Below, piece after piece: positions 1 to 64,000 of a DNA stretch of 64,000 nucleotides. The stretch spans positions 5,270,001 to 5,334,000 of the forward strand of contig OY740790.1 of assembly GCA_963514005.1 (NCBI GenBank), written 5' to 3'. How positions within the stretch are numbered: the first letter of the stretch is position 1; every line of letters starts with the position of its first letter. This stretch comes from Raja brachyura. Lineage: Eukaryota. A model generated the notes under the pieces. It was not told the origin of the DNA, ran no database searches, and was given only the letters and a program-made list of their open reading frames with translations. A program made the translations under genes and the position numbers.

Positions 1-194
1 GCAGGCCATTCGGCCCTTCGAGCCAGCACCACTATTCAATGTGATCATGGCTGATCATCCCCAATCAGTACCCCATTCCTGCCTTCTCCCCATATCCCCT
101 GACTCCGCTATTTTTAAGAGCCCGATCTAGCTCTCTCTTGAAAGCATCCGGAGAACCTGCCTCCACCGCCCTCTGAGGCAGACAATTCCACAGA
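1..194 (-). mobile_element. CR1 3' fragment (paralogs at 22351-22580 and 23809-24038)
   Basis: CR1 3'UTR; an (ACAATAG)n tail is present in the paralogs. Confidence 0.8.
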
Positions 195-199
195 CCAAT

Positions 200-1036
200 T
201 CAAGACGGTGATAACTGGAGAGCACTTTTCAAAAATCTACATAAAGACATCCCAATAAATAAAATAAACAAATTATTCTCATATCAAATAAAAACTCCAA
301 ACATTAGAAACAATATTTAAAGATTATCAAAATCCTCTTGATTTCCAAATTACTTTGGAAGAATTGACCATAAAAATAAAATCTCTCCATTCAAAGAAAG
401 CCTGTGGACCGGACAGCAATGAAATGAAAAGCTCAAGTACAGCACTCCGGTGATGTACGACATAGTGCATAGGCTGTTCAACATCTCACTACGTTCAGGT
501 TATTTCCCTGATATTTTGTGTCAAGGGTTTATTTCGCCCATTTATAAGAGTGGAAACAAATTAGACCCAAATAATTATCGTGGGAGCTGTGTCAATAGCT
601 GCCTAGGGAAGTTGTTCTGTAGTATCATAAATAACAGAATGCAGGATTTCCTTAACATATACAACATTCTCAGTAAAAATCAAATTGTCTTCCTCCCAAA
701 ACACCGTACCATTGACTAAATCTATGCGCTCCACACTCTCATTGAATAACATATACTCCAAGCAAAAAATGGTAAAATATTTACCTGGTTTATTGACTTT
801 GAGAAAGCATTTGACTCTATTTGGCACGAAGGGCTCTATTACAAACTTTTCTGTTGTGGTATAGGAGGAAAGGTATATGACCTTATCAAATCAATGTATG
901 TGAATAATAAATATGACGTTAAAATTGTGGAAAATGCACTGATCTCTTCGCCCAGAGAAGAGGCGTCCGGCAAGGCTGCAATCCGAGCCTGACACTGTTT
1001 AATGTATATATAAACGATTTCGCAGTAAAGTTGGAC
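200..1036 (+). mobile_element. Degenerate non-LTR retrotransposon RT fragment (paralog at 22585-23346)
   Basis: PIYKSGNKLDPNNYRG..SCLGKLF..NQIGF..FIDFEKAFDSIWH..RQGCNPS motifs, with stops. Confidence 0.8.
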
Positions 1037-1277
1037 NNNNNNNNNNNNNNNNNNNNNNNNNNNNNNNNNNNNNNNNNNNNNNNNNNNNNNNNNNNNNNNN
1101 NNNNNNNNNNNNNNNNNNNNNNNNNNNNNNNNNNNNNNNNNNNNNNNNNNNNNNNNNNNNNNNNNNNNNNNNNNNNNNNNNNNNNNNNNNNNNNNNNNNN
1201 NNNNNNNNNNNNNNNNNNNNNNNNNNNNNNNNNNNNNNNNNNNNNNNNNNNNNNNNNNNNNNNNNNNNNNNNNNNNN
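1037..1277. other. Assembly gap
   Basis: N run. Confidence 1.
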
Positions 1278-1627
1278 AGAATAGCAAGTTTAGCAATTCA
1301 ATATTAATTTCTTAGTGTCAGTTAATGTCAATTAGTGTATGTGTGCATGTTGGTCATTCACGTTATGTATGACATGCTGTTACGTGTAGTGCACCAAGAT
1401 GTGCCGTATTTCCTTCACCAAGGATGTTTATATATATAAACAGGCCTTTCCGAGTGACTGACAAAAACAGCATATGATTGCATTGAATTAGTACTTTTGA
1501 TATTGTTGACATGATTGCACTGAATTAGTACTTGGGAGAGTCACCTATTTTGCAGAATATTATCTTAATAAAAGCTTCTTTGCTGACTTTGTCTCAAACA
1601 GCGTTTGTGATCTTTTAATATCTCACA
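1278..1627 (+). mobile_element. ERV 5' LTR (5' end in gap, distinct U3)
   Basis: TATA-like run at 1431-1440, AATAAA at 1567-1572, ends TCTCACA. Positions 1535-1627 match the other LTRs. Confidence 0.8.
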
Positions 1628-1630
1628 ATT

Positions 1631-1650
1631 TGGGGGCTCAGTTCCGGTAT
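1631..1650 (+). promoter_or_regulatory. Primer-binding site, tRNA-Pro-like
   Basis: TGGGGGCTCAGTTCCGGTAT, 3 nt after the LTR, compared with canonical TGGGGGCTCGTCCGGGAT. Confidence 0.75.
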
Positions 1651-1929
1651 TTAATTACTCTGGGCACCTGACGGAGGTACACGGACGAAGAGAAGGTGCA
1701 CCCCGCTGAGTTCAGCGGTCTCAGACTCCTTGCTTACCGTCAGAAGGTTTGAGCGAGTGATGGCCGGACCAAACAGAGAACTCAGCAAAGAAGTGAAGGT
1801 GGTTGGAGATTGGTTGGAAATCGCGAAAACTGAGTAATTCTGTGCACAGATCCCGGTTAGAAACTTTGACTATTATAGTATAACCTGGGCGATTTGATAA
1901 AAGATCGGAGAGGAATTCCGATCAAGATA

Positions 1930-3961
1930 ATGGGAAATGTAAGTGAAAAACCCAAAAGGGAGGGAAAAGGCCTAAAGACAAATTCCCGCATTCTGCCTAA
2001 TAGTCCGTTGGGGCGAATGCTGAACCACTGGGGGGCAGGAAATACCCAGGGGTTGGAGAAGACAACAATGATAAGGTATTGTTATTTTGAATGGGCAAAA
2101 CACCCGATAAAAGGAGCTTAGGTCTGGTGACGAGAGGATGGGTCAGATGAGGATTGGGTACAACAGCCATTGAATGAATATGTGAAAAATAAACCCAATC
2201 CAATAATAGAAGAGATCAAGTATGCCACAGTATGGGAACAGGGATGTAATCTGTTGAAATTAAAATAGGAGTCTGGAGAGTTAAATTCCTTATCACCCTC
2301 ATGGAATTTACAGGAGAACCTAGCTCCTCCCTATGGACATCCATCACCCAACGTAGCGCCGCCAATTCGACCCCCGCCTCCACTCGTGGCGACGGGAGTG
2401 GAAGAAGTGACACCTGGATCCGTTTTGATGGTAAAAAGAAAGGTCAGGGTGAAACAAGAATTTAATGATGATGTTACTGACGGTGATGACACCGACAGTG
2501 ACCTACCGGACCCCAGGAGTGAGAAAGAAAAGGGAATAAAGAGACAGGAGGCTGTCGTGGGAGATGAATTAAAACCCCCGTCACCAGGAGAGGGTGTCAG
2601 GAGGTCAGACAGAGTAAGAAGAAGATCGGTAAAAATTAGACCTCTAAGAGAGGTACCCATGGGAGGACCCAAGGGGGAATGAGGCCAGTTCATTGGCTAT
2701 ATTTAAGAGGGAGTTAGATGTAGCCCTTCTGGCTGACGGGAGAGAAGGAGAGAAGGCAGGTACGGGATACTGAGTTGGATGATCAGCCATGATCATATTG
2801 AATGGCGGTGCAGGCTCGAAGGGCCGAATGGCCTACTCCTGCACCTAATTTCTATGTTTCTATGTTTCTATGTTAATGTCCCCTTAACTAGTACTGAAGT
2901 GAGGAATTTCAAAAAGGAAATGAGAAGCCTCCTAGGGGATCCTTTATATCTGGCAGAACAATTAGATCAGTTCCTTGGGCCAAACACTTACACATGGGAG
3001 GAGTTAATGGCCATTATGGGGAATCTCTTCACATCCGAGGAGAGGCAAATGATTAGGGTAGCAGCAATGAGAAAGTGGGAACAGGAGAACCCACCAGGGC
3101 AGCAAAATATTAGATCCAGTCTCCAGGGGATGGCCTGGATGCATACAAGCGGTAGCAGCTACCGCAATATTGGTAGAAGAGAGTGGAAAATTAACCTTTG
3201 GAGGAGCTCTGGTTGTTTCTACGCCACACACGGTGAGAACCATACTCACTCAAAAATCCAACAGATGGTTAACAGGCTCTAGACTTTTAAAGTATGAGGC
3301 CATCCTGATGGAAAAAGACGATTTGACTATAATTACAGATAAGAACCTTAACCCATCCCAATTCCTGTATCCAGCAGAGAAACAGGGTGACGAGGAAGAG
3401 GACCCAGTACACTGCTGTAGTACAATAATAGATTTACAGACAAAGAGTAGAGAAGACTAAGAAGAGCAACCTCTGGCTGAGGGCAGCCGGTGGTTTATAG
3501 ATGGATCCTCCAGGTGCACAGATGGAAAAAGACATAGTGGGTACGGTATAGTGAACGGGGAAACTATGGAGGAAATTGAAAATGGCAGACTAGCTGGTAG
3601 TTGGTCAGGTCAATCTTGTGAATTATATGCATTAATGAGAGCTTTGGAACTATTGGAGGGGAAGGAAGGAACAGTGTATACCGATTCAAAATACGCTTTT
3701 GGAGCAGTACACACCTTTGGGAAAATCTGGAAAGAGCGAGGAATGATAACCACTCGAGGGAAAGAATTAGCACATGAGCAAATAGTAGGCCAGACACTGG
3801 AAGCCTTGCAAAAACCAGAACGAATAGCCATAGCACATGTGGCAAGGCTTCAGAAGGGTAACACCCTAGAGGCCAGAGAAAATAGGGCAGTGGATGAGGT
3901 TGCAAAAAGAGCAGCCACAGAACAGATGGTAGAAATGAAGTCACTAATACCTTTAAGGGGA
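1930..3961 (+). pseudogene. Deleted ERV gag-pol (MA, CA start, RT connection, RNase H)
   Basis: MGNVSEK..SPLGRMLNHW..MIRYCYFEW; NVPLTSTEVRNFKKEM..QFLGPNTYTWEEL; deletion near 3110 to LDPVSRGWPGCIQAVAATAIL; RNase H motifs WFIDGSS..SGQSCELYAL..VYTDSKYAFG. Contains stops. Confidence 0.9.
2682..2872 (+). mobile_element. CR1/HER1 LINE 3' end inserted in gag
   Basis: CR1 3'UTR (gggccgaatggcctactcctgcacc) plus (TTTCTATG)n tail interrupting the gag frame. Confidence 0.85.
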
Positions 3962-4403
3962 TGTGAGATATAAAAAAATCACAAATGCTGTTTGAGACAA
4001 AGTCAGCAAAGAAGCTTTTATTAAGATAATATTCTGCAGAATAGGTGCCTCTCCTTTGCTGTCCCCTAGAGGCACACCAAGGGTCAGGATGTATTCTATC
4101 TTTATACATTTCATTACATTATAGCCACACCCTCTTTTCTCACCATTTTGCCTGTTTTTAATTATAACATAAAGCCCACATTCCCACGAGAAAGTCCAGG
4201 AACGCCTCGGAACATCTCCTGACGTCAAAGGCTTATACTGAAGGTTCTATCTATTTGCTACTTTCTATCTCAAAGTTCTCTCTATCTGTCGTGACTTTCT
4301 ATCCCACTAACAGTCTGGCTTTGTTGAAACCTTATTTATTTCTAAGCTATATTTTTCTATTCCTAGTTTAAATCAACCATGTCTGTTAACCCCTTTTCTC
4401 ACA
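3962..4403 (-). mobile_element. ERV LTR 1 (442 bp)
   Basis: TGTGAGA...TCTCACA 7-bp terminal inverted repeats, preceded on the minus strand by a degenerate PPT AAAAAGAAAATGATGGAT. Confidence 0.9.
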
Positions 4404-4439
4404 ATCCATCATTTTCTTTTTGCCACACAACTTTTTGAT

Positions 4440-6312
4440 TTACACTACATCCTCCTTTTCTAATGCTATCAACAGATTCTTCGCCTCCATATCCCCCTCT
4501 CGTTGGTCATAATGTGTTCTGAAAGCCATTATGGTGGCAGCGCTGTTCTTTGTCAGGGCTGTTTCTATCATTCGCTGGGCCAACCCCCGTACGCAGGGAA
4601 TGATACAGCATCCAAACAAACACAGTAACCCCACCATGACTACCACTGATGTTAGGGTTGATGTAAAGATGTGCTTCCATTTCCCAAACCAGGATTCTAG
4701 AAACCCAGTCCAGGAGGTGTCTACTCCAGAGTTCTCAGCCAATTCGATAGACAGAGAGGTGAGACCTGCTAGGGCTCTTGACACTGACCCATCCGGAGCA
4801 GTGTTGTTGGGGATGAATGTGCAACATTGTTCGCCAAACATTACATACACCCCTCCCTTCTCAGCCAGTAGCATGTCCAAGGCCATGCGATTTTGCCAGG
4901 TCATTTGGCTGGTAGCTGTCAGTTGTTCCGCTAATCCTTCAACTGCATCTCGAGTGTAATTTATAAAGCATTGTTGATTGTCGTAGAAGTAGTTGATCCA
5001 GTCCACATTTTTATTAATTGTGGGCCACCATAAGAGCATGGACTCAAAGCCTGCAGCTATCTGCTTTCTGGCTTTGAATTCATCGGGTACCCCTCTTGGC
5101 ACTCCTATCGCATCTATATAGATGTGTGTGTCAAATGATCCTTTCACCTTTCTCTTTTGTCGTCGGTTTCCTTCCTTGAGTTCTACAGCATGTTCTACTG
5201 CTATGGTAAAGGGCATCATCAGTTGTATGAGGGTACAGGTTCCCGTCCATGACCCTGGTAACCGGGGCCACAGGGTATTCTCCCCGCACCACCACCAGAC
5301 ATCAGCTCTACTGACTATCTGCTTTCTCAGCCAGGAGCTATTGAACAGTGGCCCCTGTTGAGCACCTTCCCCATGTCCTGTCCCTCTGGGTTATCTCTTG
5401 TATAGCACTCAAATCCCTCCTCCCCAAGAGGAATGGTAAATGGAGGAGGTCTAGGGTCTTCCCTTCGGCCCTTCGTATTATTGTTGCTGGTCGGAAATAG
5501 GTAATGATAACTCTGGCATATTGCATTCTTTGGTAAGGGGATTCATGAATAGCTGTAGTATACATGACATAGCCCCAGGTGTTCTATCCCAATTCAGAAA
5601 AAAATGGTACAGGGACCAGCTGAGGCCTGGCTCTGGCGCAGGCGTAACAATTGGTTTGTTGTATACTTCTAGCTGTGTACATCATCCAGGCTATCCAGGT
5701 GTTGGCTCCTGTTCCCCCTGTTGGTATTCCCTTCTCATATAACTGCCTTAATCACGTTTCTCCTGCTACTATCATTATCTTCAGATCCTTAGGCTCATTT
5801 TCCCTATTTACATTGCTGACTGCTGGTGGTGCTGGTGTTGCCCCGGGATCCCTATTCTGACTGTCATCTATCTTGACCACCTCTCCCTTCTCCTCATATC
5901 TTACCATCTCTCCATCCCACTTCACTTCTATCTCAAACTTCAGACATGCATCCTTCCTTGTTCTATCTGCACATATCCAATATCGACCACTTTCCTGCAT
6001 TTAAACACTCTGTGTGCTCACATATACGAGTCCTGGTAATTTCTCGTTTGGGTTTTGATACACTTTCCACCTATCAGTTTGATAGGTGGTCCGATGCCAC
6101 CCATATTTTGATGAAGTGAACACCGCGTGCCAATCTTTACAGGGATGGGTGCATACATACATTCTATAGCCGCACCACCATTTTCCTTTACATACATCAA
6201 ATGGGATGGTGGTGGACCTTCTATTCTGTGGTATTGTGATTTTTATGCATGTTACATTACTTACAAGCTGGGTGATTTCCCAACACACGACCCACCAACA
6301 TAAAATCTTCAT
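4440..6312 (-). pseudogene. env: ERV env, unit 1 (SU disrupted, TM frame open 4440-5219)
   Basis: Signal-like MKILCWWVVCW, NCYAC CxxC, RQKR furin site, ISD WQNRMALDMLLAEKGGV, Y-x6-CC (first Cys lost), hydrophobic anchor. Confidence 0.92.
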
Positions 6313-6646
6313 TTTTCCTGCGTGTTCCTGGTAAATATAAAAGTCAATGATTCCTCTCCTTTGCGCACAGTCCACGGGCTGATATTGTCTGGTGGGGCCT
6401 CCACAGGACCCTTGCGTGTGTCCATCTTTTCTCGTACTGCTCTCGTACTGTTCGTACTGCTGTCTCGGTGATTAGTAACACCAGGTTGCAGCTTTTCTTC
6501 TTTCCACGTTTTTTATTTATACGCAGTCTCCAGCCTTGACTGAGTGAATCGGGAAGTCCAGTGGTGGGCTCTGTGCCAGCAATCCTTTAATTTTTAGTTC
6601 TGCAAGAGATTGGGACACTGCCAGTAAATAGTTCCTTAAGAATACA

Positions 6647-7435
6647 TCACTGCCCTCGCATTGTTGGAACTCCTTCTATCTTCCCTAAGTATGGGAGCCC
6701 AAATAACATCTCATATGGTGATATCCCTATGTCTTTTCGAGGTGCCGTTCGGATTCTTAACAAGGCTATCGGGAGGCACTTAGTCCAGAGGAGTCTTGTT
6801 TCCTCTATCAACTTGGTGATTTGGGTCTTCAAGGTGCTATTCATTCTTTCCACCTTTCCTGAGGTCTGGGGATGCCATTGTGTATGCAATTTCCATTCTA
6901 TTCCCAGTGCTTCACATATCATTTTATGTGTTTTGGAGGCAAAATGGGTCCCTCTATCCGAGTCGATTGTTTCCATAATCCCATATCTAGGTATAATTTG
7001 TTCTAGTAATATCTTGGCTACCGCCTGTGAGGTGGCAGTTGTCGTGGGGAATGCCTCTACCCACCTGGTGAAATGGTCCACTATCACTAACAGGTAATTC
7101 CAGGTTTTTACCTGGGGCAGCTCGGTGAAATCTATCTGTATTCTCTGGAAGGGCCTAACTGATAATGGTTGTCCTCCTCCTGGGACTGCTCTCATGATTT
7201 TTTTGTTAATTCGCTGACCTATTACACAGCCCCCTATGACTTGTCCGGCCATGGTATACATTCCACGGCAAGAGTAGGTTCTGAGGAGGGTGTCACAGAG
7301 GGCTTGTGTTCCCCAATGGCTTTGTCCATGCAACCTCCCTAATAATTCTCTCATTATTTCTTTGTTCAATAGCTGCTTTCCATCCAGTGTCCACCATTTC
7401 CCATTTGAAGTATGCTGAGCCCCCATTTCTCGCAT
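6647..7435 (-). pseudogene. pol: ERV integrase fragment, unit 1
   Basis: QIDFT..IDSDRGTHF..KVERMN DDE core. HHCC degenerate (CVIG); stop before the C-terminal domain. Confidence 0.92.
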
Positions 7436-8521
7436 GTGTTCCTGCTCTTTCTCACTAAAGATAGGTATCTTTTCCTATTGTCCCCTTAAAGGTATTAGTG
7501 ACTTCATTTCTACCATCTGTTCTGTGGCTGCTCTTATCTTTTTAAAGCAGTCTCATCAATTTATCCCTTTGTTCCCCACTTTAATCCTTTCTGATATGCC
7601 TTCTTTCTCATTCTAAACTCAATTTCTTACTTCTCAGATAGTTTACCCTCCTTTGCAAATGTATTCACCTTTCTTTTAAAATCTTCCACTGACTCCTCCT
7701 GATTTATTACATTCACACCTGTCGTTTCCTCCTTCTGTTACCTCCTCACTGCCTCTCTCTCCTTTCCTCTCTAAACTGCTTAAGTATATCTAATTGCTTT
7801 CCTCTCCCCTTTTCCCACCTTTCCAATTTATCTGTGACATATAATTTGTAATTTTCCAAATTAACTTTACTGAAAATAAATCTATAGAAACATAAGCAAA
7901 ACCAAGCAACCTTCATTTTCCAACTTTCCCCTTTTAAGTTGCAATGCGTTGTTCGTTACCTTACAGCTGTTCGTAACTTTCCTAATTGCTTACAATTTCT
8001 TAAAGGAACACACGCACACACCCTTACAGCATGTGGCCGACAACAAACAAAAGATCACATATATGAACTTTCTCATTCATTCAAAACCGGTTTTTACACA
8101 CAAATCACATTCGTTCCATTCTTACTTCAAAGAAATTATGCAATTTTCTACACAGATTCAAGTTTCAAAATTAACATTTATATAATTCTTATCTCCCCTT
8201 TTAAGTTAAAGTAGGATGGTCTAATCCCCCATCAATCAGGTTCCTGAGCGTTGTGATTGGATAGTGATTCACATCGTGATTAGTCAGACTCACCGTCACT
8301 CAAATTCTAACCACACCCCACTAAGATCACAACCATTCAAAATCCTAGTCACTCAACATCTGACCACACCCCACTCCCATTAATCTCCAAACAAAGAAGC
8401 TCATTTTGTCTCGATCTCTCAGCAGAGAGAATGCAGCAATTTTATCTCCACAGTCAAGAAACGCAGTCCTTACACCTCCTCTGTCCTCGTAGTCACTATA
8501 TTACATTATTCTTATTGCAAT

Positions 8522-8900
8522 TCTACTTTCTGCTATTCTACAATATTTTGCATCAACTCCTCATGTACCTGACCAATCTGTATATGAGTTCCTTCTATAG
8601 ATTTTATGAAACAACTCACAACAACAATATTTCTTTCAAGTGCTTAAGATGAGCTTCTTCAATTTCCTGACATTTCTTTGAGGTTTCTGTCAATTTTTGT
8701 TCAAAATCTGTTTTTCCACATATAATTTATAGTTTTCTGTAGCTTTTTTTTAGATGTGACAGTTCCCTTTTCTATTTATTTCTGTGTTGCTCCTTCCTTT
8801 TTAACTTTTCGTACTCAAAACATTTGGCACTGTGATTTTCCTTAGATTTTTGCAATGTTTGAGTGATACTCTGAATATTCTGTACAGCATCCAAAGTGCC
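8522..8900 (-). pseudogene. Captured FCHO2-like F-BAR domain fragment inside ERV unit 1
   Basis: Manual translation across frameshifts: [90 protein letters not shown]/..[18 protein letters not shown], colinear with the recalled vertebrate FCHO2 F-BAR C-terminal half. Confidence 0.88.
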
Positions 8901-9101
8901 CAATCCGCATTATTGGTTCCTTTGGTTAATCAAAATAACAGAACTTAATCATAGTCTCTTTATCTTTACCCCCGGGGCTTCCTTCTCCCCAAGATTGCCA
9001 CATTCGCCCCAATGGACTATCAGGCAGAATGTGCGGCTCTTCACCTTTGAGCCTTTTTCTTTCCCCCCCGGACTCTTACTTTTCCCGTTCCGGTTATCCA
9101 T
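8901..9101 (-). pseudogene. Second, divergent Gag matrix-like N-terminus, unit 1
   Basis: MDNRNGKSK../PHILPDSPLGRMWQSWGEGSPGGKDKETMIKFCYFD*PKEPI, paralogous to RILPNSPLGRMLNHW..KTTMIRYCYFEWAKHPI. Confidence 0.8.
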
Positions 9102-9254
9102 TGTCTTATCGGACTATTCCCGTCCGACAGAACCCTGACCTCTCAGGGTGGTATCCACAAGGAGTTAAACTGCCTCCATTGTCTTATCGGACTATTCCCG
9201 TCCAACAGACCCCTGACCTCTCAGGGTGGTATCCACGAGGAGTTAAACTGCCTC
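9097..9254. repeat. 78-bp tandem duplication containing hairpins (leader-like)
   Basis: Unit starts tccattgtcttatcggac at 9097 and 9175. Contains ccctga-cctc-tcaggg and tcgga-N9-tccga stems. Confidence 0.85.
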
Positions 9255-9274
9255 TCTCTCCTTTAATAATTATT

Positions 9275-9561
9275 TCCCGCTTCCCATACTGCGGCATACT
9301 TGATCTCTTCTATTATTGGATTGGGTTTATTCTTCACATTTTCATTCAATGCCTGTTGTACCCAATCCTCATCTGACTCATCCTCTGGCCACCAGACCGA
9401 AGCTCCTTTATCAGGTGTTTTGGCCATTCAAAATAACAATACCTTATCATTGTTGTCTTCTCCGACCCCTGGGTATTTCCTGCCCCCCAGTGGTTCAGCA
9501 TTCGCCCCCAACGGACTATTAGGCAGAATGCTGGGATGGGTTTTTCACTTACATTTCCCAT
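9275..9561 (-). pseudogene. gag: ERV gag matrix fragment, unit 1
   Basis: MGNVSEK..GRMLNHWGAGNTQGSEKTTMIRYCYFEWPK..EDESDEDWVQQALNE, frameshifted. Confidence 0.85.
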
Positions 9562-9840
9562 TATCTTGATCGGAATTCCTCTCCGATCTTTTATCAAATC
9601 GCCCAGGTAATACTATAATAGTCAAAGTTTCTTACCGGGGTCTGTGCACAGAATTACTCGATTTTCGCGATTTCCAACCAATCTCCAACCACCTTCACTT
9701 CTTTGCTGAGTCTCTGTTTGGTCCGGCCATCACTCGCTCAAACCTTCTGACGGTAAGCAAGGAGTCTGAGACCGCTGAACTCAGCGGGGTGCACCTTCTC
9801 TTCGTCCGTGTACCCCCGTCAGCTGGCCTGGAGTAATTAA

Positions 9841-9860
9841 ATCCCGGAACCGAGCCCCCA
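9841..9860 (-). promoter_or_regulatory. PBS, tRNA-Pro-like (also at 15795-15814 and 21749-21768)
   Basis: TGGGGGCTCGGTTCCGGGAT immediately after the LTR. Confidence 0.8.
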
Positions 9861-9863
9861 AAT

Positions 9864-10352
9864 TGTGAGATATAAACAAATCTCAAACGCTGTTTGAGAC
9901 AAAGTCAGCAAAGAAGCTTTTATTAAGATAATATTCTGCAGAATAGTTGCCTCTCCTTTGCTGCCCCCTAGAGGCACCCCGAGGGTCGGGATGTATTCTA
10001 TCTTTATACATTTCATTACATTATAGCCACACCCTCTTTTCTCACCATTTTGCCTCTATTTAATTATAACATAAAGCCCACATTCCCACGAGAAAGTCCA
10101 GGAACGCCTCGGAACATCTCTTGACGTCAAAGGCTTATACTGAAGTTTCTATCTATTTGCTACTTTTTATCTCAAAGTTCTCTCTGTGCTCTGTTCTATC
10201 TGTCGTTACTTTCTATCTCAAAGTTCTCTCTATCTGTCGTGACTTTCTATCCCACTAACAGTCTGGCTTTGTTGAAACCTTATTTCTTTCTAAGCTACAT
10301 TTTTTCTATTCCTAGTTTAAATCAACCATGTCTGTTAACCCCTTTTCTCACA
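9864..10352 (-). mobile_element. ERV LTR 2 (489 bp), shared between units 1 and 2
   Basis: TGTGAGA..TCTCACA, with a PBS on one side and PPT/env on the other. Confidence 0.9.
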
Positions 10353-13300
10353 ATCCATCATTTTTCTTTTTGCCACGCAACTTTTTGATTTACACTACAT
10401 CCTCCTTTTCTAATGCTATCAACAGATTCTTCGCATCCATATCCCCCTCTCGTTGGTCATAATGTGTTCTGAAAGCCATTATGGTGGCAGCGCTGTTCTT
10501 TGTCAGGGCTGTTTCTATCATTCGCTGGGCCAACCCCCGTACGCAGGGAATGATACAGCATCCAAACAAACACAGTAACCCCACCATGACTACCACTGAT
10601 GTTAGGGTTGATGTAAAGATGTGCTTCCATTTCCCAAACCAGGATTCTAGAAACCCAGTCCAGGAGGTGTCTACTCCAGAGTTCTCAGCCAATTCAAGGC
10701 CAAGACAGAGAGGTGAGACCTGCTAGGGCTCTTAACACTGACCCATCCGGAGCAGTGTTGTTGGGGATGAATGTGCAACATTGTTCGCCAAACATTACAC
10801 ACACCCCTCCCTTCTCAGCCAGTAGCATGTCCAAGGCCATGCGATTTTGCCAGGTCATTTGGCTGGTAGCTGTCAGTTGTTCCGCTAATCCTTCAACTGC
10901 ATCTCGAGTGTAATTTATAAAGCGTTGTTGATTGTCGTATAAGTAGTTGATCCAGTCCACATTTTTATTAATTGTGGGCCACCAGAAGAGCATGGACTCA
11001 AAGCCTGCAGCTATCTGCTTTCTGGCTTTGAATTCATCGGGTACCCCTCTTGGCACTCCTATCGCATCTATATAGATGTGTGTGTCAAATGATCCTTTCA
11101 CCTTTCTCTTTTGTCGTCGGTTTCCTTCCTTGAGTTCTACAGCATGTTCTACTGCTATGGTAAAGGGCATCATCAGTTGTATGAGGGTACAGGTTCCCGT
11201 CCATGACCCTGGTAACCGGGGCCACAGGGTATTCTCCCCGCACCATCACCAGACATCAGCTCCACTGACTATCTGCTTTCTCAGCCAGGAGCTATTGAAC
11301 AGTGGCCCCTGTTGAGCACCTTCCCCATGTCCTGTCCCTCTGGGTTATCTCTTGTATAGCACTCAAATCCCTCCTCCCCAAGAGGAATGGTAAATGGAGG
11401 AGGTCTAGGGTCTTCCCTTCGGCCCTTCGTATTATTGTTGCTGGTCGGAAATAGGTAATGATAACTCTGGCATATTGCATTCTTTGGTAAGGGGATTCAT
11501 GAATAGCTGTAGTATACATGACATAGCCCCAGGTGTTCTATCCCAATTCAGAAAAAAATGGTACAGGGACCAGCTGAGGCCTGGCTCTGGCGCAGGCGTA
11601 ACAATTGGTTCGTTGTATACTTCTAGCTGTGTACATCATCCAGGCTATCCAGGTGTTGGCTCCTGTTCCCCCTGTTGGTATTCCCTTCTCATATAACTGC
11701 CTTAATCACGTTTCTCCTGCTACTATCATTATCTTCAGATCCTTAGGCTCATTTTCCCTATTTACATTGCTAACTGCTGGTGGTGCTGGTGTTGCCCCGG
11801 GATCCCTATTCTGACTGTCATCTATCTTGACCACCTCTCCCTTCTCCTCATATCTTACCATCTCTCCATCCCACTTCACTTCTATCTCAAACTTCAGACA
11901 TGCATCCTTCCTTGTTCTATCTGCACATATCCAATATCTACCACTTTCCTGCATTTAAACACTCCGTGTGCTCACATATACGAGTCCTGGTAATTTCTCG
12001 TTTGGGTTTTGATACACTTTCCACCTATCAGTTTGATAGGTGGTCCAATGCCACCCATATTTTGATGAAGTGAACACCGCGTGCCAATCTTTACAGGGAT
12101 GGGTGCATACATACATTCTATAGCCGCACCACCATTTTCCTTTACATACATCAAATGGGATGGTGGTGGACCTTCTATTCTGTGGTATTGTGATTTTTAT
12201 GCATGTTACATTACTTACAAGTTGGGTGATTTCCCAACACACGACCCACCAACATAAAATCTTCATTTTTCCTGCGTGTTCCTGGTAAATATAAAAGTCA
12301 ATGATTCCTCTCCTTTGCGCACAGTCCACGGGCTGATATTGTCTGGTGGGGCCTCCACAGGACCCTTGCGTGTGTCCATCTTTTCTCGTACTGCTCTCGT
12401 ACTGTTCGTACTGCTGTCTCGGTGATTAGTAACACCAGGTTGCAGCTTTTCTTCTTTCCACATTTTTTATTTATACGCAGTCTCCAGCCTTGACTGAGTG
12501 AATCGGGAAGTCCAGTGGTGGGCTCTGTGCCAGCAATCCTTTAATTTTTAGTTCTGCAAGAGATTGGGACACTGCCAGTAAATAGTTCCTTAAGAATACA
12601 TCACTGCCCTCGCATTGTTGGAACTCCTTCTATCTTCCCTAAGTATGGGAGCCCAAATAACATCTCATATGGTGATATCCCTATGTCTTTTCGAGGTGCC
12701 GTTCGGATTCTTAACAAGGCTATCGGGAGGCACTTAGTCCAGGGGTGTCTTGTTTCCTCTATCAACTTGGTGATTTGGGTCTTCAAGGTGCTATTCATTC
12801 TTTCCACCTTTCCTGAGGTCTGGGGATGCCATTGTGTATGCAATTTCCATTCTATTCCCAGTGCTTCACATATCATTTTATGTGTTTTGGAGGCAAAATG
12901 GGTCCCTCTATCTGAGTCGATTGTTTCCATAATCCCATATCTAGGTATAATTTGTTCTAGTAATATCTTGGCTACCGCCTGTGAGGTGGCAGTTGTCGTG
13001 GGGAATGCCTCTACCCACCTGGTGAAATGGTCCACTATCACTAACAGGTACTTCCAGGTTTTTACCTGGGGCAGCTCGGTGAAATCTATCTGTATTCTCT
13101 GGAAGGGCCTAACTGATAATGGTTGTCCTCCTCCTGGGACTGCTCTCATGATTTTTTTGTTAATTCGCTGACCTATTACACAGCCCCCTATGACTTGTCC
13201 GGCCATGGTATACATTCCACGGCAAGAGTAGGTTCTGAGGAGGGTGTCACAGAGGGCTTGTGTTCCCCAATGGCTTTGTCCATGCAACCTCCCTAATAAT

Positions 13301-15817
13301 TCTCTCATTATTTCTTTGTTCAATAGCTGCTTTCCATCCAGTGTCCACCATTTCCCATTTGAAGTATGCTGAGCCCCCATTTCTCGCATGTGTTCCTGCT
13401 CTTTCTCACTAAAGATAGGTATCTTTTCCTATTGTCCCCTTAAAGGTATTAGTGACTTCATTTCTACCATCTGTTCTGTGGCTGCTCTTATCTTTTTAAA
13501 GCAGTCTCATCAATTTATCCCTTTGTTCCCCACTTTAATCCTTTCTGATATGCCTTCTTTCTCATTCTAAACTCAATTTCTTACTTCTCAGATAGTTTAC
13601 CCTCCTTTGCAAATGTATTCACCTTTCTTTTAAAATCTTCCACTGACTCCTCCTGATTTATTACATTCACACCTGTCGTTTCCTCCTTCTGTTACCTCCT
13701 CACTGCCTCTCTCTCCTTTCCTCTCTAAACTGCTTAAGTATATCTAATTGCTTTCCTCTCCCCTTTTCCCACCTTTCCAATTTATCTGTGACATATAATT
13801 TGTAATTTTCCAAATTAACTTTACTGAAAATAAATCTATAGAAACATAAGCAAAACCAAGCAACCTTCATTTTCCAACTTTCCCCTTTTAAGTTGCAATG
13901 CGTTGTTCGTTACCTTACAGCTGTTCGTAACTTTCCTAATTGCTTACAATTTCTTAAAGGAACACACGCACACACCCTTACAGCATGTGGCCGACAACAA
14001 ACAAAAGATCACATATATGAACTTTCTCATTCATTCAAAACCGGTTTTTACACACAAATCACATTCGTTCCATTCTTACTTCAAAGAAATTATGCAATTT
14101 TCTACACAGATTCAAGTTTCAAAATTAACATTTATATAATTCTTATCTCCCCTTTTAAGTTAAAGTAGGATGGTCTAATCCCCCATCAATCAGGTTCCTG
14201 AGCGTTGTGATTGGATAGTGATTCACATCGTGATTAGTCAGACTCACCGTCACTCAAATTCTAACCACACCCCACTAAGATCACAACCATTCAAAATCCT
14301 AGTCACTCAACATCTGACCACACCCCACTCCCATTAATCTCCAAACAAAGAAGCTCATTTTGTCTCGATCTCTCAGCAGAGAGAATGCAGCAATTTTATC
14401 TCCACAGTCAAGAAACGCAGTCCTTACACCTCCTCTGTCCTCGTAGTCACTATATTACATTATTCTTATTGCAATTCTACTTTCTGCTATTCTACAATAT
14501 TTTGCATCAACTCCTCATGTACCTGACCAATCTGTATATGAGTTCCTTCTATAGATTTTATGAAACAACTCACAACAACAATATTTCTTTCAAGTGCTTA
14601 AGATGAGCTTCTTCAATTTCCTGACATTTCTTTGAGGTTTCTGTCAATTTTTGTTCAAAATCTGTTTTTCCACATATAATTTATAGTTTTCTGTAGCTTT
14701 TTTTTAGATGTGACAGTTCCCTTTTCTATTTATTTCTGTGTTGCTCCTTCCTTTTTAACTTTTCGTACTCAAAACATTTGGCACTGTGATTTTCCTTAGA
14801 TTTTTGCAATGTTTGAGTGATACTCTGAATATTCTGTACAGCATCCAAAGTGCCCAATCCGCATTATTGGTTCCTTTGGTTAATCAAAATAACAGAACTT
14901 AATCATAGTCTCTTTATCTTTACCCCCGGGGCTTCCTTCTCCCCAAGATTGCCACATTCGCCCCAATGGACTATCAGGCAGAATGTGCGGCTCTTCACCT
15001 TTGAGCCTTTTTCTTTCCCCCCCGGACTCTTACTTTTCCCGTTCCGGTTATCCATTGTCTTATCGGACTATTCCCGTCCGACAGAACCCTGACCTCTCAG
15101 GGTGGTATCCACAAGGAGTTAAACTGCCTCCATTGTCTTATCGGACTATTCCCGTCCAACAGACCCCTGACCTCTCAGGGTGGTATCCACGAGGAGTTAA
15201 ACTGCCTCTCTCTCCTTTAATAATTATTTCCCGCTTCCCATACTGCGGCATACTTGATCTCTTCTATTATTGGATTGGGTTTATTCTTCACATTTTCATT
15301 CAATGCCTGTTGTACCCAATCCTCATCTGACTCATCCTCTGGCCACCAGACCGAAGCTCCTTTATCAGGTGTTTTGGCCATTCAAAATAACAATACCTTA
15401 TCATTGTTGTCTTCTCCGACCCCTGGGTATTTCCTGCCCCCCAGTGGTTCAGCATTCGCCCCCAACGGACTATTAGGCAGAATGCTGGGATGGGTTTTTC
15501 ACTTACATTTCCCATTATCTTGATCGGAATTCCTCTCCGATCTTTTATCAAATCGCCCAGGTAATACTATAATAGTCAAAGTTTCTTACCGGGGTCTGTG
15601 CACAGAATTACTCGATTTTCGCGATTTCCAACCAATCTCCAACCACCTTCACTTCTTTGCTGAGTCTCTGTTTGGTCCGGCCATCACTCGCTCAAACCTT
15701 CTGACGGTAAGCAAGGAGTCTGAGACCGCTGAACTCAGCGGGGTGCACCTTCTCTTCGTCCGTGTACCCCCGTCAGCTGGCCTGGAGTAATTAAATCCCG
15801 GAACCGAGCCCCCAAAT
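10353..15817 (-). mobile_element. ERV internal region, unit 2 (env 10390-12266, IN 12601-13389, MA fragments)
   Basis: Copy of unit 1 at offset ~5954; the ORF track repeats. env TM is frameshifted near 10695. Confidence 0.92.
14476..14854 (-). pseudogene. FCHO2-like F-BAR fragment, unit 2
   Basis: Same sequence as 8522-8900 at +5954. Confidence 0.88.
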
Positions 15818-16306
15818 TGTGAGATATAAACAAATCTCAAACGCTGTTTGAGACAAAGTCAGCAAAGAAGCTTTTATTAAGATAATATTCTGCTGAATAG
15901 GTGCCTCTCCTTTGCTGCCCCCTAGAGGCACCCCGAGGGTCGGGATGTATTCTATCTTTATACATTTCATTACATTATAGCCACACCCTCTTTTCTCACC
16001 ATTTTGCCTCTATTTAATTATAACATAAAGCCCACATTCCCACGAGAAAGTCCAGGAACGCCTCGGAACATCTCTTGACGTCAAAGGCTTATACTGAAGT
16101 TTCTATCTATTTGCTACTTTTTATCTCAAAGTTCTCTCTGTGCTCTGTTCTATCTGTCGTTACTTTCTATCTCAAAGTTCTCTCTATCTGTCGTGACTTT
16201 CTATCCCACTAACAGTCTGGCTTTGTTGAAACCTTATTTCTTTCTAAGCTACATTTTTTCTATTCCTAGTTTAAATCAACCATGTCTGTTAACCCCTTTT
16301 CTCACA
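15818..16306 (-). mobile_element. ERV LTR 3, shared between units 2 and 3
   Basis: Copy of LTR 2 at +5954 with a few substitutions. Confidence 0.9.
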
Positions 16307-19300
16307 ATCCATCATTTTTCTTTTTGCCACGCAACTTTTTGATTTACACTACATCCTCCTTTTCTAATGCTATCAACAGATTCTTCGCATCCATATCCCC
16401 CTCTCGTTGGTCATAATGTGTTCTGAAAGCCATTATGGTGGCAGCGCTGTTCTTTGTCAGGGCTGTTTCTATCATTCGCTGGGCCAACCCCCGTACGCAG
16501 GGAATGATACAGCATCCAAACAAACACAGTAACCCCACCATGACTACCACTGATGTTAGGGTTGATGTAAAGATGTGCTTCCATTTCCCAAACCAGGATT
16601 CTAGAAACCCAGTCCAGGAGGTGTCTACTCCAGAGTTCTCAGCCAATTCAAGGCCAAGACAGAGAGGTGAGACCTGCTAGGGCTCTTAACACTGACCCAT
16701 CCGGAGCAGTGTTGTTGGGGATGAATGTGCAACATTGTTCGCCAAACATTACACACACCCCTCCCTTCTCAGCCAGTAGCATGTCCAAGGCCATGCGATT
16801 TTGCCAGGTCATTTGGCTGGTAGCTGTCAGTTGTTCCGCTAATCCTTCAACTGCATCTCGAGTGTAATTTATAAAGCGTTGTTGATTGTCGTATAAGTAG
16901 TTGATCCAGTCCACATTTTTATTAATTGTGGGCCACCAGAAGAGCATGGACTCAAAGCCTGCAGCTATCTGCTTTCTGGCTTTGAATTCATCGGGTACCC
17001 CTCTTGGCACTCCTATCGCATCTATATAGATGTGTGTGTCAAATGATCCTTTCACCTTTCTCTTTTGTCGTCGGTTTCCTTCCTTGAGTTCTACAGCATG
17101 TTCTACTGCTATGGTAAAGGGCATCATCAGTTGTATGAGGGTACAGGTTCCCGTCCATGACCCTGGTAACCGGGGCCACAGGGTATTCTCCCCGCACCAT
17201 CACCAGACATCAGCTCCACTGACTATCTGCTTTCTCAGCCAGGAGCTATTGAACAGTGGCCCCTGTTGAGCACCTTCCCCATGTCCTGTCCCTCTGGGTT
17301 ATCTCTTGTATAGCACTCAAATCCCTCCTCCCCAAGAGGAATGGTAAATGGAGGAGGTCTAGGGTCTTCCCTTCGGCCCTTCGTATTATTGTTGCTGGTC
17401 GGAAATAGGTAATGATAACTCTGGCATATTGCATTCTTTGGTAAGGGGATTCATGAATAGCTGTAGTATACATGACATAGCCCCAGGTGTTCTATCCCAA
17501 TTCAGAAAAAAATGGTACAGGGACCAGCTGAGGCCTGGCTCTGGCGCAGGCGTAACAATTGGTTCGTTGTATACTTCTAGCTGTGTACATCATCCAGGCT
17601 ATCCAGGTGTTGGCTCCTGTTCCCCCTGTTGGTATTCCCTTCTCATATAACTGCCTTAATCACGTTTCTCCTGCTACTATCATTATCTTCAGATCCTTAG
17701 GCTCATTTTCCCTATTTACATTGCTAACTGCTGGTGGTGCTGGTGTTGCCCCGGGATCCCTATTCTGACTGTCATCTATCTTGACCACCTCTCCCTTCTC
17801 CTCATATCTTACCATCTCTCCATCCCACTTCACTTCTATCTCAAACTTCAGACATGCATCCTTCCTTGTTCTATCTGCACATATCCAATATCTACCACTT
17901 TCCTGCATTTAAACACTCCGTGTGCTCACATATACGAGTCCTGGTAATTTCTCGTTTGGGTTTTGATACACTTTCCACCTATCAGTTTGATAGGTGGTCC
18001 AATGCCACCCATATTTTGATGAAGTGAACACCGCGTGCCAATCTTTACAGGGATGGGTGCATACATACATTCTATAGCCGCACCACCATTTTCCTTTACA
18101 TACATCAAATGGGATGGTGGTGGACCTTCTATTCTGTGGTATTGTGATTTTTATGCATGTTACATTACTTACAAGTTGGGTGATTTCCCAACACACGACC
18201 CACCAACATAAAATCTTCATTTTTCCTGCGTGTTCCTGGTAAATATAAAAGTCAATGATTCCTCTCCTTTGCGCACAGTCCACGGGCTGATATTGTCTGG
18301 TGGGGCCTCCACAGGACCCTTGCGTGTGTCCATCTTTTCTCGTACTGCTCTCGTACTGTTCGTACTGCTGTCTCGGTGATTAGTAACACCAGGTTGCAGC
18401 TTTTCTTCTTTCCACATTTTTTATTTATACGCAGTCTCCAGCCTTGACTGAGTGAATCGGGAAGTCCAGTGGTGGGCTCTGTGCCAGCAATCCTTTAATT
18501 TTTAGTTCTGCAAGAGATTGGGACACTGCCAGTAAATAGTTCCTTAAGAATACATCACTGCCCTCGCATTGTTGGAACTCCTTCTATCTTCCCTAAGTAT
18601 GGGAGCCCAAATAACATCTCATATGGTGATATCCCTATGTCTTTTCGAGGTGCCGTTCGGATTCTTAACAAGGCTATCGGGAGGCACTTAGTCCAGGGGT
18701 GTCTTGTTTCCTCTATCAACTTGGTGATTTGGGTCTTCAAGGTGCTATTCATTCTTTCCACCTTTCCTGAGGTCTGGGGATGCCATTGTGTATGCAATTT
18801 CCATTCTATTCCCAGTGCTTCACATATCATTTTATGTGTTTTGGAGGCAAAATGGGTCCCTCTATCTGAGTCGATTGTTTCCATAATCCCATATCTAGGT
18901 ATAATTTGTTCTAGTAATATCTTGGCTACCGCCTGTGAGGTGGCAGTTGTCGTGGGGAATGCCTCTACCCACCTGGTGAAATGGTCCACTATCACTAACA
19001 GGTACTTCCAGGTTTTTACCTGGGGCAGCTCGGTGAAATCTATCTGTATTCTCTGGAAGGGCCTAACTGATAATGGTTGTCCTCCTCCTGGGACTGCTCT
19101 CATGATTTTTTTGTTAATTCGCTGACCTATTACACAGCCCCCTATGACTTGTCCGGCCATGGTATACATTCCACGGCAAGAGTAGGTTCTGAGGAGGGTG
19201 TCACAGAGGGCTTGTGTTCCCCAATGGCTTTGTCCATGCAACCTCCCTAATAATTCTCTCATTATTTCTTTGTTCAATAGCTGCTTTCCATCCAGTGTCC

Positions 19301-21771
19301 ACCATTTCCCATTTGAAGTATGCTGAGCCCTCATTTCTCGCATGTGTTCCTGCTCTTTCTCACTAAAGATAGGTATCTTTTCCTATTGTCCCCTTAAAGG
19401 TATTAGTGACTTCATTTCTACCATCTGTTCTGTGGCTGCTCTTATCTTTTTAAAGCAGTCTCATCAATTTATCCCTTTGTTCCCCACTTTAATCCTTTCT
19501 GATATGCCTTCTTTCTCATTCTAAACTCAATTTCTTACTTCTCAGATAGTTTACCCTCCTTTGCAAATGTATTCACCTTTCTTTTAAAATCTTCCACTGA
19601 CTCCTCCTGATTTATTACATTCACACCTGTCGTTTCCTCCTTCTGTTACCTCCTCACTGCCTCTCTCTCCTTTCCTCTCTAAACTGCTTAAGTATATCTA
19701 ATTGCTTTCCTCTCCCCTTTTCCCACCTTTCCAATTTATCTGTGACATATAATTTGTAATTTTCCAAATTAACTTTACTGAAAATAAATCTATAGAAACA
19801 TAAGCAAAACCAAGCAACCTTCATTTTCCAACTTTCCCCTTTTAAGTTGCAATGCGTTGTTCGTTACCTTACAGCTGTTCGTAACTTTCCTAATTGCTTA
19901 CAATTTCTTAAAGGAACACACGCACACACCCTTACAGCATGTGGCCGACAACAAACAAAAGATCACATATATGAACTTTCTCATTCATTCAAAACCGGTT
20001 TTTACACACAAATCACATTCGTTCCATTCTTACTTCAAAGAAATTATGCAATTTTCTACACAGATTCAAGTTTCAAAATTAACATTTATATAATTCTTAT
20101 CTCCCCTTTTAAGTTAAAGTAGGATGGTCTAATCCCCCATCAATCAGGTTCCTGAGCGTTGTGATTGGATAGTGATTCACATCGTGATTAGTCAGACTCA
20201 CCGTCACTCAAATTCTAACCACACCCCACTAAGATCACAACCATTCAAAATCCTAGTCACTCAACATCTGACCACACCCCACTCCCATTAATCTCCAAAC
20301 AAAGAAGCTCATTTTGTCTCGATCTCTCAGCAGAGAGAATGCAGCAATTTTATCTCCACAGTCAAGAAACGCAGTCCTTACACCTCCTCTGTCCTCGTAG
20401 TCACTATATTACATTATTCTTATTGCAATTCTACTTTCTGCTATTCTACAATATTTTGCATCAACTCCTCATGTACCTGACCAATCTGTATATGAGTTCC
20501 TTCTATAGATTTTATGAAACAACTCACAACAACAATATTTCTTTCAAGTGCTTAAGATGAGCTTCTTCAATTTCCTGACATTTCTTTGAGGTTTCTGTCA
20601 ATTTTTGTTCAAAATCTGTTTTTCCACATATAATTTATAGTTTTCTGTAGCTTTTTTTTAGATGTGACAGTTCCCTTTTCTATTTATTTCTGTGTTGCTC
20701 CTTCCTTTTTAACTTTTCGTACTCAAAACATTTGGCACTGTGATTTTCCTTAGATTTTTGCAATGTTTGAGTGATACTCTGAATATTCTGTACAGCATCC
20801 AAAGTGCCCAATCCGCATTATTGGTTCCTTTGGTTAATCAAAATAACAGAACTTAATCATAGTCTCTTTATCTTTACCCCCGGGGCTTCCTTCTCCCCAA
20901 GATTGCCACATTCGCCCCAATGGACTATCAGGCAGAATGTGCGGCTCTTCACCTTTGAGCCTTTTTCTTTCCCCCCCGGACTCTTACTTTTCCCGTTCCG
21001 GTTATCCATTGTCTTATCGGACTATTCCCGTCCGACAGAACCCTGACCTCTCAGGGTGGTATCCACAAGGAGTTAAACTGCCTCCATTGTCTTATCGGAC
21101 TATTCCCGTCCAACAGACCCCTGACCTCTCAGGGTGGTATCCACGAGGAGTTAAACTGCCTCTCTCTCCTTTAATAATTATTTCCCGCTTCCCATACTGC
21201 GGCATACTTGATCTCTTCTATTATTGGATTGGGTTTATTCTTCACATTTTCATTCAATGCCTGTTGTACCCAATCCTCATCTGACTCATCCTCTGGCCAC
21301 CAGACCGAAGCTCCTTTATCGGGTGTTTTGGCCATTCAAAATAACAATACCTTATCATTGTTGTCTTCTCCGACCCCTGGGTATTTCCTGCCCCCCAGTG
21401 GTTCAGCATTCGCCCCCAACGGACTATTAGGCAGAATGCTGGGATGGGTTTTTCACTTACATTTCCCATTATCTTGATCGGAATTCCTCTCCGATCTTTT
21501 ATCAAATCGCCCAGGTAATACTATAATAGTCAAAGTTTCTTACCGGGGTCTGTGCACAGAATTACTCGATTTTCGCGATTTCCAACCAATCTCCAACCAC
21601 CTTCACTTCTTTGCTGAGTCTCTGTTTGGTCCGGCCATCACTCGCTCAAACCTTCTGACGGTAAGCAAGGAGTCTGAGACCGCTGAACTCAGCGGGGTGC
21701 ACCTTCTCTTCGTCCGTGTACCCCCGTCAGCTGGCCTGGAGTAATTAAATCCCGGAACCGAGCCCCCAAAT
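16307..21771 (-). mobile_element. ERV internal region, unit 3 (env 16344-18220, IN 18555-19343)
   Basis: Near-identical to unit 2 at +5954. Confidence 0.92.
20430..20808 (-). pseudogene. FCHO2-like F-BAR fragment, unit 3
   Basis: Same sequence as 8522-8900 at +11908. Confidence 0.88.
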
Positions 21772-22347
21772 TGTGAGATATAAAAAAATCACAAATGCTG
21801 TTTGAGACAAAGTCAGCAAAGAAGCTTTTATTAAGATAATATTCTGCAGAATAGTTGCCTCTCCTTTGCTGTCCCCTAGACATGGTTGATTTAAACTAGG
21901 AATAGAAAAAATGTAGCTTAGAAAGAAATAAGGTTTCAACAAAGCCAGACTGTTAGTGGGATAGAAAGTCACGACAGATAGAGAGAACTTTGAGATAGAA
22001 AGTAACGACAGATAGAACAGAGCACAGAGAGAACTTTGAGATAAAAAGTAGCAAATAGATAGAACCTTCAGTATAAGCCTTTGACGTCAGGAGATGTTCC
22101 GAGGTGTTCCTGGACTTTCTCGTGGGAATGTGGGCTTTATGTTATAATTAAAAAGAGGCAAAATGGTGAGAAAAGAGGGTGTGGCTATAATGTAATGAAA
22201 TGTATAAAGATAGAATACATCCCGACCCTCGGTGTGCCTCTAGGGGGCAGCAAAGGAGAGGCACCTATTCTGCAGAATATTATCTTAATAAAAGCTTCTT
22301 TGCTGACTTTGTCTCAAACAGCGTTTGTGATTTTTTTATATCTCACA
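21772..22347. mobile_element. Fold-back LTR: minus-strand LTR 3' end (21772-21880) joined to a near-complete plus-strand LTR (21878-22347)
   Basis: Junction gtcccct-AGA-catggttg; ~109-bp inverted arms. Confidence 0.85.
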
Positions 22348-23346
22348 ATTACAATAGACAATAGACAATAGACATTAGGTACAGGAGCAGGCCATTCGGC
22401 CCTTCGAGCCAGCACCGCTATTCAATGTGATCATGGTTGATCATCCCCAATCACTACCCCATTCCTGCCTTCTCCCCTTTTCCCCTGACTCCGCTATTTT
22501 TAAGAGCCCGATCTAGCTCTCTCTTGAAAGCATCCGGAGAACCTGCCTCCACCGCCCTCTGAGGCAGACAATTCCACAGACCAATTCAAGACAGTGATAA
22601 CTGGAGAGCACTTTTCAAAAATCTACATAAAGACATCCTAATAAATAATATAAATTTAAATTATTCTCATATCAAATAAAAACTCCAAACATTAGAAACA
22701 ATAATTAAAGATTATCAAAATCCTCTTGATTTCCAAATTACTTTGGAAGAATTGACCATAAAAATAAAATCTCTCCATTCAAAGAAAGCCAGCAATGAAA
22801 TGAAAAGCTCAAATACAGCATTCCGGTGATGTACAGCATAGGCTGTTCAACATCTCACTACGTTCAGGTTATTTCCCTGATATTTTGTGTCAAGGGTTTA
22901 TTTCGCCCATTTATAAGAGTGGAAACAAATTAGACCCAAATAATTATTGTGGGAGCTGTGTCAATAGCTGCCTAGGGAAGTTGTTCTGTAGTATCATAAA
23001 TAACAGAATGCAGGATTTCCTTAACATATACAACATTCTCAGTAAAAATCAAATTGGCTTCCTCCCAAAACACCGTACCACTGACTAAATCTATGCGCTC
23101 CACACTCTCATTGAATAACATATACTCCAAGCAAAAAAATGGAAAAATATTTGCCTGGTTTATTGACTTTGAGAAAGCATTTGGCACGAAGGGCTCTATT
23201 ACAAACTTCTCTGTTGTGGTATAGGAGGAAAGGTATATGACCTTATCAAATCAATGTATGTGAATAATAAATATGACATTAAAATTGTGGAAAATGCACT
23301 GATCTGTTCGCCCAGAGAAGAGGTCCGGCAAGGCTGCAATCCGAGC

Positions 23347-23492
23347 NNNNNNNNNNNNNNNNNNNNNNNNNNNNNNNNNNNNNNNNNNNNNNNNNNNNNN
23401 NNNNNNNNNNNNNNNNNNNNNNNNNNNNNNNNNNNNNNNNNNNNNNNNNNNNNNNNNNNNNNNNNNNNNNNNNNNNNNNNNNNNNNNNNNNN
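23347..23492. other. Assembly gap
   Basis: N run. Confidence 1.
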
Positions 23493-23640
23493 GTCCTGCA
23501 CTGACCTCAGGGTCAGGGGTCAGATGAGTGCGGTTAGAGGGCGGGTGGTCAGAGTGAATGGCTTCCCCGAGATCACGACCACACTGGTATTCTGACCTAG
23601 GCCAGGGTCAGAGGTAAAGTGGTGGGGGTCAGGGTTAAAG

Positions 23641-24267
23641 GGCTATAATGTAATGAAATGTATAAAGATAGAATACATCCCGACCCTCGGTGTGCCTCTA
23701 GGGGGCAGCAAAGGAGAGGCACCTATTCTGCAGAATATTATCTTAATAAAAGCTTCTTTGCTGACTTTGTCTCAAACAGCGTTTGTGATTTTTTTATATC
23801 TCACAATTACAATAGACAATAGACAATAGACATTAGGTACAGGAGCAGGCCATTCGGCCCTTCGAGCCAGCACCGCTATTCAATGTGATCATGGTTGATC
23901 ATCCCCAATCACTACCCCATTCCTGCCTTCTCCCCTTTTCCCCTGACTCCGCTATTTTTAAGAGCCCGATCTAGCTCTCTCTTGAAAGCATCCGGAGAAC
24001 CTGCCTCCACCGCCCTCTGAGGCAGACAATTCCACAGACCAATTCAAGACAGTGATAACTGGAGAGCACTTTTCAAAAATCTACATAAAGACATCCTAAT
24101 AAATAATATAAATTTAAATTATTCTCATATCAAATAAAAACTCCAAACATTAGAAACAATAATTAAAGATTATCAAAATCCTCTTGATTTCCAAATTACT
24201 TTGGAAGAATTGACCATAAAAATAAAATCTCTCCATTCAAAGAAAGCCAGCAATGAAATGAAAAGCT
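23641..24267 (+). repeat. Duplicate of 22183-22809 (LTR 3' end + CR1 + LINE)
   Basis: Apparently identical at offset 1458. Confidence 0.85.
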
Positions 24268-37356: not shown

Positions 37357-38060
37357 ATCATGAAAGTAAGCATGCAGGTAGGTACAGCAGGCAGTGAAGA
37401 AAGTGAATGTCATGTTGGCCTTCATAACAAGAGGAATTGAGTCTTGGAGCAAAGAGGTCCTTCTGCAGTTCTACAGGGCCCTAGTGAGACCACACCTGGA
37501 GTATTGTGTGCAGTTTTGGTCCCTTAATTTGAGGAACGGCATTCTTGCTATTGAGGGAGTGCCGCGTAGGTTTACAAGGTTAAATCGCAGGATGGTGGGA
37601 TTATCATATGCTGAGAGAATGGAGCGGCTGGGCTTGTATAGTCTGGAGTTTAGAAGGGTGAGAGGTGATCTTATTGAAACATATAAGATTATTAAGGGTT
37701 TGGACATGCTAGATGCAGGAAACACGTTACCGATGTTGGGTGATTCCAGAACCAGGGGCCACAGTTTAAGAATAAGGGGTAAGCCATTTAGAATGGAGAC
37801 GAGGAAACACTTTTTCACACAGAGAGTTGTGAGTCTGTGGAATTCTCTGCCTCCGAGGGCGGTGGAGGCTGGTTCTCTGGATACTTTCAAGAGAGAGATA
37901 GACAGGGCTCTTAAAGATAGACAAGATAGTCAGGGGATATGAGGAGAAGGCAGGAACGGGGTACTGATTGTGGATGATCAGCCATGATCACATTGAATGG
38001 CGGTGCTGGTTTGAAGGGCCGAATGACCTACTCCCGCACTTATTGTCTATTGTCTATTTG
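37357..38060 (+). mobile_element. CR1 LINE 3' fragment
   Basis: LVRPHLEYCVQFWS..RTRGHSLRI. Confidence 0.9.
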
Positions 38061-38725
38061 GGTGTGGTCCACACACATTTAAAGAGCTGGTCCTTGCCAC
38101 AGATTTGCCCATTCACTTCATATATCCTTATCTCAGCAAGATCACCATCCAGATGCTCTGTTGACACTTCTGCTTGCCTTGTGTCAGCGGCAAACGTGAT
38201 CGTGTGGCTTTCTATCCGACATCTCAACTATCAATAAATATAGTGAATAGCTTCAGCCCTGAACACACTTCCACAGGCAAAGCTCATCACTGGACTTCCT
38301 TTTGTAACTTTCTACGTTCTGAATGAGTTTATCAAATGCATTCACAAAGATGATCAAAACACCTTTCCCTATTCTTTAGCTTTGAATATTTTAAAGACCA
38401 GAAAGGTTCATCAGGAATGTGTGGGAAGGAACTGCACATGCTGGTTTACACCGAAGATAGACACAAAATGCTGGAGTAACTCTGCAGGACACGCAGCATC
38501 TCTGGGTAGAAGGAATGGGTGATGGTTCGGGTCAAGACCCTCCTTCAGAATGTTCTATTCTTTGGACGGAGACTAATACATGTATATTTACATAATCTGT
38601 AGAAATATATAGAGTGAAAGACAATGTGCAATCTTAGATCCAGGTCACCTGTTCCCCACCAACTTGGCAACACCTCCCAAAACGCACCAACAGGGAACAC
38701 CAACTCCAACACTACATGTCTATTC

Positions 38726-39520
38726 TTTATTGAACATTGATAGGTTACATTGACACAAACACACATGCAGCCTCTCGTGGGGTCTCTGCAGGTTTCAAGC
38801 TGGATCAACCTGACACAAAGGCGTTTTCATACAAGCTGCAAGTTCTCTGAAACTTTGGTAATTAATGTTTCAAGAACCAAGATAGTTTTATTGTCATGTG
38901 TCCCAGATAGGACAATGAAATTCTTGCTTTATGCAGCACAACAGAATATGTAAACATAATACAGAACAGGAGATAAAAGTTCAGTGTGTCTATAGACCAT
39001 ATATATATATACACAATAAATAAACAGATAAAAGTGCAATAGGCTGTTATTGTTCAGAGTTTGTTTGATGACCTGTTGGCTGTGGGGAACTGCCTATTCC
39101 TGAACCTGGATGTTCCAGATTTCAAGCTCCTGTATCTTCTTCCCGATGGCAAAAGAGAGATGAGTGTGTGGCCAGGATGGTGGGGGTCTTTGATGATGTT
39201 GGCAGCCTTTTTGAGGCAGCGACTGCGATAGATCCCTTCAATGGTGGGGAGGTCAGAGCCGATGATGGACTGGGCAGTGGTCACAACGTTCTGCATTCTT
39301 TTCCGTTCCTGGACGTTCAAGTTGCCGAACCAAGCCATGATGCAACCAGTTATGTTTAACCAAAAAGTTATGTTTGATATGGATTTGGTCTGGAATCCAT
39401 TTTCATTCTCAGTTGCCGTTCTCTCCCTGGCTGAGTAATGTACACCGATGTGAACCCTGGAACACCAGTCTGCACGAGGCACTGCATAGCAGTGACTTTC
39501 TGGAGAGACATTCCTTTTCC
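38726..39520 (-). pseudogene. Probable decayed CH6-secretory exon and 3'UTR remnant, split by an L2 insertion
   Basis: The poly(A) context tttattgaacattgataggttacattgacacaaaca (38726-) parallels tttattgaacttgtattggtacattgacacataca (48841-). Tailpiece-like nucleotides flank the L2, and a TAMQCLV motif lies upstream. Confidence 0.4.
38871..39351 (-). mobile_element. L2-clade LINE 3' fragment with ATGTTT TSD
   Basis: CIMAWFGN..IIKDPHHPGH..LPSGRRYRS; ATGTTT at 38865-38870 and 39352-39357. Confidence 0.8.
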
Positions 39521-39639
39521 TCAAGAGTAGCAACTGCTCAACTAACCACAACATGGTCTTGTTACTGTCGGCACAATATCACAGAGGAGATAACCACATT
39601 TGACAGAGTGCAGGAGATGATTAGACACACAGATGTACA

Positions 39640-40185
39640 ACCAGGCTCCTTTACCCAGAGTAGGGCAATCAAGAACCAGAGGACATGGGTTTAAGGTGAG
39701 GGGGGACAGATTTAATGGGAATCCGAGGGGCAACTTTTCCACACAGAGGGCACTGAGTACATGGAATGTGCTGCGGAAGGAAGTAGTTGATGCAGAGACT
39801 AAAACAATGTTTAAAAGTTATTTGGACAGCTACATGGATAGGACGAATAGTGAAAGGCCTGGATAGAGTGGATGTAAAGAGGATGATTCCACTGGTGGGA
39901 GAGTCGAGGACCATAGCCTCAGAATTAAAGGATGTTCCTCTAGGAAGATGAGGAGGAATTTGGTTAGTCACAGGGTAGAGAATCTGAGGAATTCATTGCC
40001 ACAGAAGGCTGTGGAGGCCCACTCAATGGGTATTTTTAAAGCAGATATAGATCGATTCTTGATTAGTATTGGTGTCAACGAGAGAAGCAGGATAATGGGG
40101 TTAGGAAGGAGAGATAAATCAGCCAGGATTGAATGGCAGAGTATACTTGATGGGCTGAATGGCCTAATTCTGCTCCTATCAATTA
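39640..40185 (+). mobile_element. Two CR1 3' fragments
   Basis: SRTRGHGFKV and RNSLPQKAVEA motifs plus 3'UTR. Confidence 0.75.
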
Positions 40186-40349
40186 TGGACTTGAGATGTT
40201 CAGTGATTTGGGCCAAACACGGGGAGACGGGACTAGTCTAGATCGGGCACCTTGGTTGTCAAAGGCAAGCTGAGCCGAAGGGCCTGTTACCGTCCTGTAG
40301 AAATCTATGGCTCCATGTTCACTCCAATGCCAACACGCTTGTACCCAGC

Positions 40350-40600
40350 TCCATCCACACAATGGACTTTCTGATGGACCTCTTTTCCAGTGTCGACAAA
40401 CAATTGTACAAGTACAAATACTCAACCCCACTCTTCAAATTAGCAGCAAGACAACTAGTCTGAGATGCCACACACAGAGGGCCGACAACAATAAGTGGAC
40501 TGACCCTGTGACACTAATTTTGAAGAACAGCAGGCTTGGTCTTCTCAGTGTCCTGGCTACTGAGGAGTTTTGGAATAAACTCAAGTTGTGAAAGCACAGA
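40350..40600 (-). pseudogene. Probable decayed CH5-like exon remnant
   Basis: With one frameshift reads RLVV/LAANLKSGVEYLYLYNCLSTLEKRSIRKSI, versus CH5 GLTVPAAEWDSGALYTCVVEDKSLPTPESRSLEKPT. Confidence 0.4.
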
Positions 40601-40624
40601 AATATTTAGCATTGTGTCCTAGTT

Positions 40625-41127
40625 CTGGTTGCATCATGGCCTGATTCGGCAACTTGAACGTCCAGGAGCAAAAATGACGACAAAAAGTTGTAACCACTGC
40701 CCAGTTCATCGCCGGCTTTGACCTCCGCACCGTCAAAGGGATCTATCATAGTCGCTGCCTCAAAAAGGCAGCCAAAATCATCAAGGACCCACACCATCCT
40801 GGCCACACACTCATCTCACCATTGCCATCAGGAAGAAGTTACAGGAGCCTGAAAACTGTAACGTTCAGGTACAGGAACAGCTTCTTCCCTGCAGCCATCA
40901 GGCTATTAAACACAATGAATAAGCTCTGAGCTCTGAACTGCAAAATACTATATTATTGTTTGTTATTTGCACTATTTGTTATTTATTGAACTTTTTCTTT
41001 TTTTCTCTTCCCCCATTATGCACTATGTTTACATATTCACATATTCTGTTGTGCTGCAGCAAGTAAGAATTTCATTGTCCCATCCGGGACATATGACTAT
41101 AAAACACTCTTGACTCTTCTTGACTCT
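40625..41127 (+). mobile_element. L2-clade LINE 3' fragment
   Basis: IIKDPHHPGHTLISPLPSGRSYRS; (GACTCTT)n tail. Confidence 0.8.
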
Positions 41128-41259
41128 AGTCCAGGCCTCTTGGTCATCACTCACTCACTCACACACTGCAACACCTGTCCTTCAGTGCTAAACTTGCCTG
41201 GCCCCTATTTTGTGACGGGGTAAAAGATGTGATCATTAGAGTAAATCCCAGCACGCTAC

Positions 41260-41577
41260 CTTGAAAGCTTTTCACTTCCCGGCTGATACTGGTGTTCGAG
41301 GGGGGATGAGACACTGTACAGCCAAAGACTGAGCCTTTTTTCCAATCCTCTGAACTCACAGTCAGGAAGTGGCTGGCACTGAAAGTCCCCCCCTGCTCCA
41401 GAGCAGTCGGTGAAGCGCTGGTGGTGGAGGAGATCGGGGCTCCGTCTTTCTCCCACGTGACGTTTATGAGGTCCGGGTAGAAACCAGAGAGCACACACTC
41501 GAGGGTGGCTGTGTGGCTACGCTTGGTCTCTTCATGAGCTGGAGGCAGCAGTCTGACCTTGGGGCTTTTTGTTTCAA
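41260..41577 (-). CDS. Extra CH4-like exon, pair C
   Basis: ttccag acceptor, 318 nt open, G|GTAGCG donor. Confidence 0.85.
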
Positions 41578-41619
41578 CTGGAACAGAGGAGCAAAGTAAA
41601 TGTGAGACCCTCTTCCTCA

Positions 41620-41923
41620 AGGGCCTGTCCCAATTACGCGATTTTTTTCGTCGAATGTTTTCAGCATGTTCAATATCCAGCGGCCACCAGAACTAGGTAC
41701 GACTCTTTGGGCAACTACTCATGACCATACAGGCTTCACCCCACAACATGTCGCCAGGGTGTCGCCTGTATGTTCGTGAGTAGTCTCCTCAGTCGCACAG
41801 AGTCGGAGTGTCTTTCTGGAATTTTCCAGAACTTTCAACATGTTGAATATTTTCGCTGACCTGCAAGGACCTATGACGGGTGCCGGCAGTCGCCAAAAAA
41901 GTTGTGTAAGTGGGACAGGCCCC
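41620..41923. mobile_element. PIF/Harbinger-like MITE (also at 43616-43912, 45632-45972, 54918-55258)
   Basis: TIR AGGGCCTGTCCCACTTACG...CGTAAGTGGGACAGGCCC; 3-bp TCA (or TAA/TTA) flanks. Confidence 0.75.
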
Positions 41924-41969
41924 TCATGGCAACTAATGTTGGCCATATCTTTGCCGATCTCTCGCCCAC

Positions 41970-42271
41970 CTTTGGACTTTCTGTCCGTGCTGACACTGGT
42001 GAGGATGATGGAGATCGTTGGGCAGAGCACACAACCTCCACCCCGCTGGTCCATTCCTCCACACTGCTCCGGAGTTTACTGCTCACTCTGTCTTGGGTCC
42101 TTTCTCCTCTCGGTTGGTGGGTCACAGCCCCTGTAGTTCTCTCCCTTCCGCTCACTTGCCAGTAGATTTGGACCTGGCTCAGATCAGCACCCATTACCAC
42201 GCACACCACAGTAGCGGTCTTGTTGATCCAAATCTCTTCAGTGGAGGGGTTTTGGATAAAGACAGACAATT
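41970..42271 (-). pseudogene. Extra CH3-like exon, pair C, with 1-nt deletion near the donor
   Basis: 302 nt. Reads AGTCCAAAG|GT versus AGTGCCAAAG|GT in pairs A and B, which changes the exit phase. Confidence 0.75.
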
Positions 42272-42379
42272 CTGCAGATGAGAAATAGGAAGCTTACAAA
42301 CCGGACAAGGTCTGGTGTTGTCGTCACCAATCAACGACTTGCATTCATTTTCCAGACTCACTTTATTGACGTGTGCACA

Positions 42380-43124
42380 AGGAACAACCTCTCTCTCAAT
42401 GTCAGCAATACTAAAGAGATGATTATGGACTACAGGAGACAGCAGGTGAGTGGACACCTCCCATCCACATCGGTGATGCTGAGGTTGAAAGGGTCAGCAG
42501 CTTCAAGTTCCTCAGTGCGCACATCACTGAGGACCTCTCCTGGACACTGCACACGGACACAATAACAAAGAGAGCCCGCCAGCGGCTCTTTTTCCTGAGA
42601 AGACTGAGCAAGTTTGGCATGAACGCCAGCATCCTCACAAACTTCTACAGATGCACCATCGAGAGCCTGCTGATGGGCTGCATCACAGTCTGGTACGGGA
42701 ACTGTTCTGCTCACAGCCGTAAATCACTACAGAGAGTGGTGAAGGCGGCACAGCACATCACTGGCAACTGTCTCCTGGCCATTCAGGACATTTTCCACTG
42801 GCGGTGCCTGCGGAAGGCACACAGCATCATCAAGGACCACAGCCACCCAGCTCACAGACTGTTCTCCTTGTTACCGTCAGGCAGACGATACAGGAGCATG
42901 GCTGCAAGTTCCACCAGACTTAAGAAAAGTTTTTACCATCAGGCTACTAGGCTAAATACTCTATCATTATTTGTTATTTGCACTATATTTGTTATTTAGT
43001 TAACATTCTTTCACTTCCCCCGTTATGCACTATGTTTACATATTCACATATTCTGTTGTGCTGCAGCAAGTAAGAATTTCCTTGTCCCGTCCAGGACATA
43101 TGACAATGAAACACTCTTGACTCT
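42380..43124 (+). mobile_element. L2-clade LINE fragment at the repeat junction (paralog at 44382-45140)
   Basis: NFYRCTIESLL.GCITVWYGNC..LPSGRRYRS. Confidence 0.85.
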
Positions 43125-43255
43125 AGTCTAGGCCTCTTGGTCATCACTCACTCACTCACACACTGCAACACCAGTCCTTCAGTGCTAAACTTGCCTGGCT
43201 CTAATTTGTGATGGGGTAAAAGATGTGATCATTAGAGTGAATCCCAGCACCGTAC

Positions 43256-43573
43256 CTTGAAAGCTTTTCACTTCCCGGCTGATACTGGTGTTCGAGGGGG
43301 GATGAGACACTGTACAGCCGAAGACTGAGCCTTTCTTCCAATCCTCTGAGCTCACAGTCAGGAAGTGGCTGGCACTGAAAGTCCCCCCCTGCTCCAGAGC
43401 AGTCGGTGTAGCGCTGGTGGTGGAGGAGATTGGGGCTCCGTCTTTCTCCCAAGTGACGTTTATGAGGTCCGGGTAGAAACCAGAGAGCACACACTCGAGG
43501 GTGGCTGTGTGGCTATGCTTGGTCTCTTCATGAGCTGGAGGCAGCAGTCTGACCTTGGGACTTTTTGTTTCAA
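43256..43573 (-). CDS. Extra CH4-like exon, pair B
   Basis: 318 nt open, canonical AG/GT, near-identical to pair A. Confidence 0.88.
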
Positions 43574-43958
43574 CTAGAACAGAGGAGTAAAGTAAATGTG
43601 AGACCCTCTTCCTCAAGGGTCTGTCCCACTTACGTGACTTTTTCGGCGACTGCCGGCACCCGTCATAGGTTGATACAGGTCGCCAAAAATTTTCAATGTG
43701 TTGAAAATCAGGCGGCGACCAGAACAAGGTGCGACATGTCGCCAGGGTGTCGCCTGTATGGTCGTGAGTGGTCTCCTCAGTCGCCAAAAGAGTCATAACA
43801 TCTTTCTGGTCACCGCTGGATTTTCAACATGTTGTAATTTTTCGCCGACCTGCAACGACCTATGACGGGTCCCGGCAGTCGCCGAAAAAGTCGCGTAAGT
43901 GGGACAGGCCCATCATGGTAACTAATGTTGGCCATATCATTGCCGATCTCTCGCCCAC

Positions 43959-44261
43959 CTTTGGCACTTTCTGTCCGTGCTGACACTGGTGAGGATGATG
44001 GAGATCGTTGGGCAGAGCACACAACCTCCACCCCGCTGGTCCATTCCTCCACACTGCTCCGGAGTTTACTGCTCACTCTGTCTTGGGTCTTCTCTCCTCT
44101 CGGTTGGTGGGTCACAGCCCCTGCAGTTCTCTCCCTGCCGCTCACTTGCCAGTAAATTTGGACCTGGCTCAGATCAGCACCCATTACCACGCACACCACA
44201 GTAGCGGTCTTGTTGATCCAAATCTCTTCAGTGGAGGGGTTTTGGATAAAGACAGACAATT
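43959..44261 (-). CDS. Extra CH3-like exon, pair B
   Basis: 303 nt open, canonical AG/GT, near-identical to pair A. Confidence 0.88.
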
Positions 44262-45271
44262 CTGCAGATGAGAAATAGGAAGCTTACAAACCGGACAAAG
44301 ACTGGTGTTGTCGTCACCGATTAACTGGACTCTGACAAATTGCATTCATTTTCCAGACTCACTTTACTAACGTGTGCACAAGGAACAACCTCTCTCTCTA
44401 TGTCAGCAAAACTAAAGAGATGATTGTGGACTACAGGAGACAGCAGGGGAGTGGACGCCTCCCATCCACATCGGTGATGCTGAGAGTGAAAGTGTCAGCA
44501 GCTTCAAGTTCCTCAGTGCGCACATCACTGAGGACCTCTCCTGGACACTGCACACGGACACAATAACAAAGAGAGCCCGCCAGCGGCTCTTTTTCCTGAG
44601 AAGACTGAGCAAGTTTGGCATGAACGCCAGCATCCTCACAAATGTCTACAGATGCACCATCGAGAGGCTGCTGACGGGCTGCATCACAGTCTGGTATGGG
44701 AACTGTTCTGCTCACAGCCGCAAATCACTACAGAGAGTGGTGAAGGCGGCACAGCTCATCACTGGCAACTGTGTCCTGGCCATTCAGGACATTTTCCACT
44801 GGCGGTGCCTGCGGAAGGCACACAGCATCATCAAGGACCACAGCCACCCAGCACACAGACTGTTCTCCTTGTTACCGTCAAGCAGACGATACAGGAGCAT
44901 TGCTGCAAGTACCACCAGACTTAAGACAGCTTTTACCATCAGGCCATCAGGCTAAATACACTATCATTATTTGTTATTTGCACTACATTTGTTATTTATT
45001 GAACTTTTTCTTTTTTTCTCTTACCCCGTTATGCACTATGTTAACATATTCACATATTCTGTTGTGCTGCAGCAAGTAAGAATGTCCTTGTCCCGTCCGG
45101 CACATATAACAATAAAACACTCTTGACTCTTCTGGACTCTAGTCTAGGCCTCTTGATTATCACTCACTCACTCACACACTGCAACACCTGTCCTTCAGTG
45201 CTAAACGTACCTGGCTCTATTTTGTGACGGGGTAAAAGATGTGATCATTAGAGTGAATCCCAGCACCGTAC

Positions 45272-45589
45272 CTTGAAAGCTTTTCACTTCCCGGCTGATA
45301 CTGGTGTTCGAGGGGGGATGAGACACTGTACAGCCGAAGACTGAGCCTTTCTTCCAATCCTCTGAACTCACAGTCAGGAAGTGGCTGGCACTGAAAGTCC
45401 CCCCCTGCTCCAGAGCAGTCGGTGTAGCGTTGGTGGTGGAGGAGATCGGGGCTCCGTCTTTCTCCCAAGTGACGTTTATGAGGTCCGGATAGAAACCAGA
45501 GAGCACACACTCGAGGGTGGCTGTGTTGCTATGCTTGGTCTCTTCATGAGCTGGAGGCAGCAGTCTGACCTTGGGACTTTTTGTTTCAA
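45272..45589 (-). CDS. Extra CH4-like exon, pair A
   Basis: ttctag acceptor, 318 nt open, G|GTACGG donor. VETKSPKVRLLPPAHEETK...LECVLSGFYPDLINVTW...FGCTVSHPPS. Confidence 0.88.
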
Positions 45590-46018
45590 CTAGAACAGAG
45601 GAGTAAAGTAGATGTGAGACCCTCTTCCTCAAGGGCCTGTCCCACTTACGTGACTTTTTCGGTGACTGCCGGCACCTGTCATAAGTCATTACAGGTCGCC
45701 CAAAATGTTCAACATGTTGAAAATCCAGCGGCGACCAGGACAAGGTACGACTCTTTGGGCGACTACTCACGACCATACAGGCTTCACCCCATGACATGTC
45801 GCCAGGGTGTCGCCTGTATGGTCGTGAGTAGTCTCCTCAGTCGCCCAAAGAGTCGTAGCGTCTTCCTGGTCACCGCTGCATTTTCAACATGTTGACAATT
45901 TTCAGCCACCTGTAACGACCTATGAAGACTCCCAGCAGTCGCCAAAAAAGTCGCGTAAGTGGGACAGGCCCCTCATGGTAACTAGTGTTGGCCATATCAT
46001 TGCCAATCTCTCGCCCAC

Positions 46019-46321
46019 CTTTGGCACTTTCTGTCCATGCTGACACTGGTGAGGATGATGGAGATCGTTGGGCAGAGCACACAACCTCCACCCCGCTGGT
46101 CCATTCCTCCACACTGCTCCGGAGTTTACTGCTCACTCTGTCTTGGGTCCTTTCTCCTCTCGGTTGGCGGGTCACAGCCCCTGTAGTTCTCTCCCTTCCG
46201 CTCACTTGCCAGTAGATTTGGACCTGGCTCAGATCAGCACCCATTACCACGCACACCACAGTAGCGGTCTTGTTGATCCAAATCTCTTCAGTGGAGGGGT
46301 TTTGGATAAAGACGGACAATT
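46019..46321 (-). CDS. Extra CH3-like exon, pair A
   Basis: ctgcag acceptor, 303 nt open, G|GTGGGC donor. ELSVFIQNPSTEEIWINKTATVVCVVMGADLSQVQIYW...VVCSAQ. Confidence 0.88.
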
Positions 46322-46910
46322 CTGCAGATGAGAAATAGGAAGCTTACAAACCAGACAAGGTCTGGTGTTGTCGTCACCGATCAACTGGACTCTGACGACT
46401 TGCATTCATTTTTCAGCCTCACTTTATTGACGTCAGCACAAGGAGAGCAGCACAGTCCCAGTTACCTGCTGCTCTGAAATTCCACTCAGCATTGATACAG
46501 AGTTTGACCCTTGAAATTATGCGTACTCTAATTTCTTATAATCGAACACAATACATTCTCCACAACACTTATACAAATACATTAACACTAACACAAATAA
46601 AACTACATGCTGTTCAATTATTATTGGTATTTAATTTCAGTGCACCATGGAAAGCATTTTATCGGGATGCATCACAGCATGGTTTGGGAACAGCTCCATC
46701 CAAGAAATAGCAGCGAATTGTGGTTGCAGACCAGATCATCGCACAAACTAACCTCCCTTCCACTCTCCATTTACATCTCACGCTGGCTCACATAATCAAG
46801 GACCAGTCACACCCTGGCCACTCTCTCTTCTCCACTCTCCCATCAGGCAAAAGGTATAGAAGTGTGAAAACGCACACCTCCAGATTCAGGGACAGTTTTT
46901 TCCCAGCTAT

Positions 46911-47671
46911 TATAGAAACATAGAAACATAGAAAATAGGTGCAGGAGTAGGCCATTCGGCCCTTCGAGCCTGCACCGCCATTCAATGTGATCATGGCTGA
47001 TCATCCAACTCAGTATCCCGTACCTGCCTTCTCTCCATACCCCCTGATCCCTTTAGCCACAAGTGCCACATCTAACGCCCTCTTAAATATAGCCAATGAA
47101 CTGGCCTCAACTACCTTCTGTGGCAGAGAATTCCAGAGACTCACCACTCTCTGTGTAAAGAATGTTTTCCTCATTTCGGTCCTAAAGGAATTGCCCCTTA
47201 TCCTTAGACTGTGACCCCTTGTTCTGGACTCCCCCAACATCGGGAACAATCTTCCAGCATCTAGCTTGTCCAACCCCTTAAGAATTTTGTAGGTTTCTAT
47301 AAGATCCCCCCTCAATCTTCTAAATTCCATCGAGTACAAACCGAGTCTATCCAATCTTTCCTCATATGAAAGTCCTGACATCCCAGGAATCAGTCTGGTG
47401 AATCTTCTCTGTACCCCCTCTATGGCAAGGATGTCTTTCCTCAGATTTGGAGACCAAAACTGTACGCAGTACTCCAGGTGTGGCCTCACCAAAACCCTGT
47501 ACAACTGCAGTAGAACCTCCCTGCTCCTAAACTCAAATCCTTTCGCTATGAATGCTAACATACCATTTGCTTTCTTCACTGCCTGCTGCACCTGCATGCC
47601 TACTTTCAATGACTGGTGTACCATGACACCCAGGTCTCGTTGCATCTCCCCCTTACCTAATCTGCCACCAT
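46911..47671 (-). mobile_element. Young CR1 LINE 3' fragment
   Basis: Open ORF2 C-terminus from 47010 to ~47670; (ATAGAAAC)n tail. Confidence 0.92.
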
Positions 47672-48840
47672 TATCAAGCAACTGAACCACCCCACCAACC
47701 AGAGCGCAGTCCTGAGCAATCACTGGAGACCCTCGGACTACATTTAATCGGACATTACCTTGCACAAAACATTATTCCCTTCTTCATGTATCTGTATACT
47801 GTGGATGGCTTGATTGTAATTATATAGTCTTTCTGGTGACTGGTTAGCACGCAACAAAAAGCATTTTCACTGTACCTCGGTCTACGTGACCGTAAACCAA
47901 ACCAAACAACCCTCGGCCCACACAATGGGCATTGCATCCCCCACCCTACACCATTACTCCTTCCACCATCGACACTTCACGCTGCCTCAGGAAAGCAGCC
48001 AACATCATCAAGGAACCCACATCCCAGTCATTGTCTCTACTCCCCTCTCCAGAAGATACAAGAAGCTTGAAATCACGTAGCAGCAGGTTTAAGAACAGAT
48101 TTACCTTAAGCACCGACAGGCAGATGTTTAATTGTAACATTGGAATAGAAGAGTTACCAATGATGAGTTGTCTCTTGTATTCAACATCATCCGTGCACAC
48201 CCACTGAGGACAGAGACTCCTCAAACAACCATCCCCCTTGTTAGACACAGATGTCATGTGTGGCTCAGTGGTGAGCAATGTCACCTCATGAAAGCTGCTG
48301 TCTTTGGCATGAGGCTTTAAGGAGGTGCTTCTCAGGTAGATGTCAGCAATGCCACGACATGACCACGACTGTTCTGCTCAGAGTCCTGAGCTAATATTTA
48401 TCTTGAAACCAAACAGCTAAACACAGGTGGGCTGTGGGAAGTGAGGGGAAAGAGGGAGAAAGCAAGGACTACCTGACGCAGGAGATGTGGCCAGATTTGG
48501 TTTGCCATGTGGGAGCTTGCATCAGGTACATTGTCACAGCTGGGCCAAGAAAGACCATGGTCCAATCAGTTCACCTTGTGTCACCCTGACGGTCGCATGG
48601 CAGAGTGATAATGGAGTTAATGACCAACAACCACAATCAATCTCTGTCTTTAACTGGTCCAGGCGTGGGTGTCAGAACACCCAATTGTGGAAGGTTTTGG
48701 ACACATTGATCCAACAAAACCTCTTTCTCCCAGAATGTGCTTCTCCTAGAATGTGCACACCTCACATCCCAGCTACCCATGTACTGCCACCCAAAACACA
48801 CCAGTCACAGACACGCACACAAAACCTTTTTCACATCACA

Positions 48841-48846
48841 TTTATT
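48841..48846 (-). terminator. Polyadenylation signal of the long secreted form
   Basis: AATAAA on the minus strand ~300 nt after the CH6 stop, followed by GT-rich sequence. Confidence 0.7.
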
Positions 48847-49139
48847 GAACTTGTATTGGTACATTGACACATACATAGATTTAATACCTTGTGTGATCCC
48901 ATACAGGGTTAAAATCTGTTCAAGCATGGCAAAAAAAAGTTCTGTAAATGTATCCAGAAGCTCAGACATTTGTGGTGAATCATGGCTGTCACTTAAGTTG
49001 TAGCTCGTGTGGAATTATGTTTTTAATGATTTACAAAGGTTCACATTTTGACGATGTATTATGGAACTGACCCATCATCCTCTGGGTCAGTTAATAAATC
49101 CAGAAATGAACAAAACAAGTGTTTGAGAAATGAATCATG

Positions 49140-49525
49140 TTACACACAAGATTTAAAGCTATCAGCCAGAACAAGTGAGACATTGACCAGGGTGGGTTTG
49201 CTGTGAGATTTATTGATGCTTCTGAATAGGCTGGTTGTGATGGACCCGTGTCCCACAACACAGGAGAAGGTGGTGCCACTGTTCCACTCCTCTGGAGAAA
49301 CCTTCAACTGACTGGTCATGGTGTTCCACCCATTCCTGGTGTCCTTGGTCACGGGCTGGTTCACGATCCCTGTCTTCAGAAGGTTGTCGTTGGCCATCCA
49401 GGCCACATAGATGTCTGCAGGAGAGAATTTGGTGACCAAGCACGTCAAGGTGGCCGTCTCATCCGTCTCCACCTCATCCAATGAAGGGGGGAGGAGGTAG
49501 ACTTGAGGACGACTCTCAACTCCAT
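49140..49525 (-). CDS. IgW CH6 exon with secretory tailpiece (long secreted form)
   Basis: ttcccag acceptor. DGVESRPQVYLLPPSLDEVETDETATLTCLV...FSCVVGHGSITTSLFRSINKSHSKPTLVNVSLVLADSFKSCV*, an IgM-like tailpiece with NVS sequon and penultimate Cys. Confidence 0.93.
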
Positions 49526-49720
49526 CTGGGAACAGAGAGAACCTGAGTTAGACTGAATCTGTCAGTAATTCTGTACTTACCCAATACATTCCAATCTTAT
49601 ACTGACATGGACACCATTTACATCCTGAGGGACCTCAATTAACCTGAAACTAAAGGCTTCTCCTTTCTGCTCATTGTAGGGATGTATGGAATAGAAATCA
49701 TGCCTCTGGTGCATTTTACA

Positions 49721-50420
49721 GGGCGGCAAGGTGGCGCAGCGGTAGAATTGCTGCCTACAATGCTAGAGACATGGGTTTGATCCCGACTATGGGTAGTGCC
49801 TGTATGGAGTTTGCACGTGACCGCGTGGGTTTTCTCCGGGTGCTCAGGTTTCCTCCCACACTCCAAAAACATACATGTTCTCTGTATGGCGGGACTGCCA
49901 TATGCTGAGAGGGAATCGGATTGAAACATAAGATTATTAAGGGTTTGGACACGTTAGAGGCAGGAAGCATGTTCCAGATGTTCAGGGAGTCCAGAACCAG
50001 GGGCCACAGTTTAAAAATAAGGGGTAAGCCATGTTGAACAGAGATAAGGAAACACATTTTCACACAGAGAGTTGTGAGTGTGGAATTCTCTGCCTCAGAG
50101 GGCGGCGGAGGCCGATTCTCTGGATACTTTCAAGAGAGAGCTAGATAGGGCTCTTAAAGATAGCGGAGTCAGGGGATATGGGGCGAAGCAGGATCGGGAT
50201 ACTGATTGGGGATGATCAGCCACGATCACATTGAATGGCAGTGCTGGCTCAAATGGCCGAATGGCCTACTGCACCTATTGCCTATTGTTTGTAGGCTAAT
50301 TGTCTTGGTTCAATTGTAAATTGTCCTTGGTATGTGCTGGGTAGTGTTAGTGTGCGGGGATTGCTAGTCGGCCCGGACTTGATGGGCCGAAGGGCGCTGT
50401 ATCTCTAAACTAAACTGAAC
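49721..50420 (+). mobile_element. HE1-type V-SINE interrupted by a CR1 3' fragment (~49918-50288)
   Basis: SINE head and V-domain, CR1 insert, then the SINE tail ending (CTAAA)n. Confidence 0.75.
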
Positions 50421-50864
50421 TATAGCTTCCAGTGAGTTTAAATTGGTTAGTTAATCAACAGGAACCACTGAATGCTGAGACTCTACAGAAAGTGCAACTC
50501 AGTCCTTGGACCTGCCTTGTCCTGCACTGTCTGTTCCATCTCCCCTTCTGCTTAAATGATCTGCTGGTCTTTGCCTCAAGCTCCCTGCCCTTCCAGTCCT
50601 GACTCAGTCTGTATCTCGGCTTGTGAAAGCTGCAAATCCCTCTCCCTCAACTCTATCTAAGCAGCTCACTCCGTGGGAACAAGTGTGCTGTTGGGCGAGG
50701 CTGTCGTGGTGACTTGGGATTTTAATGATGTGGTTAATCAGCTGAGTTTAATCTTCTTTTGCTCCCTCACACTCTCTGACCATCTGTAAGTACACCCAAT
50801 ATCCATTAGATATCCACTGGAGTTCTGAAAATTCAAAGGAATCTGAGAGAAACTATTAAATTCT

Positions 50865-52012
50865 TAACCAGATTGATGAAGGGGAGGCAGTGGATGTAGT
50901 GTATCTAGACTTTCAGAAAGCCTTTGATAAGGTCCCGCACAGGAGACTGGTGACTAAAATTAGAGCACATGGTATTGGGTAGGGTGTTGACGTGGATAGA
51001 AAATTGGTGTTGGGCTCGATGTTGCGGCCGCAACTGTTTACCATATATATTAATGATTTAGAAGAGGGAATTAGGAGCAATACTAGTAAGTTTGCGAATG
51101 ATAAAGCTGGGTGGCAGTGTGAACTGTGAAGAGGATGTTAGGAGGTTGCAAGGTATCCTGGACAGGTTGAGTGAGTGGGCAGATGCGTGGCAGATGCAGT
51201 ATAATATCGATAAATGTGAGGTTATCCACTTTGGTGGCAAAAACAAGGGGGCAGATTATTATCTCCATGGGGTTAGGTTAGGTTAGGTTAAGTACAGCGA
51301 GACCTGCGTGTCCTTGTACACCGGTCACTGAAAGCTAGCGTGCAGATACAGCAGGCAGTGAAGAAAGCTAACGGAATGTTGGCCTTCATAACAAAAGGAT
51401 TTCAGTACAGGAGTAGAGAGATTCTTCTGCAGTTGTATGGGGCTCTGGTAAGACCACATCTGGAGTATTTCGTACCGTTTTGGTCTCCTAATTTGTGAAA
51501 GGACATCCTTGTGATTGAGGCAGTGTAGCGTAGGTTCACGAGATTGATCCCTGGGATGGCGGGACTGCCATTTGAGGAAAGATTGAAAAGACTAGGCTTG
51601 TATTCACTGGAGTTTAGAAGGATGAGGGGGTTCTTATAGAAACATAAAAAATTATAAAAGGACTGGACAAGCTAGATGCAGGAAAAATGTTCCCAATGCT
51701 GGGCGAGTCCAGAACCAGGGGTCAGTCTTAGAATAAAGGGGAGGCCATTTAAGACTGAGGTGAGAAAAAACTCTTTCACCCAGAGAGTTGTGCATTTGTG
51801 GAATTCCCTGCCACAGAAGGCAGTGGAGGCAAAGTTACTGGATGGATTTACGAGAGAGTTAGATAGAGCTCTAGGAGCTAGTGGAATCAAGGGATATGGG
51901 GAGAAGGCAAGCACGGGTTATTGATTGGGGATGATCAGCCATGATATAATGAATGGCGGTGCTGGCTCGAAGGGCTGAATGGCCTCCTGTACCTATTTTC
52001 TATGTTTCTATG
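50865..52012 (+). mobile_element. CR1 LINE 3' fragment
   Basis: YLDFQKAFDKV..WQMQYN..CEVIHFG; tail present. Confidence 0.9.
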
Positions 52013-52404
52013 AACAGGTGAGGCAGAGGAAGAATGTTTCAGATATTGGGGAATCCAGGCCAGGAGATGACAGTCTGGGGTAATGGTGTGTAGGTGTGTG
52101 AGGGGGAGAAATGTCTTCACCCAGACAGTGGTGAACCTGGGCATTCTCTGCCACAGACAGCACTGAAGCCCAATTATTAGATATATGCAAGAATGAGTTG
52201 GATCCAGTTCTTAGGGTAAAGGGATCAAGGGATATGGAGAGAATGCAGGAAGTACTGAATATGGATGATCTGCCGTGCTCATTTTGAATGTCTGTGCAGG
52301 ATTGAAGGGCCGAATGGCCTGCGCCTGCAATTATTTTCTATGCTGGATGTGATGTCTGTCCATTTGCTCAGATCAGACTCGCACCGACCTCTGTCAACAC
52401 GTAC

Positions 52405-52725
52405 CTGTCGGCTTCTCCAAGGATCTGCTCTCCGGTGTTGGCAAACTCTTGTCCTCCACAACACAGGTGTACAGAGCCCCACTGTCCCACTCTGCAGCGG
52501 GGACCGTCAGTCCGCTGGTGATGGTGTCTGTACCTCCGATCCTCTCTGCACCACGTGTTGTCACCCCGTCTTCTCTCTTCATTCCATTCACTTGCCAGGT
52601 TACTCTGAATCCCTCTAAATCACCATGAACCACCTTACACAGAATGGTGGCTGTCTTGTTGATCCAGATCTCTTCGAAGGAAGGTTTGCTTAAAGTGACC
52701 GAGGGGCGGGTAACTGAACATTCAT
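52405..52725 (-). CDS. IgW CH5 exon
   Basis: ctcccag acceptor, 321 nt, G|GTACGT donor. DECSVTRPSVTLSKPSFEEIWINKTATILCKVVHGDLEGFRVTW...EWDSGALYTCVVEDKSLPTP. Confidence 0.92.
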
Positions 52726-53705
52726 CTGGGAGAAATCACAATTATTATGTCATCGTTCCCTGATGGAGCAGCTTGCCACTGAAGTATTTTGTGCTCATCT
52801 CCACCGTATGATATGCCGGTCCCATCAACATCAGGGAGATTTATCTACATTGGTGTAGGAATGAAGCTTCCTATTGATCCCACAAGGAAACCATGCTAAA
52901 CAATGTGAATTAACACATTGACTTTTACATTATTTGACAGTTTTGTGATCACTGAACCTGTTACCAGCTATTTACTGAATCAAATGTATAAAATTCCCTC
53001 TGAGAGGCAAATCAAGCTAATGTTTGAGGTAAAAATGTTCAGTTCAGTTTAGTTTATTGTCACGTGTACCGAGGTACAGTGAAAAGCTAACCAGTCAGTG
53101 GAAAGTTCTTCACTTTATATTATAAAATAGCAGCAGTATTGTTTTATTTAGTCGCGGTGAGTGGTCCGGAGTACGATGAAGAAAGGTCTCGACCCGTAAC
53201 CTCACTTCCCCATGTCCTCCAGGGATGCTGCCTGACCTGCTGAGTTACTCCAGCACTTTGTGTCCCTTCATTTAGTCACAACTGTTTAAAAGCAGATTGT
53301 ATCCATGAGGTGCAATTAAACTCTCCTGCTGCTTTGTCACAATGTTGTGTGTTGCAGCCGGCCTGTTCCAGAGGCTGCTACACATTGCCCAGACTGACTG
53401 TTGCCACGCTGGGGCAGGGAGAGAGCTGCTCTGCTGGACACACTGTCACAGCTGAGGCACCCGCTGCCATTAAGTACAAAGGCAGAGGGAAAGACCGTTT
53501 TGAAGAAGAGTATCGTGGATCTCCTCCGTTTGGCCTGTCGACTGGCTTGGATTGCCCTCAAGTTACTAAAGCAATGTCAAAGATACAATTATGTCTGTGG
53601 CCAGACTCACTTACAAGCCCACAACAGGACTGCACCGTGTTACAGTGCTGCCCATGTGTGGCACAGTTTACAATGTGGAGAATGGAATGAATCCCAGGAG
53701 CCTAC

Positions 53706-54023
53706 CTTGGATGTTCTTCGCATCCTTCGTGATGATGGTGTTGGAGGCACGATGATGCACTGTACAATTGAAGCGCGAGCCAGACTTCCAATCCTCGGTG
53801 CTCATGGTCAGGAAGTGGCTGGCACTGAAAGTGCCCCCCTGCTCCAGAGCAGTTGGTGCAGCGCTGGTGTTGTTGGAGATCAGGGCACCGTCTTTACTCC
53901 AAGTGACGTTGATGAGGTCTGGGTAGAATCCAGAGACCACACACTCCAGGGTGACTTTGTGGCTACGCTTGGTCTCTTCGTGTGCTGGAAGCAGCAGTCT
54001 GACTTCAGGTTTTTTTGGCTCAA
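53706..54023 (-). CDS. IgW CH4 exon
   Basis: ttccag acceptor, 318 nt, G|GTAGG donor. VEPKKPEVRLLLPAHEETKRSHKVTLECVVSGFYPDLINVTW...DWKSGSRFNCTVHH. Confidence 0.92.
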
Positions 54024-54059
54024 CTGGAACAGAGGAAAATAAATGTTAAACTCTCTCAA

Positions 54060-54505
54060 AGAGTCATAGAATGGTACAGTGTGGAAACCGGCCCTTCAGC
54101 CCAACTTGCCCACCCCGGCCAACATGTCGCAGCTACATTAGTCTCACCTGCCGTGTCTGGTCCACATCCCTCCAAACCTGTCCCTGTCTGTTTTTTTAAT
54201 GTTAAGATAGTCCCTGCCACTGGCAGCTTGTTTCATACATCCACCACCCTTTGCGTGAAAAAGTTACCCCTCAGATTCCTATTAAATCTTTCCCCCTTCA
54301 CCTTAAACCTATGTCCTCTGGTACTCTTCACCTACTCTGGGCAAGAGACTCAGTTCATCTATCCAATCTATTTCTCTCATGATCTTATACACCTCAATAA
54401 GATATTCCCTCATCCTCCTACGTTCCAAGGAATAGAGTCCCAGCCACTCAACCTCTCCCTACAGTTCTCTAGCCCTGGCAACATTCTTGTAAATCCTCTC
54501 TGTAT
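54060..54505 (-). mobile_element. CR1 3' fragment in the CH3-CH4 intron
   Basis: Similar to 27680-28175. Confidence 0.75.
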
Positions 54506-54558
54506 CCTCTCTCTCTCTCTCTCTGTCACGGCCATTTAATCACTGATCTGTTGCCCAC

Positions 54559-54861
54559 CTTTGTTATAGTTGGTCCGCGCTGACATTGGTGAGGATGATG
54601 AAGATCGTTGGGCGAAGCACACAAACTCCACCCCGCTGGTCCACTCCTCCACGCTGGTCCGCAGTTCACTGGTCACTGGGTTTCGGGTGCCTTCATGGCT
54701 CGGTCTACGTGTCACAACTCCTTTACTTCTCTCCTTCCCTCCCACCTTCCAGGTGAAATGTACCTGGCTCGGATCACTACAGAACACTGAACACACCAGC
54801 GTAGCGGTCTTGTTGATCCAAATCTCTTCCATGCCAGGATTTTGAATGAAGATGGACAATA
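54559..54861 (-). CDS. IgW CH3 exon
   Basis: ccacag acceptor, 303 nt, G|GTGGGC donor. VLSIFIQNPGMEEIWINKTATLVCSVFCSDPSQVHFTW...EEWTSGVEFVCFAQ. Confidence 0.92.
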
Positions 54862-55372
54862 CTGTGGATCAGAAATGGAAAAGTTCAGAATTTTAGTTGA
54901 GACTCATCTGTTACTAAAGGGCCTGTCACACTTAGGCGACTTTTTCAGCGACTGCCGGCACCCGTCATAGGTCGTTGCAGGTCGCCGAAAATGTTAAAAA
55001 TGTTGAAAATCCAGCGGTGACCAGAACAAGGTACAACTCTTTGGGCGACAGCTCACGACCATATAGGCTTCACCCCGCGATATGTCGTCAGGGTGTCGCC
55101 TGTATGGTCGTGAGTAGCCTCCTCAGTCACCCATAGAGTCGTAGCGTCTTTCTGGTCGCTGCTGAATTTTCAACATGTTGAACATTTTCAGCGACCTTCT
55201 GCGACTATGACAGGTGCTGGCAGTCGCCGTAAAAGATCACGTAAGTGGCTCAGGCTCTTTATGGAAAGCCAGGGCAGAAATCCAAAAAGGTGTCTTATAA
55301 AAGAACTTTAAGATGTTTATGTCATCACATAAAAGACTGGTCAATGCCAGATCAAACTATACACTGACTAGA

Positions 55373-55904
55373 TTTATTGCAAACAGAATATTAGAAAAAC
55401 TCGTGTTCAATAGCAGGTTGGGTGTTTTGACTGAAAAAACAGAACAAAGGAGCCGTCAACTGGGATTTGACTCTCTTCCCCATCACCATGATCAGCTGGT
55501 ACATTACAGGGGCACAATTCGATATGTACTTTGCTTGGAACCCCTGCAGCATCGATTAGTAATACTGAGCAACATGAATGAGAAAAGCAACGTTTCTCCC
55601 TGTAGGCCAAGCCTGGGATTCCATCAGGTTAAGAATGTCAGATGCTGATATCGCAGCCTTTCTCTGACCATGTGTCTCACCATCTCTGAAACCTTCACCA
55701 CAATCACAACCTTCAGTAAAGGTGTAATTCTTCCAACTCTGGGCACTCATAAGCCTGCACTCCTTTCACCTTTGTACCACTTGCTGTGTCACGTTGCAGT
55801 GTAGCTCACAAGCACCTAAACTCACTGCCACAGACTAGTGTCAGTTTAGTGTGACTGTGCCCTAGTGAAGACGTTGAGGCATTTCAGTAATTGATAGAAA
55901 CTAT
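55373..55904 (-). pseudogene. Possible second, decayed Cys-rich secretory-type terminal exon
   Basis: ttatttcag acceptor at 55905. Phase-1 frame gives DSFYQLLKCLNVFTRAQSH*; another frame gives LGACELHCNVTQQVVQR*KECRLMSAQSWKNYTFTEGCDCG. AATAAA at 55373-55378. Confidence 0.35.
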
Positions 55905-57222
55905 CTGAAATAAATTAGTGGCTGACTCTCCAGCGACAGCAGAGCAAATCATAAATGGTTAGAAGTATCAAGGTCCCCCTCCTGCTGCAGATTAGGATGA
56001 AATTCTACATTAGATGTATTTTCCCGTTTCACTTCAGAATCATTGGGCGAGGAAGAGAATGATTTATTCATTCATTGCCCCTGGCTGACCTGCACTTGTC
56101 TTCTGAAGCAGCATCATGAGTCTAGTTGCACTCAGCTCACTCTCGTGTGTGCACTGTTTACACACTCAGTCACTTGGACCACATGAGCTGATTTTGGTCT
56201 CAAACACTTATTGTGGAGGGTGATTACGTTTGTGTCAGAATTGAAACTTTCAGCGAGCCTGGAGATCAAAGCCTTCAGCTGCGTAGAACGCAGAGGTCAT
56301 ACACTGTGTCTGTCTGACAGGAGACATAACACTTGTCAATGTAAGATGTTGTCTATTTCACAACCCCTCCTTCTTTAAGCAAAATGGCGAGCAAATTACT
56401 TTCAAAAATAGTTATGTGCGTGGTATTAGTGTGGATGACAGAAGTTGCAGTGTCATCAGAAATATGTCAGCCTAGTCTAACAGTGTACAATGTTTCTGCT
56501 TTGTGAATCTTGTTTTAATCAGCAATGTGATATTGTTAAACATGTGTGTTTGCAAGATGCTCAATCCCGTCCCATATCAGTGACAGTCGTGTAGTTCCAC
56601 CATCGCGGTGTCAGGGGGGAAATCACCTCATATGAAACCTGGCAGAGTGTGGATACTCTCCATGCTGTAACATACTGGTATCTTCCACAAGAGACATTTT
56701 GTCCTGCTCATCCTTGGATGATTATAACCAAACACATCCATTCCTTGCAACATTCCTTGCATTCCCTGAGTTTCTCCTTTGGGCTGAGGTGGCATTATTA
56801 AATCTGTGGCAATTTGTGCTAACCATGGTTTTCACCCAAAGCCGGTATAGGACAGGAGACCGGTTAGAGCCCTGGGTCTTGCCTCACCAGGTTGTCTTTA
56901 TTATAGGGTCACCCAATTTTTTACTGAGCCACTTTGACATTTCACACCGTTTACCTTAAACATCTCCTGCCTTGCGATCTCTGGGTGGTCCTTGCTGACT
57001 AGAGTCTGAGCAAGGATAAATCTGGCCAGTGGCACTGGGATGTGAAGCAGCAATGTCTGCAAATGAATGAATATACAGGCAACGAGTGGAGGGGAGAGGG
57101 AGGCAGCTTTTGGCTATTTTCCTCCACTCTGGTACACTTTGATCCCAATGGATACCAGGGATTGGATTTGAATCTTATAAATGGTTTGTAATAATAGAAT
57201 GACAAATTCCATACGCAGCCAA

Positions 57223-57350
57223 TTACTTTATTTCACACTTTCCTGCCCAACAATGATACTGCTGGGTGGAACCATCTGAGAATGTCACATTGAGATTACT
57301 CTGGTAGAAGAACTTCGGCAGACACTTCGAACAGCCGGGACATTCTCCAC
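57223..57350 (-). CDS. IgW short-form Cys-rich secretory tail exon
   Basis: tttccag acceptor, phase 1. GGECPGCSKCLPKFFYQSNLNVTFSDGSTQQYHCWAGKCEIK* (5 Cys, NVT sequon), located after CH2 as expected for the 2-C-domain secreted IgW/IgX form. Confidence 0.88.
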
Positions 57351-57579
57351 CTGGAAATGGAAGATTCATTGATTTAAATGTTAAGAGATTTTCATTTCCT
57401 GTGTTTGGAAACAGGAGATCCACATATTCCCAGTCTGTGTCCTCAGTATTTATCAGCATGAGATTATGCCGACCACGATAAACTGCTTCACTTTGTCCAG
57501 GATCAGACAACACTTTAAAGAGGGTGGAAATGAGTTCAAAAATTATCCAGGGCACCGACATTTCAATGAAAGGGCAATC

Positions 57580-58425
57580 TACAGGTGACTTGGACAGGGG
57601 TGAGTGGGCAGATGCATGGAAGTTGCAGTTAAATGTGGATAAATGTGAGGTTTTCCACTTTGGTAGCAAAAATAGGAAGGCAGATTACTATCTAAATTGG
57701 GTGAAGTTGGGAAATGAGGAAGTACAATGGGATCTGGGGGTCCTTGTTCATCAGTCAATGAAAGTAAGCATGCAGGTACAGCAGGGAGTGAAGAAAGCAA
57801 ATGGCATGTTTGCCTTTATAACAAGAGGAGTTGAGTATAGGAGCAAATAGGTCCTTCTGCAGTTGTACAGGGCCCCAGTGGAGACCGCACCTGGAGTATT
57901 GTGTGCAGTTTTAGTCCCCTAATTCGAGGAAGGACATTCTTGCTATTGAGGGAGTGCATCGTGGGTTCATCAGGTTAATTCCCAGAATGGCGGGACTGAC
58001 ATATGCTGAGAGAATGGAGCAGCTGGGCTTGTATACCCTGGAGTTTAGAAGTACGAGAGGGGATCATATTGAAACATATAAGATTATTAAGGGTTTGGAC
58101 ACGCAAGAGGCAAGAAATATGTTCCTGATGTTGGGGGAGTCCAGATCCAGGGGCCACCGTTTAAGAATAAGGGGCATGTCATTTAGAACGGAGGTGAGGA
58201 AACACTTTTTCTAACAGAGTTGTGAGTCTGTGGAATTCTCTGCCTCAGAGGGCGGTGGAGGCTGGTTCTCTGGATACTTTCAAGAGAGAGCTAGAGCTCT
58301 GAAAGATAGCAGAGTCAGGGGATATGGGGAGAAGGCAGGAACGCGGTACTGATTGGGGATGATCAACCCTGATCATATTGAATGGCGGTGCTGGCTCGAA
58401 GGGCTACTCCTGCACCTATTGTCCA
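57580..58425 (+). mobile_element. CR1 LINE 3' fragment
   Basis: EWADAWKLQLNVDKCEV..SRGHRLRI. Confidence 0.9.
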
Positions 58426-58791
58426 TACAGAACATTCAGGAAACAGTGGAAAAAGATAGATTTGGAGAAACTAACACAAAGAAGACAGTGAGAAGGGAAG
58501 AGAGATCTCCAGATATCGAATGGGACCTGTGGTTTATTCACTGTCCCATTTTTCTTACCACTGCACACAAAGGCAACTGGAGGAGTGGGAGTAAACACAC
58601 TGGCGAGCTTCCTCTCTACATGTCCTGTAGAATGAGTTAGAATTACTGATGGAAAGCATTGGCTTAAATTGCAAAAAGCCAAATCTGAACATAATACATC
58701 GCTCAACAGGACTGATCTCAGGGACAGGAATTTGGTGGAAATGTCAGTAAGATTGTTTAATGCTGTAAATAAATTAACAGACTCGACTCAC

Positions 58792-59094
58792 CCTTGTGAT
58801 ATGTCATGTTGATCCTGTCGCTGTAGCCGGAAGGCGCGTGGATCACTTCACAAGTATATACCTGTTTGTTGATCCATTCCTCCACACGCAACGGCAGGTA
58901 AGCAACTGTGTCAAATCCACCTTTAGTTCTCGAAGTGGACGGGAGAACGACGACGCCCGCTTGATTAACTCCATCTTTTTTCCAGGAAACTTTAATATTG
59001 TCAGGAGAGAATCCGGATATCATGCAGCCCAGGACAGCAGTTGTTTGATTGTGGAGAACCTCCGGAGATGGAACAAGGGGGATGAGCTGTGGAG
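58792..59094 (-). CDS. IgW CH2 exon
   Basis: ttacag acceptor, 303 nt, G|GTGAGT donor. APQLIPLVPSPEVLHNQTTAVLGCMISGFSPDNIKVSWKKDG...EEWINKQVYTCEVIHAPSG. Confidence 0.93.
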
Positions 59095-60132
59095 CTGTAA
59101 CATATTTAATATCTGTTATTACATGATTCCTTCAGCCACAGTGTAGGATTCCAGTCTCCCAGCATCTGGGACAAGTGCCCCAGTACCAGCCCTCCCCACA
59201 ATGCTGGTGATATGCCAGTGATGTGTTGATATGGTGGGTCCCACAGTGAGGGGCTAGTCAGAGCTGTGATTGGGAGGCTGGGTTAGACCACAGGCCTCCC
59301 CAGCAGTGTGGGCCACTCTGCAGTGGTAAGGGTGGAGGTGGGTAAGTGGCGTACAGACCATCCGTGATCTCAGTGTGTGCTGGAGCAGACACAGGAACAG
59401 ATGACACAACTGTTTCTACTGGCAGGAGGTTTGGGAATCACAACTTTAAGTTGTCTACACCTCTACTTTGTCTGTAACTCGTTTTCATCTAGCTCACAGC
59501 TAACAATGGCCTGTCTCCTTTATCAACATTATTTTTTTGCATATCTTTTGTTCATTAGTTCTATATCTCTCTATATAACCGTCTATATCTCTCTTTTCCC
59601 TTTCACCAACTCTCAGTCTGAAGAAGGGTCTCGACCCAAAACGTCACCAACTCCTTTTCTCCAGAGATGCTGTCTGACCCGCTGAGTTACTCCAGCAGTC
59701 TAACTTTGCTTCAAACCAGCGTCTGCAGTTCCTTGGTGAGGGGTCAGCTGCAGGGTTGAGGTGAAAGTGCAGGAAGAGTGAGGAAGGTTTAAATCTCCAC
59801 ACTGTGCACAGGCACAATAGGTGTGGCTCTGTGCACAGCAGCTGATCTGCAGGGAGGTGTTTGGAGTGGTAGAGAGTTGCAGGAATTAGACAAAGCAGTG
59901 GATGGAATGGAGGCAGATCAAGACGAGATGCTTCCCTCCTGAACCCCAACCCCCCACCATTATCTCCTTCTACATAAATTCTCACTGTTTTTTTCCTTGA
60001 GCAGCAGCACTCTGGCTGACAGGAGAATGAATGAGCAAAATAAGTAATTCACTTCCTCCTACATTGTCCGACAAAGGCTTCCACTTCAGTTCTATCATCA
60101 GCTTTAAATTGACAACAAAATCTCACACTAAC

Positions 60133-60441
60133 CTTGAAGCTCTGGGAACGTCGTTATCACCATGTTGTCCGGCTTGTATCCTGCCTTGCAGTAGTAGACG
60201 GTATTCCTGTTCCAATCTGCCGCAGGGACTCGCAACAAGCTGCTCATTGTGTACTTGTTATTTTGTCCCAACACTGGTGGGTACTTTGTGATTCCAGTGG
60301 TGATGTCCCCACTGCTGGTGGACCATGTCTGACTGATGATCTGAGGCTGGTAGTCCTTGACCAGACAGAGGATGCTGATCTCTTGGCCAGATTCTGTGTT
60401 GCAGGAAGAGGTGATGTGGACTGAAGGCAAGGTCTTAATAT
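60133..60441 (-). CDS. IgW heavy-chain CH1 exon
   Basis: tttcag acceptor, phase-1 exon of 309 nt, G|GTTAGT donor. Translates DIKTLPSVHITSSCNTESGQEISILCLVKDYQPQIISQTWSTSSG...MSSLLRVPAADWNRNTVYYCKAGY, a C1-set domain with C/W/C and an N-terminal extra Cys (light-chain link candidate). Resembles recalled skate IgX/IgW CH1. Confidence 0.93.
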
Positions 60442-60907
60442 CTGAAATGTAAATAAAGTAACAGTTGGTTCTGTAGTAAATGGATTATTACCAGCGCATG
60501 CAACAGGTTCCTGCTGATTGCTGAGTAAATGCAGGTGATTCAGGCTGAGAGAAGGCCAGGCAAGGCAGAGAAATGGTTCCTTGACCAATCCCTTTCACAC
60601 CGTGCATGACCAAGCAGTGAAATGCTGATCTCACACTGGTGAAGCAACTTCTGCCAACCAGAGGGACAAACCGGCCTGTGCTGTGGGTGATGAAGCACAC
60701 GGTACAGTGCCAGATGGACCATATCCACAACCACCGGGCCAAATGGTGCTAGATCTGGCCTGTTGTGGACCTTCCTCAACGCTGAGCCCCGGGGAGTGTT
60801 GTACAACTAAGGGATCTTGGAGTACAGGTACACAGATCCCAGGAAGTGTTGTCACAGGTAAATAGGTTGGTTAAAAAAAGCTCTTCATGAGTCAGGGAAT
60901 TGACATA

Positions 60908-63768
60908 CAGTAACCCCTCATTTTAACAGACCCCTTTATAACAGATTTTGGATATAGCGGACGGACCTGCCGATACCATTCCTGCCATGCATGGATCTTG
61001 ACCGCTTAGAGCCCCGGCTTCCAACTCCACCCCTGACTCGCAAGTGAGCCCTTCTCCACCCACCACCATATGGTCCGTGATGCTGCTGTTGTTGCGGTTC
61101 ATGGCGCCCCCGAGATGAACGCTTTCTTCAAGCTGCCGCCCTCGACAGGACGTGCTTGGTCACGATGAGGCTTCCTCCCCTCCCACCTGCTGCTGCTCCA
61201 ACCTGTCTGCTCTTCACTTTGTCCACTTCCTGCTCGACCACCATCTCCCCCTCGTCCTCCCATCGCTGTGTCCACTCGGCCTCTTCCCCCTCCCCCGGCA
61301 TCTCCTCCTCCCTGGAGTCACCAACTTATTGCACCTAGGAAGCAGCAGCTGGTGAGAGGAGAGGGTGCCCCATGGTGACTGTGCACCCTGTCAGCGACAG
61401 CAGCCTGAGGAAAGCACTGCCAGCCAGAGGCTACAATGTGAGCCACAACCACAGCCCTGTCACCGGACCGTGCGGTGGATGAAGAAGGACTCGCTGGTGC
61501 AGAGCACAGGCATTGACGCCTGGTTTTAAGGTGAAACGACACAAATTAGCCAAAATAAGCAACCTACCAGAGGACTGGGAGAAATTCAGAGTCCAGCAGA
61601 GGAGGACAAAGGGCATAATTAGGAAAGGGAAAATAGATTATGAAAGAAAACTGGCAGGGAACATAAAAACTGACTGCAAACGTTTTTATAGATATGTGAA
61701 GAGAAAAAGAATAATTAAAACAAATGTAGGTCCCTTGCAGTCAGAATCAGGTGAATTGACCATGGGGAATAAGGATATGGCAGACCAGTTGAATAATTAC
61801 TTTGGTTCTGTCTTCATTAAGGAAGACATAAATAATCTGCCGGAAATAGCAGGGGACCGGGGGTCAAATAAGATGGAGGAACTGAGTGAAATCCAGGTTA
61901 GCTGGGAAGTGGTATTGGGTAAATTGAAAGGATTAAAGGCCGATAAATCCCCAGGGACAAATAGGCTGCATCCCAGAGTACTTTAGGAAGTAGCCACAGA
62001 AATAGTGGATGCATTAGTGATAATTTTTCTAAACTGTTTAGATTCTGGAGTAGTTCCTCAGGATTGGAGGGTAGCTAATGTAACCCCACTTTAAAAAAAT
62101 GGAGGGAGAGAGAAAACAGGGAATTACAGACCAGTTAGTCTAACATCGGTCGGGGGGAAAATGCTAGTCAGTTAATAAAGATGGGGTATCAGCACCTTTG
62201 GAAAGTGGTGAAATCATTGGACAAAGTCAGCATGGATTTACGAAAGGTAAATCATGTCTGATGAATCTTATAGAATTTTTCGAGGATGTAACTAGTAGAG
62301 TAGATAAGGGAGAACCAGTGGATGTGTTATATCTGGACTTTCAGAAGACTTTCGACAAGGTCCCGCATAAGAGATTAGTATACAAACTTAAAGCACATGG
62401 TATTAGGGGTTCAGTATTGATGTGGATCGAGAACTGGCTGGCAGACAGGAAGCAAAGGGTAGGAGTAAACGGGTCGTTTTCAGAATGGCAGGCAGTGACT
62501 AGTGGTGTACTGCAAGGCTCAGTGCTGGGACCCCAGCTATTTACAATATATATTAATGATTTGGACAAGGGAATTAAATGCAACATCTGCAAGTTGGCGG
62601 ATGACACGAAGCTGGGGGGCAGTGTTAGGTGTGAGGAGGATGCTAGGAGGCTGCAAGGTGACTTCGATAGGCTGGGTGAGTGGGCAAATGCATGGCAGAT
62701 GCAGTATAATGTGGATAAATGTGAGGTTATCCACTTTGGTGGCAAAAACAGGAGGGTATACTATTATCTGAATGGTGGCCGATTAGGAAAAGGGGAGATG
62801 CAACGAGACCTGGGTGTCATGGTACACCAGTCATTGAAAGTAGGCATGCAGGTGCAGCAGGCAGTGAAGAAAGCGAATGGTATGTTAGCATTCATAGCAA
62901 AAGGATTTGAATATAGGAGCAGGGAGGTTCTACTGCAGTTGTACAGGGGTTTGGTGAGACCACACCTGGAGTATTGCGTACAGTTTTGGTCTCCAAATCT
63001 GAGGAAAGACATTATTGCCATGGAGGGGGTACAGAGAAATTTCACCAGACTGATTCCTGGGATGTCAGGACTTTCATATGAGGAAAGACTGGATATACTC
63101 GGCTTGTACTCGGTAGAATTTAGACGATTGAGGGGGGATCTTATAGAAACGTACAACATTCTTAGGGGGTTGAACAGGCTAGATGCACGAAGATTGTTCC
63201 TGATGTTGGGGAAGTCCAGAACAAGGGGTCACAGTTTAAGGATAAGGGGGAAGTCTTTTAGGACCGAGATGAGAAAAACATTTTTCACACAGAGAGCGGT
63301 GAGTCTCTGGAATTCTCTGCCAGAAGGTAGTTGAGGCCAGTTCATTGGCTATATTTAAGAGGGAGCTAGATGTGGCCCTTGTGGCTAAAGGGATCAGGGG
63401 GTATGGAGAGAAGGCATGTACAGGATACTGAGTTGAATGATCAGCCATGATTATATTGAATGGCGGTGCACGCTCGAAGGGCCGAATGGCCTACTCCTGC
63501 ACCTATTTTCTATGTTTCTAAGTGTTTGAGTAATCCAGCAGACTGAATCAGTCTGAAGAAGAGTTCCCACCTCACCTACCAATATTCTCCAGAGACGCTC
63601 CATGACCAGTTGAGTTACTCCAGCACTTTGTGTCTTTGTGTATTAACCAGCATCTGCATTCTTTGTTTCAACTACATACATGGGTAATACCTTACTCGTT
63701 TAAAGCAGACATTGGGCAATAACGGATACTATCCCCCCCACACCATGGTCCGTTAAAACTTGAGTTCA
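60908..63768. mobile_element. Possible pogo/Tigger-like non-autonomous DNA element hosting the CR1
   Basis: Left end ta-cagtaacccctcattttaacagacc is an imperfect inverted match to ggtccgttaaaacttgag near 63746-63765. Confidence 0.3.
61530..63520 (+). mobile_element. CR1 LINE (RT domain) in the J-CH1 intron
   Basis: SQHGF, GVLQGSVLGP, LADDTK, RPHLEYC motifs; (TTTCTATG) tail. Confidence 0.93.
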
Positions 63769-64000
63769 GAAGTTGGATGTTAAACTAGAGAGTTACAAGA
63801 AATCGGTGAGGCTGAATTGGGAATACAATGTTGAGTTTTCATCAAGCTACTCTAGGAAAGATATCATTAGGCTAGAAGAGTGGTGAGAAGATTTACAAGA
63901 ATGTTGCCGGGACTCGCGGGCCTGAGCTGGAGGGAAAAGTAGGGCAGGCTCAGACTTTACTCCTTTATACCTCTAGAAGGCAGAAGAGTGATCCTATAAA

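Follow-up and report, generated by a model that had tools for sequence, protein, structure and literature searches.

Each of three proviral units in a 64,000-nt stretch of the Raja brachyura genome (hereafter, the window) contains a short segment resembling FCHO2, a host gene for an F-BAR protein. This raises the questions of how host sequence came to lie within a retrovirus and whether the virus has used it as a protein. We examined the window, the host gene, and the sister copies elsewhere in the genome. The segment is best described as a non-coding FCHO2 remnant in a defective endogenous retrovirus (ERV), very probably gained when reverse transcriptase (RT) copied one turn of a co-packaged circular RNA (circRNA) consisting of exons 2–8.

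The FCHO2 remnant and its carrier in the window

A preliminary description had noted an FCHO2-like minus-strand translation with about four frameshifts and a stop, and both protein and DNA matches confirmed it. One 43-aa frame of the window piece matched residues 123–158 of PDB 2v0o (E = 2.7e-11), and tblastn with the skate FCHO2 protein as the query placed the piece at residues 120–240 (E = 1e-27). A 72-aa frame of a sister copy shared 94% identity with FCHO2 from Amblyraja and Leucoraja, its closest relatives. At the DNA level, the piece runs from nt 20 of host exon 5 through exons 6 and 7 into exon 8, of which it has the first ~34 nt, with 342 of 364 positions identical (94%). The host gene is located on G000:C3, and its exons 1–8 differ from Amblyraja/Leucoraja FCHO2 at 3 of 264 residues. 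Another F-BAR gene was ruled out as the donor, as the DNA is 94–97% identical to the C3 FCHO2 exons. The piece is interrupted by four clear indels that break the frame (near 8803, 8751, 8713, and 8620) and by a stop (near 8777). The match reported for the span 8522–8900 is real, but the homology stops near 8535, where the last ~10 nt align weakly, and not at 8522. Likewise, the sequence is that of the FCHO2 F-BAR domain, but only of its second half, with residues 1–119 missing. The segment lies between the primer-binding site and integrase and is free of introns, as previously described, and mapping onto the host exon junctions showed that exons 5–8 are fused at the host splice sites.

The FCHO2 piece is part of a 5,954-bp unit that is repeated three-fold with shared LTRs (Table 1). 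The unit contains two broken gag starts, the FCHO2 piece, a ~1-kb spacer, an RNase H end, integrase, and a gamma-type env. It lacks protease and RT, and the elements examined were likewise without RT. No Pfam match was obtained for the spacer (7540–8535, three sense frames) or the gag remnants. Judged by its gamma-type env, the Gag p30-like capsid (a weak Gag_p30 match, E = 0.006, in the + strand relative), and a primer-binding site that we take to be of the tRNA-Pro type, the carrier is a class I (gamma/epsilon-like) ERV.

Table 1. Features of the retroviral array and its neighborhood (positions in the window; Str., strand).
Feature	Position	Str.	Evidence
Lineage B relative with deletions, lacking FCHO2; remnants of gag p30 and RNase H	1535..3961	+	
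3′ LTR (TG...CA)	3962..4403	-	
Broken gamma-type env, 5′ end approximate	4440..6310	-	TLV_coat, E 5.5e-14, in 316-aa C-terminal frame
RNase H end and integrase, cut off by a stop	6647..7539	-	rve, E 4.6e-20
Stop-rich spacer replacing the rest of gag, protease, and RT	7540..8530	-	
Spliced FCHO2 remnant, residues ~120–241, non-coding; very probably the surviving 5′ half of a captured circle	8535..8899	-	Protein and DNA homology
Broken gag start of older lineage A, probably brought in with the FCHO2 piece	8900..9061	-	
78-bp direct duplication between the two gag remnants	9097..9254	-	
Broken gag start of younger lineage B	9255..9562	-	Homology to + strand relative and L179; no Pfam hit
Primer-binding site	9843..9863	-	
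LTR common to units 1 and 2	9864..10352	-	
FCHO2 remnant, second tandem copy	14489..14853	-	
LTR common to units 2 and 3	15818..16306	-	
FCHO2 remnant, third tandem copy	20443..20807	-	
Outermost 5′ LTR, U5 end only (109 bp)	21772..21880	-	
Near-complete LTR in inverted orientation at the end of the array; this end is rearranged and has lost the target duplication	21878..22347	+	

The internal parts of the three units differ at 2 to 24 of ~5460 nt, and an assembly artefact may lie behind such near-identical units. The same rearranged locus is present with one unit at C10:4.97 Mb, with two on C283, and with three in the window. These results indicate that the window's three copies are one integration that was later multiplied in tandem, and they rule out three independent integrations. 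The three copies described earlier do exist, as the tandem expansion of one integration rather than as separate captures or integrations.

The cut LTR and inverted LTR end (21772–22347) recurs at C10:4.97 Mb and on C283. At the other end, the 3′ LTR of the array abuts the + strand lineage B relative at the RNase H/integrase border. At window positions 1–1036 and upstream, and in L181–L188, a ~7.7-kb block (deleted ERV, integrase-env piece, LTR, and LINE) is tandemly repeated in the upstream direction, inside a segmental duplication present at three places. On the far side of the array, 22183–22809 and 23641–24267 are an exact 627-bp duplicate flanking an N run, perhaps an assembly overlap, and 40940–46444 is a tandem repeat of ~2-kb units with 91–94% identity.

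Exon order, junctions, and history of the sister copies

A genome DNA search with the insert gave 513 candidates, 40 of which were scored (identity 94–100%). All 30 loci fetched from that search carried the same insert in the same viral context, which rules out a processed pseudogene dropped into this one locus. Several searches pooled together placed the insert at no fewer than 105 distinct loci on 42 contigs, a lower bound. The earlier description had set a segment confined to a single locus, with a poly(A) tail and target duplications, against a capture; the insert proved to be family-wide and without poly(A), which argues for capture. Independent integrations are flanked by target duplications of 4 bp in an older lineage (A) and 5 bp in a younger one (B), and LTR pairs have diverged by 3.7–6.3% in lineage A (5 pairs) and 0.8–1.8% in lineage B (4 pairs).

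Comparison of the skate FCHO2 protein with the genome detected loci in which residues 119–267 are followed by residues 53–137. At the DNA level, the lineage A copies have the exon order 5 (part)-6-7-8-2-3-4-5 (start). The exon 8/exon 2 joint is exact at the splice sites; a 21-mer across it was found perfectly matched at 21 genomic places, and the reversed control at 0. Among 30 loci picked by their downstream viral flank, the joint was spanned in 25 and deleted in 4, and 1 was a fragment. It was readable by pattern in 23 of the 30, and all 23 had the exact back-splice length. The extra G expected from a jump on linear mRNA at a nearby CTGG homology was present in none of these 23. Exon 1, sequence from exon 9 onward, and a poly(A) tail were absent from the loci aligned. 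Exons 2–8 total 763 nt, which is not a multiple of 3. Starting at nt 20/21 of exon 5, the insert returns to nt 18 of that exon and so makes one turn with a gap of 1–2 nt. The window copies end before the exon 8/exon 2 joint, and the evidence for the joint comes from the sister copies. The joint was also found in contigs of two further organism labels, where it continues into the viral flank.

We looked for the viral site before insertion. One contig skips the whole FCHO2 insert (an empty site). Tight sequence patterns for this site had no match in the genome, and a looser pattern detected two loci, including provirus L180. L180 is 92% identical to lineage A from the LTR to the junction, and its gag runs on with no FCHO2; it is only 82% identical after the junction, which makes it a relative of the parent and not the parent itself. 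Compared with L180, the insert replaced ~5 viral bases. By plain count, the junction homology is 7 nt with one mismatch on the 3′ side and 1 nt on the 5′ side. The same 7-mer is equally well matched at four places on the circle, and the homology alone is therefore weak. The one-turn length is a strong sign of a circular donor.

In the host gene, introns 1 and 8 (38.8 and 18.1 kb), which flank exons 2–8, are the longest of the 16 examined. A strong inverted repeat ≤500 nt from both splice sites was present for 2 of 120 possible exon circles, with exon limits beyond exon 9 being approximate, and exons 2–8 are one of the two (154 bp, 76%). Inverted repeats are frequent in FCHO2: 55 of the 120 pairs of introns share one, and by best score the pair of introns 1 and 8 comes only 14th. 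The other proximal pair surrounds exons 6–16 (109 bp, 83%; exon 16 limit approximate) and predicts another possible circle. In the 200 kb of the host gene taken from the present assembly, exons 2–8 occur once, and genomic exon duplication therefore does not explain the joint in that assembly. Reads from a related skate contained the normal joints exon 1|2, 4|5, and 8|9. Neither the oligo-dT and single-cell reads of the related species (5% and 1% of runs) nor two contig sets contained the exon 8-to-2 circle, and the same reads and contigs gave no cover on the viral flanks; contig set X17 contained the mRNA form only. Oligo-dT and single-cell libraries are poorly suited to circRNA.

The lineage A provirus contains further host sequence. 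Its layout is LTR, primer site, gag start, exons 5-6-7-8-2-3-4-5, ~90 nt of gag, RRBP1, CCHCR1 3′ end, RNase H end, integrase, env start, and LTR. The spliced RRBP1 piece (L103:3535-4359 and L105:3530-4314) consists of ten exon pieces in order with ~90% amino-acid identity; a 96-nt alternative exon is skipped, there is one internal deletion (residues ~709–873), and one copy has a 257-codon open stretch. The last three exons of CCHCR1, whose host gene is on C1351, follow in spliced form with the 3′ UTR (L103:4488-4824 and L105:4465-5086) and are joined to the RNase H end. Both captures are colinear. The ~130 nt between them (L103:4360-4487) match neither host region fetched and are possibly a further exon or a fourth donor.

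The integrases of lineages A and B are only ~70–73% alike, and the two lineages share the gag start and the insert, which points to recombination between them. The gag start and insert of the window are ~82% identical to lineage A copies, and the gag at 8900–9061 is ~73% identical to the unit's own gag. In a tree built from the insert, lineage A forms a star next to the host, and lineage B is one branch (98/85) among truncated intermediates inside A. Members of group B were picked for their resemblance to the window, so that the single branch is in part a product of this selection, and the bootstrap values were not yet stable. The tree argues that all copies go back to one capture event. At three residues, the ERV copies keep the state of other skates and the host has changed; together with the joint in two further organism labels, this suggests that the capture predates this species. 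The stop-rich kilobase at 7540–8530 was assembled stepwise in lineage B and the intermediates.

Coding capacity and origin of the insert

We investigated whether the insert could encode a protein. Of 55 copies examined, 47 had a readable 5′ junction, and in every one of these an in-frame stop lies 5–23 codons upstream of the FCHO2 frame, with no ATG. The frame does not match that of gag, and the back-splice displaces it a second time. Frame-breaking indels were present in all 26 lineage A and 25 lineage B copies tested, and large deletions are common to many copies. The pN/pS values were 1.10 for A (222 versus 49), 0.86 for B (38 versus 10), and 0.71 for 12 intermediates (53 versus 17), leaving out the near-identical duplicates L132, L133, L141, L001, L002, and L004–L006 and the fragment L152. 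A complete F-BAR dimer unit of ~270 residues including the N-terminal FCH part is absent in any one frame, the fuller copies being permuted and frameshifted. The FCHO2 stretch in the window is a decayed, non-coding remnant with no working F-BAR domain; a functional domain was ruled out by the lack of an ATG, the upstream stops, the gag offset, the indels, and pN/pS values of about 1.

It may be argued that the present copies are decayed descendants of a captured F-BAR that was used as a protein, in budding or to disturb endocytosis, as the preliminary description proposed. The exon 5–8 part is kept throughout the family, two lineage A copies have 150–155 open codons across residues 119–267, with no start, and pN/pS for shared substitutions falls to 0.53 in B (7 versus 3) and 0.29 in the intermediates (5 versus 4), which are tiny counts. 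The corresponding value for lineage A is 0.88 with 5 stops, however, and the junction largely refutes this reading, as it cuts the domain in two, permutes it, and shifts the frame. With residues 1–119 missing, no start, a broken frame, and no purifying selection, we consider such a protein highly improbable. The intact reading frame looked for on this account did not appear in any copy examined, pN/pS was about 1, and the claim of a viral membrane-bending protein falls away. The identical exact exon 8/exon 2 joint would also arise from a linear RNA with repeated exons (from a lost tandem duplication of exons 2–8 or from trans-splicing) captured by two-switch LTR retroposition. The provirus acquired its RRBP1 and CCHCR1 pieces as colinear mRNA in the ordinary way, and the circle did not appear in the RNA of the relative, both of which suit a linear donor. 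We nevertheless regard it as unlikely: exons 2–8 are single-copy today, the long flanking introns with their proximal inverted repeat fit back-splicing, and nothing on a linear template would halt copying at one unit length within 1–2 nt, with 1 nt of exit homology. An integrated provirus could instead have received a DNA form of the circle, or a processed pseudogene made by a LINE, and then been amplified; entry and exit at one point of the circle also fit a single crossover with circular DNA, and the descent of all copies from one event agrees with this. The insert has neither poly(A) nor a target duplication, viral bases having been lost instead, and the two further mRNA captures in the same element point to events inside the virus particle. 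Entry as DNA is thus very unlikely in our estimation. In regards to the mRNA transduction by a class I retrovirus that had been proposed, the capture of spliced FCHO2 RNA stands, but the donor was most likely a circRNA and not an mRNA.

A circular donor suggests the following course. During minus-strand synthesis, RT would have switched onto a co-packaged FCHO2 circRNA (exons 2–8), with the nascent DNA pairing with exon 5 through the 7-nt stretch with one mismatch. Retroviral RNase H degrades copied RNA, and forced copy-choice is part of retroviral biology; RT entering a circle would therefore lose its template after one turn, as seen. RNase H would have stripped the RNA behind RT, which would have met the template end after one turn and returned to the viral RNA at a 1-nt homology. 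We infer both the co-packaging and the RNase H run-off. The insert would have broken gag, and spread would consequently need helper proteins. Recombination may then have carried the gag start and the first half of the circle into the younger lineage B, which amplified, and one B integration would have multiplied in tandem to give the copies in the window as the passenger decayed. We lean, by a little, toward regarding the insert as a base-resolved fossil of a retroviral circRNA write-in, comprising co-packaging, a microhomology switch, and RNase H run-off after one turn, and preserved in hundreds of copies.

Relation to known captures and consequences

Transducing retroviruses carry functional host genes, such as the v-onc genes and the rv-cyclin of WDSV. 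The skate element resembles them as host RNA in a defective class I retrovirus and differs in that the insert has no reading frame, gag fusion, or purifying selection. Closer parallels are found among circRNA-derived pseudogenes, a class recognized since 2016. Dong et al. 2016 (PMC4897178) described 33 high-confidence mouse circRFWD2 pseudogenes, the mechanism of which “remains mysterious”. These share with the skate copies a non-colinear exon junction in genomic DNA, the lack of poly(A), and a link to an ERV (there MMERVK10C-int), and further copies without the junction exist there as in the window (PMC4897178). Unlike the mammalian circRFWD2 copies, the insert in this cartilaginous fish is found at a single fixed position in gag, within proviruses that are complete from LTR to LTR. 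It also differs in that a relative with an empty site defines both junctions and reveals the single turn, in being chained with two mRNA captures, and in its probable later recombination into a second ERV lineage. In the skate, the two junctions survive together with the empty site and the one-turn length.

Template-switch capture of mRNA, including multi-gene chimeras, is treated in the accessible part of Tan et al. 2016 (PMC5131818), which cites human FAM8A1/HERV-K, maize Bs1, and the mouse multi-gene ‘Super’ retrocopy. As far as that part goes, the skate element resembles such LTR-mediated retrocopies in that partial spliced host RNA from several donor genes replaces internal viral genes, with short switch-point homologies and non-autonomous spread. 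It differs in that one donor was very probably back-spliced; ‘circ’ occurs 0 times in the main text of that source, as accessible. FCHO2 is a known circRNA-producing gene, according to the accessible part of PMC10838848, where human circFCHO2 hsa_circ_0002490 consists of exons 19–20, in contrast to exons 2–8 in the skate circle. The accessible text of two reviews contained nothing on mechanism beyond the suggestion of LTRs. The preliminary description had referred to amniote ERVs with an FCHO2 F-BAR capture; neither these nor a skate case appeared in the literature searched, which covered few subscription papers. The capture in a cartilaginous fish that it had raised was found, as four spliced host exons inside a class I ERV of a skate.

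If the one-turn model is correct, it supplies the missing mechanism for ERV-linked circRNA pseudogenes and, within the literature searched, the first such case outside mammals. It would also mean that skate germ-line cells made the FCHO2 exon 2–8 circle before several skate species split and that ERVs can serve as an archive of circRNA isoforms in non-model vertebrates. The model makes a precise prediction for purified RT and for the mouse circRFWD2 copies. More speculatively, the copies may feed small RNAs reaching FCHO2, RRBP1, and CCHCR1 transcripts.

In skate data, such copies will produce spurious back-splice calls and spurious matches to FCHO2, RRBP1, and CCHCR1. The proviral copies L037, L039, L045, and L051 account for 4 of the 16 Pfam FCH hits in the genome; these are not host genes and are a trap for annotation.

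Follow-up and report, generated by a model that had tools for sequence, protein, structure and literature searches.

The oncogenes v-fes and v-fps are gag-onc fusions that contain an F-BAR domain and encode in-frame proteins, and the Gag-Fes/Fps oncoproteins are the analogue of the MA-F-BAR fusion protein that a first-pass annotation had proposed for the locus described here. Pseudogenes derived from circular RNAs (circRNAs) have been described in mouse and human only, with a mechanism that was called mysterious, and 33 mouse circRFWD2 copies were found beside MMERVK10C-int (Dong et al. 2016, PMC4897178). That LTR elements undergo template switching at sites of microsimilarity is established, and the cases of LTR-mediated retroposition covered in the consulted part of the same source include HERV-K/FAM8A1 and multi-gene chimeras (Tan et al. 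2016, PMC5131818). One review, in the section consulted, ties circRNA-derived pseudogenes to possible LTR-mediated retroposition (PMC5408686), and the consulted portion of a 2025 review contains nothing further on the mechanism (PMC12747553). HIV-1 virions were reported to package circRNAs in the excerpted text of a 2026 preprint (bioRxiv 10.64898/2026.01.21.700838). The human circFCHO2 of the excerpted literature comprises exons 19-20 and is a different circle from the one discussed below (PMC10838848). The open-access literature searched yielded no account of this element, nor of an FCHO2 circle captured by an endogenous retrovirus (ERV).

The window analysed here is a stretch of 64,000 nucleotides from Raja brachyura (contig OY740790.1). 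Its minus strand contains three head-to-tail ERV units with a period of 5954 nt, in which neighbouring units share LTRs, and the feature under study lies within the first of them (Table 1). Each unit is composed of an LTR, a leader, two gag starts (MA1 and MA2), an FCHO2 piece, an AT-rich stretch, an integrase fragment and a broken env; no capsid, protease or RT was seen in these units in the ORF list or the profile search. The elements resemble class I (gamma/epsilon-like) ERVs in a Gag N-terminus related to Gag_p30-bearing proteins, in a TLV_coat env and in the MLV-type integrase C-terminal domain of locus L092, but differ from them in that the window units are non-autonomous recombinants with two gag starts in series, in which no capsid, protease or RT was seen. 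The family is large in this genome (589 DNA candidates, 40 of which were scored). The anatomy, the reading frames, the exon order and the recombination described below were observed directly in these copies.

Table 1. Features of the window, with positions in window coordinates.
Feature	Position	Strand	Remarks
5' LTR (TG...CA)	9864..10352	-	common to the next tandem unit; 99.6% to the next LTR; origin in the second (A-type) ERV
Primer-binding site	9842..9860	-	sequence adjoining the LTR end; presumably of tRNA-Pro type
A-type leader with pre-ATG hairpin	9562..9841	-	249/261 nt to window 1535-2700; fold
MA1, broken gag start of A-type ERV	9255..9561	-	216/228 nt to A-type fragment
78-nt unit, two copies, stem-loop rich	9097..9254	-	spans the A/B' crossover; the FCHO2-bearing lineage contributes its leader end as the 3' ~42 nt
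ATG and MA2, broken gag start of the FCHO2-capturing lineage	8900..9101	-	frameshift, stop, 37-nt deletion near 8910
FCHO2 remnant, first half of the captured lap	8534..8899	-	intron-free, out of frame, broken; exon 5 nt 20-153 (8899-8767), exon 6, exon 7, exon 8 nt 1-34
AT-rich stretch after the cut in exon 8 (B' and window-type copies)	7480..8533	-	present in related copies
Integrase fragment	6647..7474	-	PF00665, E 4.6e-20
Broken env	4440..6471	-	PF00429, E 5.5e-14
A-type ERV fragment without FCHO2	1535..2720	+	LTR end, leader, gag start with MG, PPY, proline-rich stretch; relative of the MA1 donor
FCHO2 remnant, MA2 and 78-nt units in the second tandem copy	14488..15208	-	+5954
FCHO2 remnant, MA2 and 78-nt units in the third tandem copy	20442..21162	-	+11908

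The three near-identical units occupy positions 3962-22350, where the 5' LTR of the third is truncated and abuts an inverted LTR at about 21878-22350; units 2 and 3 show 2 differences in 5400 nt. This array may reflect a recent tandem duplication or an assembly effect, and similar tandem pairs or triples occur on contigs C283 and C5. Family copies at a spacing of about 45 kb on C29 (21.63-21.83 Mb) and on C940 suggest a larger segmental array. Immediately outside the last LTR, 55 nt (3907-3961) are identical, in inverted orientation, to 7481-7535, and the A-type gag fragment is likewise inverted relative to the array. A repeat of about 2 kb is present in three tandem copies at 40974-46320, with another copy near 53600-54900. 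The AT-rich stretch gave no Pfam match in six frames; it takes the place of the second half of the lap and of other inserts in B' and W copies (see below), and is longer in some.

The F-BAR identity given by the first-pass annotation is correct. The fragment is FCHO2 from residue 120 onward (PDB 2v0o, E 1.8e-20; 65% to skate FCHO2), and it was recognised by PDB and homologue searches, as Pfam gave no match with the broken frames of the window. A genome search with the N-terminal part of skate FCHO2 retrieved the intron-split host gene (contig C3) and dozens of intron-free pieces. In the older ERV copies the host exons stand in the order 5b-6-7-8|2-3-4-5a, and this rotated order, with exon 5 nt 20-153 first and exons 2-4 plus the first bases of exon 5 last, was found in all 19 ERV loci mapped (L085-L102 and L104), some of which lack one insert end from later breaks. 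Locus L103 (C1432:55001-65000), which has intron-split exons of an FCHO paralogue (54-87% to FCHO2) and lies outside the ERV family, was left out of this map. The join between exon 8 and exon 2 is kept in 13 loci, chosen by protein search and not by the junction; it is flush at the host donor and acceptor in 12 and has a 1-nt indel in one, while the six other mapped loci share a deletion that removes it. A genome-wide search with the exact junction pattern gave 21 matches, against 0 for the reversed control.

Exons 2-8 comprise 763 nt, and the insert, running from exon 5 nt 20 round to nt 23, comprises 763 nt plus an overlap of 4 nt, so that the same 4 host bases stand at both ends. A near-complete lap is retained in L086 and L087, and gag-like codons resume downstream of it. 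Each of the host exons 2-8 has one match in 200 kb of this genome, and the matches of the ERV loci to the whole FCHO2 protein are confined to residues 10-267, with exon 1 and exon 9 sequence absent. With a reversed flush junction, only exons 2-8 without introns and no genomic tandem duplication in 200 kb, the insert is a probable circRNA-derived pseudogene, a class to which the window's own copy, having lost the exon 8|exon 2 junction, belongs by descent. It also has the marks of an LTR retrocopy, since LTR pairs flank it (93.3% alike in L085, 95.1% in L087 and 91.7% in L088), about three codons were replaced and 4 host bases stand at both junctions, which is a short match.

The same older copies contain two further host inserts, so that the older ERV is a three-gene chimera; for the second insert the structure atlas returned only generic coiled-coil matches. 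One comprises ten exons, in normal order, of a gene on C8 (70.139-70.165 Mb) that we take to be of RRBP1/KTN1 type; they lie downstream of its PF05104 exon. The other comprises three exons, also in normal order, from the 3' end of CCHCR1 (PF07111; C1351). Both inserts keep gene order in the same B copies, which indicates that rotation is not a general artefact of the element. In L087 they occupy 4534-5358 and 5487-5823 as two colinear pieces of spliced host mRNA, as they do in L085, L086, L092, L095 and L097; the roughly 130 nt between them (L087:5359-5486) match neither of the fetched regions.

An empty gag site was recovered as one 1280-nt contig (depth 30.7) from run X19 of a related organism, organism B; the run is of a kind not on record, and its intron ends look genomic. 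This contig connects the two gag flanks through 6 other letters and skips 753 nt. All nine Gag relatives in which the motif was matched (of 56) have three residues at this place without counterpart in the filled site, and together the contig and these relatives indicate that a few viral bases were replaced at capture. Two pattern searches for an empty site in the present genome found none (0 matches in the first, and 22 in the second, of which the 20 inspected all carry FCHO2).

These results point to one reading, to which we assign a probability of about 0.8: the F-BAR sequence is the surviving half of a permuted FCHO2 insert, made as one lap from a co-packaged circRNA through RT template switching, and MA2 is the gag start of the same ERV, retained after recombination. 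The circRNA template, the switching and the one-lap/RNase H step are the parts that we infer. An FCHO2 exon 2-8 circRNA would have been co-packaged and served as RT template; during minus-strand synthesis RT would have left the viral RNA for the circle where exon 5 offered a short similarity, and copied round it through the back-splice junction. After one lap it would have met its own RNase H-cut start and jumped back to the virus, a switch that would have replaced about three gag codons, and the resulting element would have spread in trans as non-coding cargo.

Compared with the mouse circRFWD2 pseudogenes, the FCHO2 copies are alike in a non-colinear junction at back-splice sites, in being intron-free, in their many copies and in their association with ERVs. 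They differ from that case, as given in the main text of PMC4897178, in that a whole lap lies within gag with both virus-host junctions mapped, and in the 4-nt overlap of the ends, the empty site of a relative and the traceable later deletions and recombination. The likeness to LTR-mediated retroposition, in the consulted part of PMC5131818, lies in a piece of host RNA that replaces an internal part, in short shared bases at the junctions, in several parental genes and in onward spread as a non-autonomous element; the difference is that the template here would be a circle, and neither 'circRNA' nor 'circular' occurs in the main text of that paper.

Several points count against circle capture: back-spliced RNA was not seen in the RNA sets analysed, no empty site turned up in the present genome and the similarity at the junctions is short (4 bases at each end). 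In two RNA sets of organism A, an oligo-dT run of which 5% was read and a contig set guessed to be RNA, no exon 8|exon 2 RNA was listed, which is a weak test, and only linear FCHO2 mRNA was seen; the oligo-dT run gave 16 reads over intact exon 5, 7 over exon 1|2 and 8 over exon 8|9. Runs on record as RNA were absent from the listed holders of the element, and four of the 24 listed runs were analysed. Both virus-host junctions and the back-splice join are present in run X16, which is possibly from the source species and therefore not independent. The unseen circRNA would suit a linear RNA with repeated exons, produced by trans-splicing or by a since lost tandem duplication of exons 2-8 and copied by ordinary template switching. 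Such a template would yield an identical exon 8|exon 2 join, and non-colinear junctions can arise in other ways (Dong et al., PMC4897178). We nevertheless consider it unlikely, because each host exon occurs once in the 200 kb examined, because exon 1 and exon 9 sequence is absent from the copies compared with the whole FCHO2 protein, and because the points of entry and exit lie within 4 nt of each other, as they must on a circle but need not on a linear repeat. Equally improbable, in our view, is that reverse transcription turned the circRNA into a DNA circle before it entered proviral DNA by one recombination at microhomology. A single crossover of this kind would also give exactly one lap and a short duplication, but about three gag codons were replaced rather than none, as happens in template switches (Tan et al., PMC5131818, consulted part), and the two linear mRNA pieces in the same element show that an RNA-level route was in use.

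The first-pass annotation had read the locus as an accessory gene in which an ATG opens a matrix-like peptide that runs into the F-BAR sequence, currently 1 nt out of frame. The matrix-like nature of the peptide stands, as MA2 and MA1 share 72% identity over 113 nt, but it is not opened by the ATG at 9101-9099, which sits 77 nt ahead of the PDS codons and out of phase with them. It shares its phase with the FCHO2 codons (207 nt), and traverses MA2 in a foreign frame with two stops. The frame offset is not one local lesion, since a 37-nt deletion precedes the junction in the window lineage, and in copies without this deletion the junction is likewise out of frame. In-frame reading across the family also fails: 82 of 84 distinct copies, the oldest included, have one and the same gag-to-FCHO2 phase, which is out of frame; 82 of the 84 have a stop 4-5 codons upstream when read in the FCHO2 phase; and in none of the 84 does an open stretch with an ATG lead into the FCHO2 frame. 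Where the MA body could be located (61 copies), chance indels put MA in phase in 11, and all 11 meet a stop before the junction. No ORF of at least 70 aa crosses the junction among the 30 closest copies.

An ancestral MA-F-BAR fusion protein that was later broken is thus exceedingly improbable, even though MA2 adjoins the F-BAR sequence, one B copy keeps 146 open FCHO2 codons and the window-type ATG shares the FCHO2 phase in 27 of 34 copies. That ATG came into phase only after the 37-nt deletion, which older copies lack, and from it MA is read off-frame; moreover, the insert starts in the middle of the domain, at residue 120. None of the 84 copies has the open in-frame gag-host ORF from a start codon that defines a gag-onc fusion gene. 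The copies themselves refute the fusion-gene reading for this genome, and the proposed membrane-shaping fusion protein is to be dropped. The likeness to v-fes and v-fps is confined to a retroviral gag start beside a captured sequence of the F-BAR family, the difference being that the FCHO2 insert here was out of frame from the start and non-coding.

The older homologue of MA2 in L092 has 56 relatives, many of which begin with MG. Gag_p30 (PF02093) was found downstream in 4 of the 12 relatives scanned, in 2 of them above the cut-off, and through these relatives MA2 can be placed at the N-terminus of a Gag_p30-bearing polyprotein, as is a class I matrix. Neither Pfam, PDB nor the structure atlas gave a direct matrix match for MA2 or the L092 piece, so the matrix assignment relies on position and relatives. 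For the L092 matrix piece, a homologue search returned no match and the structure atlas no useful lead.

Copies with a whole or near-whole lap were labelled B, those with the lap cut at exon 8 nt 34 were labelled B' and window-type copies W. In B copies the gag MA leads into FCHO2 exon 5, entered at nt 20, and on through the whole of exon 8; exon 2 to exon 5 nt 23 come next, and gag resumes after them. The LTR pairs of B copies are 91.7-95.1% alike (three loci), and their median distance from the host exons is 4.3% (10 copies). B' copies have a single MA and stop at exon 8 nt 34, beyond which comes the AT-rich stretch. W copies have an extra LTR, leader and MA1, about 95% like the FCHO2-free ERV fragment at window 1535-2720, while the last 42 nt of their 78-nt unit and MA2 are 90-96% like B' (39/42; 102-106/110). 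The annotation had offered a recombinant of two related ERVs as its alternative, and this part was borne out: the leader and MA1 match an FCHO2-free ERV, and MA2 matches the FCHO2-bearing lineage. The comparison supports W copies as recombinants of an A-type ERV with the FCHO2-bearing lineage, with the crossover placed inside the 78-nt unit. The window lineage lost half of the lap and then recombined with the second ERV. A 98/96 branch of the tree separates W from the host, B and most B' copies. Support values are rough and the bootstrap did not converge (correlation 0.944); two B'-labelled rows are placed within W.

That MA1 and MA2 are adjacent and 72% alike might instead suggest internal duplication and divergence of MA1 in one element. 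We regard this as very improbable: each half of the W copies is 90-96% like its own, separately existing ERV lineage and 62-75% like the other (leader, MA1 and MA2 body), and single-MA B' copies exist. MA2 as a duplicated MA1 was accordingly rejected on the comparison of each half with separate ERV lineages.

The tandem 78-bp duplication noted in the first pass is present in all three ERV units, with copies 96% alike at 9097-9254. Of the stem-loops proposed before the two ATGs, the one at the 3' end of the 78-nt unit holds (z -3.0; 2 of 200 shuffles equally good), and the whole units fold with z -2.2 and -2.6. The pre-gag 41-mer folds by itself (z -2.7), but its hairpin is lost within a 71-nt context (z -1.4). 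Both one-unit and two-unit copies exist in the family; they do not cluster in the tree (a value as low arose in 127 of 500 shuffles), so the two states cannot be ordered in time. The duplication would most likely have come from RT slippage in the hairpin-rich leader, and might possibly give a packaging gain.

The host FCHO2 (L072, exons 5 and 8) has three amino-acid changes, at residues 130, 241 and 245, relative to six other batoids. The residues common to these batoids are kept in 9 of 11 B copies, the other two differing or being cut at one site, which indicates that the capture predates the changes or occurred in another lineage. We think it rather probable, with less assurance than for the insert itself, that a skate retrovirus packaged a host circRNA, that RT copied exactly one lap and was forced off by its own RNase H cut, and that the resulting fossil, with its back-splice junction, switch points and empty site, gives the missing mechanism of circRNA pseudogenes and records a cartilaginous-fish FCHO2 exon 2-8 circRNA from before the three host changes. 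The FCHO2 case retains every landmark needed to infer the route from circRNA to pseudogene, and it predicts that ERV-borne circRNA copies are one lap long and opened at a short similarity to the virus. It also shows that ERVs can preserve RNA isoforms that are extinct or hard to detect, and multiply them into hundreds of copies.
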